Shown here: positions 1-64,000 of the stretch, one piece after another | How positions within the stretch are numbered: position 1 is the first letter of the stretch | Layout: each line of letters begins with the position of its first letter | Source: Escherichia coli | GTDB lineage: Bacteria; Pseudomonadota; Gammaproteobacteria; Enterobacterales; Enterobacteriaceae | Assembly (NCBI RefSeq): GCF_016903815.1 | Contig: NZ_CP069973.1 | Length of the DNA: 64,000 nt | Reading direction: 5' to 3' (one strand) | Translations under genes and position numbers: made by a program | The notes under the pieces: generated by a model | Database searches by the model: none | What the model was told of the DNA's origin: nothing | What the model saw: the letters and a program-made list of their open reading frames with translations, nothing else

Positions 1-382
1 GCGCCACCACCAGCCCGACCACCAGATAAAAGAAACGTAATATCTTGCGATGGTTGTGTGGCGAAATCGTTTTAAAGCGAATACTCCACACCATGCCAAT
101 AATGATCACAATATAGACAAACAGCATGGTTGAAGTGACGTATTTACTGGCATCCAACGACTGACCAAACAGATAGTTGAACGCCGTGAGTCCCGCACCA
201 ATCCCTAAGGCAATCATCAATTTTTTAACGCTGATGCGTTCTAAAAACAGCAGTAACAAGACAGGTAAAAAAGTGACGATAGTGATGGGGAAACTTTCAC
301 CAAGCTGGGCGATTTTGACGTTAACCAGCAGGTAGATCAGCGGCAGCAGCAGGTAGCTACAGATTCTGATAGAAGTTGACAT
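1..382 (-). CDS. wcaD: Colanic acid polymerase WcaD, N-terminal part (gene continues beyond window start)
   Basis: Minus-strand ATG at 380-382 gives MSTSIRICSYLLLPLIYLLVNVKIAQLGESFPIT..., a hydrophobic membrane protein. Position downstream of wcaC fits the colanic acid cluster. Confidence 0.8.
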   Translation of the reverse strand, partial: MSTSIRICSYLLLPLIYLLVNVKIAQLGESFPITIVTFLPVLLLLFLERISVKKLMIALGIGAGLTAFNYLFGQSLDASKYVTSTMLFVYIVIIIGMVWSIRFKTISPHNHRKILRFFYLVVGLVVA

Positions 383-1574
383 ACTCCTCCAGCATCTGTT
401 GTCCACTGTAGGCGGCGCGGCTGCGTTGGCTGAACTCAGCCAGCGTGGTACCAAATATCGCCTGCGCGATTTCCGGTTTGCTTAACTGCACCAGTTGCAG
501 CACCTCTTCTTCACTGACGGTTTTACCACCGGATTTTTGCAGCACTTCCCGCGCCGCATCGCTATGGGTGGCGATCACCGGCACGCCAATCGATAGCGCC
601 TCACACAAAATCAGCGGGTAGTTATCGACGCGAGAACTGAACACCAGCGCATCCATCTGATTGAGCGCGCTCATCAACTTGCGCTTGTCAGTTTCAAAGC
701 CGTGATTAACCACGTTGCCAGCGGTGAACGGCGAGAACTTACCAAAGGTATGCAGTTCAATTTTGTCGCCCAGCGCCATCATCTGACGCACCAGTTGCTG
801 GTTAGTCTTGCCGTCGTAACGCAGGTCATGCGCCACCACCGCGATTTTCGGCTTGCCCTGGGTTTCGCGCACCGGAGGCAAGTCCGCCAGAATCGCTTCG
901 GTTGCCATATCAATACCATTATTGATAATCCGGCAACGCCCTGGCCCGTACAGACTATTGAAAGCGTCAGCCACATGCTGGCTGGGGGAAATAAACTGAC
1001 AGCCCAGCGCCAGCATCTCGCGGAATAACTGGCGTTTGCCCGCCACCAGCTGGTGCGCGCGATCAATCTTCACCGGCGGATAGTTATTTAAGGTCGGGCA
1101 TTTCTGGCAGCCCGTTTTCCAGCCTTCGCAACCGTCGGTAAAGGCGCAGCGTCCGGTAACGCTCCAGTGGTCGTGTAACGTCCAGACCAGAGTGACGTCC
1201 GGTTTATGGTTTTTCACCTTCTCGCAAAAGCGCACCACGCTCTTAAGATTCAACCAGTAGCTGTGCAGCACATGCAAATGCAGGACCACCGGGCCCGGTG
1301 TGCGAGTAATGGTGCGATATAACTCATTGAAATTGCCGAACAGATCGCGATTAAACAGACGAAACAACGCAATGTTCGCCATCGCGGTCATCCGCGGCGT
1401 ATGTTTGATGACCTGCGGATAGTTCTGATGGCTGACGCTCTCTTTGCCGCCTTTGCCGTAGCCGTAGACAAAATGTGACGCCAGCCCCTGTTGCAGCGCA
1501 CGCTGGTGAAGATCTAACGCCACACCTGCTGCCCCGCCTTCCGCCAGTCGCACATTAAATTGCAAAATATTCAT
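357..1574 (-). CDS. wcaC: Colanic acid biosynthesis glycosyltransferase WcaC
   Basis: 405-aa ORF with GT-B glycosyltransferase-like C-terminal region; synteny wcaD-wcaC-wcaB-wcaA-wzc. Confidence 0.9.
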   Translation of the reverse strand: MNILQFNVRLAEGGAAGVALDLHQRALQQGLASHFVYGYGKGGKESVSHQNYPQVIKHTPRMTAMANIALFRLFNRDLFGNFNELYRTITRTPGPVVLHLHVLHSYWLNLKSVVRFCEKVKNHKPDVTLVWTLHDHWSVTGRCAFTDGCEGWKTGCQKCPTLNNYPPVKIDRAHQLVAGKRQLFREMLALGCQFISPSQHVADAFNSLYGPGRCRIINNGIDMATEAILADLPPVRETQGKPKIAVVAHDLRYDGKTNQQLVRQMMALGDKIELHTFGKFSPFTAGNVVNHGFETDKRKLMSALNQMDALVFSSRVDNYPLILCEALSIGVPVIATHSDAAREVLQKSGGKTVSEEEVLQLVQLSKPEIAQAIFGTTLAEFSQRSRAAYSGQQMLEEYVNFYQNL

Positions 1575-2059
1575 TTAATTACCTTCACTCGCGCTTTTTC
1601 TCCCACCACCAGCGCGTTGTCCGGGACAGAGTCGAGCACCACGCTGCCCGCGCCCACGGTGACATTGTTACCAAGCGTGATATCACCAAGAATAATAACG
1701 TTGGCACCGAGTTCGACGCCGTTGCCAATGTGTGGACATGCCATGTTATCGGCACCCCGATTGCCGATAGTGACGCCGTGGCGAATGGTGAAATCATCCC
1801 CCGCCACCACGTTTTTATTGATCACTACGGCGTAACCGTGATGGATAGTAAAGCGGCGGCCAATGGTCGCGGCGGCCTGGATTTCATAACCGAAAAAGCA
1901 TTCGGTGATAATGCGATACAGCACCAGCAGCGGGGCCGCCCACAGATTGTTGAGGACGTTCTTTTTGCGCCACACCGAACAAAAATGAGCAACACGATAG
2001 GCAAGAACCATGCAGCACGGGCGTAAACTCCAGCTGTTGGCACGCAGATCTTCCAGCAT
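1571..2059 (-). CDS. wcaB: Colanic acid biosynthesis acetyltransferase WcaB (hexapeptide-repeat)
   Basis: 162-aa ORF with left-handed beta-helix hexapeptide repeats (IGxxVxIG-type); synteny. Confidence 0.9.
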   Translation of the reverse strand: MLEDLRANSWSLRPCCMVLAYRVAHFCSVWRKKNVLNNLWAAPLLVLYRIITECFFGYEIQAAATIGRRFTIHHGYAVVINKNVVAGDDFTIRHGVTIGNRGADNMACPHIGNGVELGANVIILGDITLGNNVTVGAGSVVLDSVPDNALVVGEKARVKVIK

Positions 2060-2061
2060 CT

Positions 2062-2901
2062 TTAGCGCCCCCGAATACCATCAGCCAGACGTTTGCCGTT
2101 ACGCACCGACAGCAGCGTCAGCAACGTGCGCCAGGTCATACGTTTATTGCGGATCTGGTAGAGGGTAAACAGCTGATATTTTTTGCTTGCACGGTCAAAT
2201 TTATCTTTGTGCTTGCGGTAAAAGTGGAAGTACCCGGAGAATTTTTTCGGTGACGAGGTGATCTGCATTTCACCGTGATTGATATGCAGGATCTGCGTCG
2301 CCTCTTCCACTTTCCACGGTTCGCCATACTCCACCACCATCCGCAGGAAGATGTCGTAATCCTGTGCTGCTTTCAGTTCGGTATCGAACAAGCACTCTTT
2401 GAAACGCCACGCCCAGGTAAAAACCTGATTGCCAATGATATTGCGTTTATAGAACAGGCGGCGTGAGTACGGCGATTTGGGATACAGTGGTAAGCTTGCC
2501 GGTTGGGAATAAACTTCTCCCTGGCATACGTAGTCGTTAGCGTACAAAAAGGCGTGAGTGACCAGTTGCTGTTTATGGGCGAGGAAGACGCTCAGACGGT
2601 TGGGTGTCCATTCGTCATCGTCATCGATCCCGGTAATGTATTCCCCTTGCGCCAGCATAATAGCCTGGTTACGTACCGCGCACGCCCCGCTGTTAATATC
2701 GTTGTGGATGTAAGTGATACGCGGATCGTTGAGGGCGGTGACGTACTGTTGCAGTTGTTCCCAGGAGGTGGAGCAATCATCCACGATGATCATCTCCCAG
2801 TTGCTGTAGTCCTGGCGCAGGACCGATTTTATCGCCCGAATCGCCAGTTGTTGGCGGTTCCAGGTTGGCATATAGATTGAGATCAGCGGATTATCTTTCA
2901 T
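2062..2901 (-). CDS. wcaA: Colanic acid biosynthesis glycosyltransferase WcaA (GT2 family)
   Basis: 279-aa ORF; N-terminal SIYMPTWNRQQ...IIVDDCS is a GT2 signature; synteny. Confidence 0.9.
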   Translation of the reverse strand: MKDNPLISIYMPTWNRQQLAIRAIKSVLRQDYSNWEMIIVDDCSTSWEQLQQYVTALNDPRITYIHNDINSGACAVRNQAIMLAQGEYITGIDDDDEWTPNRLSVFLAHKQQLVTHAFLYANDYVCQGEVYSQPASLPLYPKSPYSRRLFYKRNIIGNQVFTWAWRFKECLFDTELKAAQDYDIFLRMVVEYGEPWKVEEATQILHINHGEMQITSSPKKFSGYFHFYRKHKDKFDRASKKYQLFTLYQIRNKRMTWRTLLTLLSVRNGKRLADGIRGR

Positions 2902-2935
2902 AGGTTGTTCTCCCGGCTTATGAGCTGGTTTGCTT

Positions 2936-2969
2936 GCCGGATGCGGCGTGAGCGCCTTATCCGGCCTAC
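2936..2969. repeat. REP (repetitive extragenic palindromic) element
   Basis: gccggatgcggcgtgagcgccttatccggcctac, the typical E. coli REP palindrome, in the wcaA-wzc spacer. Confidence 0.6.
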
Positions 2970-2993
2970 GGGGCGGTGCGAATGCAGGCGTCG

Positions 2994-5156
2994 TTATTTC
3001 GCATCCGACTTATATTCGTATTCGTAATAGCCATAATCCTGATACGCGCTGGCGCGGCGGAAGATGGAGTTCAGAATCACCCCTTTCACCGGAATACCGT
3101 TTTGCTCAAAGCGGCTCAGACTGGTTTCCACTTCTTTCAATGTGTTGACCGCATAACGCGCCACCATTAACGTGGTTCCAACATGACGACCAACAATTGC
3201 CGCATCGGTCACTGCCAGAATCGGCGGCGTATCAATCAACACCAGGTCGTAGTTTTTACTCGCCCAGTTCACCAGTTCGGCAAAGCGTTCGCTCATCAAC
3301 AGTTCAGAAGGATTTGGCGGTACCTGACCGCGCGGGATCAGGTCAAATTTGGCAATAGAGGTCGGTTTAGCAGCGGTAGTAATATCGCCCTGACCAATCA
3401 GAATTTCCGACAGGCCATTGACGTTATTGGTACCCAACAGCTCGTGGGTGTAGCCTTTGCGCATATCGCAGTCGATCAACAACACCCGTTTATTGGTCTG
3501 ACTGATCACCGCCGCCAGGTTGGCGCAGACAAAGGTTTTACCGATTGACGGGCTAACCCCTGTCATCATCAACACATTGTTCTGCGCCTGCATCATCGCG
3601 AAGTGCAAACTGGTACGCAGACTACGGATGGCTTCAATCGCCAGATCGGTTGGATTCCCCACCGCCAGTAGCTGGCTCTGTTTATAGCGTTTAATCCCTT
3701 TGATGGTTTTGACGCTATCGCGCGCTTTTTGCCATTCCGACAGCGGGATGCTGGCATAGACGCTGATACCGTGTTCTTCCAGTACTTGCGGGCTTTCGAT
3801 GCCGCGATTAAACAACGAGCGCAGCAGCACACCCACGATAGAAAGCATCAGGCCGAGGATAATCGCGCCGAGGATAATCAGCCCTTTCTTCGGTTTTAAC
3901 ACGCCAGGCTGGGTGATTGCCGGGTCAACAATGCGCACATCGCCGACGGTACTGGCTTCGGTGATTTTCAGCTCCTGCTCTTTATTCAGCAGTTGCATAT
4001 AGACCTGCTGCCCAGACTCGACATCGCGGGTCAGACGGACAATCTCCTGCTGGGTTTTCGGCATCGCCGTTACGCGACCGTTAAGTTTGGCTTTATCTTC
4101 TTCCAGCGCCTGACGTTTCTCCAGCAGCGTGCGGTACGCCGGGTGAACTTTGGTGTACAGCTTGGAGATTTCCGCCTCTTTAAAGGTCAGTTCGTTCAAC
4201 TGCGCGTCGATGTTCACCATCGAATCGAGCACCGCTTTCGCTTCCAGCGGCAGATCAACAGAATCTTTATCCTGACGGAAGGCATTCAGTTTGTTTTCGG
4301 CAACATCAAGGCGGCTACGTACTTCCGGTAACTGTTGCGCGAGGAAGGCGAGGCTTTTCGACGCTTCCGCCGATTTGCGCTCAATATTTTGTTCCTGATA
4401 GTTACGAGCGATGCTGTTAAGAATGTCGCGGATCTGTTCGCGATCTTCACCGGTATAAGTCAGGCTCAGTACGCCTGCGTCTTTGCCGTTCTCCGTTACC
4501 GTCAGGCTGTTTTGCAGTTGATTGATCATCCCCAGCGTGGAGTATTTGGTGACGGTAAACTCACTGCCCGGGCGGGCGTGAATGGCTTCAACCATCAGCG
4601 TGACGCCTTCTTTTTTCAGTATCTGGCCCGCTTGCCCACGGGCGCTAAAGCCGCCATCGCTGCTCAGAGTGTAGTTTTTATCGTCCAGCACATTAAGCGT
4701 AAACACCTGATCCGCCATCTCTTTCGGGCGGTTAAAGGTAGTCACTTTTACCGTCTCGTTCTGACGCCCCATCAGGCGATCCCAGCCCGCACCGAAAATC
4801 GGGAACGTGTTTTTGCTCACCGCAATATCGAGGTCGAGATCGTCCACCGTTTTACCAAGCACCAGGCGCGAACGAATCAACTGGATCTCGGCATCCGATG
4901 CTGGCGGTTTGTTGGCTAATGCCGATCCGATATCCTGCACCAGCGAATTGCCGCTGCTTTGTTCGATTTGTACCAGTGCGTCGGCGCTGTATATCGGCGT
5001 GGCGAAGAAGGTGTAAACCACGGCACAGAGGGCGAATACGGCGGTGATGCCAATTACCCACCAGCGCGCTTCAATGACGGTGCCGACCAGGCGACCAATA
5101 TCGATTTCATCACTGCCCGTTACCGGAGCGGCATGTTGTTTTACTTTTTCTGTCAT
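2994..5156 (-). CDS. wzc: Tyrosine autokinase Wzc (capsular polysaccharide co-polymerase)
   Basis: ORF track gives 732 aa; internal start MTEKVKQHAAPVTG... gives 720 aa. Walker A (GVSPSIGKT) and C-terminal Tyr-rich tail YGYYEYEYKSDAK. Confidence 0.9.
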   Translation of the reverse strand: MTEKVKQHAAPVTGSDEIDIGRLVGTVIEARWWVIGITAVFALCAVVYTFFATPIYSADALVQIEQSSGNSLVQDIGSALANKPPASDAEIQLIRSRLVLGKTVDDLDLDIAVSKNTFPIFGAGWDRLMGRQNETVKVTTFNRPKEMADQVFTLNVLDDKNYTLSSDGGFSARGQAGQILKKEGVTLMVEAIHARPGSEFTVTKYSTLGMINQLQNSLTVTENGKDAGVLSLTYTGEDREQIRDILNSIARNYQEQNIERKSAEASKSLAFLAQQLPEVRSRLDVAENKLNAFRQDKDSVDLPLEAKAVLDSMVNIDAQLNELTFKEAEISKLYTKVHPAYRTLLEKRQALEEDKAKLNGRVTAMPKTQQEIVRLTRDVESGQQVYMQLLNKEQELKITEASTVGDVRIVDPAITQPGVLKPKKGLIILGAIILGLMLSIVGVLLRSLFNRGIESPQVLEEHGISVYASIPLSEWQKARDSVKTIKGIKRYKQSQLLAVGNPTDLAIEAIRSLRTSLHFAMMQAQNNVLMMTGVSPSIGKTFVCANLAAVISQTNKRVLLIDCDMRKGYTHELLGTNNVNGLSEILIGQGDITTAAKPTSIAKFDLIPRGQVPPNPSELLMSERFAELVNWASKNYDLVLIDTPPILAVTDAAIVGRHVGTTLMVARYAVNTLKEVETSLSRFEQNGIPVKGVILNSIFRRASAYQDYGYYEYEYKSDAK

Positions 5157-5158
5157 TC

Positions 5159-5602
5159 TTATACCTGCTCTGCGTTCAATGCCTGCGCCCACTGGCGGGC
5201 AGACCGTTCAAGTAATGTGTACACCGCTGCAAACGTTTCCCGGCTTTTGCGATACGGATCGGGGATTTCACATTCGTTATCCCAGTGACCAAACAGCATC
5301 ACTTTGCCGCGCATCTCAGGTGCCATCTCGCATAAGCGTTCGATATGGCGCTTTTCCATGGTCAAAATCAGGTCATAGTTGCGACACAGGCGGCGGCTGA
5401 TTTGCCGTGCACAGTGACCTTCCAGAGACAGTTGATGTTCTGCGGCGACGCTGATAGCGGTAGGATCAGCGCCCTTACCGACCAGCGCGCCGAGTCCAGC
5501 GGACTCCACTTTCAGCTCCGGGTGATAACGTTGCAGTAAGCGTTCCGCCGTCGGGGAACGGCAAATATTGCCGACACAGACAACTAAGATGTTGTTAAAC
5601 AT
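5159..5602 (-). CDS. wzb: Low-molecular-weight protein-tyrosine phosphatase Wzb
   Basis: 147-aa ORF with N-terminal CVGNICRSP P-loop of LMW-PTPs. Confidence 0.9.
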   Translation of the reverse strand: MFNNILVVCVGNICRSPTAERLLQRYHPELKVESAGLGALVGKGADPTAISVAAEHQLSLEGHCARQISRRLCRNYDLILTMEKRHIERLCEMAPEMRGKVMLFGHWDNECEIPDPYRKSRETFAAVYTLLERSARQWAQALNAEQV

Positions 5603-5607
5603 GACGA

Positions 5608-6747
5608 TTACCAGTTATGAATGTCGCTGGCTGTATCCGTCATGTAACGGACACCGCTAATAGTTGGCAGCAACTGATTGATCAGACGGTTCCAGCGGGA
5701 AACCGGGGCGGTGGTGACATACACCACGTCATAAGGTTGCAGGCGGAATTCTGTCGCCATCACCAGCGACGTCGCATCGGACATATCCAGCTGGTAGATA
5801 TTGGCAATCTTGCCGTTACGCCCGCCCTCGCCTTTCAGCGGACGAATGACAAAGATGCCGCTGGCGTTGGAGGTGGTCATGTCGATACCTTCGGCATTGC
5901 CCAGGGCTTCAGTCAGGGTCATGCCGCTAAAGTCCATTTTCAGGGTGCTCTGTTTCTTCACTTCACCCATCACAAACACTTTCAGATCATCATTACGCGG
6001 CACGTAGAGAATATCGCCGGGGTAAAGCAGTCGGTTCTGATTGAGGTCGCCGTTTTGCATCAGCGCCTGCAAAGAAATGCGTTCTTCACGACCATTGTGT
6101 GTTAGCACCACGTTGCGCCAGTCAGCGGTGTCGGTCAGGCCACCTGCGGCGTTGATGGCGTCGAGAATGGTCAGTGGTACGTTGGTGATCGCCTGTTGAC
6201 CGGATTTATTCACCTGACCTGAGATATAGGCCTTTTGCGAGCGGAAGGCGGCGATATTAACATCCACCTGCGGGTCAGCGATGTACGTCGCTAAGCGCCC
6301 GGTAATATCACTGCGGATTTCAGCGAGCGTTTTCCCGACTACGTGGACCTTGCCGATATACGGGTAAAACATAGTGCCGTCAGGCTGTACCCAGTTGCCG
6401 GTGTCGCTGGAGCTGCGGTACTGACCGGCTGGCGTGGTGAGTTCCGGGTGATCCCAGACGGTGACATTCAGAACGTCGCCCGGCCCGACGCGATACTGGT
6501 AATTCGCGATCTCACTTTCCAGCGTCATATTGGGGCGCGCTACATTCGGGCGTGGGCGTAATTGGTCAATCAGGCGCGGGGTCAGCGGATAAACATTCAC
6601 CATTTTGTCGAGATCGAAATCAGCGTCCTGCTGTTTGATGACGTCTTTGCCCATCGTCGACATATTGCTGCCCGGAAGTACTGTGCAACCGCTTATCAAG
6701 GTTACTGACACCAATAATGGCATCAATTTCATTTTGGATTTCATCAT
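5608..6747 (-). CDS. wza: Outer-membrane polysaccharide export lipoprotein Wza
   Basis: 379-aa ORF; signal peptide with lipobox LISGC; synteny with wzb/wzc. Confidence 0.9.
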
Positions 6748-6926
6748 TGTTTATTTATCACTTTGGCAGAGTAATTATCCTGTGCACTATTAATAGCAAT
6801 GTCGCCATGCACATTTACCTTGCAGTTAATTGAATAAAAATTTAACTGGCATCAGTCCTAAAAAAATTGATTTCATCCGCAGGCTATTGACAGAATAATT
6901 CAGACTGGTCTTTCAGGCATCCAGAC

Positions 6927-6937
6927 ACGCTACCGCC
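6927..6937 (-). promoter_or_regulatory. ops element (GGCGGTAGCGT) within JUMPStart leader of the colanic acid operon, RfaH antitermination site
   Basis: Exact reverse complement acgctaccgcc found in the long 5' leader upstream of wza. Confidence 0.7.
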
Positions 6938-7405
6938 CCTGGCTTTTTAGCTACCAATACACTGATTTAGCTTAATTTTTAAAACCCTCTCAACATACAG
7001 TCGTTGATGAGAAAGGGTTATTGCGGAAATTAACTTCCGAATATAAGGTGACATTATGGTAATTGAATATTGGCTCTCCAATAATGCAGGAGGAAGTGTT
7101 ACAGCTAACGGAATAGCAGGCAAGGTAACAATTCGGTAATTGGCTATTTTTAAGAATTATATTAAGTGTCATTCAATATGGTTTTTAGGAGTTTCTTTAG
7201 GTTGACAATATTTAATATTGCGCCTCCACATGCGATATTTCTTAAATAATGTTTTATTATTACCACTTTTAATTCAGGGATAATGTGAGGTTATTACCCT
7301 CAAATAATATGAGATAAATAGTGCTGCAACATTGCATTTTTGCCCCGATTTATCCATGATCGAATTGTGACATTTGTCATACAACGAATAGGTTTTGTAC
7401 TTACT

Positions 7406-8989
7406 ATGGAATGGATTGCCGATCCGTCTATCTGGGCCGGGTTAATCACGCTGATTGTGATCGAACTGGTCCTCGGCATTGATAACCTGGTCTTTATTGC
7501 CATCCTCGCCGAAAAACTACCGCCGAAGCAGCGCGACCGCGCACGGGTTACCGGGCTGCTGCTGGCGATGTTAATGCGCCTGTTACTGCTGGCGTCAATC
7601 TCCTGGCTGGTCACCCTGACGCAACCGCTGTTCAGCTTCCGCTCGTTTACCTTTAGCGCCCGCGACTTAATCATGCTGTTTGGTGGTTTCTTCCTGCTGT
7701 TCAAAGCCACGATGGAGCTGAACGAACGGCTGGAGGGGAAAGACAGCAATAACCCCACGCAACGCAAAGGTGCGAAGTTCTGGGGGGTGGTGACACAAAT
7801 TGTGGTACTGGACGCCATCTTCTCACTCGACTCGGTGATTACCGCCGTCGGGATGGTCGACCATTTACTGGTCATGATGGCCGCCGTGGTTATCGCTATC
7901 AGCCTGATGTTGATGGCCAGCAAGCCGTTAACGCAATTTGTTAACAGTCACCCGACCATCGTTATTCTCTGCTTAAGCTTCCTGTTGATGATTGGCTTTA
8001 GCCTGGTGGCAGAAGGTTTCGGCTTCGTCATTCCGAAAGGCTACCTGTACGCTGCCATTGGTTTCTCGGTGATGATCGAGGCGCTCAATCAGTTGGCTAT
8101 CTTTAACCGTCGACGTTTTCTTTCCGCTAACCAGACACTGCGCCAGCGGACTACCGAAGCGGTAATGCGCCTGCTTAGCGGGCAAAAAGAAGATGCGGAA
8201 CTGGACGCCGAAACCGCGTCCATGCTGGTGGATCATGGTAACCAGCAGATCTTTAATCCGCAGGAACGGCGGATGATTGAGCGGGTACTTAATCTTAATC
8301 AGCGTACCGTCAGCAGCATTATGACGTCGCGCCACGATATTGAGCATATCGATCTCAACGCGCCGGAAGAAGAAATCCGCCAGTTGCTGGAGCGAAATCA
8401 GCATACGCGGGTGGTGGTTACCGACGGTGATGACGCAGAAGATTTGCTCGGTGTTGTTCACGTTATCGACCTGCTACAACAGTCTCTGCGCGGCGAACCG
8501 CTCAACCTGCGGGTGTTGATTCGCCAGCCGCTGGTGTTCCCGGAAACCTTGCCGTTGTTACCTGCCCTGGAGCAGTTCCGTAATGCCCGCACGCACTTTG
8601 CTTTTGTAGTGGATGAGTTTGGCTCGGTGGAAGGGATTGTGACATTAAGTGACGTCACTGAAACCATTGCCGGTAACTTACCGAACGAAGTGGAAGAGAT
8701 CGACGCCCGCCATGATATTCAGAAAAATGCGGACGGTTCCTGGACGGCGAATGGTCATATGCCGCTGGAGGATCTGGTGCAATATGTGCCGCTGCCGCTG
8801 GATGAAAAACGTGAATATCACACCATTGCCGGGCTATTGATGGAATATTTGCAGCGTATTCCAAAACCTGGCGAAGAAGTTCAGGTGGGGGATTATTTGC
8901 TTAAAACGTTGCAGGTGGAAAGCCATCGCGTGCAGAAGGTGCAGATTATTCCGCTGCATAAGGATGGCGAGTTGGAGTACGAGGTGTGA
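7406..8989 (+). CDS. yegH: Inner membrane protein YegH (TerC-like membrane domain plus CBS/CorC-type domains)
   Basis: ORF track 549 aa; internal start [13 protein letters not shown] gives 527 aa; multi-TM N-terminus and soluble C-terminal region. Confidence 0.85.
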
Positions 8990-9205
8990 TGGTATCGGTC
9001 ATTTTACCCGATAGCCGAAAGGAATAAGATGAGGGAACCGCGCCAGCGGCGATTTACCGCCGGGAGCCCGGGTTGCCAGGGTGGTGGCGATTGAGCCACC
9101 CTGGCACGTTCACCGGCTTGAGCGTTCCATAGTAGTGAGGAACATCAAGTGAACGGAACAGCCTTCGATCTTACATATTCAGAATATAATGGTGCCGCCG
9201 CGAAC

Positions 9206-9242
9206 GCCTGATGCGACGCTTTACGCGTCTTATCAGGCCTAC
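9206..9242. repeat. REP element
   Basis: gcctgatgcgacgctttacgcgtcttatcaggcctac palindrome between yegH and asmA. Confidence 0.6.
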
Positions 9243-9262
9243 AGGACAGGTCACCTGGTAAC

Positions 9263-11116
9263 CTACATCTTCTCCAGCAACTTCTTCACATCTTTGCCAT
9301 TGCGGGAATCTTTATTCCGCTCGGCCCAGTCATTCAGGCGACGTTTCGCTTCGTCCTGTAGATGTTTGCGCAGTAACTGATCCACTTGCAGACTGTAATT
9401 GAGTTGCTGCCAGTTGCCATAAACCCGCAGCGGTACTGGCGTTTCTTTGAGGAAATCAATCAGTTTGCTTTCCCCGTTCCAGCCACCCACGACCCGAATA
9501 TCAAACTGGGTGTCGCAGGTTTGATCTGCCAGATTCAACATGCCTTCCCCTGTCAGCGCCAGCACAGGCGATTGACCTTGCATGTCGTTTAACGTCACGA
9601 CGCCATCCTTCAACGTCAAATCGGTGGTAAAGCGGTCAAGACGCGTTACGTTATCGAAGTTTTCAGCGGCCTTCACATCACCACCATTACGTTCTACCGC
9701 TTGCTGAATCATCTGCTGGAAGTTCATCCCTTCCATGCGCGTGTCGGTCATTTCGACATGTGCCTGTCCTTGCCAGTTGTGGCGGAATGCGTCGGCATCT
9801 ATGTCAGCACCGGAGAAATCACCAGCCAGTGACATTTTTCCGGTCAACGAAATCGGATAGTTAAACGCCTTCAGAATGGTACCAATCTCAACGTTTTCCA
9901 GCCGTGGCTGGAAGTTTATCCGCGGATTTACTGATGTCGCGTCCAGCGTGCCCGGCAGTGAAACCTGTCCACCGTTAAGTTTGCCCTGCAACTGGATAAT
10001 CTCCAGCAAACCCGACTTGTTGGTCATTTGCGTGGCAACATCTGTAAAATTCACTCCGCGCCAGCGCACGTTACTGGCCTGCAACAAAATATCAGCCGTA
10101 AAGCCTTGCAGTCCCTGATATGCCGGTTCATCAATACGCGAAGAAATGACCGGGCGCGGCAATGTTGATTGGCTCTGCCCCTGCTGCGCGGCACCGTTTT
10201 CACCATTCGCTGTTTCATTAAGCGGGATGAGGTTGTCAAGATTCAGTTGCGGGAATTGCAGTCTCAGCTGCCATTCAGGTTTCTCTGTCAGCGTGACCTG
10301 TGCTTGCCCGCTCAGCGTGCTGTCATTGGCGGTCAAGCTGATTTGGTTAAATGAAAGGCGTTTATGTGACTCCTGCCACTGGGCCTGGAAACTCCCCTGC
10401 CCCTGAATACCTTGTTTTGGTAAATCTGCACCCTGCAACTGCCAGTTAATTTGTTCAATAGCCGCCGTTAAATCATGCGGATAATCAGAAGCATCTACCG
10501 TACCGTTAAGGGATATCGTGAGATCGCGCTGATCGCGATTAACCCGCCCGGAGAACTCAAATGAGCCACGATGTTGGGGATCTTGTTCCATTTGCAGGCG
10601 GATATTGCGGATTGTCACCTGCTCGTCATCTTCATGCTGGAACACCAGCACGCTGTCCGCCACCTTAAGACTGGATATATCAAACGACCATCCGCGATCG
10701 TCTGACAGATCCGGCAAGGTATTGTCGCGCGGTGCAACCGGAGCGTCTTCACTGCGCACCGCTTCCGTCTGCGGCGTCAGTTGGATCACTGCCCCTTTTA
10801 GCATCACCTGCTTAACGCTCAGTTGATGACTCAGTAGTGGTAAAAGCGCCACGTCCAGACGCATGTTGTCGGCGCGAACCAGTGGCTGGCTTGCGCCCTG
10901 GGCGGTGAGAGACATTCGCCCGGAGAGGATACTAAGCTGCGGCCAGACGTGCCAACGCAGTGGCCCGTCGAGCTGCAATTGATAACCGCTACGTGCAGCA
11001 ACTTGCTTGACCATATAGTCGCGGAAATCATTCGGATTCACCAGCAACACTAACGCAGATAACCCGGCCACCAGCACGACCAGGAGTATCATCAGCGTCG
11101 TCAGAAATCGTCTCAT
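9263..11116 (-). CDS. asmA: Outer membrane assembly protein AsmA
   Basis: 617-aa ORF with N-terminal TM anchor (LMILLVVLVAGLSALVLLV); size and synteny next to dcd/udk. Confidence 0.9.
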   Translation of the reverse strand: MRRFLTTLMILLVVLVAGLSALVLLVNPNDFRDYMVKQVAARSGYQLQLDGPLRWHVWPQLSILSGRMSLTAQGASQPLVRADNMRLDVALLPLLSHQLSVKQVMLKGAVIQLTPQTEAVRSEDAPVAPRDNTLPDLSDDRGWSFDISSLKVADSVLVFQHEDDEQVTIRNIRLQMEQDPQHRGSFEFSGRVNRDQRDLTISLNGTVDASDYPHDLTAAIEQINWQLQGADLPKQGIQGQGSFQAQWQESHKRLSFNQISLTANDSTLSGQAQVTLTEKPEWQLRLQFPQLNLDNLIPLNETANGENGAAQQGQSQSTLPRPVISSRIDEPAYQGLQGFTADILLQASNVRWRGVNFTDVATQMTNKSGLLEIIQLQGKLNGGQVSLPGTLDATSVNPRINFQPRLENVEIGTILKAFNYPISLTGKMSLAGDFSGADIDADAFRHNWQGQAHVEMTDTRMEGMNFQQMIQQAVERNGGDVKAAENFDNVTRLDRFTTDLTLKDGVVTLNDMQGQSPVLALTGEGMLNLADQTCDTQFDIRVVGGWNGESKLIDFLKETPVPLRVYGNWQQLNYSLQVDQLLRKHLQDEAKRRLNDWAERNKDSRNGKDVKKLLEKM

Positions 11117-11137
11117 GGTATCCTCAATGGGCCTGAA

Positions 11138-11719
11138 TTAGTCTTTATCGATTCGGCTGGCTACCGCGCCCTGCTGGTTGCGATATTTCGCATCTTCACG
11201 GCGGTTGTAAGGTCGCGCCGCCGGGCCGGAAAGCGGCTCAAAGCTCAGCGCACCAATTAACATGCCCGGACGCAGCGCCAGCGGCAGCTTACCGGAGTTG
11301 TAGAACTCCAGCACAATACAGCCAGACCAGCCCGGATCGATACGGTGCGCGGTGACGTGCACCATAAGCCCCAGACGCGCCAGTGAGGAACGACCGTCCA
11401 GCCATCCCACCAGATCGGCTGGCAGCGTCACCGACTCCAGCGTCACCGCCAGCGCCAGCTCTCCTGGGTGAAGATAAAACGCCTCGCTTTCATCGAGTAC
11501 GATCTCATCGCTCATCACGCGGTCAAGCGCGGCGCTCACTTCATCTTTGGGACCGCTCAGATCGATAAACGCTGCCGTGTGACCACGGAAGGTACGAAAT
11601 TTATTGCCCAGGCGCACATCCACCGTCGCGCCATTAATACGCTCCACTGGCGGACGTGGGTTGATCGACAAACGGCCTTCATCAAGCCAGGCTTCAATAT
11701 CTCGGTCACACAGACGCAT
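11138..11719 (-). CDS. dcd: dCTP deaminase
   Basis: 193-aa ORF beginning [19 protein letters not shown]; size and synteny. Confidence 0.9.
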
Positions 11720-11810
11720 GGCATTTTCTCCTTTCGTGCATCACTCCCTTAACGCCAATTACGTCAAGGGCATACCAGGTTATCACTGAACGGTACACAA
11801 TTTATCAAGC

Positions 11811-12452
11811 TTATTCAAAGAACTGACTTATTTTCGCTTTCAATATATCGATGGCGATGCGGTTTTTCCCGCCGCGCGGCACGATAATGTCCGCATATTG
11901 TTTAGAAGGCTCAATGAATTGCAGGAACATCGGGCGCACGGTTTTTTGATATTGCGCCATCACTGAATCCATTGAACGCCCACGCTCGTTAACGTCACGC
12001 TTGATGCGGCGCATCAGGCAGATATCCAGCGGGGTATCAACGAAAATTGAGAAGTTAAGTTCATCACGCAAACGCGCATCCGTCAGCAGCAAAATGCCTT
12101 CGAGAATGATGACTTTCTTCGGCTCAACCGTCACCGTTTCTTTCATACGCGTATGTTCAACATAGCTGTAAACCGGCAGGTCAATGGCCGAGCCGCGTTT
12201 CAATGCTTGTAAATGCTCAAGCAGCAGGCTGTGATCCATCGCGCTGGGATGGTCGTAGTTGGTCTTAACGCGTTCTTCCATCGACAGATGGCTTTGATCT
12301 TTGTAATAGCAGTCTTCGGGAATTACGCCGATGTGTTCATCACCGACTTGCTCACGTAATTCACGATAAAGGGTACTGGCAATAAGACTCTTGCCGGAAG
12401 CCGATGCGCCAGCGATACCGATAATGACGCACTGATGAGACTGATCAGTCAT
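11811..12452 (-). CDS. udk: Uridine/cytidine kinase
   Basis: ORF track 234 aa; internal start [22 protein letters not shown] (P-loop) gives 213 aa. Confidence 0.9.
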
Positions 12453-12769
12453 ATATTTAGCGACCTGATTAACCTGGATGTTAGGAAGGGGGCGACGAAG
12501 CGCCAAACGCGGCAATTATAGGGATTTCATCCGCCTGATACCAGTCGAATAGCGTTGCCGCGCGCTCAGAGTAATTGTTGACGAATAATTCCCGGTGGCA
12601 AATTACGTTGTTCAGTTTTAATGCAAGGTAAAAATTGTTATACGAAGTTGCGCAAATTATCCGCCTTTACGTCACTTTATGAGCAATTCGCATATAAAAT
12701 GTAAAACTTTTGTACTAGCATAAACACAGAAACGAATACTGGCGACCTGGTCTTACGGATAAAGCGGTA

Positions 12770-15700
12770 ATGAGCAAACAATCACAGCATGTATTAATTG
12801 CCCTGCCCCACCCGCTGCTTCACCTGGTCAGTTTAGGTTTAGTCTCGTTTATCTTTACCCTTTTCTCGCTTGAGCTTTCGCAGTTTGGCACCCAACTCGC
12901 CCCATTGTGGTTCCCGACGTCCATCATGATGGTGGCGTTTTATCGCCATGCCGGGCGCATGTGGCCGGGGATTGCGCTGAGCTGCTCGCTGGGAAATATC
13001 GCCGCATCCATCCTGCTTTTTTCCACCAGCTCGCTGAACATGACCTGGACGACCATCAATATTGTTGAAGCCGTGGTCGGGGCAGTGCTACTGCGTAAAT
13101 TGCTGCCGTGGTATAACCCATTGCAAAATCTGGCTGACTGGCTGCGTCTGGCACTCGGCAGCGCCATTGTTCCGCCTCTGTTGGGGGGTGTTCTGGTTGT
13201 CCTGCTGACGCCCGGAGACGATCCTCTCAGGGCATTTTTGATATGGGTACTTTCAGAATCCATCGGCGCACTGGCACTGGTGCCGCTGGGGTTGTTATTT
13301 AAACCACACTATCTGCTGCGCCATCGCAACCCACGGTTGCTTTTTGAGTCGCTGCTCACGTTAGCCATCACACTGACGTTAAGCTGGCTTTCGATGCTGT
13401 ATCTGCCGTGGCCTTTTACTTTCATTATTGTGCTGTTGATGTGGAGCGCCGTGCGCCTGCCACGAATGGAAGCCTTTTTGATCTTCCTTACCACGGTGAT
13501 GATGGTGTCACTGATGATGGCCGCTGATCCCTCCCTGCTTGCTACGCCGCGTACATACCTGATGAGCCATATGCCGTGGCTACCGTTTTTGCTGATCCTG
13601 CTGCCCGCCAACATCATGACCATGGTGATGTATGCCTTTCGTGCGGAACGCAAACACATTTCCGAAAGCGAAACCCGTTTTCGTAACGCGATGGAATATT
13701 CCGCCATCGGCATGGCATTAGTGGGCACCGAAGGGCAATGGCTGCAATCCAACAAAGCACTCTGCCAGTTTCTCGGTTACAGTCAGGAAGAACTGCGCGG
13801 ACTCACCTTTCAGCAACTGACCTGGCCGGAGGATCTCAATAAAGATCTGCAACAGGTTGAAAAGCTGATCAGCGGTGAAATAAACACCTATTCAATGGAA
13901 AAACGCTACTACAACCGCAATGGCGATGTTGTCTGGGCGTTGCTTGCCGTCTCACTGGTACGCCACACGGATGGCACGCCGCTCTATTTTATCGCTCAGA
14001 TTGAAGACATTAACGAGCTAAAACGCACCGAACAGGTGAATCAGCAACTGATGGAGCGCATCACGCTGGCTAACGAAGCGGGCGGGATTGGCATCTGGGA
14101 GTGGGAGCTAAAGCCGAATATTTTTAGCTGGGATAAGCGGATGTTCGAGCTGTATGAAATTCCTCCGCATATCAAACCGAACTGGCAGGTGTGGTACGAG
14201 TGCGTGCTGCCGGAAGATCGCCAGCACGCCGAAAAAGTGATTCGCGATTCATTGCAATCACGCTCTCCCTTTAAACTGGAATTTCGCATTACCGTGAAAG
14301 ACGGCATTCGCCATATCCGCGCCCTCGCTAACCGGGTACTGAATAAAGAAGGCGAAGTCGAACGCCTGCTCGGCATTAATATGGATATGACCGAAGTGAA
14401 ACAGCTTAACGAGGCATTGTTTCAGGAAAAAGAGCGCCTGCACATTACGCTGGACTCCATCGGTGAAGCCGTGGTCTGTATTGATATGGCGATGAAAATT
14501 ACCTTTATGAATCCGGTGGCGGAGAAGATGAGCGGCTGGACGCAGGAAGAAGCATTAGGTGTTCCGCTCCTGACGGTGTTGCATATTACTTTTGGCGACA
14601 ACGGACCATTAATGGAGAACATTTACAGTGCCGACACCTCACGTTCCGCGATTGAACAAGATGTGGTGTTGCACTGTCGGAGCGGCGGCAGCTACGACGT
14701 GCATTATAGTATTACGCCGTTAAGTACTCTGGACGGCAGCAATATAGGCTCGGTTCTGGTGATTCAGGACGTCACCGAATCACGCAAAATGCTGCGCCAG
14801 CTGAGCTACAGCGCCACCCATGATGCACTGACGCATCTCGCCAATCGCGCCAGTTTTGAGAAGCAACTGCGTATCCTGCTGCAAACGGTAAACAATACAC
14901 ATCAGCGACATGCACTGGTGTTTATCGATCTTGATCGCTTTAAAGCGGTGAATGACAGCGCCGGGCACGCCGCTGGCGACGCTTTGTTGCGCGAACTGGC
15001 GTCATTGATGCTGAGTATGCTGCGCTCCAGCGACGTGCTGGCGCGACTCGGTGGCGATGAATTTGGTCTGCTGCTGCCAGACTGTAATGTCGAAAGTGCG
15101 CGTTTTATCGCTACACGCATTATCAGCGCCGTTAATGACTATCACTTTATCTGGGAAGGACGAGTACATCGGGTAGGTGCCAGTGCCGGGATTACCTTGA
15201 TTGATGACAACAATCATCAGGCAGCTGAAGTGATGTCGCAGGCTGATATCGCCTGTTATGCCTCCAAAAATGGTGGACGGGGCCGGGTGACGATTTACGA
15301 ACCGCAGCAAGCTGCCACACATAGCGAACGGGCGGCGATATCGCTTGATGAACAGTGGCGGATGATTAAAGAAAATCAGTTGATGATGATCGCCCACGGT
15401 GTCGCTTCGCCGCGGATCCCGGAAGCACGTAATTTGTGGCTGATTTCACTTAAGCTCTGGAGTTGCGAAGGCGAGATTATTGATGAACAAACATTTCGTC
15501 GTAGCTTCAGCGATCCGGCACTTAGCCATGCTCTTGACCGACGGGTATTCCACGATTTTTTCCAGCAGGCCGCAAAAGCTATTGCCAGTAAAGGCTTAAG
15601 TATCGCCCTCCCCCTTTCCGTTGCCGGTTTGAGTAGCGCCACGCTGGTGAATGAACTAATTGAGCAGCTGGAAAATAGCCCTCTACCACCACGGTTATTA

Positions 15701-16087
15701 CATCTGATTATTCCGGCAGACGCGATTTTAGATCACGCAGAAAGCGTGCAAAAACTGCGGCTGGCGGGATGTCGGATCGTATTCAGTCAGGTGGGCCGCG
15801 ATCTGCAAATCTTCAACTCGCTGAAAGCAAATATGGCAGATTACCTGCTACTTGATGGTGAGTTATGCGCCAACGTGCAGGGAAATTTGATGGATGAGAT
15901 GCTGATTACGATCATTCAGGGGCACGCTCAGCGGCTCGGGATGAAGACCATCGCCGGGCCAGTAGTTTTACCCCTGGTGATGGATACGCTTTCTGGCATC
16001 GGCGTCGATCTGATTTATGGCGATGTGATTGCCGATGCCCAACCGCTGGATTTGCTGGTGAATAGCAGTTATTTCGCGATTAACTAA
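12770..16087 (+). CDS. dgcE: Diguanylate cyclase DgcE (YegE): membrane sensor with PAS, GGDEF and degenerate EAL domains
   Basis: 1105-aa ORF; multi-TM N-terminus, PAS-like regions, and a GGDEF active-site variant (RLGGDEFGLLL). Confidence 0.9.
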   Translation: MSKQSQHVLIALPHPLLHLVSLGLVSFIFTLFSLELSQFGTQLAPLWFPTSIMMVAFYRHAGRMWPGIALSCSLGNIAASILLFSTSSLNMTWTTINIVEAVVGAVLLRKLLPWYNPLQNLADWLRLALGSAIVPPLLGGVLVVLLTPGDDPLRAFLIWVLSESIGALALVPLGLLFKPHYLLRHRNPRLLFESLLTLAITLTLSWLSMLYLPWPFTFIIVLLMWSAVRLPRMEAFLIFLTTVMMVSLMMAADPSLLATPRTYLMSHMPWLPFLLILLPANIMTMVMYAFRAERKHISESETRFRNAMEYSAIGMALVGTEGQWLQSNKALCQFLGYSQEELRGLTFQQLTWPEDLNKDLQQVEKLISGEINTYSMEKRYYNRNGDVVWALLAVSLVRHTDGTPLYFIAQIEDINELKRTEQVNQQLMERITLANEAGGIGIWEWELKPNIFSWDKRMFELYEIPPHIKPNWQVWYECVLPEDRQHAEKVIRDSLQSRSPFKLEFRITVKDGIRHIRALANRVLNKEGEVERLLGINMDMTEVKQLNEALFQEKERLHITLDSIGEAVVCIDMAMKITFMNPVAEKMSGWTQEEALGVPLLTVLHITFGDNGPLMENIYSADTSRSAIEQDVVLHCRSGGSYDVHYSITPLSTLDGSNIGSVLVIQDVTESRKMLRQLSYSATHDALTHLANRASFEKQLRILLQTVNNTHQRHALVFIDLDRFKAVNDSAGHAAGDALLRELASLMLSMLRSSDVLARLGGDEFGLLLPDCNVESARFIATRIISAVNDYHFIWEGRVHRVGASAGITLIDDNNHQAAEVMSQADIACYASKNGGRGRVTIYEPQQAATHSERAAISLDEQWRMIKENQLMMIAHGVASPRIPEARNLWLISLKLWSCEGEIIDEQTFRRSFSDPALSHALDRRVFHDFFQQAAKAIASKGLSIALPLSVAGLSSATLVNELIEQLENSPLPPRLLHLIIPADAILDHAESVQKLRLAGCRIVFSQVGRDLQIFNSLKANMADYLLLDGELCANVQGNLMDEMLITIIQGHAQRLGMKTIAGPVVLPLVMDTLSGIGVDLIYGDVIADAQPLDLLVNSSYFAIN

Positions 16088-16124
16088 GGCGTGCTTCCCC
16101 ATCGCCTGATGCGGCGTATCAGGC

Positions 16125-16982
16125 CTACAATTCGTCCGTTCCGTCTGGTTGCCAGCCTTCCGTATACCAGATATGCAACAGCGCATAAGAACGCCAGGGC
16201 TTCCAGCGTTCGGCATAACGGCGGATTTGTGCCGGTGTCATTCCCGGAAATCGCTGTTTAATCAGATAATCATCCGGCAGGAAAACATCTTTCGCCTGCC
16301 AGCCACGTAAGGCGAAATAATTCGCCGTCCAGCGCCCGATACCCGGAAAAGTTTGCAGCATTTTCATCGCCTGCTCCACATCGCCCGGAATTGTCATTGA
16401 TAAGGTGCCCTCCAGCGCCGCATTTGCCAGATGAATCAGTGCCTCTGCCCGTTTCAACGGCATACCTAACGCTTTTAATGCCTGCGGGTCGGCTGCTGCC
16501 AGCCGCTGAGGCGTGGGGAAGCAGACATAATCCGGAAAATCATCCAGCCGTTCGCCATAAAGCTGTGCCACTCTGGCGGTCAATTTTGCCGCCATCGCCA
16601 CGCTCACCAGTTGGCCTAAAATCGCCCGCACGCCCTGCTCAAAAGCATCAACACAACCAGGTAAACGCAATCCGGGCCGCGCCGCGCCTAACTTGCCCAA
16701 CGCACCGTTAACAATCTGCGGGTTACATTGCAGATCAAACAGGCGGCTCATTTTCGCCAGACACTCTGCGGCAACAGGTTCTAAACCTGCACTTAAATTT
16801 ATGTGCAGAGTATGGCGGGCTATATCCGGAATAGCAGTCACCACGCCGCGACATTCGCCCACCGCCAGACTACGGGCATAATAATCGTCAGCGACCGTTT
16901 CCACACCGTTCACCGCACGGGCGGCGAGAAATCCCAACATCCACGACCAGTCATACGGCGGCTGCCAGTTCAAGGTATACAT
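16125..16982 (-). CDS. alkA: 3-methyladenine DNA glycosylase II AlkA
   Basis: 285-aa ORF starting MYTLNWQPPYDWSWMLGFLAARAV; size and synteny. Confidence 0.9.
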   Translation of the reverse strand: MYTLNWQPPYDWSWMLGFLAARAVNGVETVADDYYARSLAVGECRGVVTAIPDIARHTLHINLSAGLEPVAAECLAKMSRLFDLQCNPQIVNGALGKLGAARPGLRLPGCVDAFEQGVRAILGQLVSVAMAAKLTARVAQLYGERLDDFPDYVCFPTPQRLAAADPQALKALGMPLKRAEALIHLANAALEGTLSMTIPGDVEQAMKMLQTFPGIGRWTANYFALRGWQAKDVFLPDDYLIKQRFPGMTPAQIRRYAERWKPWRSYALLHIWYTEGWQPDGTDEL

Positions 16983-17115
16983 CGCATCTCCTTGTTAATC
17001 CGCTTTCAGCATAAACGTTATTCAGACGCTACGCTTTGCTTTCATATTCCGGTTGTCGCGACGGCAACATTTCGCTAAAGTCACGCCCCTTCTTCACCGG
17101 CATGGGGATTATTTC

Positions 17116-18468
17116 GTGTTTATTGGTTTTGATTACGGTACAGCAAACTGTTCAGTGGCGGTCATGCGCGACGGTAAGCCGCAATTACTGAAAATGGAAA
17201 ACGACAGCACGCTGCTGCCTTCAATGCTTTGCGCGCCAACGCGTGAAGCGGTAAGCGAATGGCTGTACCGCCATCATGATGTTCCGGCAGACGACGATGA
17301 AACGCAGGCGCTGTTGCGTCGGGCGATTCGTTATAACCGCGAAGAAGATATCGATGTTACGGCGAAAAGCGTGCAGTTCGGTCTTTCCTCACTGGCACAG
17401 TACATTGATGATCCAGAAGAAGTGTGGTTTGTGAAATCACCAAAATCGTTCCTCGGTGCCAGCGGCTTAAAACCGCAGCAGGTAGCGCTGTTTGAGGATC
17501 TGGTCTGCGCAATGATGTTGCACATTCGCCAGCAGGCGCAGGCACAGCTGCCAGAAGCGATTACTCAGGCGGTGATTGGTCGCCCTATCAACTTCCAGGG
17601 GCTGGGCGGCGATGAAGCAAACACCCAGGCGCAGGGGATTCTGGAACGCGCGGCGAAGCGTGCCGGGTTTAAGGATGTGGTATTCCAGTACGAGCCGGTC
17701 GCGGCTGGGCTGGATTACGAAGCCACCTTGCAGGAAGAAAAACGGGTGCTGGTGGTGGATATCGGCGGTGGTACGACTGACTGTTCATTGCTGCTGATGG
17801 GGCCGCAGTGGCGTTCGCGTCTCGATCGTGAAGCCAGCCTGCTGGGTCACAGTGGTTGCCGTATTGGCGGTAACGATCTGGATATCGCACTGGCGTTTAA
17901 AAACCTGATGCCGTTACTGGGCATGGGTGGCGAAACCGAAAAAGGCATCGCCCTGCCGATTCTGCCGTGGTGGAATGCGGTTGCCATCAACGACGTACCT
18001 GCGCAAAGTGATTTCTACAGTAGTGCCAACGGTCGTCTGCTTAACGATCTGGTACGCGATGCCCGCGAACCGGAAAAAGTGGCCCTGTTACAGAAAGTCT
18101 GGCGTCAGCGTTTAAGCTATCGCCTGGTACGTAGCGCAGAAGAGAGCAAAATTGCGCTTTCAAGCGTAGCGGAAACCCGCGCCTCACTGCCGTTTATCAG
18201 CGATGAACTGGCTACGCTGATTAGCCAGCAAGGGCTGGAAAGCGCCCTCAACCAGCCACTGGCGCGGATTCTGGAACAGGTGCAACTGGCGCTGGATAAC
18301 GCCCAAGAAAAACCGGATGTTATCTATCTGACCGGCGGTAGCGCCCGTTCACCGCTGATTAAAAAAGCGCTGACAGAACAGTTGCCGGGCATTCCGATTG
18401 CAGGTGGCGATGACTTTGGCTCCGTCACCGCCGGGCTGGCACGCTGGGCGGAAGTGGTGTTTCGTTAA
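17116..18468 (+). CDS. yegD: Hsp70-family (DnaK-like) protein YegD
   Basis: Actin/Hsp70 ATPase fold motifs (IGFDYGTANCSVA, VVDIGGGTTD). ORF track starts at 17053 (471 aa); GTG at 17116 gives about 450 aa. Start choice is uncertain. Confidence 0.8.
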   Translation: MFIGFDYGTANCSVAVMRDGKPQLLKMENDSTLLPSMLCAPTREAVSEWLYRHHDVPADDDETQALLRRAIRYNREEDIDVTAKSVQFGLSSLAQYIDDPEEVWFVKSPKSFLGASGLKPQQVALFEDLVCAMMLHIRQQAQAQLPEAITQAVIGRPINFQGLGGDEANTQAQGILERAAKRAGFKDVVFQYEPVAAGLDYEATLQEEKRVLVVDIGGGTTDCSLLLMGPQWRSRLDREASLLGHSGCRIGGNDLDIALAFKNLMPLLGMGGETEKGIALPILPWWNAVAINDVPAQSDFYSSANGRLLNDLVRDAREPEKVALLQKVWRQRLSYRLVRSAEESKIALSSVAETRASLPFISDELATLISQQGLESALNQPLARILEQVQLALDNAQEKPDVIYLTGGSARSPLIKKALTEQLPGIPIAGGDDFGSVTAGLARWAEVVFR

Positions 18469-18480
18469 TTGAAAACTGGC

Positions 18481-20421
18481 TCAGCAACGGCTTAAATCAG
18501 CCTGCGCCTGAGCCAGTTTTTCTGCCGCCTGACGTAACGGTTCCATCAACGGCATGGTCCGTGCTGGAGCATGAAGGCGGAATCGCTGCAACTCTGTCGC
18601 ACCGACAGTCAGCGCCGATTCCAGCCGATGTCGTTTGGCGGCCATTTTTGCCATTACCGCTTGTCTGTCTGCAGGCGTTACCGCTTCGTTCGGCCTGAAA
18701 ACAAAACGGCGTTCGCAACTCGCTTTCCAGTCGATAACCGCCTGGGTCAGATGATCACCAAAACCTTTCACTTGCTTAACGCTCCGTCGGGTAACGTCTG
18801 CCGCCGTTTCAATACCAAAGGACCGTAACGCCGCTTTACGCGCAGGGCCAACGCCGGGAATAGAGGCAACATCAATAAAAAATCCCTCCAGAAACTTCTG
18901 CTTCTGCCGTTCCCTTGCGGTGTCCTGAAGTGCTGCCAGAGCGCGTTTCTCTTCTTCCGGTAACCCGAGAATTTCGTCCTTCATTTTTTCGAGCATCGCC
19001 CGTTTGGCGATAAAACCTTCCAGCCCGCCCAACTGTTGGATCTGGCTGACTAAATGGTCATAGTCCATTTTCGCGCGATTAAATGCCTCACGGCGTTGCT
19101 GGATTTCTGCTTTATAAGCTTTGCTTGTCAGACTGCCAATAATCCAGATAGCCGCCAGCACAGGAACCAAAATGATATAACGCGGTTCTGCCTGAAGGCC
19201 GCAAAGCAACAGCGATAACGCTGACAGTGCGATCTCAATCAGAATGATGTATTCGCGCCGTAACAGGCCTAAAGGAAGCGGCCTGCCAGCAGCCTGGAAA
19301 TGATCGGGTAATGGCAATTGCAATGCTGGCGGTGCTACTGACGCCATCACCATCGCCCAGACTTTCGCCAGCACAAAATCACCGCTGGTGGTAATGACCT
19401 CTTCGCCGAGATCAATAAAATAGATAACGCCTTGATTATCCAGCGCACACCACGGGCAGTCAGTCAAATGACCGGGGTAAACATGCATTGCCGAAACGGT
19501 ACATTTCTTTAACTGTTGGCGTAGTAAATCAAGTGCCGCTACCCACGCTTTTGCCGTCGGACGCCCGGTTGCCACGCCACTTTCCGTGAATGCCTGCTGA
19601 AACATGGCTTCAACATCACCCGGTAACATCGACAGCGGAATAGATCGTGGCGGCGGTTTTAAACCACGTCGCTGATTATCTGACGCGTAGGCATAACGGA
19701 AATGGGCAATATCCGTCTCCAGTGCATTACCCGCATCAGAGATAAGCGGTACACCGGAATAAGGATGCCGCCCACCAAACAAGACGTGAAAAATCAGCAA
19801 CGCAAGGCCAAAATTATCGTGATTCGCGGTGCGTTCAAAGCCGACAAATGATGGCAAGGTTTGTAGCTCTGGCGGCGTAAAATGCGACACGCCGACTTCG
19901 CATAAATGCAGTGTGCCATTGGCGTTAATCTGAAAGGAGTCGCTATCAATCAACACCACTTTGCTGTCACGGCCTACCATAAAGCTGTTCTGGTTTACGT
20001 CACCCACGACGTGCTCGTGAACCGTAGCAAAAGATGAAGCAATATTGCGTGCAACATAGAGTAGAAAATCCCACGCACAATGAGGGTAACGTTGACGACG
20101 ATGTGCCGGGCTATAGATCATATGAATCGGTTCTTTACCAGAAACTTTTGGCATCATAAAACCGATAACCTTTCCGCCTCGTCCACCGTGAAGCGTTGCC
20201 TGCGGCCAGGCGACATAATTCAGCAACTGTGCGTCAGCTGTCGCAGCCATAAAGGCAAGTTTGTCCTGTTTTAAGGCGGGTGGCGGCGTGTGATAAATCT
20301 TGGCGACGCTATCGACAAACTCCTCGATATCATAAACCGCACCTTCACCACCTTTGCCCAGTTCACGCCCGAGAGTGGTCAATTCATCTGTCGATGTAAA
20401 TACTTTTATATTTTTCTTCAT
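18481..20421 (-). CDS. yegI: Eukaryotic-like Ser/Thr protein kinase YegI
   Basis: 646-aa ORF with N-terminal kinase-like domain, a central TM segment and a C-terminal region. Confidence 0.8.
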   Translation of the reverse strand: MKKNIKVFTSTDELTTLGRELGKGGEGAVYDIEEFVDSVAKIYHTPPPALKQDKLAFMAATADAQLLNYVAWPQATLHGGRGGKVIGFMMPKVSGKEPIHMIYSPAHRRQRYPHCAWDFLLYVARNIASSFATVHEHVVGDVNQNSFMVGRDSKVVLIDSDSFQINANGTLHLCEVGVSHFTPPELQTLPSFVGFERTANHDNFGLALLIFHVLFGGRHPYSGVPLISDAGNALETDIAHFRYAYASDNQRRGLKPPPRSIPLSMLPGDVEAMFQQAFTESGVATGRPTAKAWVAALDLLRQQLKKCTVSAMHVYPGHLTDCPWCALDNQGVIYFIDLGEEVITTSGDFVLAKVWAMVMASVAPPALQLPLPDHFQAAGRPLPLGLLRREYIILIEIALSALSLLLCGLQAEPRYIILVPVLAAIWIIGSLTSKAYKAEIQQRREAFNRAKMDYDHLVSQIQQLGGLEGFIAKRAMLEKMKDEILGLPEEEKRALAALQDTARERQKQKFLEGFFIDVASIPGVGPARKAALRSFGIETAADVTRRSVKQVKGFGDHLTQAVIDWKASCERRFVFRPNEAVTPADRQAVMAKMAAKRHRLESALTVGATELQRFRLHAPARTMPLMEPLRQAAEKLAQAQADLSRC

Positions 20422-20618
20422 AATGTTTCAAGGGCAGTCATATTATATTTCAATGAATAATAACACTGCCCATTATAATTATTTCTATATGGGAAGAGTC
20501 CACTCAAGAATAAAAATGATAATGTAATTTCATCAGGATACAATTCAATTCCAACCTGATAATGATTAACTTCCACAGGTTTTGCTAACTTTTACTACAC
20601 AGAGATTCTGGAGAAAAA

Positions 20619-21080
20619 ATGAAAAAGATATTACTTATGTTGAGTCTGCTATTTTTTACTACCGCGGGCTTTAGTGAAGTTTCGGATACGTTAGTGACGG
20701 GAGGTTATGATAAACAAGCGATGTCTGACGCCATTCAACATGCGCGGAAAGAAACTGATAAATTCATCGAGGTTATGAATAAAAAAGATGCCGATACTTT
20801 CGCGGTCAAAGCCCCGATAACCGATCACGGAAGAACAGAGCATTTCTGGCTTACGGATGTCACTTATTCTAACGGCATGTTTATTGGCGTAATAAGCAAT
20901 GACCCTGGTATTGTTACAAACGTAGAATATGGTCAGGAGTGGAAAATCAAGAAAGAAGATATTTCAGACTGGATGTATACGCGCGGGGATAAAATTTACG
21001 GCGGTTATACCATTGATCCTTTATTGGTCACCTATCCAAAAGAAGAAGCCGACGAGCTAAGAGCAAAATTAGTTCGCTAA
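20619..21080 (+). CDS. yegJ: Secreted protein YegJ (DUF2314-like)
   Basis: 153-aa ORF with signal peptide MKKILLMLSLLFFTTAGFS; divergent from yegI. Confidence 0.8.
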   Translation: MKKILLMLSLLFFTTAGFSEVSDTLVTGGYDKQAMSDAIQHARKETDKFIEVMNKKDADTFAVKAPITDHGRTEHFWLTDVTYSNGMFIGVISNDPGIVTNVEYGQEWKIKKEDISDWMYTRGDKIYGGYTIDPLLVTYPKEEADELRAKLVR

Positions 21081-21144
21081 CCAGCCATTATATTAATTGC
21101 TTAAACTGGCGGTTGAACTGTTGTCTTCAACCGCCATGCGATGT

Positions 21145-21906
21145 TCATTCTGTCCACAGCGCCAGTGCCAACGTTTTATCATCATCGGTACGCTCGTTTA
21201 CCGCCGGGCCGGACAAAAACTGCTTTAACAATTCAGGTAATAAATCGAGTTGTTCCTGCGTTGCTGACGCCAGCCCATTGAAAAACGGGGTAAAGAAAGG
21301 CACATGGGGAGAATTATCCAGCATATTTAACGCCAGCCGCTGGATACCATCCGTAAATGCTGCAACTTTGTGCGCACGCTCAGTGCTGGTGAAAGTTTCC
21401 AGTCTGGAAACCGCATCTTCATCGGTAATGAAGTGCGTCATGTTGGCATATTCACCCACCATCGGCGTGAGCGGCAGTTGCAGACCGTGCCCCAAATCTA
21501 CCACCATGCCGCCATCGCCAATCTGCATAATCAAGGTGCCGTCAGGCGATGAAATCAGTCCCAGAAATGTGCAGGCAAAATCGCGAACCTCTAATTCTTT
21601 TGCCTCTGCCTCGGCAAAAAGTCGCTGACGAATGGTCAGCACAATATCCGTGGCGAGGACATCATTAAGCCCCAATTCCCCGCCCTGCACTTTTTGCGAC
21701 ATATAAGCCATCGCTTCATTGACGGCGAGCATCGCGCCTTCGCCACCCTGCGAGACACTGCCTGCGCCATCAGCGACAAATACCGACAATAATGGCTGCT
21801 GGTCATTTAACCAGGCAACCTGCATCTGGCAGGCATCCTGGCAAGGCAAGTCCGCGCTGATGTGCGACGTTCCAACGGTTGATGCATAGACCAGACGCCA
21901 GCTCAC
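21145..21906 (-). CDS. pphC: PP2C-type Ser/Thr phosphatase PphC (YegK)
   Basis: 253-aa ORF; overlaps yegL stop by 4 bp (operon). Confidence 0.8.
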
Positions 21907-22562
21907 ACTGACGTCCAGCCTTTTGGCGCTTCCAGCACAACTTCCGTTCCCGGCGTGGAGTGGGAAACCGAACGCAGCGAACTGGATAACCAGCTAAACA
22001 GTTCACGGAATTGTAATCCCTGCAGTGGCAAAGGCTGACGAACGCTGATTTGTGCCAAAGTCTTCATATCCGCCCCCTGAACACCGATGGAAAAGAAGGC
22101 AAACTTCTTATCTTCTTCCCCCTGAAACACTTTGTTGGCGGCAGCCTGCCACTCATCGGTTGGAGCGCCATCGGTGATCAGGAAAATCCACGGGCGATAA
22201 TAGGAAATACCATTGGCGCGATACTCACGTTTGCGCTCCTCAACCATATCCAGGGCTTTGGTAATGGCGGCCCCCATTGGTGTATCGCCCTGGGCAAACA
22301 GGATGGGCGGGAAAAAATTAGCGGCGCTGGTAAAGGGTTGTTCCACATGCACCGGGCCGAACGTCACAATACCGAGTTCCACTCTTTTTAAGGCCAGCGA
22401 ATCGGCAAGCAGCTCATCGCGAAAGGTAACCAATCCGGCGTTAAGTTCATTAATGGGTCTACCGTTCATAGAACCAGAAACATCCAGCAGCAAAATGCAG
22501 GGGCAACGTGGTTCCGGGTTACTGGCAAAATCGCTGGTGGCAAACGTGATTTGTTCGCTCAT
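21903..22562 (-). CDS. yegL: von Willebrand factor A domain protein YegL (TerY-like)
   Basis: 219-aa ORF with vWA MIDAS motif (DVSGSM) near the N-terminus. Confidence 0.85.
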
Positions 22563-22744
22563 AAGAAATCCTTTCTTAGAGAATTATTGAGGTCCGGTAT
22601 CATACCGACTGCAACAATGAAATATGAGCAGGCAAAGCAACTTTCAGAATTAGGCCCGGCGGCGCAGAAAATTTTGCTATTCGCCTCGCAAGAACGGAGA
22701 GCCGTCGATTGACACTAAGGGCGGAGTGACATAATTTCAGGAGT

Positions 22745-22890
22745 GAGGGTTAGGGAGAGGTTTCCCCCTCCCCCTGGTGTTCTTAGTAAGCCTGGAAGCT
22801 AATCACTAAGAGTATCACCAGTATGATGACGTGCTTCATCATAACCCTTTCCTTATTAAAAGCCCTCTTCTCCGGGAGAGGGTTTCCCGT
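22745..22890 (+). ncRNA. sibA: Sib antisense sRNA, copy 1 (approximate ends)
   Basis: Antisense to the ibs ORF; ends in a GC hairpin plus T-rich tract (ccctcttctccgggagaggg tttcccgttt). Boundaries estimated. Confidence 0.45.
22783..22842 (-). CDS. ibsA: Ibs type I toxin peptide, copy 1 (MMKHVIILVILLVISFQAY)
   Basis: Minus-strand 19-codon ORF encoding a hydrophobic Ibs-family peptide inside tandem repeat unit 1. Confidence 0.75.
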   Translation of the reverse strand: MMKHVIILVILLVISFQAY

Positions 22891-23079
22891 TTCAGCGTCC
22901 CGCTGAAATCGTCGGCTTACCTCCTTTCGCCCTGAATGCAGTCTATCGCTAACGCGTGAACAAAATAGTTTCCTCTGTGATTATTGCGTAACGACTCGCA
23001 AAGAATATTTGCTGGCAGGATCGCAGACTGCAAAGCCTGCAGATTGACAATCTTATCGTGAAGGCATAATTTCAGGAGT

Positions 23080-23225
23080 GAGGGTAGAGCGGGGTTTCCC
23101 CCGCCCTGGTAGTCTTAGTAAGCGGGGAAGCTTATGACTAAGAGCACCACGATGATGAGTAGCTTCATCATGACCCTTTCCTTATTTAAGGCCCCTTCCT
23201 CGGGAGGGGCTTTCCCGTTTCAGCG
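23080..23225 (+). ncRNA. sibB: Sib antisense sRNA, copy 2 (approximate ends)
   Basis: Antisense to ibs copy 2 with a matching terminator hairpin; boundaries estimated. Confidence 0.45.
23115..23171 (-). CDS. ibsB: Ibs type I toxin peptide, copy 2 (MMKLLIIVVLLVISFPAY)
   Basis: Minus-strand ORF encoding an Ibs-family peptide inside repeat unit 2. Confidence 0.75.
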   Translation of the reverse strand: MMKLLIIVVLLVISFPAY

Positions 23226-23404
23226 TCCCGCTGAAATCGTCGACTTACCTCCTTTCGCCCTGTATGCAGTCTATCGCTGACTTGCGGATAAAATAGTTTC
23301 CAGTGTGATTATTGCGTAACGTCTCGCAAAGAATATTTGCTGGCAGGATCGCAGACTGCAAAGCCTGCAGATTGACAATCTTATCGTGAAGGCATACTTT
23401 CAGG

Positions 23405-23552
23405 AGTGAGGGTAGAGCGGGGTTTCCCCCGCCCTGGTAGTCTTAGTATGCTGGGTAGCTAATCACTAAGAGCACCACGATGATGATCCACTTCATCATG
23501 ACCCTTTCCTTATTTAAGGCCCCTTCCTCGGGAGGGGCTTTCCCGTTTCAGC
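23405..23552 (+). ncRNA. Sib antisense sRNA, copy 3 (approximate ends)
   Basis: Antisense to ibs copy 3 with the same terminator-like hairpin; boundaries estimated. Confidence 0.4.
23443..23499 (-). CDS. Ibs type I toxin peptide, copy 3 (MMKWIIIVVLLVISYPAY)
   Basis: Third Ibs-family ORF in a third tandem repeat unit (period about 330 bp). Confidence 0.7.
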   Translation of the reverse strand: MMKWIIIVVLLVISYPAY

Positions 23553-23777
23553 GTCCCGCTGAAATCATCGGCTTACCTCCTTTCGCCATGCACGTAGTCT
23601 ATCGCTAACGCGTAGATAAAATAGTTTCATGTGTTATTACTGGATGCGTGCTCGCAAATGTGCCCGCCATTCAGACGATTCCCGATAGTGTTTCATAATT
23701 CCTCCATTTTTCTCCCTTATTGGCTGGCTACACTAGTATCATTCCGCGAAACGTTTCAGGAAGAGAAACTCTTAACG

Positions 23778-25025
23778 ATGAAAGGTAGTTATAAATCCCG
23801 TTGGGTAATCGTAATCGTGGTGGTTATCGCCGCCATCGCTGCATTCTGGTTCTGGCAAGGCCGCAATGACTCCCAGAGTGCAGCCCCAGGGGCGACGAAA
23901 CAAGCGCAGCAATCGCCAGCGGGTGGTCGCCGTGGTATGCGTTCCGGCCCATTAGCCCCGGTTCAGGCGGCGACCGCCGTAGAACAGGCAGTTCCGCGTT
24001 ACCTCACCGGGCTTGGCACCATTACCGCCGCTAATACTGTTACGGTGCGCAGCCGCGTGGACGGTCAACTGATGGCGTTGCATTTCCAGGAAGGCCAGCA
24101 GGTCAAAGCAGGCGATTTATTGGCAGAAATTGACCCCAGCCAGTTCAAAGTTGCATTAGCACAAGCCCAGGGCCAACTGGCAAAAGATAAAGCCACGCTT
24201 GCCAACGCCCGCCGTGACCTGGCGCGTTATCAACAACTGGTAAAAACCAATCTCGTATCTCGTCAGGAACTGGATGCCCAACAAGCGCTGGTCAGTGAAA
24301 CCGAAGGCACCATTAAGGCTGATGAAGCAAGCGTCGCCAGCGCACAGCTGCAACTCGACTGGAGCCGCATCACCGCGCCAGTTGATGGTCGCGTTGGTCT
24401 CAAGCAGGTTGATGTTGGTAACCAAATCTCCAGTGGTGATACCACCGGGATTGTGGTGATCACCCAGACGCATCCTATCGATTTGCTCTTTACCCTGCCG
24501 GAAAGCGATATCGCTACCGTAGTACAGGCGCAAAAAACCGGAAAACCGCTGGTGGTAGAAGCCTGGGATCGCACCAACTCGAAGAAATTAAGTGAAGGCA
24601 CGCTGTTAAGCCTCGATAACCAAATCGATGCCACTACCGGTACGATTAAAGTGAAAGCACGCTTTAATAATCAGGATGATGCGCTGTTTCCCAATCAGTT
24701 TGTTAACGCGCGTATGTTAGTCGACACCGAACAAAACGCCGTGGTGATCCCCACCGCCGCTCTGCAAATGGGCAACGAAGGCCATTTTGTCTGGGTGCTG
24801 AATAGCGAAAACAAGGTCAGCAAACATCTGGTGACGCCGGGCATTCAGGACAGTCAGAAAGTGGTGATCCGCGCAGGTATTTCTGCGGGCGACCGCGTAG
24901 TGACAGACGGCATTGATCGCCTGACCGAAGGGGCGAAAGTGGAAGTAGTGGAAGCCCAGAGCGCCACCACTCCGGAAGAGAAAGCCACCAGCCGCGAATA
25001 CGCGAAAAAAGGAGCACGCTCCTGA
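23778..25025 (+). CDS. mdtA: Multidrug efflux RND membrane fusion protein MdtA
   Basis: ORF track starts at 23631; ATG at 23778 ([14 protein letters not shown]...) gives 415 aa; stop overlaps mdtB start. Confidence 0.9.
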
Positions 25026-28000
25026 TGCAGGTGTTACCCCCGAGCAGCACAGGCGGCCCGTCGCGCCTGTTTATTATGCGTCCTGTCGCCACCACGCTGC
25101 TGATGGTGGCGATCTTACTCGCTGGGATTATCGGTTATAGAGCCCTGCCCGTTTCGGCGCTGCCGGAAGTGGACTATCCGACCATTCAGGTAGTCACGCT
25201 CTACCCAGGTGCGAGCCCGGATGTCATGACCTCTGCCGTTACCGCGCCGCTTGAACGCCAGTTTGGGCAGATGTCTGGCCTGAAACAGATGTCGTCGCAA
25301 AGTTCCGGCGGTGCGTCAGTTATCACCTTACAGTTCCAGCTAACATTACCGCTGGATGTCGCCGAGCAGGAAGTGCAGGCCGCGATTAACGCTGCGACCA
25401 ACTTGTTGCCGAGCGATCTGCCTAACCCGCCGGTTTACAGCAAAGTGAACCCGGCAGATCCACCAATCATGACGCTCGCCGTCACCTCAACCGCCATGCC
25501 AATGACGCAAGTGGAAGATATGGTGGAAACCCGCGTCGCGCAGAAAATCTCGCAGATTTCCGGTGTCGGCCTGGTGACGCTTTCCGGCGGCCAGCGTCCG
25601 GCTGTTCGTGTCAAACTTAACGCTCAGGCGATTGCCGCCCTCGGCCTGACCAGCGAAACCGTGCGCACCGCTATTACCGGCGCTAACGTTAACTCGGCAA
25701 AAGGTAGCCTCGACGGCCCTTCCCGTGCGGTCACGCTTTCCGCGAACGACCAGATGCAATCCGCCGAAGAGTATCGCCAGCTGATCATCGCCTACCAGAA
25801 CGGCGCGCCGATTCGTCTTGGCGATGTCGCAACCGTAGAACAAGGCGCAGAAAACAGCTGGCTCGGCGCGTGGGCGAACAAAGAACAGGCCATCGTGATG
25901 AATGTTCAGCGCCAGCCCGGTGCTAACATTATCTCCACCGCCGACAGCATCCGGCAGATGCTGCCACAACTCACCGAGAGTTTGCCGAAATCGGTAAAAG
26001 TGACGGTACTTTCTGACCGTACCACCAATATTCGCGCATCCGTCGATGATACTCAGTTTGAATTGATGATGGCTATCGCGCTGGTAGTCATGATTATCTA
26101 CCTGTTTTTGCGTAATATTCCGGCGACTATCATTCCCGGCGTCGCAGTGCCGCTGTCGTTAATCGGCACCTTCGCGGTCATGGTGTTTCTCGATTTTTCA
26201 ATCAATAACCTGACGCTGATGGCGTTAACTATCGCCACCGGATTTGTGGTCGATGACGCCATCGTGGTGATCGAAAACATTTCCCGCTATATCGAAAAAG
26301 GCGAAAAACCGTTGGCGGCGGCGCTCAAAGGCGCGGGTGAAATCGGCTTTACCATTATCTCGCTGACCTTCTCACTGATTGCAGTGTTGATCCCACTGCT
26401 ATTTATGGGCGATATCGTCGGGCGACTGTTCCGCGAATTTGCTATTACTCTGGCAGTCGCGATTTTGATCTCAGCCGTGGTGTCGCTGACTCTGACGCCG
26501 ATGATGTGCGCGCGGATGCTCAGCCAGGAGTCGCTGCGTAAACAGAATCGCTTCTCCCGAGCCTCGGAGAAAATGTTCGACAGGATAATCGCCGCCTATG
26601 GTCGTGGACTGGCGAAAGTGCTGAATCATCCGTGGCTGACCTTAAGCGTGGCACTCAGCACGCTGCTGCTTAGTGTTCTCTTGTGGGTATTCATTCCGAA
26701 AGGTTTCTTCCCGGTACAGGACAACGGCATTATTCAGGGCACTTTGCAGGCACCGCAATCCAGCTCCTTTGCCAATATGGCCCAGCGGCAACGCCAGGTC
26801 GCGGATGTGATTTTGCAGGATCCGGCAGTGCAAAGCCTGACCTCATTTGTTGGCGTTGATGGCACTAACCCGTCGCTGAACAGTGCGCGTTTGCAGATCA
26901 ACCTCAAACCGTTGGATGAACGTGATGATCGGGTGCAAAAAGTCATCGCCCGTCTGCAAACGGCGGTGGATAAAGTGCCGGGCGTCGATCTCTTCCTGCA
27001 ACCAACGCAGGACCTGACCATCGATACTCAGGTCAGCCGCACCCAGTACCAGTTTACCTTGCAGGCCACGTCACTGGATGCGCTCAGTACCTGGGTGCCA
27101 CAGTTGATGGAAAAACTCCAGCAACTGCCACAGCTTTCTGATGTCTCCAGCGACTGGCAGGATCAAGGGCTGGTGGCGTATGTCAATGTTGATCGCGACA
27201 GCGCCAGCCGTCTGGGGATCAGCATGGCGGACGTCGATAACGCCCTGTACAACGCGTTTGGTCAGCGGCTGATTTCCACTATTTATACTCAGGCTAACCA
27301 GTATCGCGTGGTGCTGGAACACAACACTGAAAATACCCCAGGCCTCGCGGCGCTGGATACCATTCGCCTGACCAGCAGCGACGGCGGCGTGGTGCCGCTA
27401 AGCTCAATTGCCAAAATTGAGCAGCGTTTTGCGCCGCTCTCCATCAACCATCTGGATCAGTTCCCGGTAACGACTATCTCCTTTAACGTGCCGGATAACT
27501 ATTCGCTGGGCGATGCGGTGCAGGCGATTATGGACACCGAAAAGACGCTGAATCTGCCGGTGGATATCACCACGCAGTTCCAGGGCAGCACCCTCGCTTT
27601 CCAGTCGGCGCTGGGCAGCACTGTCTGGCTGATTGTCGCGGCGGTGGTGGCGATGTATATCGTGCTCGGCATTCTGTACGAGAGCTTTATTCACCCGATC
27701 ACCATTCTCTCGACGCTACCCACGGCAGGTGTTGGCGCACTGCTGGCGTTAATGATTGCCGGTAGCGAACTGGATGTGATTGCAATTATCGGCATTATTT
27801 TGCTGATCGGTATCGTGAAGAAGAACGCCATCATGATGATCGACTTCGCGCTGGCTGCTGAGCGCGAGCAAGGCATGTCGCCGCGCGATGCAATCTACCA
27901 GGCTTGTCTGTTGCGTTTTCGTCCGATCCTGATGACCACCCTGGCGGCTCTGCTTGGCGCGCTGCCGCTGATGTTAAGTACCGGGGTCGGCGCAGAACTG

Positions 28001-28147
28001 CGTCGTCCGTTAGGCATCGGCATGGTCGGCGGCCTGATTGTCAGCCAGGTGCTGACGCTGTTCACCACGCCGGTGATTTATCTGCTGTTCGACCGCCTGG
28101 CATTGTGGACCAAAAGTCGCTTTGCTCGCCATGAAGAGGAGGCGTAA
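25025..28147 (+). CDS. mdtB: Multidrug efflux RND transporter permease MdtB
   Basis: 1040-aa 12-TM RND protein; synteny mdtA-B-C-D-baeSR. Confidence 0.9.
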
Positions 28148-31100
28148 GTGAAGTTTTTTGCCCTCTTCATTTACCGCCCGGTGGCGACGATTTTACTGTC
28201 GGTCGCCATTACCCTATGCGGCATACTGGGTTTCCGTATGCTGCCGGTCGCCCCGCTGCCGCAGGTCGATTTTCCGGTGATTATGGTTAGCGCCTCGCTG
28301 CCCGGTGCGTCGCCGGAGACAATGGCGTCTTCCGTTGCCACGCCGCTGGAACGCTCACTTGGGCGCATTGCCGGGGTCAGTGAAATGACCTCCAGCAGTT
28401 CGCTCGGCAGCACGCGTATTATTTTGCAGTTTGATTTTGACCGGGATATCAACGGTGCGGCGCGTGATGTGCAGGCGGCGATCAACGCCGCACAAAGTCT
28501 GCTGCCCAGTGGGATGCCCAGCCGCCCGACTTATCGCAAAGCGAACCCGTCGGATGCGCCAATTATGATCCTGACGCTAACCTCCGATACTTATTCGCAG
28601 GGTGAACTGTACGATTTCGCCTCGACGCAGCTGGCTCCGACGATTTCGCAAATCGACGGCGTCGGTGATGTCGATGTTGGCGGCAGCTCGCTGCCCGCCG
28701 TGCGCGTCGGGCTGAACCCGCAGGCGCTGTTTAATCAGGGCGTGTCGCTGGACGACGTACGCACTGCCATCAGCAATGCCAACGTGCGTAAACCGCAGGG
28801 GGTGCTGGAAGATGGCACTCACCGCTGGCAGATCCAGACCAATGATGAGCTAAAAACCGCCGCTGAATATCAGCCGTTGATTATTCATTACAACAACGGC
28901 GGCGCGGTTCGTCTGGGCGATGTGGCGACGGTGACCGACTCAGTGCAGGATGTGCGCAACGCCGGGATGACCAACGCCAAACCGGCTATTTTGCTGATGA
29001 TCCGCAAGCTGCCGGAAGCCAATATTATCCAGACGGTTGACAGCATCCGGGCAAAATTACCGGAGTTGCAGGAGACCATTCCGGCGGCGATTGATCTGCA
29101 AATTGCCCAGGATCGCTCCCCCACCATTCGCGCCTCGCTGGAAGAAGTCGAGCAAACGCTGATTATCTCGGTGGCGCTGGTGATTCTGGTGGTCTTTTTA
29201 TTCCTGCGCTCGGGTCGCGCCACTATTATTCCCGCCGTTGCGGTGCCGGTTTCGCTGATTGGTACGTTTGCGGCGATGTACCTGTGCGGTTTCAGTCTCA
29301 ATAATCTTTCGTTAATGGCGCTCACCATTGCTACTGGTTTCGTGGTGGATGACGCCATCGTGGTGCTGGAAAACATTGCACGTCATCTGGAAGCGGGAAT
29401 GAAACCGTTGCAAGCCGCACTGCAAGGTACTCGCGAAGTCGGTTTTACGGTGCTGTCGATGAGTCTGTCACTGGTGGCGGTGTTCCTGCCGCTGCTGTTG
29501 ATGGGCGGATTGCCGGGCCGACTGTTACGCGAGTTTGCCGTGACGCTTTCTGTCGCCATTGGTATTTCGTTGCTGGTTTCCCTGACGCTAACGCCGATGA
29601 TGTGTGGCTGGATGCTGAAAGCCAGCAAGCCGCGCGAGCAAAAGCGACTACGTGGTTTTGGTCGCATGTTGGTAGCCCTGCAACAAGGCTACGGCAAGTC
29701 ACTGAAATGGGTGCTCAATCATACCCGTCTGGTGGGCGTGGTGCTGCTTGGCACCATTGCACTGAATATCTGGCTGTATATCTCGATCCCGAAAACCTTC
29801 TTCCCGGAGCAGGACACCGGCGTGTTGATGGGCGGGATACAGGCGGATCAGAGTATTTCGTTTCAGGCGATGCGCGGTAAGTTGCAGGATTTCATGAAAA
29901 TTATCCGTGACGATCCAGCAGTGGATAATGTCACCGGATTTACCGGCGGTTCGCGGGTGAACAGCGGGATGATGTTTATCACCCTCAAGCCACGCGGCGA
30001 ACGCAGCGAAACGGCGCAGCAAATTATCGACCGTCTGCGCGTGAAGCTGGCGAAAGAACCGGGGGCGAATCTGTTCCTGATGGCGGTACAGGATATTCGC
30101 GTTGGCGGACGTCAGTCGAACGCCAGCTATCAGTACACGTTACTGTCCGACGACCTGGCGGCACTGCGCGAATGGGAACCGAAAATCCGCAAAAAACTGG
30201 CGACATTGCCGGAACTGGCGGACGTGAACTCCGACCAGCAGGATAACGGCGCGGAGATGAATCTGGTTTACGACCGCGACACCATGGCACGGCTGGGAAT
30301 CGACGTGCAAGCCGCCAACAGTCTGTTAAATAACGCCTTCGGTCAGCGGCAAATCTCGACCATTTACCAGCCGATGAACCAGTATAAAGTGGTGATGGAA
30401 GTGGATCCGCGCTATACCCAGGACATCAGCGCGCTGGAAAAAATGTTCGTTATCAATAACGAAGGAAAAGCGATCCCGCTGTCGTATTTCGCTAAATGGC
30501 AACCGGCGAATGCTCCGCTGTCGGTGAATCATCAGGGATTATCGGCAGCCTCGACCATCTCGTTCAACCTGCCGACCGGGAAATCGCTCTCGGACGCCAG
30601 TGCAGCGATCGATCGCGCAATGACCCAGCTTGGTGTGCCTTCGACGGTGCGCGGTAGTTTTGCCGGCACGGCGCAGGTGTTCCAGGAGACGATGAACTCG
30701 CAGGTGATCCTGATTATCGCCGCCATCGCCACGGTGTATATCGTGCTGGGTATCCTTTACGAGAGTTACGTACATCCGCTGACGATTCTCTCCACCCTGC
30801 CCTCGGCGGGCGTTGGAGCGCTGCTGGCGCTGGAACTGTTCAATGCCCCGTTCAGCCTAATCGCCCTGATAGGGATCATGCTATTAATCGGCATCGTAAA
30901 GAAAAACGCCATCATGATGGTCGATTTTGCGCTTGAAGCCCAACGGCACGGTAACCTGACGCCGCAGGAAGCTATTTTCCAGGCCTGTCTGCTGCGTTTT
31001 CGCCCGATTATGATGACTACCCTGGCGGCGCTGTTTGGCGCGCTGCCGCTGGTGTTGTCGGGCGGTGACGGCTCGGAGCTGCGCCAACCCCTGGGGATCA

Positions 31101-31225
31101 CCATTGTCGGCGGTCTGGTAATGAGCCAGCTTCTGACGCTGTATACCACGCCGGTGGTGTATCTCTTTTTCGACCGTCTGCGGCTGCGTTTTTCGCGTAA
31201 ACCTAAACAAACGGTAACCGAGTAA
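28148..31225 (+). CDS. mdtC: Multidrug efflux RND transporter permease MdtC
   Basis: 1025-aa RND paralogue directly after mdtB; GTG start at 28148. Confidence 0.9.
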
Positions 31226-32641
31226 ATGACAGATCTTCCCGACAGCACCCGCTGGCAATTGTGGATTGTGGCTTTCGGCTTCTTTATGCAGTCGCTGGAC
31301 ACCACCATCGTCAACACCGCGCTTCCCTCAATGGCACAAAGCCTCGGGGAAAGTCCGTTGCGTATGCACATGGTCATTGTCTCTTATGTACTGACCGTGG
31401 CGGTGATGTTGCCTGCCAGCGGCTGGCTGGCGGACAAAGTCGGCGTGCGCAATATTTTCTTTACCGCCATCGTGCTGTTTACCCTCGGTTCACTGTTTTG
31501 CGCGCTTTCCGGCACGCTGAACGAACTGTTGCTGGCACGCGCGTTACAGGGCGTTGGCGGTGCGATGATGGTGCCGGTCGGCAGATTGACGGTGATGAAA
31601 ATCGTACCGCGCGAGCAATATATGGCGGCGATGACCTTTGTCACAGTGCCCGGTCAGGTCGGTCCGCTGCTGGGTCCGGCGCTCGGCGGTCTGCTGGTGG
31701 AGTACGCATCGTGGCACTGGATCTTTTTGATCAACATTCCGGTGGGGATTATCGGTGCGATCGCAACACTAATGTTGATGCCGAACTACACCATGCAGAC
31801 GCGGCGCTTTGATCTTTCCGGCTTTTTATTGCTGGCGGTTGGCATGGCGGTATTAACCCTGGCGCTGGATGGCAGTAAAGGTACAGGTTTATCGCCGCTG
31901 GCGATTACTGGCCTGGTCGCTGTTGGCGTGGTAGCACTGGTGCTTTATCTGCTGCACGCCAGAAATAACAACCGCGCTCTTTTCAGTCTGAAACTGTTCC
32001 GCACTCGCACCTTTTCGCTGGGCCTGGCGGGGAGCTTTGCCGGACGTATTGGCAGTGGTATGTTGCCCTTTATGACGCCGGTTTTCCTGCAAATTGGCCT
32101 TGGCTTCTCACCGTTTCATGCCGGACTGATGATGATCCCGATGGTGCTTGGCAGCATGGGGATGAAGCGGATTGTTGTACAGGTGGTGAATCGCTTTGGT
32201 TATCGTCGGGTACTGATAGCGACCACGCTGGGTCTGTCGCTGGTCACCCTGTTGTTTATGACTACCGCTCTGTTGGGCTGGTACTACGTTTTGCCGTTCG
32301 TCCTGTTTTTACAAGGGATGGTCAACTCGACCCGTTTCTCCTCCATGAACACCCTGACGCTGAAAGATCTCCCGGACAATCTGGCGAGCAGCGGCAATAG
32401 TCTGCTGTCGATGATTATGCAATTGTCGATGAGTATCGGCGTCACCATCGCCGGGCTGTTGCTGGGACTTTTTGGTTCGCAGCATGTCAGCGTCGACAGC
32501 GGCACCACACAAACCGTCTTTATGTACACCTGGCTTAGCATGGCGTTTATCATCGCCCTTCCGGCGTTCATCTTTGCCAGAGTGCCGAACGATACGCATC
32601 AAAATGTAGCTATTTCGCGGCGAAAAAGGAGCGCGCAATGA
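31226..32641 (+). CDS. mdtD: MFS transporter MdtD
   Basis: 471-aa polytopic MFS-like protein; synteny. Confidence 0.9.
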
Positions 32642-34041
32642 AGTTCTGGCGACCCGGTATTACCGGCAAACTGTTTCTGGCGATTTTCGCCACCTGCATT
32701 GTCTTGCTGATCAGTATGCACTGGGCGGTGCGTATCAGTTTTGAGCGTGGCTTTATTGATTACATCAAGCATGGTAATGAACAGCGATTACAACTGTTAA
32801 GTGATGCGCTTGGCGAGCAGTATGCGCAGCATGGCAACTGGCGCTTCCTGCGCAACAATGATCGCTTTGTCTTTCAGATCTTGCGTTCATTTGAACACGA
32901 TAATTCGGAAGATAAACCCGGCCCGGGTATGCCGCCGCACGGCTGGCGTACCCAGTTCTGGGTGGTCGATCAAAACAACAAAGTGCTGGTTGGTCCGCGA
33001 GCGCCGATTCCACCTGACGGTACACGGCGACCCATTCTGGTCAACGGTGCGGAAGTGGGTGCGGTGATTGCCTCCCCTGTTGAGCGACTGACCCGCAATA
33101 CTGATATCAATTTCGATAAACAACAGCGGCAAACCAGCTGGCTGATTGTTGCTCTGGCAACGTTACTCGCGGCACTCGCTACCTTTCTGCTGGCGCGTGG
33201 TTTGCTGGCACCGGTAAAACGGCTGGTGGACGGCACGCACAAACTGGCGGCGGGCGATTTCACTACCCGCGTAACGCCCACCAGTGAAGATGAACTGGGC
33301 AAACTGGCGCAAGACTTCAACCAGCTTGCCAGCACGCTGGAGAAAAACCAGCAAATGCGGCGCGATTTTATGGCCGATATTTCTCACGAACTGCGTACGC
33401 CATTAGCGGTGCTGCGCGGTGAACTGGAAGCCATTCAGGATGGCGTGCGTAAATTCACGCCGGAGACGGTGGCGTCTTTACAGGCGGAGGTCGGTACACT
33501 GACCAAACTGGTTGACGATCTCCATCAGTTGTCGATGTCTGATGAAGGCGCTCTCGCCTATCAAAAAGCACCGGTAGATTTGATCCCACTGCTGGAAGTG
33601 GCGGGCGGCGCATTTCGCGAACGATTCGCCAGCCGTGGCCTGAAACTGCAATTTTCCCTGCCAGACAGTATTACCGTATTTGGCGATCGCGACCGTTTAA
33701 TGCAGTTATTCAATAACTTACTGGAAAACAGCCTGCGCTACACTGACAGCGGCGGTAGCCTGAAAATCTCTGCCGGGCAGCACGACAAAACGGTGCGACT
33801 GACCTTTGCCGACAGCGCGCCGGGCGTCAGTGACGATCAGCTACAAAAATTGTTTGAACGTTTTTATCGCACCGAAGGTTCCCGCAACCGAGCCAGCGGC
33901 GGTTCCGGGCTGGGGCTGGCGATTTGCCTGAACATTGTTGAAGCACATAATGGTCGCATTATTGCTGCCCATTCGCCTTTTGGCGGGGTAAGCATTACAG
34001 TAGAGTTACCGCTGGAACGGGATTTACAGAGAGAAGTATGA
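32638..34041 (+). CDS. baeS: Envelope-stress sensor histidine kinase BaeS
   Basis: 467-aa ORF with HAMP, H-box ([10 protein letters not shown]) and HATPase motifs; 4-bp overlap with mdtD. Confidence 0.9.
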
Positions 34042-34760
34042 CCGAGTTACCAATCGACGAAAACACACCGCGTATTTTGATCGTGGAAGATGAACCGAAG
34101 CTGGGACAGTTGCTCATTGATTATCTGCGTGCTGCGAGCTATGCGCCGACGCTTATCAGCCACGGCGATCAGGTACTGCCGTATGTGCGCCAGACACCAC
34201 CGGATCTGATCCTGTTGGATCTGATGCTCCCTGGCACCGATGGCTTGACGCTGTGCCGGGAAATTCGTCGTTTTTCTGACATTCCTATCGTGATGGTGAC
34301 GGCAAAAATAGAAGAGATCGACCGCCTGCTCGGACTGGAGATTGGCGCAGATGATTATATCTGTAAGCCGTACAGCCCACGGGAAGTGGTAGCGCGCGTC
34401 AAAACCATTTTGCGCCGTTGCAAACCGCAGCGTGAGTTGCAGCAACAGGATGCTGAAAGCCCGTTGATTATCGACGAAGGTCGTTTTCAGGCTTCATGGC
34501 GCGGTAAAATGCTTGACCTGACGCCTGCGGAATTTCGTCTGCTGAAAACGCTCTCTCATGAACCAGGAAAAGTGTTCTCCCGCGAGCAATTGCTCAATCA
34601 TCTTTATGACGACTACCGCGTAGTAACCGACCGCACCATCGACAGCCACATTAAAAACCTGCGCCGCAAGCTGGAATCTCTCGACGCCGAACAGTCCTTT
34701 ATCCGTGCCGTTTACGGCGTCGGTTACCGCTGGGAAGCCGACGCCTGCCGCATCGTTTAA
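34038..34760 (+). CDS. baeR: OmpR-family response regulator BaeR
   Basis: 240-aa ORF with receiver domain and winged-helix C-terminus; 4-bp overlap with baeS. Confidence 0.9.
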
Positions 34761-34939
34761 CATTTTTACCTGCCGGAGAAGGCATTCACGCCGCATCCGG
34801 CAACATAATCCCACGCATGGTCAGCAAACTGACATTATCTCTCCGCCCTGGCAGGCACCAGAAAATCGCTCATACTTTAATCGGTAAACAGTCCTTTTAG
34901 ATGCTGTTTTCGATACGCAATTTCAATCAAGGAGTCATT

Positions 34940-35272
34940 ATGGCTGGTTGGTTTGAACTCAGTAAAAGCAGTGATAATCAATTTCGGTTTGTGCTAAAAG
35001 CGGGCAATGGTGAGACTATCCTTACCAGCGAGCTGTATACCTCAAAAGCCTCTGCGGAAAAGGGCATCGCGTCGGTGCGTAGCAACAGCCCGCAAGAAGA
35101 ACGCTATGAGAAAAAAACGGCAAGCAACGGCAAATTCTATTTCAATCTGAAAGCCGCTAATCATCAAATTATCGGCTCCAGCCAGATGTACGCCACCGCG
35201 CAATCTCGTGAAACCGGAATTGCCTCCGTTAAAGCCAATGGCACAAGCCAGACGGTGAAAGACAATACGTAA
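34940..35272 (+). CDS. yegP: UPF0339 family protein YegP (tandem DUF1508 repeats)
   Basis: Start MAGWFELSKSSDNQFRFVLKAGNGE gives 110 aa; two internal repeats. Confidence 0.85.
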   Translation: MAGWFELSKSSDNQFRFVLKAGNGETILTSELYTSKASAEKGIASVRSNSPQEERYEKKTASNGKFYFNLKAANHQIIGSSQMYATAQSRETGIASVKANGTSQTVKDNT

Positions 35273-35419
35273 TTACGATGCCGGGCGTGGGTTGTTGGCG
35301 TCCGGCGCTTTACCAGCTCCCCCCTACAGCGCTACAATGCCCGCCCTTAAAGTGGGGGCACTCCCCTGGCCGCTTCATCAGGTGAAGCGGATCTGACCTG
35401 TCATCAGAACGAGAGAATT

Positions 35420-36781
35420 ATGTTTAAACCGGAACTCCTTTCCCCGGCGGGAACGCTGAAAAATATGCGTTACGCTTTCGCTTATGGCGCAGATGCTGTT
35501 TATGCGGGCCAGCCGCGTTACTCCCTGCGTGTGCGCAACAACGAATTTAACCACGAAAATCTTCAGCTCGGCATCAATGAAGCCCACGCGCTGGGGAAAA
35601 AGTTTTATGTCGTGGTCAACATTGCACCGCACAACGCCAAGCTGAAAACCTTTATCCGTGACCTGAAACCGGTGGTGGAAATGGGGCCGGATGCGCTGAT
35701 TATGTCTGATCCAGGGCTGATTATGCTGGTGCGCGAGCACTTCCCTGAAATGCCGATCCATCTCTCAGTACAGGCTAACGCCGTGAACTGGGCGACGGTG
35801 AAATTCTGGCAGCAAATGGGTCTGACCCGCGTGATCCTCTCTCGCGAACTGTCACTGGAAGAGATTGAAGAGATCCGCAATCAGGTGCCAGATATGGAGA
35901 TCGAAATCTTCGTTCACGGCGCGCTGTGCATGGCCTACTCCGGTCGCTGCCTGCTCTCTGGCTATATCAACAAGCGCGACCCGAACCAGGGCACCTGCAC
36001 CAACGCCTGCCGCTGGGAGTATAACGTCCAGGAAGGGAAAGAAGATGACGTCGGCAACATCGTACACAAGTACGAACCGATTCCGGTGCAAAACGTTGAA
36101 CCGACGCTGGGGATCGGCGCACCAACCGACAAAGTGTTTATGATCGAAGAAGCCCAGCGTCCGGGCGAGTATATGACCGCGTTTGAAGATGAGCACGGCA
36201 CTTACATCATGAACTCGAAAGATCTGCGCGCCATCGCCCATGTTGAACGCCTGACCAAAATGGGCGTGCATTCGCTGAAAATCGAAGGCCGTACCAAATC
36301 TTTCTACTATTGCGCACGCACCGCGCAGGTTTACCGTAAAGCTATCGATGACGCAGCTGCGGGAAAACCATTCGATACCAGCCTGCTGGAAACCCTGGAA
36401 GGTCTGGCGCATCGTGGCTATACCGAAGGTTTCCTGCGTCGTCATACTCACGACGATTATCAGAACTACGAATACGGTTATTCAGTTTCTGACCGCCAGC
36501 AGTTTGTTGGTGAGTTTACCAGTGAGCGCAAGGGCGACCTCGCGGCGGTAGCGGTGAAAAATAAATTCTCCGTTGGCGACAGCCTTGAGCTGATGACGCC
36601 GCAAGGGAACATTAACTTTACCCTTGAGCACATGGAAAACGCCAAAGGCGAAGCAATGCCGGTCGCACCGGGCGATGGTTATACTGTGTGGATCCCGGTG
36701 CCGCAGGATCTTGAGCTAAATTACGCGCTGCTGATGCGTAATTTCTCCGGGGAAACCACGCGTAACCCCCACGGTAAGTGA
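35420..36781 (+). CDS. yegQ: Peptidase U32 family protein YegQ (TrhP-type tRNA hydroxylation factor)
   Basis: 453-aa ORF; size and synteny before cyaR. Confidence 0.85.
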   Translation: MFKPELLSPAGTLKNMRYAFAYGADAVYAGQPRYSLRVRNNEFNHENLQLGINEAHALGKKFYVVVNIAPHNAKLKTFIRDLKPVVEMGPDALIMSDPGLIMLVREHFPEMPIHLSVQANAVNWATVKFWQQMGLTRVILSRELSLEEIEEIRNQVPDMEIEIFVHGALCMAYSGRCLLSGYINKRDPNQGTCTNACRWEYNVQEGKEDDVGNIVHKYEPIPVQNVEPTLGIGAPTDKVFMIEEAQRPGEYMTAFEDEHGTYIMNSKDLRAIAHVERLTKMGVHSLKIEGRTKSFYYCARTAQVYRKAIDDAAAGKPFDTSLLETLEGLAHRGYTEGFLRRHTHDDYQNYEYGYSVSDRQQFVGEFTSERKGDLAAVAVKNKFSVGDSLELMTPQGNINFTLEHMENAKGEAMPVAPGDGYTVWIPVPQDLELNYALLMRNFSGETTRNPHGK

Positions 36782-36815
36782 TTAATTTCGATTATTTTTC
36801 CCGGATGGAAAATTC

Positions 36816-36831
36816 TTAGAAACCGATCACA
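36816..36831 (+). promoter_or_regulatory. CRP binding site of the cyaR promoter
   Basis: ttagaaaccgatcaca matches the TGTGA-N6-TCACA consensus on the complementary strand; a -10-like ttatcat follows about 20 bp downstream. Confidence 0.6.
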
Positions 36832-36865
36832 TACAGCTGCATTTATTAAGGTTATCATCTGTTTC

Positions 36866-36952
36866 GCTGAAAAACATAACCCATAAAATGCTAGCTGTAC
36901 CAGGAACCACCTCCTTAGCCTGTGTAATCTCCCTTACACGGGCTTATTTTTT
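36866..36952 (+). ncRNA. cyaR: CyaR (RyeE) Hfq-dependent sRNA
   Basis: gctgaaaaacataacccataaaatgctagctgtaccaggaaccacctccttagcctgtgtaatctcccttacacgggcttatttttt matches the remembered CyaR sequence, including terminator hairpin and U-tract. Confidence 0.85.
36926..36952. other. P2 attachment core (27 nt), host/prophage junction overlapping the cyaR terminator
   Basis: aatctcccttacacgggcttatttttt is the reverse complement of the P2 att core AAAAAATAAGCCCGTGTAAGGGAGATT as recalled; ogr begins about 100 bp further on. Confidence 0.7.
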
Positions 36953-37053
36953 ACGCGTAACACAATGAAATAAAAGGATTTATTTCTGGTCACGTCCACA
37001 CATTGACCACATCGACAAAAAAGCCCCTCGACTGAGGGGCTTCCTGTTTGTAA

Positions 37054-37272
37054 TTACATCCACATAATTTGCTGCCCTGACGGCAACGGGTGCGGTCTTA
37101 CGGCGTGGACTTCTCCCGGCTTCACGATGTATCGCTGTACCGACTCATAAGTGATGAATGTGGCGCTGCAATTCACGTTCTGACACTGGTGATAACGCTC
37201 TTTTGTCGTGTCAGTGATATAGCGGCTTGTACGCGCATGTGCGGCATGCTGGCATAAAGGACAATGAAACAT
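37054..37272 (-). CDS. ogr: Late gene transcription activator Ogr (zinc finger)
   Basis: Internal start MFHCPLCQHAAHARTSRYITDTTKERYHQCQNVNCSATF gives 72 aa with a Cys4 motif. Confidence 0.9.
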   Translation of the reverse strand: MFHCPLCQHAAHARTSRYITDTTKERYHQCQNVNCSATFITYESVQRYIVKPGEVHAVRPHPLPSGQQIMWM

Positions 37273-37353
37273 CGCGAGCACCTCTTCCGGTTTTGTTGAT
37301 GGTGCCATTTTAGTTAATTTATCCTTATAAAACAAACAGATAAATAAATTACA

Positions 37354-38517
37354 TCACTCATCATCTTCTGTTTCGTACTCCACATCAGAAAGCCTGACCT
37401 CAAGCTCTAAGGACGTCGTGAAGCCGCTATTATTCAGAAAATGTGTCACCTTAGTGATTGTCCAGTCCTGCTCGTCTATGACGCGCTTAAAGCCTGATAC
37501 TTTAACCGGTGTTTCCGTGTAAATATCAGCACGACCGGTAGCCAGGCTGATGGAGAACTCCGCAACGCCCCGTTGCAGTTTATCCCACTTCGCCTGAGCG
37601 GCACGCATGGCCTGTGCTTTCGTGGCATATACCGTGGTCAGGGCAAAAACGTTGTCAGCCTCACCGGCCATGTATTCACCTTCGCGCGCTTCCGGTACTT
37701 TTGGCGCTTTCTTCTGCCTGACCGGTTTTGCTTTCGGGTGCTCCAGTGCGCGCAGGTGTTTTTCTTTCTTTTTGCGTTTCAGTTTTACCTTCTGCTTTTG
37801 CGGCTTCGGGTCTTTGGTGTGTAACCACTTTGCCGTTACGCCGGTATAGGCTCCACGGTCAGCAATCGCAAAATGATGGCGGTCGCCGTCGCTGCGGGTG
37901 ATGGTAATCTGCGGGATTTTTTTACCGCTGGCCGTCACCCCCTGCCCCGCTTTGAGAAACAGCAGTTTTCCCATTTTTACCGACACCTCACCGCCGTTGC
38001 GTTCTGCAAGACGGGTCAGGAATTTCGCATCAGACTCCTGCGACTGGTCGATGTGCGGGATTTTAATTCCGGCCAGTGACGGAGCGACACTGGCTTCCAG
38101 CCTGTTACGGGAGGCTATCGCCTCAACAATCGCACCGAGCGTGGTGTCATGCCAGGAGCCTTCCCGGCGGGAATTGAGCGTCCCGCGGAAATCTGCACTC
38201 CGGGCGCGGATGGTGACCACATCCGGCGCGCCCCGGTGTTCAACCTCATCAACGGTGAATTTCCCTTTGCATACCAGGGCAAAACCTTTCCAGCCGATAT
38301 ACACCGTCAGGACAGCGCCACGAACCGGCAGCCCGACCTGCCCGTCGGCATCGTTCAGTTCAATATCAAGCTGGTCAGCTTCAAAGCCCCGGTTATCCGT
38401 CAGAGTCATGCTCATCAGACGGTCGCTGATATTGCCGGTAATATCCCTGCTGTCGAGCATCAGCATGTAATCCGGCGTCAGCGTACTGCCTGCATCAAAT
38501 GTCAGCGCATCCAGCAT
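37354..38517 (-). CDS. D: Tail protein D
   Basis: 387 aa, same length and position as P2 gpD. Confidence 0.85.
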   Translation of the reverse strand: MLDALTFDAGSTLTPDYMLMLDSRDITGNISDRLMSMTLTDNRGFEADQLDIELNDADGQVGLPVRGAVLTVYIGWKGFALVCKGKFTVDEVEHRGAPDVVTIRARSADFRGTLNSRREGSWHDTTLGAIVEAIASRNRLEASVAPSLAGIKIPHIDQSQESDAKFLTRLAERNGGEVSVKMGKLLFLKAGQGVTASGKKIPQITITRSDGDRHHFAIADRGAYTGVTAKWLHTKDPKPQKQKVKLKRKKKEKHLRALEHPKAKPVRQKKAPKVPEAREGEYMAGEADNVFALTTVYATKAQAMRAAQAKWDKLQRGVAEFSISLATGRADIYTETPVKVSGFKRVIDEQDWTITKVTHFLNNSGFTTSLELEVRLSDVEYETEDDE

Positions 38518-38996
38518 TATCCCGCCCCCATCATACCTGTGAATCTGGTCGCCAGACTGCCGGCCTTACCGATGAGCGACTCCGCCTGTTTACCGATATC
38601 GCCATAAAGCGCGGCCAGTGATTCATCAACGCGGGTGAGCGACAGCGTAAAATCAATTTTCCGGGGTGTGCCGTCTGCAAAGAAAATACTCCCTGTTTCA
38701 CTCACCTTGCTGATGACATACATACCGTAAATCATGCCGGTGCCATCCAGCAACGGCCACGCCCGGCCTTCCTCTGCCATCAGTCTGAGCGTGGTCATCG
38801 TCAGCTTGCCGCCGGTCAGTTCGGGATAAAGCACACCGGCAAGCGTGATGTTTTCCTCGCCCACACCGAGAAACTGAAAGGCATCCCGTTTACCGATACG
38901 GGAATTTGACGGCCAGCGATAATCTGATTCACGCTGCATGGTCTGGTGTGGCAGCGTCTGGCGCATAAAAACAAACATACCTAACGCGAGCATCAT
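38517..38996 (-). CDS. U: Tail protein U
   Basis: 159 aa, same length and position as P2 gpU. Confidence 0.85.
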   Translation of the reverse strand: MMLALGMFVFMRQTLPHQTMQRESDYRWPSNSRIGKRDAFQFLGVGEENITLAGVLYPELTGGKLTMTTLRLMAEEGRAWPLLDGTGMIYGMYVISKVSETGSIFFADGTPRKIDFTLSLTRVDESLAALYGDIGKQAESLIGKAGSLATRFTGMMGAG

Positions 38997-39010
38997 TTTT
39001 CGTCACCTCC

Positions 39011-41458
39011 TTAACCGTCATGCATCATGCTGGCACGGGCGCGCGCACGTTTATCCCGCTCGTATTTTTCGAGCGCATCCTGTAACTGGCGGTCGAGCTG
39101 AGTCCCCGGCGCAGTACCGCCCGTCAGACTGATGTGATATTCGTTTTTACTCTGGTCCACATAAGAGCGGCCAGCCGGTGCCGTAACCGGCTGATAAGCC
39201 TGATAGCCTGCATAAGAGCTGGTCGCCGGAATATAACCACCGGTGCCATACGTGGCGGCATGAGTTCTGGCGGCGGTCTGGTCAAGCGTGCCTGACTCTT
39301 TGTTGATAACACCGAGTTTTTCCAGTACCCAGTCAATACCGCTGCGCAGTTTGTTGAACGCATTAAGCGGCAGCATCAACGCGTCAGCCAGTGCCTGCCC
39401 GAACATGACGCCCGTATCACGGCAACGGTTCAGGGTGTCCCGGGTGGCTTTGACCGGGGCAATCAGGTTTTTAAACCACTGCCACGCGGCCTGTAACTTT
39501 TCGCCCAGCCAGTCAAACACCGGCTTAAGTGGCGTGAACAGTTCCCCCACCGGCGCAAATGCCGCTTTCAGCCCTTCAACCACACCGCCAAAGAATGCGC
39601 TGACAGGCTCCCAGTATTTACGGATAAGTAACGCCCCGGCGACAATGGCGGCCACCACGGCCACAACCGGCCAGCTAATCGCCCCGATGGCCGTCATAAC
39701 AGCACTGCCAACCGTCGTGAAGATTGCTCCCATTGCGCCTGCTGCCGCGATGATGGCATTGATGCCGGTGATAACCGGCCAGGCTACGAGGCCAATGGCA
39801 CCGATGACACCAATCAGTGCCAGTGCACCACCGACAATGATGCCGATGGTTAACGCCAGTGATTTGTTTTTCTGTATCCAGCCGTCGAGTTTTAACACAT
39901 ACTTTGTGGCCGTCTGCGTGAGCTTACGCAGTGCGCCTTCCTGCTGGTCAAACAGGTCAGTCCCCACCGCCTCATAAGCGGACTGAAACTCCTTAAAGTC
40001 ACCGCCGAGGTTGTCCTGCATGATATTTACCAGCTCGGCGGTCTTCCCGTCTGAGGCTTTAAACGCAGCGGTCAGTTTGTCCAGCTTTCCAGTTGAGGCG
40101 GCAGTCATCAGCACGGCGGCGGCTGAGCTGGCCTCCTCCCCGAAAATAGTTTTCATGTATTCAGCCTGCTGGGCAGTACCGAGCCGGTTTTTCTCAAAAC
40201 TGGCCTGCATTTCTTTCAGAATGGTAAATACTGGTCGAGTATTCCCTTTACTGTCTGAGGTTTTCACGCCAAGCTCTTTCAGTGCATCCCATGCTTTTCC
40301 CGTCGGTGCCTGCAGGCGGCTTAACACGGCACGGCTTCCCGTCCCCGCCATTGAACCGGTAATTTTTGCATCATGCAGCGCCCCGACCATTGCGGCGGTT
40401 TCTTCAATGCTGACACCAGCATTTTTTGCCACAGGTGCGGCATAGGTCAGCGCATCGCTCATGCCATCAAAATCGGCGGCGGTTTTGTTCATCGTCATGG
40501 AGAGAACATCCCCGATATGAGCGACCTTATCGTTTGAAAGCTGAAAGGCGGATTTCATCCCCATCAGCAGGGCGGCGTTTTCTTCCATCGTGCGACGGTT
40601 CGCCAGCGCCATATTCAGCGTGACCGGCGTTGCCGCCTGAATGGCATCAACATCCCCACCGGCTTTCGCAATAATAATCTGCGCACCGGCTGCATCATCT
40701 GCCGAGGCTGCGGTATTGTTGCCGAGCTGGCGCGCCTGCTTGCGTAGTGCAGCCATTTCGGCGGAGTCTTTTGCCACACCGAGCACAGCCTGCAATTCTG
40801 AGTTTTTCTGCGCAAACTCATAACCGGGCATCAGCAACTTAACTCCGGCCATCGTTCCCGCAGCAGCAATCCCCACACCGGCAGCGCCCACCGAGGCCAT
40901 ATTTCCGGCCAGTTCCTTTCCGGCCTGATAACGCTGTTTTACTGCGTTAAGTTTTGCCTGTTGTGCACTGACACGCGCCAGCGCGTCACGCTGACGGTTA
41001 AGCTGTGCGGTGGTTTCACTGATACGGTTTTTCAGTCCCTGCTCATCATGTGCAAGATTGCGGGTATTAATTCCCACAGCGGCCAGTTCCCGCTGCTGGC
41101 GTTTAATGGAATCTGTCAGGCGGTTATATTTCGCCTGTAAGTCCTCCGCCGCACGCTTTGCGGATTCCAGCACTTTCGCCTGAGCACGGGTCGGACGTTC
41201 GGTATTTTTAAACTGTGTGGCAAGGGCTTCGGCCTCCTGCCGAGCCTTTTCAAGTGCATGACCAGTCACGGCGAGCTGTGCACTGGTCTTGCGGAATCCC
41301 TCAATACGGGATGCCTGACCGTTCAGCTCGCGCAGTGATTTTTGTGTTTCCCGGATATCCCCCGACAGCGATTTGCTCGCTGTGCGGATGGATTTAAACG
41401 GGCGGGATGCCTGGTCAACAGCCCTGAGCAATACCTGTAATTTTACATTGTTACTCAT
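39011..41458 (-). CDS. T: Tail tape measure protein T
   Basis: 815 aa, Ala/Gln-rich coiled-coil with Gly/Ala-rich TM-like segment; same length as P2 gpT. Confidence 0.9.
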   Translation of the reverse strand: MSNNVKLQVLLRAVDQASRPFKSIRTASKSLSGDIRETQKSLRELNGQASRIEGFRKTSAQLAVTGHALEKARQEAEALATQFKNTERPTRAQAKVLESAKRAAEDLQAKYNRLTDSIKRQQRELAAVGINTRNLAHDEQGLKNRISETTAQLNRQRDALARVSAQQAKLNAVKQRYQAGKELAGNMASVGAAGVGIAAAGTMAGVKLLMPGYEFAQKNSELQAVLGVAKDSAEMAALRKQARQLGNNTAASADDAAGAQIIIAKAGGDVDAIQAATPVTLNMALANRRTMEENAALLMGMKSAFQLSNDKVAHIGDVLSMTMNKTAADFDGMSDALTYAAPVAKNAGVSIEETAAMVGALHDAKITGSMAGTGSRAVLSRLQAPTGKAWDALKELGVKTSDSKGNTRPVFTILKEMQASFEKNRLGTAQQAEYMKTIFGEEASSAAAVLMTAASTGKLDKLTAAFKASDGKTAELVNIMQDNLGGDFKEFQSAYEAVGTDLFDQQEGALRKLTQTATKYVLKLDGWIQKNKSLALTIGIIVGGALALIGVIGAIGLVAWPVITGINAIIAAAGAMGAIFTTVGSAVMTAIGAISWPVVAVVAAIVAGALLIRKYWEPVSAFFGGVVEGLKAAFAPVGELFTPLKPVFDWLGEKLQAAWQWFKNLIAPVKATRDTLNRCRDTGVMFGQALADALMLPLNAFNKLRSGIDWVLEKLGVINKESGTLDQTAARTHAATYGTGGYIPATSSYAGYQAYQPVTAPAGRSYVDQSKNEYHISLTGGTAPGTQLDRQLQDALEKYERDKRARARASMMHDG

Positions 41459-41602
41459 TCGTGTTTCCGCTTCGCCGGAGCGCCTTTTCGCGCCATGTGA
41501 TGAGTTCGGTCAGGCTCATGGGATACAGTTCTGATGGCGGCCAGTGAAATATCACTGCCACATCCGCCATCAGGTCATCGACCGACAGATTTTTTGGAAA
41601 CG

Positions 41603-41878
41603 TCACTGCACCGAGTTCGGCGACAAAAAACCGACCACCTTACCGGCCAGCGCCACAAGGTCAGGCAGTTCCAGCGCGGCGACTTCCTGCTCGGTCAGCA
41701 TCGGTGCCGTCATGCGCGGCAGCACCTTAATCAGTGCATCGACTTCAGAGTTCGCGACCGCTGCCAGACTGACACCGCGCAGCGTCCCGGCATTGGGTTT
41801 CATCAGCGTGACCTGTTCGATAACCTGCTCACCACGCTTGACCGGATTGTCCAGGGTAATCACATTTTCTTTGTTCAT
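41603..41878 (-). CDS. E: Tail assembly chaperone E (E+E' made by -1 frameshift)
   Basis: 91 aa, same as P2 gpE; slippery TTTTTTG near the 3' end. Confidence 0.85.
   Translation of the reverse strand: MNKENVITLDNPVKRGEQVIEQVTLMKPNAGTLRGVSLAAVANSEVDALIKVLPRMTAPMLTEQEVAALELPDLVALAGKVVGFLSPNSVQ
41624..41630 (-). other. Programmed -1 ribosomal frameshift slippery heptamer (TTTTTTG) for E/E'
   Basis: caaaaaa on the plus strand is ttttttg on the coding strand near the end of E; the E' extension would run to about 41460. Confidence 0.65.
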
Positions 41879-41934
41879 GGTTTTCTCACTTCTGAATCGG
41901 GGTTAACCGGTCAGCCAGGCTGACCGGATGAAAA

Positions 41935-42453
41935 TCACAGGCCGATATTGCGGCGGTGTTGCTCCAGCCGGTCGACGCCGTTCACCTTCTCAATCATGTT
42001 GATGGTGTCGATTTCGACCAGCTCCTTACCGTCCATCGTCAGCCGGAAATAGGTGCAGACCACGGAGATTTTCGACTCGGTATCTTCTCCCTGTTTGCCC
42101 TCGCCGGTGTCGATTTCTTTCTGACGTCCACGCATGACCACCTCGACGGCCACCGTTTCGCCGGTATCGTCGCGCTGGTAAGAGCCTGCAAAACGAATCG
42201 GTACGGAATCCACACCGGTTGCGGCGTAAAGCTCCCAGATAACCGAATCCGGGAAGCCACCGAGCGACCACTCCATTGACAGCGCATCGTCATCAAGGCC
42301 GAGGTCTACCGGTGCGCTGCCGTTCATCCCCGCACCGCGATAGTTTTCGAGCTTACGGGTCAGTTTTGGTAGCGTGACGGACTTCGCGACGCCCTGATAG
42401 CTGTAGCCGTTCAGAAAGACGTTCATTAACTTGAGTTTGCGCGGCATTGCCAT
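41935..42453 (-). CDS. FII: Tail tube protein FII
   Basis: 172 aa, same length and position as P2 gpFII. Confidence 0.9.
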   Translation of the reverse strand: MAMPRKLKLMNVFLNGYSYQGVAKSVTLPKLTRKLENYRGAGMNGSAPVDLGLDDDALSMEWSLGGFPDSVIWELYAATGVDSVPIRFAGSYQRDDTGETVAVEVVMRGRQKEIDTGEGKQGEDTESKISVVCTYFRLTMDGKELVEIDTINMIEKVNGVDRLEQHRRNIGL

Positions 42454-42465
42454 CGGTCAGGCTCC

Positions 42466-43656
42466 TTAATTGCTGTTAACCGAGGTGACCAGATTTGCCA
42501 GGTATTTATCGGTAATACGCTGGCGCAGGGTCAGGTTTTCAAGAGGAGGCACCGGTGTATAGTCGTAGTCGATATACAGTTTTCCGGCCTTGAGGGTTTC
42601 CGCATCGTTGGATTCTTCGCTGAACCAGCAGGTCGCATCCACGATATAGCCGTTTGTTTTCAGCTCACGGAATTTGGCATTGATGCCGTCAACGATGTCG
42701 CGAATCAGCGTTGCGGTGATGGGCTTGTCCACCGCCCACATGTGCGCCTCAGCCATCGTGTCGGCCATCACCTGCGCGGTGCGGGTGTAGTTTTCAAAGA
42801 GGAACAGCGGGTCATCAGAGCAGGTACGGTTACCCCAGAATCGGAAACCGTCGCGGCGAATCAGCGTAGTGACGCCTGACTCGTTAAGCAGGTCAGCATC
42901 GGTGCCGGACTCCTGCAAATCCCAGAATACAGATGCGCTGATGCCGGTAACACCGTTTACCCCGACGTTGGACAGCGTTTTATGCCAGCCCTGCTCCTGG
43001 TCGATTTTAGCGCGCAGACCCAGCGCACGGGCGGTGGCATACGCGGTGGCGGTGGTACTGGTGACCGTATCCCATGCGAGGAAATCCGGCCAGATGACCA
43101 TCAGCTCACGCTGGCTGAAATTCTGGCGGTAGGCTTTCACCTCGGAAATGGTCTTACAGCTCCATGCGCTGATATATCCGAAAGCGCGCAGCTTCTGACA
43201 GACGGATGCCAGTGCAACTGCCACCTCTTTGGTATCCAGTCCCGGCACACCGAGAATACGCGGTTTAACACCGGTTACCGACTCCGCCGCCAGCAGGGCT
43301 TTTAGTCCGGTGTACTGACCGTTTTCGTCGGTGGTGCCGATGATATTGGAAACGGTCTGCGCGAGTTTCGTTTCCTCGTCGTCGCCGGTGCCGTCTTCCA
43401 CACGCACGACTACGGTGACCGGTTTTGACTGGTCAGCGATGGCCTGCAACGACGCCGCCAGCGTGCCTTTTTTACCGGCCTTTGCAATTGCGCTCTGCAC
43501 ATTGGTAATCAGCACCGGTTTATTGAGGGGGAAGATTTCCGCATCCGCATCGCTGGCCGTGCAGACCATGCCGACAATGGCGGTGGATACGGTGGAAATG
43601 ACGCGGGTGCCGTCGTTAATCTCCAGCACCTGCACGCCATGATGATAGTCGCTCAT
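42466..43656 (-). CDS. FI: Contractile tail sheath protein FI
   Basis: 396 aa, same length and position as P2 gpFI. Confidence 0.9.
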   Translation of the reverse strand: MSDYHHGVQVLEINDGTRVISTVSTAIVGMVCTASDADAEIFPLNKPVLITNVQSAIAKAGKKGTLAASLQAIADQSKPVTVVVRVEDGTGDDEETKLAQTVSNIIGTTDENGQYTGLKALLAAESVTGVKPRILGVPGLDTKEVAVALASVCQKLRAFGYISAWSCKTISEVKAYRQNFSQRELMVIWPDFLAWDTVTSTTATAYATARALGLRAKIDQEQGWHKTLSNVGVNGVTGISASVFWDLQESGTDADLLNESGVTTLIRRDGFRFWGNRTCSDDPLFLFENYTRTAQVMADTMAEAHMWAVDKPITATLIRDIVDGINAKFRELKTNGYIVDATCWFSEESNDAETLKAGKLYIDYDYTPVPPLENLTLRQRITDKYLANLVTSVNSN

Positions 43657-43749
43657 CCGTTTAACTCCGTGGTTAATGGGTGCAACTATTTTCTGTTGGG
43701 CAGTGCATGAGACGCCATTTGACCTGGCTGGTCAGTGGATGAAACAACA

Positions 43750-43778
43750 GATAAAGAAAATGCGGGCAATTCGCCCGC
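43750..43778 (-). terminator. Rho-independent terminator downstream of the 197-aa cargo gene
   Basis: Minus-strand hairpin gcgggcgaattgcccgc followed by ttttctttatc. Confidence 0.5.
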
Positions 43779-43985
43779 CTGTCCTGATTTGCACACACTC
43801 ATTTTCCGACTGACAGTTTACATAGCCCAAAAGTTATCAAATCTGACAGTCTGCTTTGAGCAAGAAGCGGACATTTGCCTGTCAGGGTATATGCCGCTCT
43901 GTGGTTATTATCCAGAATCAATAATTCATCTGAGTTGGATGACATATAAAACATAGTTACTCCATGAATAACCATTAGCAGATTA

Positions 43986-44579
43986 TCAATTATGTAAATC
44001 TTTTGTTTTATGTTCTTTAGCGTATTGTGACAACAAATGGCTATAGCGTTTAAGCAAAATATTAGAAAGATTAAGCTCATTCATGAAGTGTTCTTCTAAT
44101 AAGTAACCATCAATATCAACTTTAATATCATTACCACTTTTCATCTTCTGTAACGTAGATTTCACACGCTCCAGCAGGATGCTTTGCTCATGGTAATAGT
44201 CCATAAGAAGAGTAACATCCTCTTTATCAAGCTTACTTAATTCGCTGAAGTAGGATTTAAACACTTTATCAGTCTGGTTTAATGCAATCTGTAAGCGAGG
44301 CCCCCCTAATGATTTGACATTAATGGCAAAAGGCTCGCCAACAAAATGCTCCGAATTTTCGTCAAAGCCAATATATCTCGTTTTATCAAGAAAAGTGAGA
44401 GCGCGATGGTTATTAGCGATTTCATATGCAAACATTGTTCTGATACTGTCCCTCTCAGCCTCCATGCTTATATCATCACGGTGATTTGTATAAAATATAT
44501 TTCCAACAAAGAGAACCATAGCAAGAATCACTGAACTTGCCTCCCAGTTAATATTTTTAAATCGTCGCTTAGTAAACAT
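43986..44579 (-). CDS. Hypothetical membrane-anchored protein (cargo gene at the P2 Z/fun position)
   Basis: 197-aa ORF in an AT-rich block between G and FI; N-terminal basic stretch plus one TM helix (SSVILAMVLFVGNIFY); no recognised catalytic motif. Confidence 0.6.
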   Translation of the reverse strand: MFTKRRFKNINWEASSVILAMVLFVGNIFYTNHRDDISMEAERDSIRTMFAYEIANNHRALTFLDKTRYIGFDENSEHFVGEPFAINVKSLGGPRLQIALNQTDKVFKSYFSELSKLDKEDVTLLMDYYHEQSILLERVKSTLQKMKSGNDIKVDIDGYLLEEHFMNELNLSNILLKRYSHLLSQYAKEHKTKDLHN

Positions 44580-44800
44580 ACCGCACCTTAATTATCAAAA
44601 ATATTCCTTCAGTGTTATCTGGTTAGCCTAAACCAAGTCATTAAAGTCCGCAGGATATCATATACATAAAATGTATTGATTAGAATTTGCACTAATAAAA
44701 TAATGCTTTACTGAAATCTACTCCAGACATAGAGCGGCCTGTCAGATTAGGCTTTACTCTGTGCCATAGATATGTAATCTCACACCAGAGCTTATACAAC

Positions 44801-45328
44801 TTATTGCGGCATTTCCGGCCATTCAGGATTTACAGGATCCACACGGCTGACCAGAACGCTGTAGCGTTCCCATGACTCCAGTCGTGCACGTTCCTCATCC
44901 GTCGCCATATTCAGCCTGACAGCGCGTTCCAGTGGCTGAATAACGCTTTCCGCTTCGGAAAGTAATGCGGCCTTTTGTGATTCTGCCTGTTGTTGCTGTT
45001 CATCTGCCGTATAAATCCGTTTAACCACAGCACCATCCTTAAACATCCATTTACCTGAGTCGTCAGCACGTCGGTTGGAGGTAATATCAGGAACCTCAAC
45101 AACGCTAAAACCTTCAGGGTTAAGCGTTGAAGCATCTCTGGTGATAGCGACAATAATATTATTTTCATCGTAAACAATCTTTATTGTGTCTGGCTGAAAG
45201 TTCTTCACTTCCTCATACCAGTTTTTTCCATCCTCAGAGTAAAGCCAGATAACTCCGTGTTTCTTTGTTAACTCATACTGTTCCAGTGTTTTAGCGTTAC
45301 CCGCTTTTATGTTCTTTAAGTGCATCAT
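44801..45328 (-). CDS. G: Tail fiber assembly protein G
   Basis: 175 aa, same length and position as P2 gpG. Confidence 0.85.
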
Positions 45329-45329
45329 A

Positions 45330-47351
45330 TTAAACGCTCGCTACATTATACCAGGTGCCATTTATATACTTTTGAACGGGTCTGTAATAAACGCCCGCTA
45401 TATTATCGGCAGAGTTGGACCCTGTATCCTGAACATTAATACCAGACAATACATGACCTGACGGGCACTGGAAATTCCATGTTTGCCAGTTGTTCACTCC
45501 ATAATATTGCTGTGAACCAAGTCGAACATCTTTCACATATCTGGAATCAAAATTGCCATAGTTGCCAGGAATAACTTGCGAGCCACAAAGCCAGTTACCG
45601 TTATTATCCATGTACGCCTGACCATCGGTGCCATTGGCTGTCCTTGAGTTATTAATCATGTAGATGCCAAATTGCTTGTTCCCCAGTCCACCTATCATGA
45701 ACTTGCGGTCAGCGTGATTCTGGCGAAGCAACGCCTGAGCGCTATCAGTGTTAACTATATTTTTCCCAAAGATAGCGTTGTTATCGCGCATCTGAATCCA
45801 CATACCATTACTGCTGTTAATAGCAAAACGGTCTGAAAGCGTCTCCCCTGAAACATTAAGGCCACGCCCCATCGAAACAGCGCCAGTAGCGTTATTAATC
45901 CATAATGGCCTTAATCCGTTATAAGTCCCCATGTTGTCACCGGAGTTTGTCAACATGAAGTATGTATTTGAACCATCATTACGAATAAAGAATCCGTAAT
46001 TACCATAAGCAATACGTAGGCCGTTTGCTGATTTTGATATGACTTCGCCATTTACAATGGCATTGACAAGAACATACAAAGCATCCCATTTAAGATTCAT
46101 CAGGTCTTTTGTTGTAGTACTCTGGCGGCTTCTCCATTTGAAATATTCATTGCCGTTATCCCCCGTTTCAAACCACATGAATGAATCAGTGTCACCATCG
46201 GCATCATTTTTAAATCCAATCTTCGCCCAGTCAGTATTTCGAATCCAGGCAAGGATTGAGTCGTTTTCAAAAGTAAGTCCACCGGACAAGGTATCGCCAT
46301 TTTTTTGCACGGCGTTCCCGGCTCGGTTTACCGTTTCCTGTAAACCGAGATATTCGATAACGGCGGCAACGGTCGATTTAGCCAGAATATCCCGCCCGAC
46401 TTTTGTCAGGGTTGCCAGGCTGGCAACATCATTCCCCATAAAATACGGAAACCTGTCTGCCGCAGTAGCAAGCCCCGCCAGTGCCGTCAGGGTGGCATCT
46501 TTCGGTTGCTTCCCCGCAAGCGCATTAGTCATGGTGGTAGCAAAATTCGGGTCATTGCCCAGCGCCGCCGCCAGCTCGTTCAGCGTATTCAGTGCGTCAG
46601 GCGACGAGTCTACAAGGGCGGCAATCGCGGCCATAACGAAAGCCGTGTTTGCGATCTGAGTATTATTCGTTCCCTGTCGCGCAGTTGGCGTCGTTGGCGT
46701 TCCGGTCAGTGCAGGGCTGTTTAATGGCGCTTTCTTGTTCGTTTCATCCATTACCGTCTTAACGGCTTTCGGCGTTGCAGCCAGTGTTTCAGACGTGCTG
46801 TTGGTCGCACTGCTTAACTGAGTAAAACCTTTTGCGGTCAGCGAGGCGTCAGGGTGACGTCGTGACTGTTCATGTTCTGCAATTTTGTCATCAACGTAAT
46901 CCTGCGTCGCCATCACCGTTGTGGTGTCGATGGTCAGATCCACTGAGGCCACACTGCTGACGATAATGACCATGCGGCAGGTCTGCGAACGTCCTGAGCC
47001 TTCGGCAAGGGCTGGCTTATAACTTTCGGCCATGTTCGCCACGGCAATTAACGTTCCTGCATCATCGTACAGGCCAAGCTCACGCATCCAGAAACCGCCC
47101 ACCTCCGGCGGAATAACCAGCTCTGCGATAATATAATTACTGTTTCGTTTGTCCTGGCTGATTTTGTTCAGCGCATGTCGCCAGACTTCGTGGATAAGCC
47201 CGGTCTGTCCGGCATCCGGGACAGGCAATTTACCACCGCCATCCCCGACGGCCATCGTGGTAATGTTGACCTTCCGCCCTCCCGGCGCGGTTGCCGCTGC
47301 CAGCTTTGCTGCACCGGCAGTGGTGATAACGGTTTTGAATTTTGTGCTCAT
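45330..47351 (-). CDS. H: Tail fiber protein H
   Basis: 673 aa (P2 gpH about 669 aa); Thr/Ala/Gly-rich repeats in the fiber shaft. Confidence 0.9.
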
Positions 47352-47361
47352 TATTCCTCAC

Positions 47362-47892
47362 TTATCCGGGGTAAACCGTAATTACATCGCCGTCATAAGC
47401 CACACCACCGGCAAACAGGTAGCCGGGAATGTCCCGGGTAATGTTCAGACCAATAAGGTGGCGGCTTGCAGGTTTGGCATCAGCAATCAGCCGTTCCATT
47501 TCCTGATACATTGCCTCTGTGATGCCGCTTTCCAGTACACCAATATCAAGCCGGAAGGTGCCGGGCGGGTCACTGTTTTCCCACCACTCCGTCACGTTGA
47601 TGAGATAGCCGAGCGGCTCCACCACACGCCGGATTGCACCTATTGTGCCTTTATGACAGTGGATGAAATACGCATCGCGGATAACGGCGCGTTTTGTCGC
47701 TTCCGGCCACTTTTCATCCCACCTGTCGACCGAAAACGCCCACGCCAGCCACGGCAGCAGATTTGCCGGACAGGTGTCCGGGTTCCACAGCTCACGAATA
47801 CTGACCGGCGTTTTTTCAATTTCCGCACAGGCTTTTGCGGCGGCGACCTCAAGCGGTGATGAGCCGGTCGGCAGCAGTCGCGAATCACTCAT
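47362..47892 (-). CDS. I: Baseplate assembly protein I
   Basis: 176 aa, same as P2 gpI. Confidence 0.85.
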   Translation of the reverse strand: MSDSRLLPTGSSPLEVAAAKACAEIEKTPVSIRELWNPDTCPANLLPWLAWAFSVDRWDEKWPEATKRAVIRDAYFIHCHKGTIGAIRRVVEPLGYLINVTEWWENSDPPGTFRLDIGVLESGITEAMYQEMERLIADAKPASRHLIGLNITRDIPGYLFAGGVAYDGDVITVYPG

Positions 47893-48793
47893 CCGAGCCT
47901 CCGGTCACGACGCGGTATTCGGTACAGAAAGACGCCTGCGTACTGTTGAGCACGATGTCGGCCAGTGGTGCAGCCAGTTCGACACGCTGCACACCTTCCA
48001 CATGCAAAGCGGCATAAATGGCAGACAGACGGATGTCGCGCCCCAGCCGGTGCTGTGCCGTGATATACGCTTCCAGCTTTTTCACAGCGGCAGCGCGGAT
48101 GGGTTCGCTTTCGGGACCAGGGTAAAGGTAAAGCGTGGCGTTTATCTGGTATTCAACGATGGCGGCAGACTGCACGGTCACGCGGTCGGCCACCGGCCTG
48201 ACGTCCTCGCCATTAAGGGCGTTACGCACCACAGCCAGCAGGTCTTCGGATGCGACGCCGTTATTTTCACGTGACAGCACAGAGATGGTGACACAGGCAG
48301 GAGACGGACTGGTGACAGAAATATCCGCGACACGCCCGTCAGCACTGCGACCATGATACTGATAGGCTCCCACTGACCCGGCGACGCTTAAGCCCTCAAA
48401 AGCCTGCTGAATACGCAGACGATAATCGGTGTCAGATTCCATCACTGCCGGTGTCGGTGGAATGGTCGAATCATCTGCCGGGGTGATAGTCAGGCGCGTG
48501 GTGTTGTAATTGGCACCAATCACATCAAGGTCATTACCGGCGGCACAGGCCAGCATCACCGCCCGTGCGGCCTCATTCACACGCTGACGCCAGATAAGCT
48601 CACGATAAGCATTTTCTTCCAGCAGTTTGACGAGAGGCTCAGATTCCAGTGTCAGGGTACGGGCGACCGCCTCCTGCTGATCTTCCGGGTAAAGGGAAAT
48701 CAGTGTCGCCTTGCGTTCAGCGAGAATGCTTTCAAAGTCCAGCTCCTCGACCACATCTGGTGCGGGTAGCTGGTTCAGGTCGATAATCGGCAT
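47885..48793 (-). CDS. J: Baseplate assembly protein J
   Basis: 302 aa, same as P2 gpJ. Confidence 0.85.
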   Translation of the reverse strand: MPIIDLNQLPAPDVVEELDFESILAERKATLISLYPEDQQEAVARTLTLESEPLVKLLEENAYRELIWRQRVNEAARAVMLACAAGNDLDVIGANYNTTRLTITPADDSTIPPTPAVMESDTDYRLRIQQAFEGLSVAGSVGAYQYHGRSADGRVADISVTSPSPACVTISVLSRENNGVASEDLLAVVRNALNGEDVRPVADRVTVQSAAIVEYQINATLYLYPGPESEPIRAAAVKKLEAYITAQHRLGRDIRLSAIYAALHVEGVQRVELAAPLADIVLNSTQASFCTEYRVVTGGSDE

Positions 48794-48797
48794 GGTT

Positions 48798-49145
48798 TCA
48801 ACTCACAGGGATGGTTAATGAAAGTGGCTGGCCGGTGTCGTTGTGCTGGCCGGTTAACGTGACCGTCATTCGCCCGTCAAAACTGCGCTCAGTGGTGACG
48901 GATGACAGGGTGACGCGGGGTTCCCATTTCAGCACCGCCATGTAACAGGCGACCTTAATCTGCAACTCAAGCGCCGGGGTCTGCGGCTGGTCAATCATTG
49001 ATGCCAGCAACGAGCCGTAATCACGACGCATCACCCGTGAGCCGACCGGTGTGCGCAGGATATCGCCGATACTCTGGCTGATATGCTCAAGGTCAGTGAC
49101 AGTCAGGCCATCACTGCGATTCATTCCGAGATAACGCGCTGTCAT
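48798..49145 (-). CDS. W: Baseplate protein W (gp25-like)
   Basis: 115 aa, same as P2 gpW. Confidence 0.85.
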   Translation of the reverse strand: MTARYLGMNRSDGLTVTDLEHISQSIGDILRTPVGSRVMRRDYGSLLASMIDQPQTPALELQIKVACYMAVLKWEPRVTLSSVTTERSFDGRMTVTLTGQHNDTGQPLSLTIPVS

Positions 49146-49771
49146 AAAGGACTCCCGGTTGTGCCGCCGCTGTCGCCGGGGTGTTTGTGGGTATGCAGTA
49201 CCTTACCGTTTGATGAGAGTTCACCGCCGGTGTGTTCAATGTTGCCGCGCATCGTCCCGCCCTTCTGCACTTCCAGCGTGCCGGTAGTCAGTTTGTTAGT
49301 GCAGACCACTTCTGGTGTGTCCAGGGTGACGCGGGTTGATGCTTTCACCGTGACCACTGGTACCGTGGCAGTAACAGAATCAGAAGCCGTCACGCTGGCC
49401 GTTTTAATTCCGCTTACCGTGAGTGCACTGGTTTCAGGTTCATACTCAATCACCGCCCCGTCAGGGAAACGGATATGCAGGGCATCCGCCGACGCAGACG
49501 GCGCAGGGTTATCGCCGGAATAAATCCCCGGCAGAACGAACGCCGTGTCGAGTTCACCGCCCACGGCCAGAATCAGCACCTGTTCCCCCACGGAAGGTGC
49601 CCACCATGTGCGCGAACGCCCAGCGCGATGGGTCAGCCACTGAAGCCAGTCGGTGCACATGCCGCCAGTCTGCACACGGCAGCGACCGGCATTAAGGTCG
49701 GTTTCGACGATAATGCCAGTGCGAATCATATTGCGTATAAAGCGAAGAATTTCATTGTATTGTGCATTCAT
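49142..49771 (-). CDS. V: Baseplate spike protein V
   Basis: ORF track 235 aa; internal start MNAQYNEILRFIRNM gives about 209 aa (P2 gpV about 211 aa). Confidence 0.85.
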   Translation of the reverse strand: MNAQYNEILRFIRNMIRTGIIVETDLNAGRCRVQTGGMCTDWLQWLTHRAGRSRTWWAPSVGEQVLILAVGGELDTAFVLPGIYSGDNPAPSASADALHIRFPDGAVIEYEPETSALTVSGIKTASVTASDSVTATVPVVTVKASTRVTLDTPEVVCTNKLTTGTLEVQKGGTMRGNIEHTGGELSSNGKVLHTHKHPGDSGGTTGSPL

Positions 49772-49857
49772 TCGATAATAATGATTCTGTACAATCTCGA
49801 AGTAAATCACACCACGATTTCTGGTGCACAGAACAACAAGGGACAACAAAATCCATT

Positions 49858-50931
49858 ATGAGTACTTACTTTTTCTCGTCAGAAACAATGAAAGAATTGT
49901 TCAAAGATTATCTGGTCTTTTTGAACACGCTGACTCCCAGCACAAACTTTGAATCAAACAGAAACAAAATAATTGCTCAAGCAATAAACTTCATTTCCGA
50001 AAACCCTGAAGATTGGGACAAAAAATCCCAGTACAACATTGCTATGATTGGCGACACCTTTAAAAGTTTCTTAAGAGAAAAGGGGGAAGATAACAACAGC
50101 ATCAACCTTATATTCACTTGCTTTTTTAGATTTATCATTGAACCAAGCATTCTCTCTCCGGAAATAGAGTCTCACTTTTCACCACTAAGAACCATCAAGG
50201 ATTTTGCTCTGTATAACTATAATGAATTCGATGAGCGGAGCAGAGCACAGATAGACTTTTCTCTTAGAGAACTGCCATTAGCAATGGTTAAAGAAGTTTT
50301 AAGCTCCAGCAATGTTGACACATATAAAAAATACATTGATAGTTTAAACGAAGGGCGTCAATTTTTCGAAAAGTGCGACTCCTTCTTAAAGGAGCAACAT
50401 GCCAAAATAGAGTCAATTAAAGAGTCATTAAAAGGGTATGAGGTCGCATTTAATTTTGTTGGATTGTTTGATGGCTTTAATTCACTTGGCAAAAAGAAAG
50501 AAAGTGAAATCATGCTATCAAGAATAATTCTTATCATCTTGGCTATAATCATTCCCTCCCCGCTGATATACTATGGAATGCATAAATTACCAACTCTCGA
50601 AACGACAAATGCTGCCACATATTTTATGTCAGCACTACCTTTTGCATCAGTTACATTGATTTTCATGTATTACTTTAGAGTTGTACTGATAAATCATATA
50701 TCGTTACGAACTCAGATTATGCAAATAGAACTCAGAAAGAGCCTTTGTCAGTTCATTCAGAGTTATAGCGACTATTCCTCAGAGATAAGGAAAAACAATC
50801 CGGAAGCGCTTTCAAAATTCGAAGACGTAGTATTTTCAAACATCATGCTATCCGATGATAAGATACCATCTACATTTGATGGCATTGAGCAAATAGCATC
50901 GTTAATCAATTCATTAAAAAATGGAAAGTAA
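49858..50931 (+). CDS. Hypothetical two-TM membrane protein (cargo gene between V and S)
   Basis: ATG at 49858 (MSTYFFSSETMKELF) gives 357 aa; AT-rich; soluble N-terminal region, two hydrophobic helices (IILIILAIIIPSPLIYYG and ALPFASVTLIFMYYF), C-terminal tail; opposite strand to phage late genes. Confidence 0.65.
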   Translation: MSTYFFSSETMKELFKDYLVFLNTLTPSTNFESNRNKIIAQAINFISENPEDWDKKSQYNIAMIGDTFKSFLREKGEDNNSINLIFTCFFRFIIEPSILSPEIESHFSPLRTIKDFALYNYNEFDERSRAQIDFSLRELPLAMVKEVLSSSNVDTYKKYIDSLNEGRQFFEKCDSFLKEQHAKIESIKESLKGYEVAFNFVGLFDGFNSLGKKKESEIMLSRIILIILAIIIPSPLIYYGMHKLPTLETTNAATYFMSALPFASVTLIFMYYFRVVLINHISLRTQIMQIELRKSLCQFIQSYSDYSSEIRKNNPEALSKFEDVVFSNIMLSDDKIPSTFDGIEQIASLINSLKNGK

Positions 50932-50935
50932 TGAT

Positions 50936-50963
50936 AAAAGGCCAATAACTGGCCTTTTATTTA
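50936..50963 (+). terminator. Rho-independent (probably bidirectional) terminator
   Basis: aaaaggccaataactggcctttta: hairpin flanked by A-run and T-run, between the cargo gene (+) and S (-). Confidence 0.6.
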
Positions 50964-51033
50964 TTAACATGAAAATTCAAAATAAATTATGCTAATCAAT
51001 TGATTTCTATCTTATATTCTCAGATGATTAAAT

Positions 51034-51486
51034 CTAACGATTCAGGTGAGCCAGGATAATCTCTTCAATCATCTGCACATCCTCACCGGTAAAGCCAAGC
51101 AGAGGACGCGCCGGATAATCAATTTTCTTACCGTCTTTCCGGGTTTCTTCCGACAGACCGAACTGATGCACACTGGCGATTTTCGGTGACTTCCCGCCGT
51201 AAAACTCCATTGATGCCTGTTCAGGGCTGGCGCGGATATGCAAAAAACGACTGGTGATAAGTTTCGCAAACATTTTTCGCTTAACGCGACCGGTCTTTTT
51301 TCTGGCGCTCTGCTGCTGGCGTGGTGCGTAGGGTGTGCCGTCCGGGGCTTTCTGTGCCATCACCCGACGCTGCTGACTCTGCCGCAGACGTTTCGCCAGT
51401 TCTGCACTCAGTCGCCGACGCCCAGACGGTGACAGCGATTCAATCAGTCCGGTCAGCCGGTCTTCAAAACGCTTAAACTCATTCAT
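51034..51486 (-). CDS. S: Tail completion protein S
   Basis: 150 aa, same as P2 gpS. Confidence 0.85.
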   Translation of the reverse strand: MNEFKRFEDRLTGLIESLSPSGRRRLSAELAKRLRQSQQRRVMAQKAPDGTPYAPRQQQSARKKTGRVKRKMFAKLITSRFLHIRASPEQASMEFYGGKSPKIASVHQFGLSEETRKDGKKIDYPARPLLGFTGEDVQMIEEIILAHLNR

Positions 51487-51946
51487 CCCACTTGCTCACC
51501 AGTTCACCATTGATATAAAGCTCCATCGGGCGATTGACTGGCTCCGGCGGCGGAGGTTCCGGGATATTCTTCACATGCAGCGCACCGTCAACCTCACTGA
51601 CCAGCGTTCGCTCGGTCAGCATCAGGCTGATGCTGATATCAAAGCTGCTGTCATTGTTGATGTCTGCATAAAACGTGAAACCTTTTTTCTGACCTTCGTC
51701 GGTGGTCATGATGTCGGGCTGATTTTCCCGCAGCCACGCCAGCACCGGCACGATGAGCAGGTCAAAATCACCGGTAAAGTCGGTCACAATCACATTGAGC
51801 GTGTAACGCTTTTCGAACGACAGCGACGTCGCCAGCGTGGAGGCAATACTCCCGTTATCCACGAATATCCGCAGCATCTCTGGACTGGTTTTCAGCACCG
51901 TGACGGCATCAGTCAGCGCCCTGCGCAGGCTGTCGGGTTTGAGCAT
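51479..51946 (-). CDS. R: Tail completion protein R
   Basis: 155 aa, same as P2 gpR. Confidence 0.85.
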   Translation of the reverse strand: MLKPDSLRRALTDAVTVLKTSPEMLRIFVDNGSIASTLATSLSFEKRYTLNVIVTDFTGDFDLLIVPVLAWLRENQPDIMTTDEGQKKGFTFYADINNDSSFDISISLMLTERTLVSEVDGALHVKNIPEPPPPEPVNRPMELYINGELVSKWDE

Positions 51947-52199
51947 CGTTTTCGTCCTGACAGTGTTTAATCATTTTTACCTGGCTGGCACAACGTGCCA
52001 GCGCGTTCTCAAGCTGCCGGATATCGGCACTTAAATCGCCGTTCGTCTCCGGGTCACTGCCCGGCATCGGGCAAAGGCTCACTTTCGGGCAGGCGTTGGC
52101 GACAATCACTGGCGTCGGTGCAGGCGGGGCGCTGGTGCAACCGGCGCACAGCATCAGGCAGGTCAGCACCATACCAGCGGCGAAAATCTTCGTTTTCAT
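51909..52199 (-). CDS. lysC: LysC, Rz1-like outer-membrane lipoprotein spanin
   Basis: Internal start MKTKIFAAGMVLTCLMLCAGC gives a lipobox signal peptide and Pro-rich body; embedded in the 3' part of lysB in another frame. Confidence 0.7.
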   Translation of the reverse strand: MKTKIFAAGMVLTCLMLCAGCTSAPPAPTPVIVANACPKVSLCPMPGSDPETNGDLSADIRQLENALARCASQVKMIKHCQDENDAQTRQPAQGAD

Positions 52200-52479
52200 T
52201 AAGTAACCTCGTGATGGTTTTCTCGCGCTGTGCTTCACGCTTCGCGGCGTTCTCCAGTTCCTGACGCAGTGCCACCTGCGCCAGCTCGTTTTTGTCTGCC
52301 CTGGTGATGGCAACATGAAGCTGATTTTTCAGCATGGTGATGGTCGTCTGCTGTTCACTGGCGACGTTATTCGCCCTGTCCAGCGAGGCGCGCAGGCTGG
52401 CATTTTTGTGTTTCACCAGAAACAGACCGGTCACCGCCAGCGATAACAACACGACCAGCACAATCATCAGCTTTGACAT
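52054..52479 (-). CDS. lysB: LysB, Rz-like inner-membrane spanin
   Basis: 141 aa with N-terminal TM anchor and coiled-coil periplasmic region. Confidence 0.8.
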   Translation of the reverse strand: MSKLMIVLVVLLSLAVTGLFLVKHKNASLRASLDRANNVASEQQTTITMLKNQLHVAITRADKNELAQVALRQELENAAKREAQREKTITRLLNENEDFRRWYGADLPDAVRRLHQRPACTDASDCRQRLPESEPLPDAGQ

Positions 52480-52892
52480 AGTTCCCGCCCCTCAAAACGC
52501 TGACGGCAGGCCGTACGTATCAGCCGGAAGAACACCGATACCACGAGATAAATCAGCGCGGTAAAAATCCACCCGGCAGCGACCAGCGAGATAAACGTCG
52601 CCACCATCACCACCAGAGCCGCCGCCCGTCTGCGCCACGGCACCGGCTGCAAAAACAGCGACGTGACGATCTTCACGGCCAGCGATTCCGGCGGCAGCTC
52701 CCGCCCGTAGCGTTCCAGCACATACTCCGTGGCATACACGCCGACACCACCGGCAACCACACAGATAACCGTCGCCAGAATCGCCCATGCAGCGACAAAA
52801 CTGACGGCCACGCTCTGCGGGTAAATCAGGGACAGTGCCAGCATCAGCGCCAGCGACACGTTCAGCATCAGTGAAAGGGATAATTTCTTCAT
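52467..52892 (-). CDS. lysA: LysA, lysis-timing membrane protein
   Basis: 141 aa polytopic membrane protein, same size and position as P2 LysA. Confidence 0.8.
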   Translation of the reverse strand: MKKLSLSLMLNVSLALMLALSLIYPQSVAVSFVAAWAILATVICVVAGGVGVYATEYVLERYGRELPPESLAVKIVTSLFLQPVPWRRRAAALVVMVATFISLVAAGWIFTALIYLVVSVFFRLIRTACRQRFEGRELCQS

Positions 52893-52906
52893 GGTGTTTA
52901 CTCCGT

Positions 52907-53404
52907 TTAAGCCGGTACGCCGCCAGCGGTACGCCAGACGGTGACCAGTTTTTCCAGTGAATGCTCACGCTGACCGTAACCGGCACCCGGCAGGGACGCC
53001 CAGATATTGCGACAGCGTAAAATGGCGCGCTCAATGCGTCCCGCCCGGATGTCATCCAGTGCACCGCGTTCGCGGATCAACTGAATGGCGAGCCTGTCCT
53101 GTGACAACGGACTGAAATCCGGCAGGGCAAGCTGTTTGCGGTAGTGCGGCCAGAACAGGTAAAGCTGCTGATAGCGACCGGAGGCCGTGGATTTTTCACC
53201 GCGACGGTTAAACACCTTCGCCGGTCGGCCATGCGCGAACGGGTGGTCACTGTAGTCGGTGAAAATTTCCGGCTTCCCGTCCAGTCCGGTGACTATCACG
53301 TCATAGCCCCGGTTTTTCGTCAGCGGATGATTCGCCGTCCCTTCGGACACCGCCAGCATGTCGAGAAAGGCAGCGATATTCTGATGCGTGTTAATTACCG
53401 GCAT
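52907..53404 (-). CDS. K: Endolysin K (lysozyme-like)
   Basis: 165 aa, same as P2 gpK. Confidence 0.85.
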   Translation of the reverse strand: MPVINTHQNIAAFLDMLAVSEGTANHPLTKNRGYDVIVTGLDGKPEIFTDYSDHPFAHGRPAKVFNRRGEKSTASGRYQQLYLFWPHYRKQLALPDFSPLSQDRLAIQLIRERGALDDIRAGRIERAILRCRNIWASLPGAGYGQREHSLEKLVTVWRTAGGVPA

Positions 53405-53685
53405 TACGGTTTCCCCCTGCCCTTAAAGCGGCGCTGAATGGCAATCTCAATCACCTGATAACCGGCGATACCCAGCATGGAGCCGATGCCGCACACCGCA
53501 GGCAGTGACAGGTCAGGAAACTGCACCAGAACAACACCGGCAACCATCGAGACAAAACCACCGAGCAACATGCGCCCGATAAACAGACGCGGGGTGATGG
53601 GTTCACCACCGGCAAGCACCTTGCCGACAACAATCAGCACCCCAATCATGAAAAGCGACAGGACGCTTTTTTCTTCTGCTGTCAT
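53404..53685 (-). CDS. Y: Holin Y
   Basis: 93 aa with hydrophobic helices, same as P2 gpY. Confidence 0.85.
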   Translation of the reverse strand: MTAEEKSVLSLFMIGVLIVVGKVLAGGEPITPRLFIGRMLLGGFVSMVAGVVLVQFPDLSLPAVCGIGSMLGIAGYQVIEIAIQRRFKGRGKP

Positions 53686-53688
53686 GCG

Positions 53689-53892
53689 TTACTCCCACAG
53701 ATTGACAGTTTCAGCCACGGGCGCGGTCTGAACGTCGGGCAGTTCGACGGCGGTGCCGTGTGGCAGCACCGCACCCAGTTCAGCCAGTCCCGGATTTGCG
53801 GCGAGCACGGTCTCAACCACGCCCTCAGTGCGCCCGTAATACCGGACACAAATGGCGTCGAGCGTGTCGCCCTGTAGCGCAAAGGTCTTCAT
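53689..53892 (-). CDS. X: Tail protein X (LysM-like)
   Basis: Internal start MKTFALQGDTLDAICVRYYGR gives 67 aa, as P2 gpX. Confidence 0.8.
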   Translation of the reverse strand: MKTFALQGDTLDAICVRYYGRTEGVVETVLAANPGLAELGAVLPHGTAVELPDVQTAPVAETVNLWE

Positions 53893-54401
53893 CAGATTTG
53901 ACTCACGATGCAGCGCGGCTTGTCCTGGATGCGCGCCACTGCCCAGCGCATATCCCGCCACAGTTCATCAATGGTGCTGTCAATGCTGTCGGCCTTCTTG
54001 TCGCCTTTCGCACTGGCATCCACGCCGCGATAACGCTCATAAAGCGACGCGGTCGCCATCGCACACACGGCGCGCTCGTAGTAAAAAACTTTGATGCTTT
54101 CACCGTCGATGTCGTCCGCCGGGACGTCAGCCAGACGCGAAAAACCGGCAGCAATTTTCTGTTCGCGGTACTCGTACAGCTCCGCATTCGTCTCCGCCAT
54201 GCCTGACTTGACGGCCTCACGCAGACGGGCGGGGGCGACAGTCTGCTCAAGGCGCATACGTTCCCGGACGCGCTTCGGGTCGATATCGGGAAAAAAGAAC
54301 GTGTTTTTAATCACCGGCTCGTCGCCTGCCGGTTGCGGGATGACCACCGTACCCTCACCGGACACGGGAGCCTCCTTTCGCGGAATAATCAGCGTCATCA
54401 T
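53892..54401 (-). CDS. L: Head completion/stabilisation protein L
   Basis: Internal start MMTLIIPRKEAPVSGEG gives 169 aa, as P2 gpL. Confidence 0.85.
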   Translation of the reverse strand: MMTLIIPRKEAPVSGEGTVVIPQPAGDEPVIKNTFFFPDIDPKRVRERMRLEQTVAPARLREAVKSGMAETNAELYEYREQKIAAGFSRLADVPADDIDGESIKVFYYERAVCAMATASLYERYRGVDASAKGDKKADSIDSTIDELWRDMRWAVARIQDKPRCIVSQI

Positions 54402-54500
54402 GACTACCTCTGAAAAGTCGGGCGGTGGACGCCGGTGCAGTGTCAGGTGATTCACCCTCACTGACCGGCGTGCCGCCCTGGCGCGGGGCGCATTCGGTTG

Positions 54501-55244
54501 TTAACTGGCTTTCTTTTTCGGGCGTCCACGTTTTGCCGGTGTCGCACTCCGGGTCTTACGCGGGGCGCGGGTGGCCGCTTTTGGCTGTGGCTCCGGCTTC
54601 GGTTTCAGCTCCCGCTCCAGTCGTTCAATCTCTTTTTTGACGCCTGCCTGACAGTCGAGCTGTGTCGCACGTTGCAGGTGCGCCAGCGCACCGGCGGCAT
54701 CACCAGCGTCACGCAGAAACAGACCGGTGATTTTGTGCAGCTTTGCGCGCACTTCATCAGGCATGTCTGCCGTGGCGGTCAGTTCAAGGGTGTCCGTCAG
54801 CAGGCGGGTATCCACAGACTCACCGGCAGCGTGAGCGCGCATGGCCGCGAGCGCCACCTCCTCGGTGAACATGTACGGCGGGGTGCGGCGGTGTTTACCC
54901 GGCATGGTCAGACCGTACTTCAGGGCATAACGGGCAATCTCCAGCGCACCGGCAATATCGCCGGTATCCAGACGCCACAGCATGACCGTCATCAGAATGT
55001 CATCCTGTGCACCTTTGCCCTGCTCCAGCACGCCGTTCACCCACGGCAACCAGAACGGCAGCAGTTCGCGCTTTTTCGCGGCCTTAAGCTCTTTTGAATA
55101 AATCGCTTTCAGTGTGCGCTGGTCTGCGGCCAGCTTGACCAGCATCTGCTCATAGACAGTTGCATGTCGCAGCGGGGCGGCTTCCCGCTGCGCGGTCATC
55201 GCTGCCGAGACCCGCATCATGTGGCGCTGTGCGGGACTCGTCAT
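54501..55244 (-). CDS. M: Terminase small (endonuclease) subunit M
   Basis: 247 aa, as P2 gpM; basic C-terminal tail. Confidence 0.85.
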   Translation of the reverse strand: MTSPAQRHMMRVSAAMTAQREAAPLRHATVYEQMLVKLAADQRTLKAIYSKELKAAKKRELLPFWLPWVNGVLEQGKGAQDDILMTVMLWRLDTGDIAGALEIARYALKYGLTMPGKHRRTPPYMFTEEVALAAMRAHAAGESVDTRLLTDTLELTATADMPDEVRAKLHKITGLFLRDAGDAAGALAHLQRATQLDCQAGVKKEIERLERELKPKPEPQPKAATRAPRKTRSATPAKRGRPKKKAS

Positions 55245-55247
55245 CGG

Positions 55248-56321
55248 TTACGCTCCCGGCTCTGCGGTCGCCTTAGCCGGTGTGGAGAAATCACCGACCT
55301 TAATTTTTTCCACCAGACAACCGGCGGCGTAGTCCTCCACCACGTAATCAATGTTCATTGACTCGTAGTTCTCCACGCGGTCGAGTTTCGGGTTTTCCTC
55401 AATCACGCGGCGATGGCTGTCATCCATGTAGTAGATGGACAGGTTTTCCAGCTTCGTGATGAGCATTGCATCCGCCGGGAAGTACGGGACGCGTACCGCT
55501 GGCAGGTTGCCGATGCGTTTCTGGCTGATGATGACGTCAGCGGCCAGCGTTTCGCTGTTGTCCTGCTCCTTGTTGACGATGGGAAAATACTTGTCCGCCA
55601 GTAGCTGACGTCCCACAATCACCACAAGGTCAGGGTCTTCCTGATACCACGGCTCAATCAGGTTGTTGGTCGCATCCATCACCAGTGCATCAAGGCTGGC
55701 ATAATCACCGCCCTTACCCACGCGGATAACCTCAGAGGTGGTGCGGCCTTCCTCGTCAGTGACCTTGCTCATCACGCGCGCCGGGGCTTCATTGCGGTAT
55801 TTCTGCAGCCAGCCGACCGCCACATCCTGCAGCATCGGATTACTGTTGCGGTCAGAGGTTTCGGCACGCTTCACGCCGTTAAAACCGGCCATGATGAAAT
55901 CAAGGGACTGGCGTTTGATAATGGCGTTACGGACACGGAGCTGGAAATCCTGATAACGCGCCCACAGGTCCAGCGTTTTGTAGCGGATATAAAAATCGAA
56001 GTTAATCTGGTCGCATTCGTACTTGTTTGACGCCAGCTTCGAGAAGTCCTTCGGCTGACGCTCGGTGCCACCGGCGGTATCGGTGGTGCTGGCGATGGAG
56101 CCGGTGACACCGATGCCAATTTTTTCCCCTTTCATTTCGCTGACCGGCACAATGTTGATGCGGGTCAGGAAATCAGAGGACTCCTGCATGGTGTTCATCA
56201 GGGTCTGGGTGACCGAAGGTTCAACGGTGAATTTTTTCGACACATCACCGGCGTCGATGCCGTTCAGTTCGGCAACACGGGACAGGTAGGCATTAAATTT
56301 AAAGCGGGTTTCCTGGCGCAT
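55248..56321 (-). CDS. N: Major capsid protein N
   Basis: 357 aa, as P2 gpN. Confidence 0.9.
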   Translation of the reverse strand: MRQETRFKFNAYLSRVAELNGIDAGDVSKKFTVEPSVTQTLMNTMQESSDFLTRINIVPVSEMKGEKIGIGVTGSIASTTDTAGGTERQPKDFSKLASNKYECDQINFDFYIRYKTLDLWARYQDFQLRVRNAIIKRQSLDFIMAGFNGVKRAETSDRNSNPMLQDVAVGWLQKYRNEAPARVMSKVTDEEGRTTSEVIRVGKGGDYASLDALVMDATNNLIEPWYQEDPDLVVIVGRQLLADKYFPIVNKEQDNSETLAADVIISQKRIGNLPAVRVPYFPADAMLITKLENLSIYYMDDSHRRVIEENPKLDRVENYESMNIDYVVEDYAAGCLVEKIKVGDFSTPAKATAEPGA

Positions 56322-56375
56322 AGTTATTCCTGAAATTAAGGGTTAATCGTGAAGGTTTTCCCGGACTGCCCCCGG

Positions 56376-57230
56376 TCAGCAGTTCGTCATCAGGGCGTCA
56401 CCGCCACCGCCGGTGGCCTTGCTGCGGCGCTGCTGGGTCAGACTTTCGGTGTGGTCGAGACTGTTTTTCAGGCGGCTGAATGCCTGACTGGTTTCATCCG
56501 CCCTGTCAGTCACCTCCTGCTTAAGAGCGGAAAAGGCAGTTTCCATCTCAGCGAGGCGCTGCTCAGTGGCGCTCAGTTTTTCCTGCACATGTTCAGCAAC
56601 AGCGGTCACCGCTTCATGCACGTCATTCAGACGGGCGTCATCGCTGGCCTGTTTGCGGCCAAAAATGGATTTCACCTTTTCGGTCAGGGCGGTAAACACG
56701 GTTTCAGGCAGGTCTTCAAATTCCAGCTCAACAGGCGTTGCCACTGAAATCAGGTTTTCAGGGCTTAATTTGAAGCGGTTCAGGGGGTTGTGTTTTGCCG
56801 TGCGGCAGAATTCCAGGTATTCCGTGCCGAGGCTTGCCGGGTCATCGGTGACGGCCAGACCCACCAGATAACATTTGCCGGTGTTGGCAAAGTTCGGCTG
56901 AATTTCCATTGAGGTATAGACCTTCTGCGCGGCCTTGTTCATCGCGATAAGGTCATCGGTCGGGGTGATTTTCGCAAACAGCGCCCATTTGCCTTTCAGC
57001 GCCGAATCATCGTCAATCTTTTCGGCCTTCAGTTCGGCCACATCGCCATAACGTTTAAAAATACCGTCAGGCAGGATGCCGCGCAGATGTTCCAGGTTAA
57101 TGCGGCAACCATAGACACGCGGGTCAAAGGTTTCGGCCATTTCCTGAATATCCTGCGCACTGATGACACGCCCGTCACAGGTGTCACCCTCAACGCCGAT
57201 ACGAAAGAATTTTGAGACTTTTTTTGCCAT
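56376..57230 (-). CDS. O: Capsid scaffolding protein O
   Basis: Internal start MAKKVSKFFRIGVEGDT gives 284 aa, as P2 gpO. Confidence 0.85.
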   Translation of the reverse strand: MAKKVSKFFRIGVEGDTCDGRVISAQDIQEMAETFDPRVYGCRINLEHLRGILPDGIFKRYGDVAELKAEKIDDDSALKGKWALFAKITPTDDLIAMNKAAQKVYTSMEIQPNFANTGKCYLVGLAVTDDPASLGTEYLEFCRTAKHNPLNRFKLSPENLISVATPVELEFEDLPETVFTALTEKVKSIFGRKQASDDARLNDVHEAVTAVAEHVQEKLSATEQRLAEMETAFSALKQEVTDRADETSQAFSRLKNSLDHTESLTQQRRSKATGGGGDALMTNC

Positions 57231-57403
57231 TGTCAGGAGTCCTGAATAGTGATTAGAGGAGTCACATGTCGGCATCAGTTTCCCGACGATGCGCATCCTC
57301 CGCCATCAGTCCCGGATGGCTTATCACTGACACAACAGCACCTTAGCGAATCGCGGGGCGCGACTCAGTAGCCTTGCCGTGTATTCATCACGGCGAGGTA
57401 TTC

Positions 57404-59176
57404 ATGACCATCACCACAGACACCACTCTTTTACACGACCCGCGTCGTCAGGCGGCGCTGCTGTACTGGCAGGGGTTTTCCGTGCCGCAGATTGCCGCCA
57501 TGTTGCAGATGAAACGCCCGACGGTGCAGAGCTGGAAACAGCGCGACGGCTGGGACAGCGTTGCCCCCATCAGCCGTGTCGAAATGAGTCTGGAAGCGCG
57601 GCTGACCCAGCTCATCATCAAACCGCAGAAAACCGGCGGTGACTTCAAGGAAATTGACCTGCTGGGACGCCAGATTGAACGACTGGCACGGGTCAACCGT
57701 TACAGCCAGACCGGCAACGAGGCAGACCTTAATCCGAACGTCGCTAACCGCAACAAAGGCGGGCGGCGCAAACCGAAAAAGAATTTTTTCAGTGACGAGG
57801 CCATCGAAAAGCTGGAGCAGATTTTCTTTGAGCAGTCTTTCGACTATCAGTTGCACTGGTATCGCGCCGGGCTTGAGCACCGCATCCGCGATATCCTGAA
57901 ATCCCGCCAGATTGGCGCAACGTTTTATTTTTCCCGCGAGGCGCTGCTGCGCGCCCTGAAAACCGGTCATAACCAGATTTTTCTGTCGGCCAGTAAAACG
58001 CAGGCGTATGTGTTCCGCGAATACATCATCGCCTTTGCCCGGCTGGTTGACGTTGACCTGACCGGTGACCCGATTGTCCTGGGCAATAACGGCGCAAAAC
58101 TGATTTTTCTCGGCACCAACTCCAACACCGCACAGAGCCATAACGGCGACCTGTACGTCGACGAGATTTTCTGGATCCCGAATTTTCAGGTACTGCGTAA
58201 GGTGGCATCAGGTATGGCCTCACAGAGTCACCTGCGCTCGACCTATTTCTCCACCCCGTCCACGCTGGCGCACGACGCCTACCCGTTCTGGTCGGGTGAA
58301 CTGTTCAACCGGGGACGCGCCAGCGCCGCCGAACGCGTGGAAATCGACGTCAGTCATAACGCCCTTGCCGGTGGGCTTCTCTGTGCGGACGGCCAGTGGC
58401 GACAGATTGTCACCATTGAGGACGCCCTGAAAGGCGGCTGCACGCTGTTCGACATTGAGCAGCTCAAACGCGAAAACAGCGCCGACGATTTTAAAAACCT
58501 GTTCATGTGTGAATTTGTTGACGACAAGGCATCGGTGTTCCCGTTCGAGGAGCTGCAACGCTGCATGGTCGACACGCTGGAAGAATGGGAAGACTATGCA
58601 CCGTTTGCCGCCAATCCGTTCGGCTCCCGCCCGGTATGGATTGGTTACGACCCGTCACACCGTGGCGACAGCGCCGGATGCGTGGTGCTGGCACCGCCGG
58701 TGGTGGCCGGTGGCAAATTCAGAATACTTGAGCGTCACCAGTGGAAAGGCATGGACTTTGCCACCCAGGCTGAATCCATCCGCAAACTCACCGAAAAATA
58801 CAACGTCGAATACATCGGAATTGATGCCACCGGCCTCGGTGTCGGCGTGTTCCAGCTCGTGCGCTCGTTCTATCCCGCCGCGCGCGACATCCGCTACACG
58901 CCGGAAATGAAAACCGCAATGGTGCTCAAGGCCAAAGACGTTATCCGCCGTGGCTGTCTGGAATATGACGTCAGCGCCACCGACATCACCAGCTCGTTTA
59001 TGGCTATCCGCAAGACCATGACCAGCAGCGGACGCAGTGCCACCTATGAAGCCAGCCGCAGCGAGGAAGCCAGCCACGCCGACCTCGCCTGGGCGACCAT
59101 GCACGCCCTGTTAAATGAGCCACTCACCGCCGGTATCAGCACCCCGCTGACATCCACCATTCTGGAGTTTTACTGA
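57404..59176 (+). CDS. P: Terminase large (ATPase) subunit P
   Basis: Internal start MTITTDTTLLHDPRRQAALLYWQG gives 590 aa, as P2 gpP; divergent from O. Confidence 0.9.
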   Translation: MTITTDTTLLHDPRRQAALLYWQGFSVPQIAAMLQMKRPTVQSWKQRDGWDSVAPISRVEMSLEARLTQLIIKPQKTGGDFKEIDLLGRQIERLARVNRYSQTGNEADLNPNVANRNKGGRRKPKKNFFSDEAIEKLEQIFFEQSFDYQLHWYRAGLEHRIRDILKSRQIGATFYFSREALLRALKTGHNQIFLSASKTQAYVFREYIIAFARLVDVDLTGDPIVLGNNGAKLIFLGTNSNTAQSHNGDLYVDEIFWIPNFQVLRKVASGMASQSHLRSTYFSTPSTLAHDAYPFWSGELFNRGRASAAERVEIDVSHNALAGGLLCADGQWRQIVTIEDALKGGCTLFDIEQLKRENSADDFKNLFMCEFVDDKASVFPFEELQRCMVDTLEEWEDYAPFAANPFGSRPVWIGYDPSHRGDSAGCVVLAPPVVAGGKFRILERHQWKGMDFATQAESIRKLTEKYNVEYIGIDATGLGVGVFQLVRSFYPAARDIRYTPEMKTAMVLKAKDVIRRGCLEYDVSATDITSSFMAIRKTMTSSGRSATYEASRSEEASHADLAWATMHALLNEPLTAGISTPLTSTILEFY

Positions 59177-60210
59177 TGAGCAAGAAAAAAGGGAAAACAC
59201 CGCAACCTGCGGCAAAAACAATGACCGCCAGCGCCCCGAAAATGGAGGCATTCACCTTTGGTGAGCCGGTGCCGGTACTCGACCGCCGTGACATTCTGGA
59301 TTACGTTGAGTGCATCAGTAACGGCAGATGGTATGAGCCACCGGTCAGCTTTACCGGTCTGGCAAAAAGCCTGCGTGCTGCCGTGCATCACAGCTCACCG
59401 ATTTACGTCAAACGTAATATTCTGGCCTCGACATTTATCCCGCATCCGTGGCTTTCCCAGCAGGATTTCAGCCGCTTTGTGCTGGATTTTCTGGTGTTCG
59501 GTAATGCATTTCTGGAAAAGCGTTACAGCACCACCGGTAAGGTCATCAGACTGGAAATCTCACCGGCAAAATATACCCGCCGTGGCGTGGAGGAGGATGT
59601 TTACTGGTGGGTGCCGTCCTTCAACGAGCCGACAGCCTTCGCGCCCGGTTCCGTGTTTCACCTGCTGGAGCCGGATATTAATCAGGAGCTGTACGGCCTG
59701 CCGGAATATCTCAGCGCCCTTAACTCTGCCTGGCTGAATGAGTCGGCCACGCTGTTCCGCCGCAAGTATTACGAAAACGGCGCTCATGCCGGATACATCA
59801 TGTACGTCACTGATGCCGTGCAGGATCGCAACGATATCGAAATGCTTCGCGAAAACATGGTTAAGTCGAAAGGCCGCAATAACTTTAAAAATCTGTTTCT
59901 CTATGCCCCGCAGGGGAAAGCCGACGGCATTAAAATTATCCCGCTCAGTGAAGTGGCGACGAAGGACGATTTTTTTAATATCAAAAAAGCCAGCGCCGCA
60001 GACCTGCTGGACGCGCACCGCATCCCCTTTCAGTTGATGGGCGGCAAGCCGGAGAACGTCGGGTCGCTGGGTGATATTGAGAAAGTGGCAAAGGTCTTTG
60101 TCCGCAATGAGCTTATCCCGCTACAGGACAGGATCCGCGAGATAAACGGCTGGCTCGGTCAGGAGGTCATCCGCTTTAAAAACTACTCACTGGACACTGA
60201 CAACGACTGA
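59176..60210 (+). CDS. Q: Portal protein Q
   Basis: 344 aa, as P2 gpQ; start overlaps P stop. Confidence 0.9.
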   Translation: MSKKKGKTPQPAAKTMTASAPKMEAFTFGEPVPVLDRRDILDYVECISNGRWYEPPVSFTGLAKSLRAAVHHSSPIYVKRNILASTFIPHPWLSQQDFSRFVLDFLVFGNAFLEKRYSTTGKVIRLEISPAKYTRRGVEEDVYWWVPSFNEPTAFAPGSVFHLLEPDINQELYGLPEYLSALNSAWLNESATLFRRKYYENGAHAGYIMYVTDAVQDRNDIEMLRENMVKSKGRNNFKNLFLYAPQGKADGIKIIPLSEVATKDDFFNIKKASAADLLDAHRIPFQLMGGKPENVGSLGDIEKVAKVFVRNELIPLQDRIREINGWLGQEVIRFKNYSLDTDND

Positions 60211-60214
60211 ACAT

Positions 60215-60237
60215 CGCCGCCTGCGGGCGGCTTTTTT
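60215..60237 (+). terminator. Rho-independent terminator after Q
   Basis: cgccgcc tgcg ggcggc followed by tttttt. Confidence 0.7.
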
Positions 60238-60379
60238 ACATCCCGTCATCACGCCCTCACACGCTCACCACCGCACAAAACACCCCTTAGACACACCAAC
60301 GCCCCGACGCACAATCTAAACGCCATCACGACGCGCTCAGACGCTGAAAAAATAAAATCAGCACCACCGCCAGCGCGCA

Positions 60380-60398
60380 GTGCTTTCCCCGCCTCGCC
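60380..60398. other. P2 cos site (19-nt cohesive end)
   Basis: gtgctttccccgcctcgcc is the reverse complement of the P2 cohesive end GGCGAGGCGGGGAAAGCAC as recalled. Confidence 0.7.
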
Positions 60399-60596
60399 CG
60401 CCCGCTTCATGAGACGGTTTTGATGCAGTCGCATTTGTCTTGAAAACCAAGTAACTAGACGGCTATCAGTCATAGACAGGCAGCTTTTTTTTTCATACAT
60501 TTTGTATGCAAAATCATGCACGCCTAATCAAGACGAATCTTCGTTCACAGCCATTATGCATGAATGCGAAAATTACTGTTCGAAAAAGGATAATTT

Positions 60597-62021
60597 ATGG
60601 TTTCGTCAAACGTCAAAATAGCAGCATTTCCAGCAAAAAGATTCTTTGTTGAGATGCTCACCCGAGATATTGAGTTGTCTGACTCAATTCTAGATTTACT
60701 AGATAACTGCCTAGATGGTGTATTAAGAAAAAACAATTTCACTCCAGAGCAAACCTTCGGTAAATCAGACGTTTACAAGGGTTACTATGCTCATATTGAA
60801 TTTGATGAGAATAGTTTCAGAATAACTGATAATTGCGGAGGTATTCCAGCAAAACTTGCGGAAAGCTATGCGTTTAGGTTGGGTAGACCTGCAGAACGTG
60901 AGGCGGATGATCTCCCGACAATTGGTGTATATGGTATCGGAATGAAACGAGCGATTTTCAAAATGGGGACATCTGCTCAGATTTTAAGCAAAACTGAAAA
61001 CGAACAATTTTCAGTTACCATTTCTCCTGAATGGATGGCTGATGATGAAAACTGGTCTTTGGAGTTAGAGCGAAATAATGTTGACTTAAACGAAACAGGC
61101 GTCAGCATCCAAATTAACAATTTAAGGAAAGATATTAAAGCATCCCTATCAAAGGATCGTGGCTTTGAAGAAGTTTTGATTAATATCATAGCAAATCATT
61201 ATAGTTTAATCATTAAAAAAGGGTTTGAGGTTAAAGTAAATGGATGTATTGTTAAGCCAAATAGCACCAATTTAATATTTGATGAAGAAGCCATTAAAGG
61301 CAATACCGACGGCATTGCTCCTTATGTATATAAAAATAATTCAAATGGAGTTTCAATTAAAGTTGCAGTTGGATTTTATCGTAACTTGCCTAGTGAGGAA
61401 GAAGAAGAGAATTTATTATCAGGCCGTTCCACAACAGAAAAAGCTGGTTGGACAATTATATGCAATGATCGTGTAGTCCTACATGCGGATAAAACCAAGC
61501 TTACAGGTTGGGGAGAAGCTGGAGTTCCACAATATCATACTCAATTCATCGGAATTTCTGGTGTTGTTATTTTCACATCATCAAATGCTGAATTACTACC
61601 TATCACTACAACTAAACGAGGTGTTGATGGTAACTCTGAGCTATATCTTTCTACTAAAGATTTTATGCGCGAGGGTTTAAAATTCTTCACGGACTTTACC
61701 AACAAATGGAAAAGTAACGCAGAGGAAAGAAAGCAAATTATTAATACTGCATCCAATATGGTTTCAACAACTGAGGTCGACTTTACTAAATCAATTCCTA
61801 GAGAAAACTGGTCGAACGTTCGACGTTCAATAGGAGGAGAAGTTTTCAAACCGAAGCTACCAATGCCTCGGGATTCGGATCCATTACGTCAGATAAAATT
61901 TAGCCGTAGACATAGTGAAATAAAACTGGTGTCAGAGTTTCTCTTTGATGATGCAACTCAACCACCAACAGAGGTTGGTCAATATTGTTTTGATGAATTT
62001 CTAAAAAAGGCTAAACAATGA
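60597..62021 (+). CDS. GHKL-superfamily (Bergerat-fold) ATPase, cargo gene 1 of a two-gene operon
   Basis: 474 aa, AT-rich. GHKL motifs readable in order: N-box DLLDNCLDG, G1 box ITDNCGGIP, G2 box GVYGIGMKRAIF. SD aaggat 6 nt upstream of ATG. Confidence 0.75.
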   Translation: MVSSNVKIAAFPAKRFFVEMLTRDIELSDSILDLLDNCLDGVLRKNNFTPEQTFGKSDVYKGYYAHIEFDENSFRITDNCGGIPAKLAESYAFRLGRPAEREADDLPTIGVYGIGMKRAIFKMGTSAQILSKTENEQFSVTISPEWMADDENWSLELERNNVDLNETGVSIQINNLRKDIKASLSKDRGFEEVLINIIANHYSLIIKKGFEVKVNGCIVKPNSTNLIFDEEAIKGNTDGIAPYVYKNNSNGVSIKVAVGFYRNLPSEEEEENLLSGRSTTEKAGWTIICNDRVVLHADKTKLTGWGEAGVPQYHTQFIGISGVVIFTSSNAELLPITTTKRGVDGNSELYLSTKDFMREGLKFFTDFTNKWKSNAEERKQIINTASNMVSTTEVDFTKSIPRENWSNVRRSIGGEVFKPKLPMPRDSDPLRQIKFSRRHSEIKLVSEFLFDDATQPPTEVGQYCFDEFLKKAKQ

Positions 62022-63010
62022 GTACTGGCGGAAGCATCCCATATCATTTGCGGCAAAACAAAGCCATTGAAAGGAATCTATTTATAGAATCCCTAAGAAG
62101 GTTAAACAATTATACAAACATATCCGAATATGTATATATAGGATTCGGGGGGCCTTTCCTCGAAGATTTCAAACAAATTCATAATTTGTTAAAAGTGACT
62201 AAAATGATATCTATCGAAGGAGATAAAAATGTCCATTGCCGACAACAGTTTAACAAACCATTATCTTGCATAAATTTGGGTGATACCCCAGAAATGAGCG
62301 GAGACTTCATCAATCGCTATAACTTTGACGATAAAACGATCATATGGTTAGATTATGCAACGCCTTCAGACTTAAATGCTCAGTTAAATGAAATAGTTAA
62401 TTTGGTTACAAAGCTAAAACCCAAAGACATTTTTAAGATCACTTTAAATGCAAACCCTGAAGCCTTGGGAAAAAACCCGAGCGAACGAGATCCAAGAGCA
62501 TATAGATTTCAAAAGATAAACGATATTTTGACTCAAGATTTTTTACCACCGAATGCAGTAGTCGAAGATGTCGGATTTAAAAAATACCCTATGCTCCTAG
62601 TTAATGCTATGAGACGCGCAATAGGGCATGGATTAAAAGGTCGAAATGACATAAGAATACATCCATTAACTTCTTTCGTTTATAAAGATGGCCAACAGAT
62701 GGTTACTTTAACAGCTATCGTTCTTGAAAACACTGATACAGAAGAAGCTAAATTTATTGATAATTCCAGAATCAAGAATTGGCCATTTTATGATGGGAAG
62801 TGGAGTAATCCTAAAAATATAAACGTCCCTGCTATGTCTTTAAAAGAAAGGATACATATTGAATCTTTATTACCCGAAGCTTCAGTAGAAAACATCCATG
62901 AAACTCTAGGGTTTTACATTGGCTCCACTCCTTCTGGAGCCAACTCCGATCTAAGTAATTTTATCGAATACTACAAGGTCGTTCCATGGTATTCAAAGAT
63001 TCTTTTTTAA
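62018..63010 (+). CDS. Hypothetical protein, cargo gene 2 (partner of the GHKL ATPase)
   Basis: 330 aa; start overlaps the upstream stop (ATGA), implying translational coupling. Gly-rich YIGFGGPF then ISIEGD and IIWLDYATPSD resemble a Rossmann-like nucleotide/SAM-binding fold only loosely. Confidence 0.65.
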   Translation: MSTGGSIPYHLRQNKAIERNLFIESLRRLNNYTNISEYVYIGFGGPFLEDFKQIHNLLKVTKMISIEGDKNVHCRQQFNKPLSCINLGDTPEMSGDFINRYNFDDKTIIWLDYATPSDLNAQLNEIVNLVTKLKPKDIFKITLNANPEALGKNPSERDPRAYRFQKINDILTQDFLPPNAVVEDVGFKKYPMLLVNAMRRAIGHGLKGRNDIRIHPLTSFVYKDGQQMVTLTAIVLENTDTEEAKFIDNSRIKNWPFYDGKWSNPKNINVPAMSLKERIHIESLLPEASVENIHETLGFYIGSTPSGANSDLSNFIEYYKVVPWYSKILF

Positions 63011-64000
63011 CTTTTAAACAGTAATCGTATAAAGGTAATAGCATAGCCTCAGCCACAAGCGGACTAACGCTATTACCTATCTGTCTAAAACTGTGCCACT
63101 TTGTAGGATGAAAACGGAACCAATCAGGAAACCCTTGTAACCTAGCTGCTTCACGAGGAGTTATCACCCTAGCTTGAGTAGGGTGAATTGGCCTAACGGC
63201 CTGATAACTCCCCTTGTCACTTCCTGTACCTGCTCTCAAAGTTGGACAAAAACCGTTAGGATTGAGTCGTTGTGATCTCGAAATCTTATCAGTTTCACCG
63301 AATGAAAGTTGTCTATATCTCCTGAGCACTTCCTCCGAATGAGCTGTACCTAAAAAGCCAGATACCAATCCTTTCTTTAAATTTTGAATGGATTCTGCAT
63401 CACCTACACCATTTGGTATATGTCCCCAAAGTCGCTCATAATAGTAACCATCTTTATCCATTTTTACTGAACGCCAGCCTTGCTCCTCTGTCTGCCACTC
63501 TTTTCTTATAGTTCGCGGTAATCCGTAGAGTGCATCTTTGACAAGAGTCTGCTCTATTATATTTTTAGGAAAAAAATCAGATTCTTTTAACTGATTAATA
63601 AAACCTCTTTTAAAACCCATGAAAAATATTCGTGTCCGTGTCGTAGGTGCTCCATAATTTGAAGCATTAACCCTTATTGGATGTAATAAACAATAGCCAT
63701 CTCTAACTAAAGAAAATGCTTCTTCTCTTACTGGATTATATTTCTCACCCATAATTCCTGGAACATTCTCTGCCAAAAAACAAATTGGAGATAACTCACT
63801 TACCAACCTAAAAAAATGAATATACAATTCATTTCTTGTATCATTGGCATTCCTTTTTCCAATGGTGCTAAATCCTTGGCAAGGTGGACCACCAATAACG
63901 CAATCAATGTCCTTTACAGCACATGCAGACAAAATATCTTTTGCTGTAAGCGAGCAGACATCCCGATGCAAATGTGTTGATTTTGGGAAGTTTAACTCAT
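62961..64000 (-). CDS. DNA (cytosine-5)-methyltransferase, C-terminal part in window (N-terminus beyond window end)
   Basis: m5C-MTase motifs: GGPPCQGFS (motif IV), FLAENVPG (motif VI), TTRTRIFF (motif VIII), IGNSVSP (motif X). Reading frame stays open past 63971 to the window edge, so motif I lies outside. Confidence 0.8.
   Translation of the reverse strand, partial: ELNFPKSTHLHRDVCSLTAKDILSACAVKDIDCVIGGPPCQGFSTIGKRNANDTRNELYIHFFRLVSELSPICFLAENVPGIMGEKYNPVREEAFSLVRDGYCLLHPIRVNASNYGAPTTRTRIFFMGFKRGFINQLKESDFFPKNIIEQTLVKDALYGLPRTIRKEWQTEEQGWRSVKMDKDGYYYERLWGHIPNGVGDAESIQNLKKGLVSGFLGTAHSEEVLRRYRQLSFGETDKISRSQRLNPNGFCPTLRAGTGSDKGSYQAVRPIHPTQARVITPREAARLQGFPDWFRFHPTKWHSFRQIGNSVSPLVAEAMLLPLYDYCLKVKKESLNTMERPCSIR

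Follow-up and report, generated by a model that had tools for sequence, protein, structure and literature searches.

Anatomy of the wza leader and its JUMPstart/ops element in the divergent wza-yegH region of an Escherichia coli strain

The promoter region of the Escherichia coli K-12 cps (wza) operon was reportedly described by Stout in 1996 and by Wehland and Bernhard in 2000, and the latter authors are also said to have observed binding of RcsA-RcsB at the wza promoter and its requirement for induction. Transcription of the wca genes involves RfaH-dependent antitermination at the JUMPstart element as well as activation by RcsA/RcsB (PMC9976346). RfaH is recruited to the ops element in the non-template strand of a paused RNA polymerase, suppresses further pausing and excludes NusG and hence Rho, and it additionally brings in ribosomes and counteracts silencing by filaments of H-NS/StpA (PMC9765446, PMC5995543). 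The ops consensus GGCGGTAGnnTG contains the essential bases G4, G5, A7, and G8, the C3:G8 pair which forms the hairpin of the non-template strand, T6, and the dinucleotide T11-G12 which sets the pause (PMC5995543). In the mutagenesis study of Zuber et al. (2018), changes of G4, G5, A7, or G8 abolished RfaH recruitment, and those of C3 or T6 reduced it (PMC5995543). For the wza operon itself, Hustmyer et al. detected an RfaH ChIP signal at GGCGGTAGCGTG, at -190 from wza, in a ΔhnsΔstpA derivative of strain CFT073, which was lost in a ΔrfaH background (PMC9765446). The wza promoter is bound by H-NS and silent in wild-type CFT073, RfaH is detected at wza only after removal of H-NS and StpA, and wza-wcaM has been termed a cryptic RfaH-regulated locus (PMC9765446).

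The 64-kb stretch of E. coli chromosome analysed here (the window) contains a wza upstream region which had been predicted to consist of a long AT-rich leader with an intact ops element. The finding itself adds little new, as the strain carries the standard Rcs/RfaH-controlled regulatory region of colanic acid synthesis; among the gains are a leader anatomy corrected to a predicted length of about 340 nt, and promoter and operator blocks placed by phylogenetic footprinting.

The wza-yegH interval and the predicted extent of the wza leader

The interval 6748-7405 represents the entire 658-bp intergenic region between the divergent genes wza and yegH (Table 1), and its GC content of 34.7% (0.347, compared with 0.538 for wza and 0.532 for yegH) bears out the predicted AT-richness. 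The wza gene is the first one of the colanic acid (cps/wca) operon and is followed by wzb and wzc on the same strand, and we are highly confident that the interval constitutes a divergent control region separating yegH from the colanic acid capsule operon wza-wzb-wzc-wca.

Table 1. Features of the wza-yegH interval and the flanking genes (positions within the window).
Feature	Position	Strand	Remarks
wza	5608..6747	-	From ORF list; coordinates and products as for K-12 b2062 and strain A15
Leader block 3, GCACAGGATAATTACTCTGCCAAAGTGATAAATAAACA	6748..6785	-	Abuts the start codon; mean identity 0.93
Leader block 2, TTTTTTTAGGACTGATGCCAGTTAAATTT	6838..6866	-	Mean identity 0.86
Leader block 1, AATTATTCTGTCAATAGCC...	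6872..6900	-	Mean identity to the window 0.81, 72 species
ops element, GGCGGTAGCGTG (12-mer)	6937..6926	-	Site of pausing and RfaH recruitment; without a second exact copy in the window
JUMPstart (39 nt)	6964..6926	-	Rfam RF01707; stem-loop of 5 bp (UUGGU/GCCAG), ops at the 3' end
Putative wza leader (5' untranslated region of about 340 nt)	6748..7087	-	5' end deduced, +/- a few nt
Putative -10, AACACT	7100..7095	-	Block TTAGCTG(T/C)AACA(A/C)T (near-)invariant in 79 species
Putative -35, TTGCCT	7123..7118	-	CCTTGCCTG kept in nearly all 79 species; 17 nt upstream of -10
Proximal RcsAB-box-like site, TAAGAATTATATTA (read on + strand)	7151..7164		Centred at about -70 from the putative start
Distal block, TTGTCAAC..TAAAGAAACTCCTAAAAA	7182..7208	-	Per-column conservation 0.9-1.0
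Second box-like 14-mer, TAAAGAAACTCCTA	7199..7186	-	Within the distal block; centred at about -105
yegH (TerC-family membrane protein)	7406..8989	+	K-12 and A15 annotation; ATG at 7406

For phylogenetic footprinting, the GTDB species genomes were scanned with Wza, which yielded 80 loci, and the 700 bp upstream of wza were aligned for 79 enterobacterial species from more than 20 genera, including Escherichia, Salmonella, Citrobacter, Enterobacter, Kosakonia, Lelliottia, Phytobacter, Cedecea, and Buttiauxella. A conserved block at 7125..7092 on the minus strand, CCTTGCCTG-N9-TTAGCTGTAACACTTCC, contains the hexamers TTGCCT and AACACT; the second one reads AACAAT in most genera, and is preceded in E. 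coli by a TGn motif at 7103..7101. The stretch that follows, between about 7085 and 6970, is poorly conserved, and strong conservation is found again from JUMPstart onwards. As judged from the position and conservation of these blocks, wza appears fairly likely to be transcribed from a weak, activator-dependent sigma-70 promoter at 7123..7095 with a start near 7087, which would place ops at about +151. The hexamers TTGCCT/AACACT are not accepted by a generic promoter scan, and for the minus strand this consensus scan returned a single sigma-70-like match, which consists of TGGAGA (7080..7075) and CATAAT (7058..7053) at a spacing of 16 nt. A promoter at this site would start at about 7046, which shortens the leader to about 300 nt and moves ops to about +110, and would put the distal and proximal box-like sites near -145 and -110, respectively. 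However, the respective stretch is among the least conserved ones of the alignment (per-column identity mostly 0.1-0.4), both hexamers are missing in other genera, and the single site found by the scan compares with 3.7 sites in shuffled sequences, i.e., fewer than expected. Because of this lack of conservation, TGGAGA/CATAAT was ranked second and is considered rather improbable as the main promoter.

Since the conserved promoter blocks are located in the middle of the interval and point to a start near 7087, the leader should comprise about 340 nt instead of 658 nt. A leader covering the whole interval, as put forward in the original prediction, would have to start beside or within yegH, and has the uniform AT-richness of the interval in its favor, but nothing else; with promoter-like and RcsAB-box-like conserved blocks sitting mid-interval and yegH running divergently from 7406 with a conserved upstream block of its own, the probability of such an arrangement appears negligible. 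What stands of that prediction is the location of ops within an untranslated leader, whereas the remaining about 320 bp are assigned to the operator blocks with their RcsAB-box-like sites and to control sequences of yegH. Under either of the two candidate promoters, ops would fall inside the transcript, so that the observation named as a refutation of the original prediction, an ops element outside the mapped transcript, was not made.

The two conserved blocks upstream of the putative promoter are regarded as candidate RcsAB operators on the basis of their conservation and position, not of a motif score. The proximal one is conserved as CTTAATAT(A/T)A(A/T)TCTTAAAA across genera in nearly all 79 species and reads CTTAATATAATTCTTAAAAA on the wza sense strand (7166..7147). 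Its box-like site TAAGAATTATATTA deviates by one mismatch from the RcsB pattern TN(G/A)GAN4TC(T/C)NA quoted in PMC7913699, and is identical in 11 of 14 positions to the RcsAB box TAAGATTATTCTCA of Klebsiella galF (PMC3438125). The 14-mer of the distal block fits the RcsB pattern only with its TCCTA half-site, and one TC(C/T)TA half-site is found in each of the two blocks.

Between the putative start and JUMPstart, a hairpin AACCCUUUCUCA...UGAGAGGGUU is present at 7019..6983 on the minus strand, in a region unconserved outside E. coli. Flanking substitutions provide it with a UUUU tail in this strain, compared with UGUG in K-12, and it might cause some weak attenuation, differing between strains, before RfaH is loaded. 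An attenuator of the intrinsic-terminator type was rejected for this hairpin, as its tail is limited to UUUU, it precedes ops, and other species do not conserve it. Terminator-like sites were absent from the entire region 6600-7500, including any attenuator composed of a GC-rich hairpin and a U tract.

At the far end of the interval, the conservation profile shows the block upstream of yegH at 7330-7390, which is predicted to hold the promoter and 5' region belonging to yegH. Its conservation across genera equals that of the wza promoter blocks, and a CRP-like palindrome (TGTGA-N6-TCATA) is located at 7366-7381 on the plus strand, 25-40 nt before the yegH ATG; this yegH-proximal block with its palindrome could represent an operator or a 5'-UTR element of yegH. 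A 49-aa "hypothetical protein" (WP_162829205.1) is annotated by RefSeq/PGAP at 7056-7205 on the plus strand in many E. coli genomes. It was rejected as a gene, as its frame contains a TAA at codon 28 here and runs antisense across the putative wza promoter, and it probably represents a spurious gene call. Elsewhere in the window, three tandem copies of SIB RNA (RF00113, 139-150 bits) are encoded on the plus strand at 22709-22857, 23044-23186, and 23372-23514. K-12 contains two SIB copies at the same locus (sibA/sibB), and the strain analysed here probably harbors an extra ibs/sib type I toxin-antitoxin unit relative to K-12. A gene for the sRNA CyaR/RyeE is found at 36864-36949 on the plus strand (100.7 bits).

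The JUMPstart/ops element and its probable role in RfaH control

The 11-mer GGCGGTAGCGT is present in the 64-kb window as a single exact copy at 6927-6937 on the minus strand, compared with a chance expectation of about 0.008 exact ops copies, and the 12-mer at 6937..6926 carries every consensus base listed for ops in PMC5995543. While the original prediction gave no strand, the element is located on the sense (non-template) strand of wza, 190 nt before the ATG. The surrounding sequence matches the JUMPstart family RF01707 over model positions 1-38 of 38 with 57.3 bits, well above the gathering threshold of 35 bits, and with an E value of 1.6e-10 when the whole window is searched. The exact single 12-mer and the full Rfam match indicate that the ops/JUMPstart element is real and far above chance, in agreement with its predicted presence upstream of wza. 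If one mismatch to the 11-mer is allowed, six matches are obtained in the window vs 1.16 expected ones, but the five inexact copies (at 4361, 18334, 29585, 33751, and 36544) are each located within a long ORF and probably reflect strings of the codons GGC-GGT-AGC rather than regulatory sites. No RfaH recruitment to ops-like sites in coding regions was observed by ChIP (PMC9765446). The ops element of wza is not covered by any ORF of at least 450 nt and follows the conserved promoter blocks on the same strand as wza. We infer that it is transcribed as part of the wza leader, which is supported by the RfaH ChIP signal of CFT073 at a site identical to the present one in ops sequence and in its distance of -190.

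An alignment with the K-12 upstream region had been proposed as a check of the prediction, and the wza-yegH interval of MG1655 indeed turned out to be of the same length and 98% identical over the 658 bp. All 12 substitutions are located upstream of JUMPstart, and the sequence from JUMPstart to the wza ATG is 100% identical. The complete interval is 100% identical to that of strain 7/2, and a search of 5426 complete E. coli genomes gave matches to it in 4831. A 71-mer spanning JUMPstart is found in 4817 of the 5426 genomes (about 89%), being 100% identical in 3808 of them; the other 609 genomes are without a match to the wza JUMPstart 71-mer. With such a distribution of the 71-mer, an intact leader is the default state in E. 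coli. The statement that an intact RfaH/ops leader is present in this strain is correct, but conveys little information: JUMPstart/ops is an ordinary allele of a textbook element here and belongs to already known biology.

A view on the other species shows that in 74 of the 79, covering more than 20 genera, the distance from JUMPstart/ops to the wza ATG is 186-199 nt. In an alignment of 73 species, the ops bases G1, C3, G4, G5, T6, A7, G8, C9, and T11 show no variation at all, conservation amounts to at least 90% for G2 and G12, and position 10 is freely variable. The natural variation thus coincides base for base with the ops positions which were identified as essential by mutagenesis. A few exceptions were recorded. 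Pseudescherichia vulneris and two relatives (L036, L037, and L040) have kept the promoter blocks and the proximal leader, and an unrelated sequence has replaced JUMPstart/ops at about 200-330 nt upstream of wza. As these three species keep promoter and wza without ops, the element is not indispensable for keeping the operon. Citrobacter sp. On2M carries a G2 to A exchange in ops, and C. amalonaticus S646 contains a leader insertion of about 118 bp, which looks like an ERIC repeat.

These losses bear on the view that the wza ops is cryptic or vestigial and has no normal physiological role, expression being set by H-NS silencing and Rcs activation alone. The absence of JUMPstart from three species and the G2A exchange in one would be in line with such a view, as would the detection of an RfaH ChIP signal at wza only in ΔhnsΔstpA cells. 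On the other hand, the bases read by RfaH are invariant over more than 20 genera, indicating ongoing selection, and the 71-mer is unchanged in the 3808 E. coli genomes mentioned above. Moreover, a study by Navasa et al. from 2014, cited by Hustmyer et al., is by its title concerned with the transcriptional control of colanic acid synthesis by RfaH in E. coli K92. A vestigial ops thus seems very unlikely, and the element very probably fulfills its described role in RfaH control of the wza operon.

The sequence, strand, and position of the element, its Rfam match and conservation, and the lack of a Shine-Dalgarno sequence before wza are shown by the present analysis, and they can be combined with RfaH binding and its mechanism, as known from the literature, to the following scheme. 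Rcs-activated initiation at the weak sigma-70 promoter would start near 7087 and lead to a leader of about 340 nt, and RNA polymerase would encounter JUMPstart about 150 nt into this leader, ending in the ops 12-mer. The enzyme would pause there at T11/G12, with a hairpin of the non-template strand (C3:G8) presenting G5 and T6, and RfaH would bind to this ops hairpin and replace NusG. Over the about 20 kb of the operon, the RfaH-modified polymerase should then be resistant to pausing, to termination by Rho, and to silencing by H-NS/StpA, and RfaH may finally bring a ribosome to the wza gene, for which no GGAG, GAGG, AGGA, or AAGG motif was found in the 25 nt before the ATG. Such a start without Shine-Dalgarno sequence fits the model of ribosome recruitment by RfaH via S10.

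Alternatively, JUMPstart may act mainly as an RNA stem-loop of the nascent transcript, serving, for example, as a protein-binding or processing signal, with the DNA ops element being only a part of the story. The Rfam family indeed describes JUMPstart as a cis-regulatory RNA whose stem is conserved. Pairing of this stem is seen in 99.5% of the cells in the 73 species, and conservation of the 25 nt preceding ops equals that of ops. However, covariation is thin, with a double change in only one of the five stem pairs, and ops on the non-template DNA strand suffices for RfaH recruitment (PMC5995543). We regard a predominant function as RNA as unlikely compared with the recruitment of RfaH by the ops DNA.

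Conserved leader blocks downstream of ops

The segment of about 190 nt between ops and the wza ATG is nearly constant in length over more than 20 genera and contains the three conserved leader blocks listed in Table 1. The third codon positions of wza show an identity of 0.585 in the same species, which places the post-ops blocks far above neutral sites, and JUMPstart itself shows one of 0.88. The conservation of block 3 even extends into the first about 10 codons of wza. Much of the segment also accompanies JUMPstart and wza in a paralogous cluster: a second wza copy of Kosakonia oryziphila (L073, 2230-2500) is preceded by a JUMPstart with the ops sequence GGCGGTAGCATA and by much of the post-ops leader, and its upstream and promoter region is wholly different and without the Rcs-like blocks. 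Judging from this case, wza appears to be mobile as one unit with JUMPstart and the leader.

Several conventional explanations for this conservation were tried and rejected. For an upstream ORF of 8 codons (MPVKFLFN*, 6852..6826), the start codon is without its G in 19 of 73 species (26%), where it mostly reads ATA, and the leader peptide is not conserved beyond MPV. A hairpin CAGTTAA/TTAACTG of 7-10 bp (6848..6823) is paired in 79% of the cases, shows few compensatory changes, and is absent from the RNAalifold prediction, which is limited to the JUMPstart stem and a short stem across ops and shows none between ops and ATG. The z-score of -0.97 for leader folding likewise gives no strong fold signal. 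At E<=1, Rfam returned JUMPstart and one sub-threshold match to a miRNA family, taken as chance, and no riboswitch-like RNA. A long-range pairing of the sequence U7-AGGA with wza codons 4-8 is disrupted in Salmonella and in Cedecea/Buttiauxella with no compensatory changes, as judged by eye from the alignment, and pairing of the sRNA RprA with the translation-initiation region is no better than that of a shuffled sRNA. Of the GGA motifs that might bind CsrA, two are present about 80 nt apart, neither of them over the start region; neither is kept in the paralogous copy of K. oryziphila (CACAGGA to CACAAGA and AGGA to CAGA), and Salmonella has CAGA at the first motif. Inspection of the conserved blocks by eye revealed no convincing match to an internal sigma-70 promoter, an IHF site, or a Fur-like site.

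The ops-to-ATG segment may tentatively be viewed as a conserved cis-acting module that is new to the literature and acts after RfaH loading, although this is put forward here as a possibility of rather low probability. Such a module could be involved in Shine-Dalgarno-independent ribosome loading on wza or in binding a post-transcriptional regulator. The conserved post-ops blocks provide a defined target for studying the handover from RfaH-bound polymerase to the ribosome on genes without Shine-Dalgarno sequence.

Comparison with described RcsAB- and RfaH-controlled systems

The locus and its length are the same as those of the K-12 cps (wza) promoter region attributed to Stout (1996) and to Wehland and Bernhard (2000), and the coordinates given here were derived independently of these studies. 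In a comparison with the described RcsAB box operators (galF of Klebsiella, rcsA, amsG, and tviA), the candidate operators of wza resemble these by a conserved pseudo-palindrome at about -70 from the putative start, one half-site of which (TAAGA/TCTTA) is perfect, and by a second half-site, TCCTA, at about -105. They differ from these operators with respect to the 14-bp consensus core TaAGaatatTCctA, to which no match within three mismatches was found in the interval, both candidate sites showing four.

Other RfaH-controlled operons (waaQ, rfb, hly, kps, and tra; RF01707) share the 39-nt JUMPstart with its stem-loop, from which the wza element is not distinguished by any feature of its own, and the 12-nt ops sequence GGCGGTAGCGTG of waaQ, wzx, and tssH in CFT073 is identical to that of wza. 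Common features are also the location on the non-template strand within an untranslated leader, the long operon for envelope polysaccharides, and a first gene without Shine-Dalgarno sequence. The distance of 190 nt between ops and wza is larger than those of wzx (71 nt) and kpsM (40 nt), and smaller than that of hlyC (634 nt). Unlike waaQ and rfb, the wza operon is silenced at the level of initiation under laboratory conditions, which renders its occupancy by RfaH conditional.

Follow-up and report, generated by a model that had tools for sequence, protein, structure and literature searches.

The closest described relatives of the yegL-pphC-yegI genes of Escherichia coli fall into two kinds of system, both called TerY-P. 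The classical triad, found on IncHI2 and Klebsiella plasmids, combines TerY1/2/3, a PP2C phosphatase and a zinc-ribbon kinase (Anantharaman, Iyer and Aravind 2012, as summarized in PMC11090510), and the tellurite-linked triads were originally proposed to act as a metal-sensing phospho-switch (PMC11090510). The broad definition given there requires three adjacent, co-directional genes, the first for a TerY-like vWA protein, the second for a PP2C phosphatase and the third for a Ser/Thr kinase. Inhibition of phages has been reported for the ter cluster as a whole (PMC11003894, citing Whelan 1995). The second kind is the Gao 2020 TerY-P triad, distantly related to YegLKI, which provides phage defence (as related in PMC11090510) and of which the Sorek laboratory cloned the E. 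coli G3/10 representative (bioRxiv 10.1101/2022.08.27.505566). The enzymatic activities of YegI and PphC are already known, as both have been published: YegI is a demonstrated kinase (bioRxiv 10.1101/819920) that is dephosphorylated by PphC (bioRxiv 10.1101/303594), prefers Mn2+ and autophosphorylates on Ser153, Ser160 and Ser162, from which PphC removes the phosphates (bioRxiv 10.1101/819920, 10.1101/303594).

The window analysed here, a stretch of 64,000 nucleotides of E. coli chromosome, was 100% identical to strain 7/2. Three open reading frames on its minus strand were confirmed at the places given in a preliminary description of the sequence: yegL (21903..22562), the first gene of the cassette, encoding a 219-aa TerY-type vWA protein; pphC, also named yegK (21145..21906), encoding a 253-aa PP2C Ser/Thr phosphatase; and yegI (18481..20421), the third cassette gene, encoding a 646-aa membrane-anchored Ser/Thr kinase. 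The 4-bp overlap between yegK and yegL was recovered as the GTGA at 21903-21906, formed by the yegL stop and the yegK GTG start, and the PP2C-like nature of YegK was borne out by Pfam PP2C_2 (1.3e-52). The vWA MIDAS motif DVSGSM of YegL (D27-x-S29-x-S31) is also real, being read in translation on the minus strand at 22467..22484. YegL matched Pfam VWA (E=2e-9), the full MIDAS set (D27, S29, S31, T94, D131) was at least 97% conserved among 76 homologues, and yegL had a dN/dS of 0.03-0.08; YegL is the most conserved component of the cassette and its MIDAS site is intact.

The resemblance to TerY-P pointed out in the preliminary description held for the classical ter-cluster triad, to which all three proteins are homologous, but not for the phage-validated Gao/PADLOC system. 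In BLASTP searches, YegL matched TerY1 (E=3e-25), TerY2 (1e-17) and TerY3 (1e-17), PphC matched the ter-cluster PP2C (4e-6), and YegI matched the ter-cluster kinase with its zinc ribbon included (2e-5). HMMs built on the Yeg families scored 92 (TerY1), 66 (PP2C) and 42 (kinase) bits on the ter-cluster triad, with 80 and 74 bits for the YegL family HMM on TerY3 and TerY2, respectively, and the hhalign alignment of YegI with the ter-cluster kinase spanned 327 columns and covered the zinc ribbon (98.7%, E=1.6e-16). Outside the YegL family, the nearest plasmid matches were TerY paralogues, present on ~2300 plasmids. The two triads share the gene order TerY, PP2C, kinase; ter-cluster TerY and YegL have DxSxSM, WRP..FL(I/M)TDGxPTD and F..W(L/V)SxS in common, and in both kinases the kinase domain leads straight into a zinc ribbon and has IDxD instead of DFG. 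The second zinc ligand differs: YegI has His, whereas the ter-cluster kinase (ribbon C-x5-C...C-P-Y-C) has Cys. YegLKI also stands alone, without TerD, TerZ, TerX or any further ter gene, and has one vWA gene versus three; PphC has 253 aa whereas the ter-cluster PP2C has 577 aa, with a long N-terminal extension; and beyond the zinc ribbon YegI carries a transmembrane hairpin, a coiled coil and helix-hairpin-helix (HhH) motifs, where the ter-cluster kinase has a soluble tail of ~100 aa. Set against the broad definition, yegL, pphC and yegI lie on one strand in the expected order, the yegJ insertion (see below) being secondary, the vWA protein is of TerY type, the PP2C is homologous, and a C-terminal zinc ribbon is indicated by conserved ligands, the alignment to the ter kinase and the structural model, its metal binding being predicted. 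Linkage to ter, DNA-processing or restriction genes, which is frequent and non-obligatory in the class, was not found at the window locus. On this homology, yegL-pphC-yegI very probably constitutes a TerY-P-class triad (TerY-type vWA, PP2C, zinc-ribbon Ser/Thr kinase).

Membership of YegLKI in the Gao 2020 / PADLOC TerY-P with its STK_OB kinase was refuted at the family level by the tests given below, and a bona fide member of that anti-phage system it almost certainly is not. Both systems have the same three domain classes in the same gene order, non-canonical GDxxxxN and IDxD motifs occur in both kinases, as does a C-terminal module of nucleic-acid-binding type, and hhalign gave a probability of 67% for the YegI kinase core against the G3/10 TerY-P kinase. 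However, the sequence similarity is at fold level only. The PADLOC models for TerY, PP2C and STK_OB fail to match: the TerY model reached 13 bits on a partial stretch of YegL (E=0.013), the PP2C model had no match in PphC at E<=10 and STK_OB had none in YegI, whereas in the positive control, E. coli G3/10, they scored 572 (3.5e-173), 358 (5.6e-108) and 878 bits (9e-265), respectively. BLASTP of YegL, PphC and YegI against G3/10 TerY-P gave E-values of 0.006, 1.2 and 0.028, the corresponding Yeg-family HMMs scored 3.4, 1.5 and 10.9 bits, and Pfam PP2C_2 was matched by PphC (1e-52) but not by the G3/10 PP2C. The tail of the Gao kinase is an OB fold; that of YegI has none in the AlphaFold2 model, where it is all helical, with a coiled coil and HhH following the transmembrane hairpin. 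The Gao type is also accessory and rare (4-5 of 5426 E. coli genomes), whereas YegLKI is core; the G3/10 copy of the Gao type has a type I restriction-modification system and an IS5 element as neighbours, and phage defence has been demonstrated for the Gao type alone, not for YegLKI.

YegI gave no kinase match in Pfam, and its identity as a kinase follows from the published biochemistry and the predicted fold. The AlphaFold2 model of the whole protein (pLDDT 92) had M. tuberculosis PknB as its best PDB fold match (Foldseek E=6e-8, TM-score 0.71). The kinase domain (aa 1-302; minus strand, 19516..20421), supported by the secondary structure of the model, contains a GxGGEG loop, K41, the catalytic loop GDVNxxN (D141, N143) and IDSDS (D159, D161, S162) in place of DFG, all invariant in an alignment of 74 sequences from bacteria and archaea. 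The zinc-ribbon-like element that follows (aa 304-330; minus strand, 19432..19512) has the pattern C307-x5-H313-x8-C322-P-W-C325; C307, H313, C322, W324 and C325 were invariant in the same sequences, and the putative ribbon was modelled as a beta-hairpin. The earlier view of a kinase-like protein with one transmembrane segment was right about the kinase but not about the membrane part, since the model has two membrane helices (aa 389-409 and 414-435) forming a hairpin (aa 389-435; minus strand, 19117..19257), in agreement with the published topology, in which YegI crosses the inner membrane twice and both ends are cytoplasmic (bioRxiv 10.1101/819920). The cytoplasmic C-terminal module (aa 440-646; minus strand, 18484..19104) was modelled as a separate AlphaFold2 fragment (pLDDT 93) comprising a coiled coil, a tandem HhH region (aa 515-571; minus strand, 18709-18879) and a long terminal helix. 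Pfam HHH_5 matched the YegI tail at 1.4e-4 and 35 of the 74 family members at E<=0.1. In these models, the distinctive addition of YegI is its two membrane helices, coiled coil and HhH module.

YegI and PphC also correspond to a Hanks-type eSTK with its cognate PP2C, given the PknB fold, the invariant K41, D141 and D159, and the published dephosphorylation by PphC. As in PknB/PstP and PrkC/PrpC, the kinase fold is accompanied by an adjoining cognate PP2C that dephosphorylates the kinase, and autophosphorylation activates. Unlike PknB and PrkC, YegI possesses no extracellular PASTA or other sensor, both of its ends being cytoplasmic; it lacks HRD and DFG, bears a zinc ribbon and an HhH tail, and is obligately linked to a vWA gene, with a distribution that is patchy and mobile instead of lineage-conserved.

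Order and adjacency of the vWA, PP2C and kinase genes were kept in 78 of 87 unrelated loci, much more than a chance association of the three genes would give. The hosts include Proteobacteria, Paenibacillus, Actinobacteria, Acidobacteria, Chlorobi, Synergistetes and methanogenic archaea. Conjugative plasmids accounted for 46 of the 83 YegI-matching plasmid records, and the plasmids carrying YegI homologues include Pseudomonas megaplasmids and plasmids of Agrobacterium and Rhizobium. No conserved neighbour genes surrounded the cassette across the 87 loci, and ter genes or other metal-related partners were found at none of them. Among 20 diverse loci, a sample with no matched background, four had Gabija, Wadjet JetA, a type II methyltransferase or PDC-S01 as immediate neighbours, and AbiEii, HipA and DUF262 genes adjoin plasmid copies; an enrichment of defence genes beside the cassette is only suggestive. 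In E. coli the cassette is core, being present in 5416 of 5426 genomes, and across Escherichia the dN/dS of the three genes (0.03-0.21) indicates purifying selection. The proposal that the locus is an old defence island now fixed in the core genome can thus be kept in part: it is core, and its distribution, patchy and rich in plasmids, is in line with horizontal acquisition long ago, but no defence genes neighbour yegL-pphC-yegI in E. coli and the locus is not inside a defence island.

The three genes had been presented as one block, which is true of yegL-pphC but not of yegI, as yegK and yegI are separated by yegJ (20619-21080), a gene on the opposite (plus) strand that does not belong to the cassette. 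An alignment with Escherichia genomes lacking yegJ, together with the GC content, delimited an AT-rich segment of ~780 bp (about 20381..21160; GC 33-40%) that replaced an ancestral GTGA pphC/yegI junction and that provides 4 codons at the end of pphC and ~17 at the start of yegI. The segment was found in 1924 of 5426 complete E. coli genomes (35%), and the window locus was alone among 88 loci in having such a gap between phosphatase and kinase genes. In the yegJ-bearing form the operon is split, with yegI probably transcribed separately.

Taken as a whole, we consider the cassette to be a self-contained TerY-P-class phospho-switch, horizontally gained, retained, and working by a defence-type mechanism, with a probability of about 0.55. 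As a part of this explanation, acquisition would have taken place around the base of the genus Escherichia, followed by maintenance under purifying selection. PphC would keep YegI unphosphorylated, in an off state, until a trigger at the membrane gathers YegI molecules, leading to their mutual phosphorylation and then to phosphorylation of a target. Sensing of the trigger may fall to the MIDAS site of YegL, to the putatively DNA-binding HhH tail of YegI or to the two together, roles that we infer for these elements; the likeliest triggers would be a phage protein, foreign DNA on its entry, or metal or DNA stress. The outcome may be growth arrest or a block of the invader, in a defence-type response resembling abortive infection. 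Counted towards the defence part of this explanation are the defence genes beside some copies of the cassette, the phage inhibition reported for the ter cluster and the phage defence by the distantly related Gao triad, as well as a possible link to DNA, suggested by the HhH module and by the rise in endogenous DNA damage on overproduction of YegL or YegI (bioRxiv 10.1101/354589).

As the cassette is homologous to the ter-cluster TerY triad but is not the phage-validated TerY-P, a putative defence role is plausible; taken by itself, a defence-type function of yegL-pphC-yegI is given slightly less than an even chance. No phage, plasmid or stress phenotype of the three genes is on record in the literature. 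Defence systems are typically accessory, so that a core-genome location is unusual, and K-12, this locus included, is still the standard permissive host of coliphages. For the Mutalik 2020 phage-resistance screens of K-12 and BL21, the main text names none of yegL, pphC and yegI among its hits, and in the supplementary tables consulted their scores are small and their expression very low; these screens are ill-suited to picking up a 4-kb, three-gene system. More tentatively still, YegLKI-type triads might form a distinct, so far unrecognised defence family of bacteria and archaea, in which HhH tail and vWA protein detect invader DNA or proteins at the inner membrane and phosphorylation drives the block, a proposal we regard as doubtful on present evidence. 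If true, the core genome of E. coli K-12 would hold a cryptic, poorly expressed immune system, uncoupled by the yegJ insertion in about a third of strains.

A host stress-signalling switch (metal, oxidative, envelope or DNA-damage), with the vWA protein as adaptor, acting on host proteins of repair or stationary-phase physiology and not against invaders, is rather unlikely. It draws on the closest homologues of the cassette, the ter-cluster triad, having been interpreted as a metal-sensing phospho-switch (PMC11090510), on a reported weak stationary-phase expression, and on the core status and purifying selection in E. coli; the DNA damage seen on overproduction would fit too, as would the SOS/translesion genes that adjoin several plasmid copies (Y-family polymerase with S24 peptidase; SOS-response-associated peptidase). 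Against this switch, neither a stress phenotype nor an inducing condition was found, metal-related pathway partners are as absent as ter genes at all 87 loci, and a very patchy, plasmid-borne, cross-domain spread typifies accessory conflict systems instead of housekeeping signalling.

The conjugative share of the plasmid records (46 of 83) raises another explanation, in which the cassette would work for mobile elements while conjugative DNA enters or becomes established. It might, for example, sense incoming DNA, single- or double-stranded, at the membrane and adjust the responses of the host, or keep out competing plasmids, and the chromosomal copy of E. coli would be a domesticated relic. 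A membrane-anchored kinase with a DNA-binding-type HhH tail would suit such a service, and H-NS, HU, TraR/DksA-family and T4SS genes occur among the neighbours, but large chromosomal contigs carry most of the 79 genome loci, without conjugation genes in the vicinity, archaea have the cassette too, and purifying selection acts on the copy fixed in the E. coli chromosome; this explanation is improbable. Very unlikely is a functionless, decaying remnant, silenced and split by yegJ: in its favour, 35% of genomes have an interrupted operon, one strain has an IS1 at the same pphC/yegI junction, two other Escherichia lineages have a shortened yegI ORF and expression is very low; against it, all three genes have a dN/dS of 0.03-0.21, each ORF in the window is intact, the recombinant proteins show enzymatic activity and 5416 of 5426 genomes keep the locus.

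As context to the locus, the ibs/sib repeats said to flank it do so on the yegL side but not on the other, where yegD adjoins yegI. Three tandem SIB RNA / ibs toxin repeats lie on the plus strand between yegL and mdtA (22709..23514), with copies at 22709-22857, 23044-23186 and 23372-23514 that scored 149, 143 and 139 bits against Rfam SIB_RNA, and an ibs CDS is annotated in the identical strain 7/2.

The region at 18481-22562 is E. coli chromosome with 100% identity to strain 7/2, and was carried by 5416 of the 5426 complete E. coli genomes. ORFs and RefSeq annotation were concordant for yegI (18481-20421, minus strand), yegJ (20619-21080, plus strand), pphC (yegK; 21145-21906, minus strand) and yegL (21903-22562, minus strand). 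A preliminary description of the sequence had presented yegI, yegK and yegL as a three-gene block; the genes do occupy this span, but yegJ interrupts them. The same description correctly recognized the DVSGSM MIDAS motif of YegL (present in the translation, with a Pfam VWA match at 2e-9), the PP2C-like nature of YegK (Pfam PP2C_2, 1.3e-52) and the 4-bp overlap GTGA, where yegL terminates and yegK starts with GTG. The ibs/sib repeats, said to flank the block, are confined to the yegL side, between yegL and mdtA (Rfam SIB_RNA matches at 22709-22857, 23044-23186 and 23372-23514), and yegD lies on the opposite, yegI side. The three modules (22709-23514) stand in tandem with a period of ~330 bp, and ibs copy number varies between strains, PCP06021 being annotated with two ibs genes at this position. 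YegD (17053-18468) gave a short PADLOC match to the candidate model PDC-M61B (E=9e-6, 27 residues round the Hsp70 ATPase motif), which probably reflects generic similarity among actin-like ATPases.

When plasmids were searched with YegL by tblastn, its own family was followed by ~2300 enterobacterial plasmids, in which the matches were the three TerY paralogues of the tellurite-resistance cluster. In one Klebsiella plasmid the ter cluster is ordered TerY1, TerX, TerY2, TerY3 (with a TerY-C domain), PP2C (577 aa) and kinase (499 aa). YegL matched TerY1, TerY3 and TerY2 with BLASTP E-values of 3e-25, 1e-17 and 1e-17 (92, 80 and 74 bits with the Yeg-family HMMs, for which nine Yeg-type triads were the input), PphC matched the ter PP2C at 4e-6 (66 bits), and YegI matched the ter kinase at 2e-5 (42 bits). 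The YegI alignment ran through the final part of the kinase domain and the zinc ribbon, pairing CPWC with CPYC, and comparison of a 74-sequence YegI alignment with the ter-cluster kinase in hhalign spanned the entire kinase domain and the ribbon (98.7%, E=1.6e-16, 327 columns); the best PDB kinase reached only 29.5 bits with the 74-sequence profile. Gene order is common to the Yeg cassette and the ter-cluster triad, and YegL shares the motifs RPW.FL.TDG.PTD and F..WLS.S with TerY. Taken together, the BLASTP, HMM and hhalign results show homology of YegL, PphC and YegI alike to the classical TerY-P triad, and a probability of about 0.9 is given to yegL-pphC-yegI being a TerY-P-class triad.

TerY-P is defined by a TerY-like vWA protein, a PP2C and a kinase, the latter fused to a zinc ribbon (Anantharaman 2012) or, in the stand-alone anti-phage form, to an OB fold (Gao 2020) (PMC11090510). 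The E. coli G3/10 locus, the cloned system from the supplement of the Stokar-Avihail preprint, served as reference for the phage-validated (Gao-type) family, and its genes are named TerY-P anti-phage proteins by RefSeq. Used as a control, the G3/10 vWA, PP2C and kinase were detected by PADLOC at 3.5e-173, 5.6e-108 and 9e-265, whereas YegL gave only a partial match (E=0.013, 13 bits), PphC no match and YegI no TerY-P match. BLASTP of the Yeg proteins against G3/10 yielded E-values of 0.006 (vWA), 1.2 (PP2C) and 0.028 (kinase), the Yeg-family HMMs scored 3.4 (YegL), 1.5 (PphC) and 10.9 bits (YegI) on the Gao type, and hhalign of the YegI alignment with the Gao kinase gave 67% over 173 columns; for PP2C and kinase these comparisons were made with single G3/10 sequences instead of a family alignment, because a tblastn search for Gao-type triads on plasmids with the STK_OB kinase returned only two weak matches. 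In addition, the G3/10 PP2C has no Pfam PP2C_2 match, whereas PphC matches this model strongly. Membership of YegLKI in the Gao-type family was therefore ruled out on the PADLOC, BLASTP and PP2C_2 results. NCBIfam likewise gave no TerY-P match for the three Yeg proteins, a silence that is uninformative since it also misses the genuine G3/10 proteins. The G3/10 system differs further in being rare (4-5 of 5426 E. coli genomes) and in adjoining a type I restriction-modification system and an IS5 element. The resemblance to TerY-P proposed in the preliminary description thus holds as kinship, but with the ter-cluster triad and not with the phage-validated family. The genes, both enzymatic activities and the TerY-P class were already known, and Anantharaman 2012, the paper defining TerY-P, may already list YegL, YegK and YegI; what is new is the sequence evidence tying all three proteins by homology to the ter-cluster triad rather than to validated TerY-P.

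Also new is the distinct subtype that the cassette represents, which combines kinase, zinc ribbon, transmembrane hairpin, coiled coil and HhH, is widespread in bacteria and archaea, and is missed by PADLOC. In an AlphaFold2 model of YegI (74 homologues, pLDDT 92), a Hanks-type kinase domain (aa 1-302; best PDB match PknB) is followed by a beta-hairpin bearing C307, H313, C322 and C325, a linker, two membrane helices (aa 389-409 and 414-435), the second of which runs on into a long helix, and on the C-terminal side a coiled coil, a tandem HhH region (aa 515-571) and a terminal helix of ~60 residues. Residues G24, G25, E26, K41, D141, N143, D159, D161 and S162, and in the ribbon region C307, H313, C322, W324 and C325, are invariant from E. 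coli to Methanoregula. Rajagopalan and Dworkin describe YegI as an active kinase preferring Mn2+, in which VGDxxQxS and DSD substitute for HRD and DFG, with autophosphorylation at Ser153, Ser160 and Ser162, and a two-pass inner-membrane topology with both termini cytoplasmic (bioRxiv 10.1101/819920); PphC is a PP2C-like phosphatase acting on phosphorylated YegI (Rajagopalan and Dworkin, bioRxiv 10.1101/303594). Pfam gave no kinase match for YegI; HHH_5 was the sole match, and at E<=0.1 this model was found in 35 of the 74 sequences of the family. The assignment of YegI as a kinase relies on the biochemistry just cited and on the predicted fold; the earlier reading of a kinase with a transmembrane segment stands in its first part, while the single segment becomes two helices. 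YegL is the most conserved component (85% identity to the Klebsiella spallanzanii copy vs ~61% for phosphatase and kinase), with its MIDAS residues D27, S29, S31, T94 and D131 at least 97% conserved.

The YegI of the window is a 646-aa allele. It lacks HG, two residues that stand shortly before the catalytic loop (20007-20030, aa 131-138), and reads TVHE--HVVGD where the 648-aa alleles and other species have TIHEHGHVVGD; each allele is frequent in E. coli. In two further Escherichia lineages yegL and pphC are intact, but the yegI ORF is reduced to 462 aa (locus L012, 7980-9365) and 519 aa (locus L013, 4500-6056), which may represent lineage-specific kinase loss.

The exact nature of the yegJ replacement, defined by alignment with yegJ-less Escherichia genomes, is a further new result. 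A segment of ~780 bp (20381-21160; 33-40% GC) stands in place of ~55 bp at the pphC/yegI junction that spanned the GTGA overlap of the two genes, altering the final four codons of PphC and roughly 17 codons at the start of YegI, and so uncouples yegI from yegL-pphC. Of 5426 E. coli genomes 1924 had the segment, which other Escherichia species lack, and among 88 loci only in that of the window were the phosphatase and kinase genes separated by a gap. It had been reported that yegJ splits the operon in K strains and not in B strains or most pathogenic strains (Rajagopalan and Dworkin), and that YegJ binds the RNase E N-terminal domain and the locus is barely expressed (2026 study, PMC13232886); the YegJ N-terminus is signal-peptide-like, yet the protein is reported to bind RNase E. 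In E. coli PCP06021 (locus L092, 1748-2445), an IS1 occupies the same junction with ~90 bp of the yegJ segment left, so that the junction looks like a recurrent insertion site.

A defence-type function of yegL-pphC-yegI is possible, if somewhat doubtful, and what points to action against invaders is circumstantial. Phage inhibition by the ter cluster has been reported (PMC11003894, citing Whelan 1995), and the Gao-type triad, a distant relative, defends against phage. Among 30 immediate neighbours at 20 diverse loci, sampled with no background control, defence-type genes immediately adjoined the triad at four loci: a complete Gabija with full-length GajA and GajB 57 bp away in Pseudomonas alcaligenes (L041, 2522-6486), Wadjet JetA with a WYL protein in Piscinibacter (L015, 10189-12578), an RtcR-like protein and a type II cytosine methyltransferase in Chromatium (L029, 4599-6092 and 11034-12515), and PDC-S01 in a Synergistaceae copy (L082, 10002-11351). 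Plasmid copies adjoined AbiEii, HipA and DUF262 genes. Against a defence role, no phage phenotype is on record, and the E. coli locus is core rather than accessory and is without defence neighbours. The main rival is a host stress-signalling role for the cassette. YegL and YegI were both classed as DNA-damage-up in an overexpression screen (bioRxiv 10.1101/354589), and TerY-P or phage is unmentioned in that paper and in those on PphC, YegI and YegJ. In the phage screens of Mutalik 2020, yegL, pphC and yegI are unnamed in the main text, and in the part of the supplement consulted their scores were small and expression low. Promoter and terminator scans gave counts not above shuffled expectation.

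Phage biology and defence-system discovery use E. coli K-12 as their reference host, and the strain's own yegL-pphC-yegI is a conserved, mobile, TerY-P-homologous cassette overlooked by PADLOC and NCBI naming, the public protein names being limited to "vWA domain-containing protein", "PphC" and "protein kinase YegI". The lack of a phenotype in earlier work is explained by K-12 having the split form with its weak expression. The result supplies a concrete, cheaply testable hypothesis, with kinase K41, D141 and S162, MIDAS D27, S29 and S31, zinc-ribbon C322 and C325, and the HhH tail as targets for mutation, and joins the ter-cluster triad, itself poorly understood, phage-validated TerY-P and a core-genome kinase in one family framework.

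A survey with one genome per species recovered 319 cassette loci, the best 79 of which had hosts among Beta-, Gamma- and Alphaproteobacteria, Paenibacillus, Georgenia, Frankia, Acidobacteria, Chlorobiaceae, Synergistaceae, Pirellulales and eight Methanoregula or Methanomicrobiales archaea. Plasmid homologues were found in Cupriavidus, Ralstonia, Pseudomonas megaplasmids, Agrobacterium, Rhizobium, Sphingobium and others, and 46 of 83 matching plasmid records were conjugative plasmids. In 78 of 87 loci the genes were direct neighbours on one strand, with vWA first, PP2C second and kinase third, the remainder being contig ends or disrupted copies, and protein sizes were almost constant (~219, 253 and 646 aa). 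Clustering of 898 flanking ORFs revealed no conserved neighbour or fourth gene, only lineage-restricted neighbours, and the cassette is therefore self-contained and mobile; the Hsp70-like YegD was rejected as a conserved partner. Of 50,697 phage records only one gave a match, a weak one covering kinase and zinc ribbon, so the cassette is not phage-borne; the match lies in an unannotated human-faeces phage contig (MT836238.1, 6859-7860; match H51) with 27% identity to YegI aa 11-330.

The nearest relatives outside Escherichia are equally distant (Klebsiella 62%, Burkholderiales 60%), which indicates that the E. coli cassette was acquired horizontally. Within Escherichia, dN/dS was 0.03-0.08 for yegL, 0.15-0.21 for pphC and 0.12-0.15 for yegI, and the GC content of these genes is ordinary; the genes were hence acquired long ago and remain under selection. 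The alternative of a decaying remnant was rejected on dN/dS. Of the old defence island suggested in the preliminary description, the old acquisition and core status are retained, and the E. coli locus offers no defence neighbours.

Archaeal triads (vWA, PP2C, kinase-HhH) were complete in eight loci of Methanoregula and Methanomicrobiales MAGs (L062, L064, L066, L075, L076, L078, L080 and L087), with 34-37% identity to E. coli YegI, implying either inter-domain transfer or contaminated bins. On a P. fulva megaplasmid (L004, 11712-13920), a second gene annotated as a helix-hairpin-helix protein lies ~4 kb downstream of the triad. The kinase gene of the Cupriavidus, Paraburkholderia and Caballeronia copies is followed by convergent genes encoding a J-domain protein and a signal-peptide-bearing Cys-rich repeat protein (L003, 7865-10251; L059, L067 and L070, ~9968-12483), a position occupied in E. 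coli by the convergent, Hsp70-like yegD; this correspondence may be a coincidence.

Follow-up and report, generated by a model that had tools for sequence, protein, structure and literature searches.

Three Ibs/Sib modules between yegL and mdtA in Escherichia coli: one state of an old copy-number polymorphism

The yegL-mdtA spacer of the window analysed here (the whole stretch of Escherichia coli DNA under study, 64,000 nucleotides long) carries three tandem type I toxin-antitoxin modules of the Ibs/Sib family at the standard sibA/sibB locus, and we estimate at roughly 93% the probability that this arrangement is one state of an old polymorphism, ranging from one to four units, that is kept and reshuffled by homologous recombination. 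In each module, a sigma-70 promoter (TTGACA, 17 nt, TAATTT or TACTTT) would drive synthesis from the plus strand of a structured Sib RNA of 136-144 nt, down to an 11-bp GC-rich hairpin, and the opposite strand encodes a hydrophobic Ibs peptide, 18-19 residues long, whose ORF is preceded by a strong Shine-Dalgarno sequence. Given the homology with the K-12 SibC/ibsC pair, each Sib is expected to pair with ibs mRNA from two exposed target recognition domains, one within the ORF (TRD1) and the other at the translation initiation region (TRD2), and this pairing would block ibs translation, trigger cleavage of the mRNA and keep the membrane-active toxin off. Units 1 and 2 correspond to K-12 ibsA/sibA and ibsB/sibB and unit 3 to a further SibB-type allele, the variation among alleles gathering in two hairpin-loop patches that might set antisense specificity.

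The array is flanked on its left by yegL (21903-22562, minus strand) and on its right by mdtA (23778-25025, plus strand). Tandem Repeats Finder delineated it at 22730-23639, with a period of 328, 2.8 copies, 89% matches and a score of 1419, and a repeat search recovered three-copy repeat families spaced by 328-335 bp between the two genes, in agreement with the threefold unit of about 330 bp described for 22705-23700 in an earlier note made from the letters of this DNA. An Rfam scan of the whole window at gathering thresholds returned three plus-strand matches to SIB_RNA (RF00113), at 22709-22857, 23044-23186 and 23372-23514, each of which spans the full covariance model (1-147). With 149.5, 143.5 and 139.2 bits, respectively, for a gathering score of 56 (E-values 1e-28 to 3e-31), these scores are far above chance level. 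In every unit, one minus-strand ibs ORF overlaps one plus-strand Sib gene, and the sense/antisense overlap is complete. The three SIB_RNA matches and three minus-strand ORFs, between the flanking genes that had been named, thus bear out the claim of three Ibs/Sib units in this spacer, each feature described being present where it had been placed. Aligned with E. coli strain 7/2 (NZ_CP023820.1), the window is collinear and shows a single mismatch over the first 41 kb, and the 1,216-bp yegL-mdtA spacer is 100% identical in the complete genome of that strain, where RefSeq names all three ORFs of the identical sequence Ibs family toxins.

Sib coordinates were transferred from MG1655, where sibA and sibB are annotated as 144 and 136 nt and start 38 and 35 nt, respectively, outside the stop-codon end of ibsA and ibsB. 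The promoter of unit 1 (22709-22737, plus strand) consists of a -35 TTGACA (22709-22714), a 17-nt spacer and a -10 TAATTT (22732-22737) that is overlapped by CATAAT (22730-22735), and in alignment it is exactly that of K-12 sibA from -45 to +8. The RNA placed downstream of it by the MG1655 sibA offset, the antisense antitoxin SibA (22745-22888, plus strand, 144 nt), differs from K-12 SibA by 1 nt, and its predicted fold (-58.5 kcal/mol, z -5.4) has a terminator hairpin at 22860-22885. Unit 2 has the same promoter arrangement (23044-23072, plus strand), with TTGACA at 23044-23049, a 17-nt spacer and TAATTT at 23067-23072; a single base separates it from the K-12 sibB promoter, the -10 region reading CATAAT here and CATACT in K-12, which makes the former closer to consensus. 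Its RNA (SibB, 23080-23215, plus strand, 136 nt), called Sib2 below, is likewise 1 nt away from K-12 SibB, and its terminator hairpin occupies 23188-23213 in a predicted fold of -62.5 kcal/mol (z -4.5). In unit 3, TTGACA (23372-23377), a 17-nt spacer and TACTTT (23395-23400) make up a promoter (23372-23400, plus strand) that is identical to that of K-12 sibB from -38 to +8, and Sib3 (23408-23543, plus strand, 136 nt), a SibB-type allele, folds at -60.1 kcal/mol (z -4.4) and has its terminator hairpin at 23516-23541. Units lacking Sib promoters, which according to the earlier note would have spoken against its reading, were thus not found, all three keeping promoters of the K-12 type.

All three Sib RNAs begin with a G, in agreement with the +1G reported for sibA and sibB (PMC12956327). 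They adopt a common predicted fold, in which a closing stem, P1, pairs the Sib 5' end with ACCCUU, just 3' of the complement of the ibs start codon, and is accompanied by three internal hairpins and the 11-bp GC-rich 3' hairpin, which is followed in each RNA by an interrupted U tract (UUUCCCGUU). The terminator-like hairpins that had been noticed on the plus strand are therefore present, as 11-bp GC-rich stems in all three minimum-free-energy folds, and it is at this hairpin that the annotated 3' ends of the K-12 Sib RNAs fall. A consensus promoter/terminator scan called none of the Sib promoters or plus-strand terminators, its spacing, hexamer and T-run rules excluding both TTGACA-17-TAATTT and UUUCCCGUU; the terminators escaped this simple scan because their U tract is interrupted. 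It returned nothing except the hairpin of unit 1, in minus-strand reading, and a promoter-like site near mdtA. The Sib signals were accordingly assigned by alignment to the annotated K-12 genes and by folding.

On the minus strand, ibsA (22783-22842, 19 codons) encodes MMKHVIILVILLVISFQAY, has its Shine-Dalgarno at 22845-22854 in plus-strand coordinates and specifies the same protein as K-12 IbsA (RefSeq WP_010723109.1). The product of ibsB (23115-23171, minus strand, 18 codons, MMKLLIIVVLLVISFPAY) is the same protein as K-12 IbsB (WP_001386899.1), and the third ibs gene (23443-23499, minus strand, 18 codons) encodes MMKWIIIVVLLVISYPAY, which departs from IbsB by L4W, L5I and F15Y and bears in strain 7/2 (WP_100249716.1) the annotation 'type I toxin-antitoxin system Ibs family toxin'. 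No two of the three peptides are identical, as had been remarked from the sequence. With fewer than 20 residues, they were assigned to their family by the RefSeq annotation of the identical sequence and not by HMM. All three ORFs are hydrophobic, of the MMK...AY type, and begin ATGATGAAG behind the Shine-Dalgarno sequence AAGGAAAGGG, and each lies wholly within the region complementary to its Sib, as positioned from MG1655. When the upstream regions of the three genes were aligned with those of ibsC, ibsD and ibsE, the 5' leader hairpin was found to be conserved, and the site matching the ibsC -10 (TACGAT) is occupied by GACGAT in the first two units and by GATGAT in the third; no clear -35 of a toxin-side ibs promoter was seen in units 1-3 in this alignment.

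The units are separated by two internal spacers, at 22889-23043 and at 23216-23371 (the latter delineated by repeat search and unit alignment), which are 92.3% identical and differ at 12 of 156 positions (7.7%). The minus strand of spacer 1 should carry the ibsA 5' leader hairpin, TTTCAGCG-TCC-CGCTGAAA (22890-22908), together with a putative ibs promoter. The terminal spacer (23544-23777) is homologous to the internal spacers over its first ~95 nt, the remainder being unique up to mdtA; a promoter-like site (23670-23699) is found in this unique part, ahead of mdtA. RecA-dependent recombination needs roughly 25-30 bp of identity. Successive units, spacer 2 and its neighbours included, have exact runs of 73-76 bp in common, which exceed this length and make unequal exchange between units a plausible mechanism for gains, losses and the shuffling of variable patches. 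The recombination invoked in the earlier note is therefore plausible, but what the note implies, a noteworthy expansion from a two-unit baseline, is not supported.

Over 300 nt, units 2 and 3 have 92% identity. Exactly nine positions (+42, +45, +49, +54, +57 and +80 to +83) distinguish Sib2 from Sib3, which are the same over +1 to +41 and +84 to +136. The first patch (+42 to +57) corresponds to the TRD1 hairpin and the second (+80 to +83) to the loop of the ATG hairpin, opposite ibs codons 4-5. On the toxin side, the first translates into four synonymous changes and one non-synonymous change (F15Y) in codons 12-17 and the second into two non-synonymous codons (LL to WI). In a set of 15 different SibB-type sequences, taken from E. 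coli and from other members of Escherichia, recurrent variation is concentrated in the same two patches, and folding places both of them within the apical loops of predicted hairpins or next to these. Different combinations of these patches (LL-F, WI-F, IL-Y, LL-Y and WI-Y) are found across strains, in several orders, which points to exchange between units. The combination borne by the third unit, WI-Y, is in the minority, 127 of 5,349 matching E. coli records having the Sib3 allele at at least 99% identity. Sib1 is more distant, since it is separated from Sib2 and Sib3 by ~30 substituted positions and three indels (eight nt in total), with a longest common run of 14-16 nt. A unit-by-strain comparison showed that unit 2 and its spacer are closest to middle units (96.6% identity with O157, 95.7% with ST3), that unit 3 is closest to terminal units (97.3% with ST3 unit 4, 95.4% with O157 unit 3 and 94.5% with K-12 unit 2) and that unit 3 is only 79% identical to the neighbouring unit 2. 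Judged by its sequence, unit 3 is a further SibB-type allele and not a fresh copy of unit 2.

The toxicity of Ibs and its repression by the cognate Sib are known for K-12 members of the family (PMC2943612). Sib binds ibs mRNA via TRD1, which is the P5 loop and lies inside the ORF, or via TRD2, either being sufficient for repression (PMC2943612), and sequence differences in the TRDs let each Sib tell its cognate mRNA apart (Han et al. 2010, PMC2943612). Because Sib2 and Sib3 are identical from +84 to their 3' end, a perfect 53-nt portion that includes TRD2, we infer that they would cross-repress each other's ibs mRNAs, and the cross-protection thus predicted is testable. The part that the +80 to +83 patch might play in specificity is conjectural, as it lies outside TRD2 as defined for SibC. 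Since ibsA expressed from its own context was not lethal without SibA (Han et al., PMC2943612), some units may be functionally weak. A broader and rather doubtful possibility is that the array behaves as a system of recombining cassettes, in which the two loop patches would be under diversifying selection at the RNA level and shuffled by gene conversion, yielding partly orthogonal antitoxins. If so, strains would possess their own antitoxin sets, Sib2 and Sib3 would back each other up through their common TRD2, and WI-Y would be a recombinant of patches seen apart in WI-F and in LL-Y/IL-Y alleles.

That three units are nothing out of the ordinary emerged from a comparison of the 1,216-bp spacer with 5,426 complete E. 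coli genomes. Identity was at least 95% in 2,410 of the 5,422 matching records, which correspond to the three-unit state to judge by the sampled rows: when 40 records were sampled at even intervals, every match of at least 95% over the whole query was a single collinear three-unit alignment, and two further records of at least 95%, covering 88-90% of the query, also had three units. Two-unit genomes such as K-12 gave at most 94.1% identity and an alignment in two pieces. Three units were counted in 18 of the 39 informative sampled records, two in ~17, four in two and a single one in one. Some 44-46% of complete E. coli genomes thus have three units, a state about as frequent as two, these fractions being estimated from identity bands and the 40-record sample. 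Inspection of individual arrays at this site revealed two units in K-12, three in O157:H7, four in ST3, two in EC958 (ST131), which is without ibsA, and one, adjoining an IS150, in HL15. Strain-to-strain differences in the total number of Ibs genes, tabulated in Fozo et al. 2010 (PMC2887945), are in the same vein: Salmonella has two such genes, K-12 five, EDL933 six, and each of Sakai, S. boydii and E. fergusonii seven (PMC2943612; PMC2887945). The three-unit layout therefore belongs to an old and ordinary copy-number polymorphism and does not represent a new expansion. The K-12 array does have two units at the yegL-mdtA site, as the earlier note said (sibA and sibB are both in the MG1655 annotation), but it is just one state of this long-standing polymorphism and could equally be a deletion product.

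Could the third unit nevertheless have been gained recently, in one lineage, by unequal crossing-over in a K-12-like two-unit array, much as the earlier note had it? K-12 indeed has two units, units 1 and 2 of the window encode exactly the K-12 IbsA and IbsB, the 73-76 bp of exact inter-unit repeats could support such an exchange and the third allele is uncommon (the 127 records mentioned above). However, copies made recently should be nearly identical, and yet 12 of 156 positions differ between the spacers and nine clustered ones between Sib2 and Sib3; unit 2 has its nearest relatives among the middle units of other strains and unit 3 among their terminal units, not in its neighbour (79%); and three-unit arrays occur in ~2,400 complete genomes from very different lineages. 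We therefore consider a recent gain most improbable, and a copy-number expansion from a two-unit baseline is supported neither by the prevalence of three units nor by the divergence between them. A recent segmental duplication, as would be recognized by near-identical copies in a narrow lineage, was discarded as well, with identities of 92% and 92.3% between copies and an occurrence in ~44-46% of genomes. Nor does unit 3 look like a decaying, non-functional repeat copy that is passively carried. Its -10 (TACTTT) is weaker than TAATTT and its allele is rare, but ORF, Shine-Dalgarno, promoter and terminator are all intact, the promoter equals the one of K-12 sibB, for which a SibB RNA is annotated, the covariance model gives it 139 bits, its predicted fold is the same as that of Sib2, and it departs from unit 2 in the two loop patches alone instead of at scattered positions, all of which makes decay very unlikely. 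As for a false expansion of a two-unit repeat during assembly, what speaks for it is the general risk inherent in tandem repeats and nothing else. The units differ by 8-30% and so could neither be collapsed nor duplicated by mis-assembly, a finished genome contains the identical 1,216 bp, and arrays of three units in collinear order recur in thousands of complete assemblies. The chance of an artefact is negligible, and this explanation was rejected in view of the 100% identity with strain 7/2 and of the thousands of finished genomes with three units.

The direction in which the polymorphism has moved is a matter on which the evidence is more evenly divided. Three or more units might be ancestral in E. 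coli, with the K-12 array resulting from a deletion in which a middle unit recombined with a terminal one, a scenario to which we would give somewhat less than an even chance. In its favour, K-12 unit 2 joins both patches of the window's middle unit, that of TRD1 and that of codons 4/5, to the terminal spacer and has the TTTATGG variant, which the terminal units of O157 and EC958 also show, one-unit arrays produced by other events exist (the IS150 beside the single unit of HL15 is an example) and other Escherichia species already have two SibB-type units. Against it, there is one unit in E. whittamii, in Escherichia sp. MOD1-EC7003 and in the Salmonella and Citrobacter genomes examined, and the window's own terminal unit has TTTAAGG, the TATGG marker being inconsistent across strains. 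These outgroups, a small sample, were located by scanning one genome per species for a pattern, and their units were then counted by running Rfam on the loci retrieved; the exact-pattern scan was strict enough that the main E. coli representative was not returned, one outgroup locus (L018) is short and maybe truncated on the yegL side, and the tblastn hits of mdtA in other species served for location only and not for identity values. In this sample, Salmonella diarizonae and the Citrobacter genomes have one Sib unit upstream of mdtA, which encodes a 19-residue IbsA-like peptide, Pseudocitrobacter has two next to mdtA, E. whittamii and Escherichia sp. MOD1-EC7003 have one each and Escherichia sp. 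E1V33 has two. The single unit in Salmonella and Citrobacter implies multiplication at the mdtA site on an evolutionary timescale, and the two-unit array of K-12 may itself be a contraction.

Several elements of this picture, namely the Ibs/Sib family, its yegL-mdtA locus, the strain variation in ibs copy number and the three-unit RefSeq annotation, are already known. What the old polymorphism described here adds is a correction, since the two units of K-12 are no baseline and three are about equally common, and the observation that SibB-type variation resides almost only in two hairpin loops, which recombine between strains. Such a pattern accords with the published proposal that diversification of the recognition loops enables paralogous antitoxins to distinguish their targets. 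The closest known relatives are K-12 ibsA/sibA and ibsB/sibB themselves (RF00113 SIB_RNA, formerly QUAD repeats), which have the same locus, orientation and unit architecture as the array in the window, identical IbsA and IbsB, SibA and SibB that differ by 1 nt each, and identical or nearly identical Sib promoters. The window has in addition a SibB-type unit (Sib3/ibs3) between ibsB and mdtA, and its unit 2 is followed by an internal spacer, whereas that of K-12 is followed by the terminal one. In number of units, O157:H7 is more alike, with IbsA first among three units, a 328-bp period, the same flanking genes and an alignment to the 1,216-bp query in one collinear piece at 95.7% identity, but its alleles are IbsA, WI-F and IL-Y, in place of IbsA, LL-F (IbsB) and WI-Y in the window.

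Further afield, K-12 sibC/ibsC (Han et al. 2010, PMC2943612) belongs to the same RNA family and also has its ORF wholly inside the antisense RNA, and the hairpin loop equivalent to TRD1 is variable in the window array too. SibC stands alone at fau-serA, however, and TRD2 differs between paralogs, whereas it is identical in Sib2 and Sib3 of the window. Finally, sibD/sibE (yqiK-hldE), ldr/rdl and zorO-orzO/zorP-orzP likewise combine a small hydrophobic toxin with an antisense RNA, in tandem within one intergenic region, and vary in copy number by strain as does the array described here, although they occupy other loci and ldr and zor belong to other sequence families.

Other states of the array of Ibs/Sib type I toxin-antitoxin units in the yegL-mdtA spacer are found at the same locus in other E. 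coli strains. ST3 has four units, HL15 has a single unit that abuts an IS150, and EC958, which belongs to ST131, has two units of the SibB type and no ibsA. The first of the two ST131 units carries a unit-1-type upstream flank on a SibB-type unit, which suggests that it is a hybrid made by recombination.

The chromosomal backbone is essentially identical to that of strain 7/2 (NZ_CP023820.1), a collinear complete genome, and the sole difference in the first 41 kb is one substitution at 12755, which precedes the start codon of dgcE by 15 bp. Other RNA elements in the window include a JUMPstart element on the minus strand (6926-6964, 57.3 bits), which lies upstream of wza where the colanic acid operon starts, and the CyaR/RyeE sRNA on the plus strand (36864-36949, 100.7 bits), which is directly ahead of the prophage gene ogrK. 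Directly after yegQ and CyaR comes a complete P2-like prophage (37054-64000, extending past the window end) with ogrK, tail, baseplate, lysis, capsid, terminase and portal genes, at a position where K-12 presumably has only an ogrK remnant. In contrast to the backbone, this prophage is 98.4-99.4% identical to its counterpart in strain 7/2.

One prophage segment (49736-51028), lying between the baseplate V gene and the virion-morphogenesis gene, is unlike strain 7/2 and appears to be a site at which P2-like phages carry variable cargo. It contains a plus-strand ORF of 357 aa (49858-50931) with hydrophobic C-terminal stretches, for which searches with Pfam and PADLOC returned no match, and which could be an uncharacterised defence or exclusion gene. 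A second cargo block (60597-63971), with portal genes on one side and replication genes on the other, encodes a 474-aa HATPase_c_3 protein and a 330-aa Methyltransf_35 protein (a putative O-methyltransferase), together with a C5 DNA cytosine methyltransferase whose gene is on the strand opposite to the other two. This block may be a modification-linked defence module.

In the array itself, the terminal spacer upstream of mdtA has a promoter-like site, TTCAGA-18-CATAAT (23670-23699). The same spacer also contains TTTTTCTCCCTTATTGGC (23690-23720), which resembles the box that BaeR binds in the mdtA promoter. Each Sib terminator is followed by a perfect 8-bp inverted repeat, TTTCAGCG-TCC-CGCTGAAA (22890-22908, 23218-23236 and 23546-23564), which, read on the minus strand, would fall at the 5' terminus of the ibs transcript. 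An inverted repeat of the same form is conserved in the regions upstream of ibsC, ibsD and ibsE, the K-12 family members at other loci, and the mapped start site of ibsC lies 18 nt past the 3' end of Sib, near the equivalent of the place that the inverted repeat occupies in the window.

Follow-up and report, generated by a model that had tools for sequence, protein, structure and literature searches.

Junction of a P2-type prophage at the 3′ end of the small RNA gene cyaR in Escherichia coli

Introduction

The DNA analysed here is a stretch of 64,000 nucleotides from contig NZ_CP069973.1 of Escherichia coli (hereafter the window), in which the small RNA gene cyaR is followed directly by genes of a P2-type phage. 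The arrangement raises the question of where precisely the host gene ends and the prophage begins, and how the gene can stay whole if that boundary lies within it. cyaR is the gene of a CRP-activated, Hfq-dependent, trans-acting sRNA. A first-pass annotation, made from the letters of the window, had placed the prophage junction inside the 3′ end of cyaR and had proposed, using a sequence for the P2 att core, that integration rebuilds the 3′ end of the sRNA from phage DNA.

The enzyme that would be involved, P2 Int, is a heterobivalent tyrosine recombinase: it binds arm-type repeats in attP and core-type sites in both attP and attB, and strands are exchanged inside the core that the two partners share (Nilsson 2011, PMC3448106). 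Integrases are known to target the 3′ ends of tRNA and tmRNA genes (Nilsson 2011, PMC3448106; Bobay 2013, PMC3603311), and at least one other sRNA gene, sdsR/ryeB, serves as the att site of a Salmonella phage (Frohlich 2012, PMC3333887). The cyaR locus itself has been described before. Bobay 2013 (PMC3603311), citing Wassarman 2001, gives ryeE (a synonym of cyaR) as a previously known phage target in E. coli, and “cyaR RNA” is listed as the P2-type insertion site in E. coli W, K-12 (ogr-D′) and B, the site being empty in Crooks (Archer 2011, PMC3032704, Table 2).

Results

In the window, cyaR (ryeE) occupies the 87 nt from 36866 to 36952 (36866..36952) on the plus strand. Its Rfam family, RF00112 (CyaR/RyeE), matched at 36864..36949 (+) with 100.7 bits, compared with a gathering score of 47, and over model positions 1-85 of 85; the gene is also identical, in 87 of 87 nt (100%), to the curated cyaR of K-12 MG1655 (b4438, 2167114..2167200, 87 nt). 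Upstream lies the host gene yegQ (trhP), an ORF at 35420..36781 (+) that is so annotated in strains 7/2, 98192 and MG1655, which means that the conserved synteny of CyaR is kept; the host DNA to the left of the junction comprises baeSR, yegP, yegQ and cyaR. Folding, a terminator scan and the Rfam consensus structure all place the intrinsic terminator of CyaR at 36917..36944 (+), where an 11-bp stem with a 6-nt loop (UCUCCC) is followed by UUAUUUUUU up to 36952. The predicted free energy of the stem-loop is −18.9 kcal/mol (z = −5.0 compared with shuffled sequences). cyaR was found in 5420 of 5426 complete E. coli genomes, was 100% identical in 4820 records and, in the same genome survey, did not vary between occupied and empty integration sites.

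The 27-mer AATCTCCCTTACACGGGCTTATTTTTT occurs exactly once in the window, at 36926..36952, with a chance expectation of 0 as judged from shuffles. It is the reverse complement of the attP feature of P2 (NC_001895, 24356..24382), to which it matches in 27 of 27 positions, and the att core on which the first-pass annotation had relied was, hence, the right one; the P2 record additionally annotates an Int “attP core” site at 24356..24383. Since cyaR maps to 36866..36952 and the 27-mer to 36926..36952, the core coincides with the terminal 27 nt of the sRNA gene (nt 61-87), as had been claimed. The accompanying description of these nucleotides as “terminator stem and U-tract” was slightly generous, because the core contains only the last 2 nt of the 5′ arm of the terminator, together with the loop, the entire 3′ arm and UUAUUUUUU, not the whole stem. 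With only 2 nt of the 5′ arm inside the core, the terminator hairpin is made up of host sequence in one half and of core in the other.

On the phage side, a P2-type arm with a predicted IHF site and Int arm-type repeats directly adjoins the core, and the alignment to P2 runs through it without a gap. By this alignment, the IHF-binding region of the P arm of P2 attP (annotated at 24324..24357) is predicted at 36951..36984, now as prophage DNA, and the arm-type sites for Int (24293..24320 in P2; GTCCACA CAT TGACCACA) are predicted at 36988..37015, where they fit the P2-type arm consensus tgTGGaCa (Nilsson 2011, PMC3448106). They are followed by the terminator of ogr and the F operon at 37020..37043 (−), which corresponds to 24265..24288 in the P2 annotation and was also recovered by the terminator scan and by folding; its hairpin scored as terminator-like on the plus strand too, 70 nt downstream of cyaR. 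The gene for the late-gene activator of P2, ogr, lies at 37054..37272 (−), as indicated by the ORF, the ogrK annotation in relatives and collinearity with P2. Over the first 13 nt past the core on this side, the window departs from P2 and agrees with the K-12 remnant.

When both kinds of junction were aligned with P2 attP and the empty site, the cyaR junction proved to be composed of the left half of the empty site and the P-arm half of P2, whereas the int-side junction in related lysogens was composed of the P′ half of P2 and the right half of the empty site; the repeat shared by the junctions, attP and the empty site is exactly 27 bp long. The left flank of the junction is present in 5423 of 5426 complete E. 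coli genomes. In thousands of genomes with an empty site, where yegQ, cyaR and yegR are contiguous, similarity to the window is lost at the right edge of the core, at 36952, as seen in the comparison with empty-site strains that had been proposed (some of these alignments extend to 36960 because a few of the next bases match by chance). The ogr-side junction was present in 1127 of the 5426 genomes and the int-side junction in 811. P2-type integration at the 3′ end of cyaR is, consequently, not only known and described but also common.

The window ends inside the prophage, ∼6 kb short of the far junction, and the far end was therefore read in the relatives 98192 and 7/2. Strain 98192, the closest relative, is collinear with positions 27001..64000 of the window without a gap and at 99.6% identity, all of the 151 mismatches lying within the prophage. 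It carries an identical second core at the window equivalent of 70117..70143, which is 33,191 bp from the first. An identical second core in the same arrangement is present in strain 7/2, a closely related lysogen that is distinct from the window, despite a 1-kb query match at 100%. In both strains, the second core lies after a P2-type int and before yegR, and the encoded Int is identical to P2 Int in 336 of 337 residues (99.7%). The expected second copy flanking the prophage thus exists in the nearest relatives of a window that itself stops before reaching it.

Taken together, the attP × attB pattern, the RF00112 match and the P2 DNA that begins right of 36952 bear out a junction inside the 3′ end of cyaR. 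We conclude, with a probability of roughly 95%, that the ogr-proximal junction of a P2-type (Peduovirus) prophage lies at 36926..36952, in attB locI, the cyaR 3′ end, and arose by tyrosine-integrase recombination.

The prophage extends from 36953 to the right end of the window (36953..64000) and beyond, so that the left 27 kb of about 33.2 kb are covered, as indicated by collinear P2 blocks and the annotation of relatives. Right of 36952, these blocks are 96-98% identical to P2 and keep its order: IHF site, P-arm Int sites, ogr terminator, ogr, D, U, T, E, FII, FI, G, H, I, J, W, V, S, R, the lysis genes, X, L, M, N, O, P, Q and cos. Gene D (late control D/tail protein) was assigned to 37354..38517 (−) from the ORF, the annotation of relatives and P2 collinearity, and the 19-nt cohesive end of cos to 60380..60398 by an exact match to the reverse complement of P2 nt 1-19. 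The late region, from D through Q (portal), and cos are complete in the window, in agreement with the first-pass annotation.

The prophage differs from P2 in four segments, namely the Z/fun slot, the tail-fibre tip, the orf30 slot and the region of old, tin, orf91 and the 3′ end of gene A, all delimited by comparison with P2. The Z/fun slot (43872..44727, GC 0.35) holds non-P2 cargo with a 197-aa ORF at 43986..44579 (−), and the orf30 slot (49736..51028, GC 0.34) holds non-P2 cargo with a 347-aa ORF at 49888..50931 (+); neither ORF had a Pfam or PADLOC match. The orf30-slot gene is not the same in the window and in strain 7/2. The tip of the tail fibre (45375..46046) is a variable, non-P2 segment. 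The fourth replacement, again non-P2 cargo, starts at 60399 and runs past the window end (60399..64000, GC 0.37; also delimited from the annotation of relatives). In this type of prophage, it takes the place of old, tin, orf91 and the final 77 codons of gene A and encodes a GHKL-type ATPase (HATPase_c_3) along with two methyltransferases, namely a Methyltransf_35 protein and a C5 DNA methyltransferase, the latter cut by the end of the window. PADLOC gave no match for the ATPase or the Methyltransf_35 protein; the block may represent a modification or defence module that is so far uncharacterised. The window stops short of gene A, the state of which was read in 98192 and 7/2; there, it comprises residues 1-684 of 761 and is flagged as a pseudogene. 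Because the gene is truncated in these relatives, the prophage may not be fully replication-competent.

How cyaR would survive the insertion follows from the origin of the core. A P2-type phage would enter at locI, its preferred attB in E. coli, presumably through catalysis by Int, and its attP carries a 27-bp copy of cyaR nt 61-87. Recombination within the identical core would leave one copy on the body of cyaR; because attP carries nt 61-87, the junction next to the cyaR body regenerates the sRNA gene base for base, and because the two cores are identical, integration is neutral at the level of sequence. The displaced host core would then remain, orphaned, at the prophage's int end, ∼33 kb away. 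The core can be read as a 7-bp spacer, TTACACG, flanked by two inverted 8-bp sites, AATCTCCC and AATAAGCC (the latter as the reverse complement of GGCTTATT), and strand exchange would, on this reading, take place within the spacer, that is, at core positions 9-15. If so, the first 8 bases of the core would be host DNA, and at least the last 12 nt of CyaR (GGCUUAUUUUUU), possibly up to 19, would physically be phage DNA in the lysogen. The proposal that the 3′ end is rebuilt from phage DNA thus holds for the sequence, but probably not for all 27 nt, only for those on the phage side of the crossover.

K-12 provides another view of the same site. As stated in the first-pass annotation, it carries only a cryptic remnant, consisting of ogrK and the gene D fragment yegZ and annotated as PR-X. 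The left junction of PR-X (cyaR-core-P arm-ogr) is the same as that of the window, with about 97% identity, but PR-X keeps only 629 bp, comprising ogr and the 3′ end of gene D (yegZ), whereas the window has the full late region. In K-12-type genomes, the order is cyaR, core, P arm, ogrK, yegZ, then an 18-nt partial core and yegR; in the MG1655 annotation, PR-X overlaps cyaR, starting 18 nt before its end. The joint of the remnant falls between core positions 9 and 10 (9|10), which fits an exchange at the left edge of the spacer. At the right end of PR-X, a core-like sequence in gene D (GAACTC(C/T)GC) is joined to the core from position 10 onward, and the window contains the corresponding core-like sequence of gene D at 37546..37570. 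From its sequence, the right end of PR-X looks like the product of an Int-mediated deletion at a secondary site, not of random decay.

One genome departs from the rule that cyaR is regenerated. In E. coli O157:H7 TR01 (NZ_CP033605.1), cyaR nt 1-63 are followed by GTCAGTTATTGGTGACATTTTTT..., which is the attP core region of peduoviruses of the P24A7b/S164/pro483 type; the integrase of these phages shares only 53% identity with P2 Int. At its int side, this prophage has a perfect P2 attL with the displaced native 3′ segment of CyaR (loop, 3′ arm and U-tract), 32 kb away. The chimeric 3′ end was predicted to fold only into a weak, A/U-rich hairpin of 7 bp. Among the 5426 genomes, no second case of this configuration was seen, and an assembly error could account for it. 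If genuine, it would show the outcome of integration when the incoming core mismatches cyaR; such a core appears here to replace the Hfq-binding 3′ module of CyaR.

Other explanations of the junction, or of its consequences, were weighed against the same body of evidence. Hairpins with a T-tract are common in general, and the 27-mer might be nothing but a coincidence between terminator-like sequences, the phage genes having arrived by homologous recombination or with a genomic island. The chance of this is negligible, and the anatomy of the junction rules it out: no shuffled sequence matched the 27-mer, the breakpoints fall exactly at the edges of the core, the core is duplicated in relatives and the P2 arm sites stand in register beside it. 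The state of the element is less clear-cut. It might be a defective, locked-in prophage on its way to a K-12-like remnant, in which case the junction would be real but replication, and curing by excision, would be lost. The pseudogene state of gene A (the replication endonuclease) in both closest relatives, with the last 77 codons gone, and the presence of a 4-kb, low-GC cargo block in place of its end and of orf91, tin and old argue for this. Yet both cores are intact and identical in 98192 and 7/2, int, cox and C are intact in the relatives, with an Int nearly indistinguishable from that of P2, and all late genes and cos are intact. In addition, the ori nick site (P2 29892) lies within the retained portion of gene A, and several strains share this truncated architecture, a recurrence that speaks against random decay. 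A defective state of the prophage is, therefore, possible, though rather doubtful.

Integration might also be less neutral for CyaR than the unchanged gene sequence suggests, if the new downstream context affected how transcripts terminate or read through or how their 3′ ends form, or if it gave rise to antisense transcription into ogr; CyaR activity would then differ in lysogens. The terminator is reported to be leaky, with 41% readthrough in a plasmid-borne double-terminator assay in a Δhfq background (Morita 2022, PMC9765468), and the sequence past the U-tract is ACGCGTAA... in the lysogen versus ATGCATAA... at the empty site (6 or 7 T); transcripts reading through in a lysogen would enter the P arm, antisense towards ogr. 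However, lysogens and empty sites do not differ in any of the 87 nt of cyaR or in the first base downstream (A), the ogr terminator provides a strong terminator-like hairpin on the plus strand 70 nt downstream of cyaR, and about one-fifth of E. coli genomes carry the junction with no change seen in cyaR. A functional effect of integration on CyaR readthrough is, judging from these sequences, unlikely, and expression of CyaR would be expected to continue unaffected. Thus, integration of a P2-type phage with regeneration of cyaR remains the reading that we adopt.

Discussion

The junction in the window has the features of a classical P2 lysogen at locI, with the same 27-bp core, a P arm, IHF site and P′ arm laid out as in P2, its genes from ogr through int in P2 order and, as far as the relatives show, an almost identical Int. 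The principle is shared with phage 186 at a tRNA-Ile gene and with Fels-2 and SopE-phi at ssrA, in which an attP copy of the 3′ end of a structured RNA also regenerates the host gene. The targeted module differs, however, as in CyaR it is a Rho-independent terminator and the Hfq-binding 3′ module of a trans-acting sRNA, whereas in the tRNA and tmRNA targets it is a tRNA-like fold. The locus is, in this respect, a textbook case of a temperate phage that lands in the 3′ end of a regulatory RNA with a spare copy of it, so that the host gene survives; it is a well-resolved example and does not introduce new biology. For annotation, it implies that the boundary of such prophages should be drawn inside cyaR, and that cyaR should not be called disrupted.

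P2-like phages are found at cyaR in other genera as well. The host's own variant of the cyaR terminator is followed by a P2-type IHF site and P arm in Citrobacter, in Enterobacter, in a Buttiauxella MAG and in others. The P2-like prophages at cyaR in Citrobacter, Enterobacter, Kosakonia-like and Buttiauxella hosts have cores (ACGCAGGC, ACGCGGGC and GCGCAGGC) that match the covarying stem of each host and not the ACACGGGC of P2. A scan of IMG/VR for cores of the ACGC(A/G)GGC type yielded 32 junctions of the form cyaR|core|P-arm and 14 of the form P′|core|host-flank, and one contig carried both types of junction with identical cores. These junctions indicate that the attP core of the phages concerned matches the covarying stem of the host rather than that of P2; among the hits to the variant core in IMG/VR, which was also searched for free attP copies, there were only prophage junctions.

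The orphan core at the int end was considered as a general terminator of int, and this idea was dropped, as the corresponding region of P2 and of strain 7/2 folds with only −9.7 kcal/mol (z = +0.45). In Enterobacter-type P2-like phages, the P′-proximal sequence and the core form a strong predicted hairpin followed by U7, which is likely, from the fold, to be an int terminator that P2 lacks.

The “empty” locI of E. coli may itself have a history. The sequence that adjoins the core on the right in empty-site strains, and that lies right of the int-side core in lysogens, is similar to the P arm of P2: both share CTGGT.AC...CATTGACCACATCGA at a co-linear distance, and their local alignment scored 33-38, compared with a mean of about 15 (sd about 2.3) for shuffled sequences, none of which (0 of 1000) scored as high. 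When cyaR loci were scanned in one genome per species (120 loci), yegS was found to start ∼100 nt past the cyaR terminator in nearly all Enterobacterales, without yegR and without the arm-like sequence. Such an insert-free arrangement of cyaR and yegS was also seen in Escherichia whittamii, Escherichia sp. E1V33 and strain E69. E. coli proper has, between the core and the yegS flank, an extra 800-820 bp with 39-40% GC that contain yegR. At its left boundary, this insert has the intact core and a decayed Int site of the P arm; at its right boundary, a stretch of ∼57 nt, which takes in a decayed core, is co-linear with P′-proximal sequence and core of P2 (scores of 22-27 compared with 15.8, sd 2.1, for shuffles, 1-20 of 1000 of which reached them), and the ancestral yegS flank resumes immediately after it. 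E. albertii carries a different insert, of 3.4 kb, at the same spot, with a P2-like arm fragment.

On these grounds, we lean towards the view that cyaR is a long-standing, genus-spanning hot spot of P2-like integration, and that the “empty” locI of E. coli is probably the scar of an older P2-like insertion. In that event, the core on the cyaR side would have been kept by selection for the sRNA, and the distal core would have decayed. The 3′ end of CyaR would then have been phage-supplied in every E. coli since the ancestral event, and the orphan gene yegR would have come inside that element. YegR had no Pfam domain, and no phage homologue of it was found. A phage search with the flank right of the empty-site core, which sought a living phage with the fossil arm, returned only prophage-derived records; as such records include host flank, they lend no independent support to a fossil arm. 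It was also considered whether the E. coli-specific 3′ arm of the terminator (ACACGGGC, versus ACGCAGGC in sister species) was a phage import. This was rejected for want of support: the variants each differ from ACACAGGC by a single A-to-G step, with G-U pairs as the result, and the E. coli-type arm is also found in strain E69, which lacks the insert. Overall, these side results suggest repeated insertion and decay at one sRNA terminator, and co-variation of the phage core with the host stem, which would be of relevance to the evolution of sRNAs and to prophage domestication.

Away from the prophage, the window contains further RNA elements. Sib RNA (RF00113) is present in three tandem copies at 22709..22857, 23044..23186 and 23372..23514 (+), with 139-150 bits each. 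K-12 has two copies (sibA and sibB) at the corresponding locus, and the strain of the window appears to carry an extra Sib/Ibs toxin-antitoxin repeat by comparison. A JUMPstart element (RF01707), which is typical of the leaders of polysaccharide gene clusters, was found at 6926..6964 (−) with 57 bits.

Follow-up and report, generated by a model that had tools for sequence, protein, structure and literature searches.

A heptamer, TTTTTTG, near the 3′ end of a tail gene in the window (the whole 64,000-nucleotide stretch of Escherichia coli DNA that was analysed) is almost certainly where ribosomes make a programmed −1 frameshift in gene E, the P2-type tail assembly chaperone gene, which is carried here by a P2-like prophage. 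Nothing in the sequence speaks against this reading, and it is comparative evidence that points to production of the 142-aa fusion protein, E+E′, in this prophage. The site is the E/E+E′ programmed frameshift of phage P2, already known since 2002, and is nothing new for biology; what this part of the window holds is a P2-type tail module that is intact and retains its recoding signal. The features on which the argument turns are as follows.

42466..43656, minus strand: FI, tail sheath (Pfam match)
41935..42453, minus strand: FII, tail tube, 172 aa, directly upstream of E (Pfam PF04985, 203 bits; 99.4% identity to P2 FII)
41603..41878, minus strand: gene E, zero-frame tail assembly chaperone, 91 aa plus stop (ORF list, translation)
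41624..41630, minus strand: slippery heptamer T_TTT_TTG, with P-site codon UUU at 41629..41627 and A-site codon UUG at 41626..41624
41603..41639, minus strand: dual-open stretch of 37 nt, shared by the open E and E′ frames and bounded by the −1-frame TAA at 41642..41640 and the zero-frame TGA at 41605..41603
41451..41624, minus strand: −1-frame E′ extension (translation)
41451..41878, minus strand: E+E′ fusion coding region, 142 aa, a join of 41878..41624 and 41624..41451
39011..41458, minus strand: T, tape measure, 815 aa (Pfam PF10145; 98% identity to P2 gpT)

The Slippery Heptamer and Its Reading Frames

An earlier note on this DNA had placed a TTTTTTG near the 3′ end of E, on the coding strand and within 41600-41640, and the window sequence bears this out: CAAAAAA on the plus strand at 41624..41630 reads on the minus strand as TTTTTTG at 41630..41624. 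The heptamer starts at offset 248 of the E ORF, where the zero-frame codons are GG-T TTT TTG, and it is in the X_XXY_YYZ register required for a tandem −1 slip. The E stop codon, the TGA at 41605..41603, comes six codons past the heptamer, and the −1 frame is free of stops for 57 codons after it, ending with the TAA at 41453..41451. The immediate −1-frame stop that the earlier note had named as fatal to its reading is thus absent, and its expectation of an E′ of about 50 codons reaching T fits the 51 codons that lie beyond the E stop, although counted from the shift the extension is 57 codons long and it overlaps T rather than merely reaching it. The overlap is 8 nt, ATGAGTAA, and takes in the T start codon, ATG at 41458..41456. 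Since both frames are open over those 37 nt only, the frame change must fall within 41639..41603, and the only in-register slippery heptamer in that stretch is TTTTTTG.

Taken by itself the heptamer is no more than would be expected by chance, there being 16 copies of TTTTTTG in the window against an expectation of 18.2 +/- 3.9, and its weight comes from its context. Long ORFs in the window contain ~0.003 in-register XXXYYYZ heptamers per codon, and 6 of the 75 are followed by at least 50 open −1 codons. The chance of finding an in-register slippery heptamer in the 37-nt dual-open stretch comes to P ~0.035.

The two parts of the fusion belong to separate protein families. The E part matches Pfam PF10109, Phage_TAC_7 (tail assembly chaperone E/41/14), over residues 7-85 with 47 bits against a cutoff of 25, and the −1-frame part matches PF06528, Phage_P2_GpE, over fusion residues 104-139 with 76.3 bits against a cutoff of 23; a search of NCBIfam with E and with E+E′ returned no match. 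The AlphaFold model of the fusion is confident (pLDDT 90, pTM 0.78), with a helix at residues 71-89 that spans the junction.

A Known Frameshift of Phage P2

The earlier note had also identified the site with the P2 E/E′ frameshift, an identification borne out by the 451 nt around E/E′, which are 99% identical to P2 (NC_001895), with no difference at all over the 60 nt leading up to the heptamer, the heptamer itself and the 28 nt that follow. In P2 the record has a joined E+E′ CDS, annotated [quoted passage not shown], and a feature, "site of -1 translational frameshift", at 19685 that matches the position of the window heptamer. The prophage has in common with P2 the heptamer, its register, the 91-aa and 142-aa products, the 8-nt overlap with T, and the flanking FII and T. 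It differs from P2 at 10 nt of the 451, two of them synonymous in the E′ frame, and the differences bring a single amino-acid change (Asn29 here, Ser in P2) that leaves gpE with 98.9% amino-acid identity to its P2 counterpart. The fusion protein is identical to the fusion constructed likewise from phage P2_2H1.

The arrangement also resembles that of lambda G/GT, as the earlier note had proposed, for the order FII (tube), E/E′, T (tape measure) is the G/GT arrangement: between the gene for the major tail or tube protein and that for the tape measure lie two ORFs that overlap, and a −1 shift late in the first of them joins the two, giving a minority fusion product whose N-terminus is common to the majority product. 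For the P2 E/E+E′ frameshift and the FETUD tail operon, PMC3091744 and PMC5009743 cite Christie et al. (2002, J Bacteriol 184:6522), and for the conserved tail-assembly-chaperone frameshift of long-tailed dsDNA phages they cite Xu, Hendrix and Duda (2004). In P2, a −1 shift at TTTTTTG gives a 91-aa E and a 142-aa E+E′ at a site without a downstream hairpin (PMC3091744), and both the literature and the P2 record hold that frameshifting takes place in P2 and that both E and E+E′ are needed (PMC3091744). The lambda counterparts of E and E+E′ are missing from mature virions (PMC5009743).

On this precedent, the majority of ribosomes translating the prophage gene would remain in the zero frame and terminate after 91 codons to give E, while a minority, with UUU in the P site and UUG in the A site of T_TTT_TTG, would slip back by one base. 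The P-site tRNA-Phe and the A-site tRNA-Leu would both re-pair one base back on UUU UUU, and decoding would go on in the −1 frame with GUC GCC GAA..., giving ...GFL-VAELG... and a 142-aa E+E′ that ends just inside T. Such a tandem two-tRNA slip would leave the junction peptide ...VVGFLVAELGAV..., with Leu at position 85. The two proteins would have the N-terminal chaperone part in common, and the conserved E′ domain would be found in the fusion only. By analogy with lambda G/GT (PMC5009743), the common N-terminal part would coat or bind the tape measure protein, and tube protein would be brought in by the E′ part, allowing the tail to polymerise to its correct length.

Conservation in Related Phages

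A tblastn search with the fusion found 418 phage records, nearly all of which were matched as two pieces, as a frame change between E and E′ predicts. For closer comparison, 17 lineages were assembled, comprising this locus and 16 more with identities from 77% down to ~35%: 186, Yersinia, Burkholderia, two from Klebsiella, Stenotrophomonas, Ralstonia, Pseudomonas, Halomonas, Arsenophonus, Aeromonas, P88, Vibrio, Acidovorax, Mannheimia and Salmonella SEN5. E′ was in the −1 frame relative to E in 17/17 lineages, and an in-register X_XXY_YYZ heptamer was present at the homologous G-F-L position in every one of them. TTTTTTG itself was found in 13, including those whose hosts have 63-67% GC and in which TTT and TTG are rare codons, and the heptamers of the others were TTTTTTT, TTTTTTC, AAATTTT (P88) or GGGAAAG (Mannheimia). 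The joint chance probability over the 17 lineages is ~1e-17 if they are taken as independent, a figure that is overstated since the lineages are related; on these comparisons the conclusion that the site is conserved is nevertheless safe.

Two scans of IMG/VR that were seeded with E′ peptides alone gave 160 loci, and a T6 heptamer was present in all 160, inspection of the seven loci missed by the automated site finder having turned up TTTTTTG in each. In the 80 closest loci the heptamer was TTTTTTG in 77 and TTTTTTC or TTTTTTA in the other three, and its six T's were invariant, whereas 29 of the 30 upstream third-codon positions varied. Downstream of the site, variation was seen at 45/57 of the −1-frame third positions, as against 24/57 and 10/57 for the other two frames, and its concentration at the −1-frame third positions points to purifying selection on E′ as a translated frame. 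One locus, L039 (IMGVR_UViG_2617270976_000011), stands apart in that the N-terminal half of E, at ~400-700, is replaced or disrupted by an E-frame stop with the heptamer and E′ intact; prophage decay or an artefact of assembly could account for this.

The Efficiency Gap and the Search for a Stimulator

In E. coli reporters, U_UUU_UUG is among the weakest of the U-rich heptamers: it shifts at 0.118% when unstimulated, at 0.247% when the IS911 stimulators are present and at 0.765% when combined with the IS3 pseudoknot (PMC4066793 Table S3). P2-type frameshifting, on the other hand, is given in a review as 2-3 times as efficient as the ~1 in 30 of lambda. The weakness of the heptamer in reporters set against the relatively efficient shift of P2 means that context must contribute, and this gap between the shiftiness of U_UUU_UUG and the efficiency in P2 is of modest practical value. 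The site resembles those of dnaX and the IS911/IS3 cassettes in having an X_XXY_YYZ heptamer suited to E. coli ribosomes and an upstream Shine-Dalgarno (SD)-like sequence, but differs from them in that there is no stable or conserved downstream hairpin or pseudoknot, and in that the heptamer is separated from the end of the SD-like element by 2-5 nt instead of 9-14 nt. Two local elements were considered.

41609..41622, minus strand: 5-bp hairpin CGCCG-AACU-CGGUG, 1 nt after the heptamer (RNA folds)
41633..41641, minus strand: SD-like AAGGUGGUC, with predicted pairing AGGUGGUC with the 16S 3′ end

Downstream, the 45 nt that follow the heptamer fold no better than shuffled sequences (z 0.69 for the window and 0.01 for P2), and no downstream structure common to the lineages was found. 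A 94-nt downstream fold did score z -2.28, but its stable element is ~50 nt from the heptamer, and it was set aside. The 5-bp hairpin is well kept in close relatives, where its core pairs are invariant and pairing holds in 92% of cells; as a stimulator it was rejected, being too close to the heptamer and showing no two-sided compensatory change. It is probably a by-product of the complementarity between the Ala GCC and Gly GGU (GCC/GGY) codons.

Upstream, the SD-like AAGGUGGUC forms a predicted duplex of -12.2 kcal/mol with the 16S 3′ end, the best value elsewhere in E being -7.6, and this pairing ends 3 nt before the P-site UUU, with the AGGUG core ending 5 nt before the heptamer. It is kept in 72 of 74 distinct close relatives, among which the variation at each of its two synonymous sites is 0.01, compared with a mean of 0.23 for third positions across the gene. 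The K-V-V/I-G amino acids or their codons could, however, explain that conservation, and although the element looked promising as a family-wide stimulator in the 17 lineages and in the close relatives, it failed in the wider sample, where the match was strong in only 16 of 30 TTTTTTG clusters, and it was weak or absent in about half of the diverged lineages. Its spacing is unusual as well, for SD sequences that stimulate −1 shifts lie 9-14 nt away, and the 3-nt spacing of the RF2 type has been described for +1 shifts (PMC5009743). The spacing of AAGGUGGUC falls short of the 9-14 nt range and barely reaches the shortest distance in the 6-17 nt interval of PMC4066793. We regard AAGGUGGUC as what appears to be a lineage-restricted feature with a putative stimulator role.

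The position of the element does leave room for a different kind of action. Lying 3 nt from the P-site UUU, AAGGUGGUC might serve as a close-range signal that lifts the weak U_UUU_UUG to the several-percent efficiency of P2, its pairing with 16S loosening the P-site tRNA-Phe while the A site waits on UUG, a suggestion that is speculative and probably wrong. Were it true, AAGGUGGUC would be a new 5′ stimulator geometry for −1 frameshifting, and the junction residue might be Phe, not Leu.

The same outcome at the junction would follow if, with or without help from the SD-like element, the P-site tRNA-Phe slipped back alone while the A site waited on a slow UUG, which would put Phe at position 85 and give the junction peptide ...VVGFFVAELGAV.... 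This single-tRNA slip seems unlikely. The close spacing that would suit it is, again, the one described for +1 and not for −1 shifts, the inconstancy of the SD-like element over the wider sample of TTTTTTG clusters offers it little, and the K-V-V/I-G codons could account for such conservation of the element as there is. Moreover, the published annotation has the shift after the terminal G and keeps the Leu (PMC3091744), as the tandem slip of both tRNAs would.

Other Routes to E′

The extension might instead be reached by slippage of the RNA polymerase, which would add one U on the T6 run so that ordinary translation of the resulting mRNAs gave E+E′. There is a homopolymer run at the site, of 6 T (7 in three lineages), and a terminator scan flagged a weak hairpin with a U-tract just upstream of it. 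Bacterial transcriptional slippage, however, has been described on runs of 9 A or T (PMC5009743), against which a run of six is short. In P88 (AAATTTT) and Mannheimia (GGGAAAG) a long run is missing altogether, and yet an X_XXY_YYZ heptamer is kept in the exact codon register; since register matters for the re-pairing of tRNAs and not for the slippage of a polymerase, its retention counts against a transcriptional origin of the shift. The upstream terminator-like hairpin, for its part, is of ordinary stability (z -0.71) and is unconserved, and the region has 10 terminator-like matches where chance alone would give 8.5. We consider slippage in transcription very unlikely.

It is scarcely credible that E′ is a separate small gene with a start of its own, such as the GTG at 41606, and that no recoding is involved, although this is how the region is commonly annotated: a 51-aa ORF at 41451..41606 appears in ORF-caller lists, and PGAP gives it the name 'GpE family phage tail protein' in some 1,500 genomes of E. 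coli, as do many phage records. No SD-like sequence precedes any of the candidate E′ starts in the window, and the conserved V/D-A-E-x-G residues lie upstream of the first possible start. Annotated E′ starts vary from record to record, and the first start available in the E′ frame is at E′ residue 41 in Arsenophonus, 27 in Vibrio MAR, 23 in Ralstonia and 21 in Mannheimia; these fall inside or after the conserved ADIAxxFHW core, so that in four lineages an independently initiated E′ product would lack the domain. A separate gene would also leave the nucleotide-level conservation of the heptamer unexplained.

Finally, there is next to no likelihood that TTTTTTG is a chance T-run in a decayed prophage whose site and tail module are non-functional, for although the 16 copies of TTTTTTG in the window are at chance level, the heptamer is invariant across relatives, the E/E′ differences from P2 are nearly all synonymous (1 amino-acid change for 10 nt changes), and the late genes are full length, as described below.

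The Tail Module

P2 coordinates 1..24382 are colinear with window 60398..36926, and the late genes from Q to ogr are all full length, with 93-100% identity to P2 except for the tail fibre gene H, at 67%. On the minus strand the genes around the frameshift site run in the order FI, FII, E/E′, T, U, D, ogr, all with the expected Pfam matches, and FI, FII, E, T, U, D and ogr are full length with 98-100% amino-acid identity to P2, which sustains the claim of the earlier note that the module is functional. With its late genes full length, the tail module does look functional, and judged by its genes the prophage can probably build tails.

Packing at the end of E′ is tight. Here, and in 13 of 17 related lineages, the stop codon of E′ overlaps or adjoins the first codon of the tape measure gene, and in the window it is frameshifted ribosomes alone that translate the 145 nt separating the E stop from the start of T. 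Translation of T could be partly coupled to the frameshift product, but tight packing is common in phage operons and the arrangement may mean nothing.

The Annotation Gap and the Rest of the Prophage

The locus is present in 1,582 of 5,426 complete E. coli genomes. RefSeq gives it as two genes, 'phage tail assembly protein' and 'GpE family phage tail protein', with no ribosomal-slippage fusion, and the separate entries for E and E′ in >1,500 E. coli RefSeq genomes amount to a systematic annotation gap, the noting of which is likewise of modest practical value.

The accessory cargo of the prophage is unlike that of P2, and the frameshift site is unaffected by it. Homology to P2 stops at 36926, in agreement with the attP core of P2 at 24356-24383, and two terminator-like hairpins lie in window 36917-37042, of which the one at 37021..37042 corresponds to the P2 ogr / F-operon terminator. 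By this match to attP, the region of 36926 is taken as the right attachment end of the prophage, and the integrase end lies beyond the window.

In P2, fun(Z) is a lysogenic-conversion gene that blocks T5. The fun(Z) slot between G and FI (window 43871-44728) holds a different, low-GC ORF of 197 aa at 43986..44579 on the minus strand, for which Pfam and PADLOC gave no match, and given what fun(Z) does in P2, the ORF in its slot could be anti-phage cargo. The P2 orf30 slot between S and V (window 49735-51029) contains an unrelated ORF of 389 aa at 49762..50931 on the plus strand, with hydrophobic stretches in its C-terminal half and likewise no match in Pfam or PADLOC.

To the right of cos, window 60398-64000, which is the P2 old/tin slot, has three different genes, encoding a 474-aa protein with a GHKL-type ATPase domain (PF13589, 34 bits), a 330-aa Methyltransf_35 protein (PF20553, 286 bits) and, on the opposite strand, a C5 DNA cytosine methylase (PF00145; PADLOC MTase_II, 273 bits). 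PADLOC had no match for the GHKL-type and Methyltransf_35 proteins, and the genes, which occupy a known accessory slot of P2, may form a defence or modification cassette that has yet to be catalogued. The tail fibre gene H (window 45330-47351, minus strand), with its 67% identity to P2 H between neighbours at 94-100%, shows a local divergence that fits an exchange of host-range modules.
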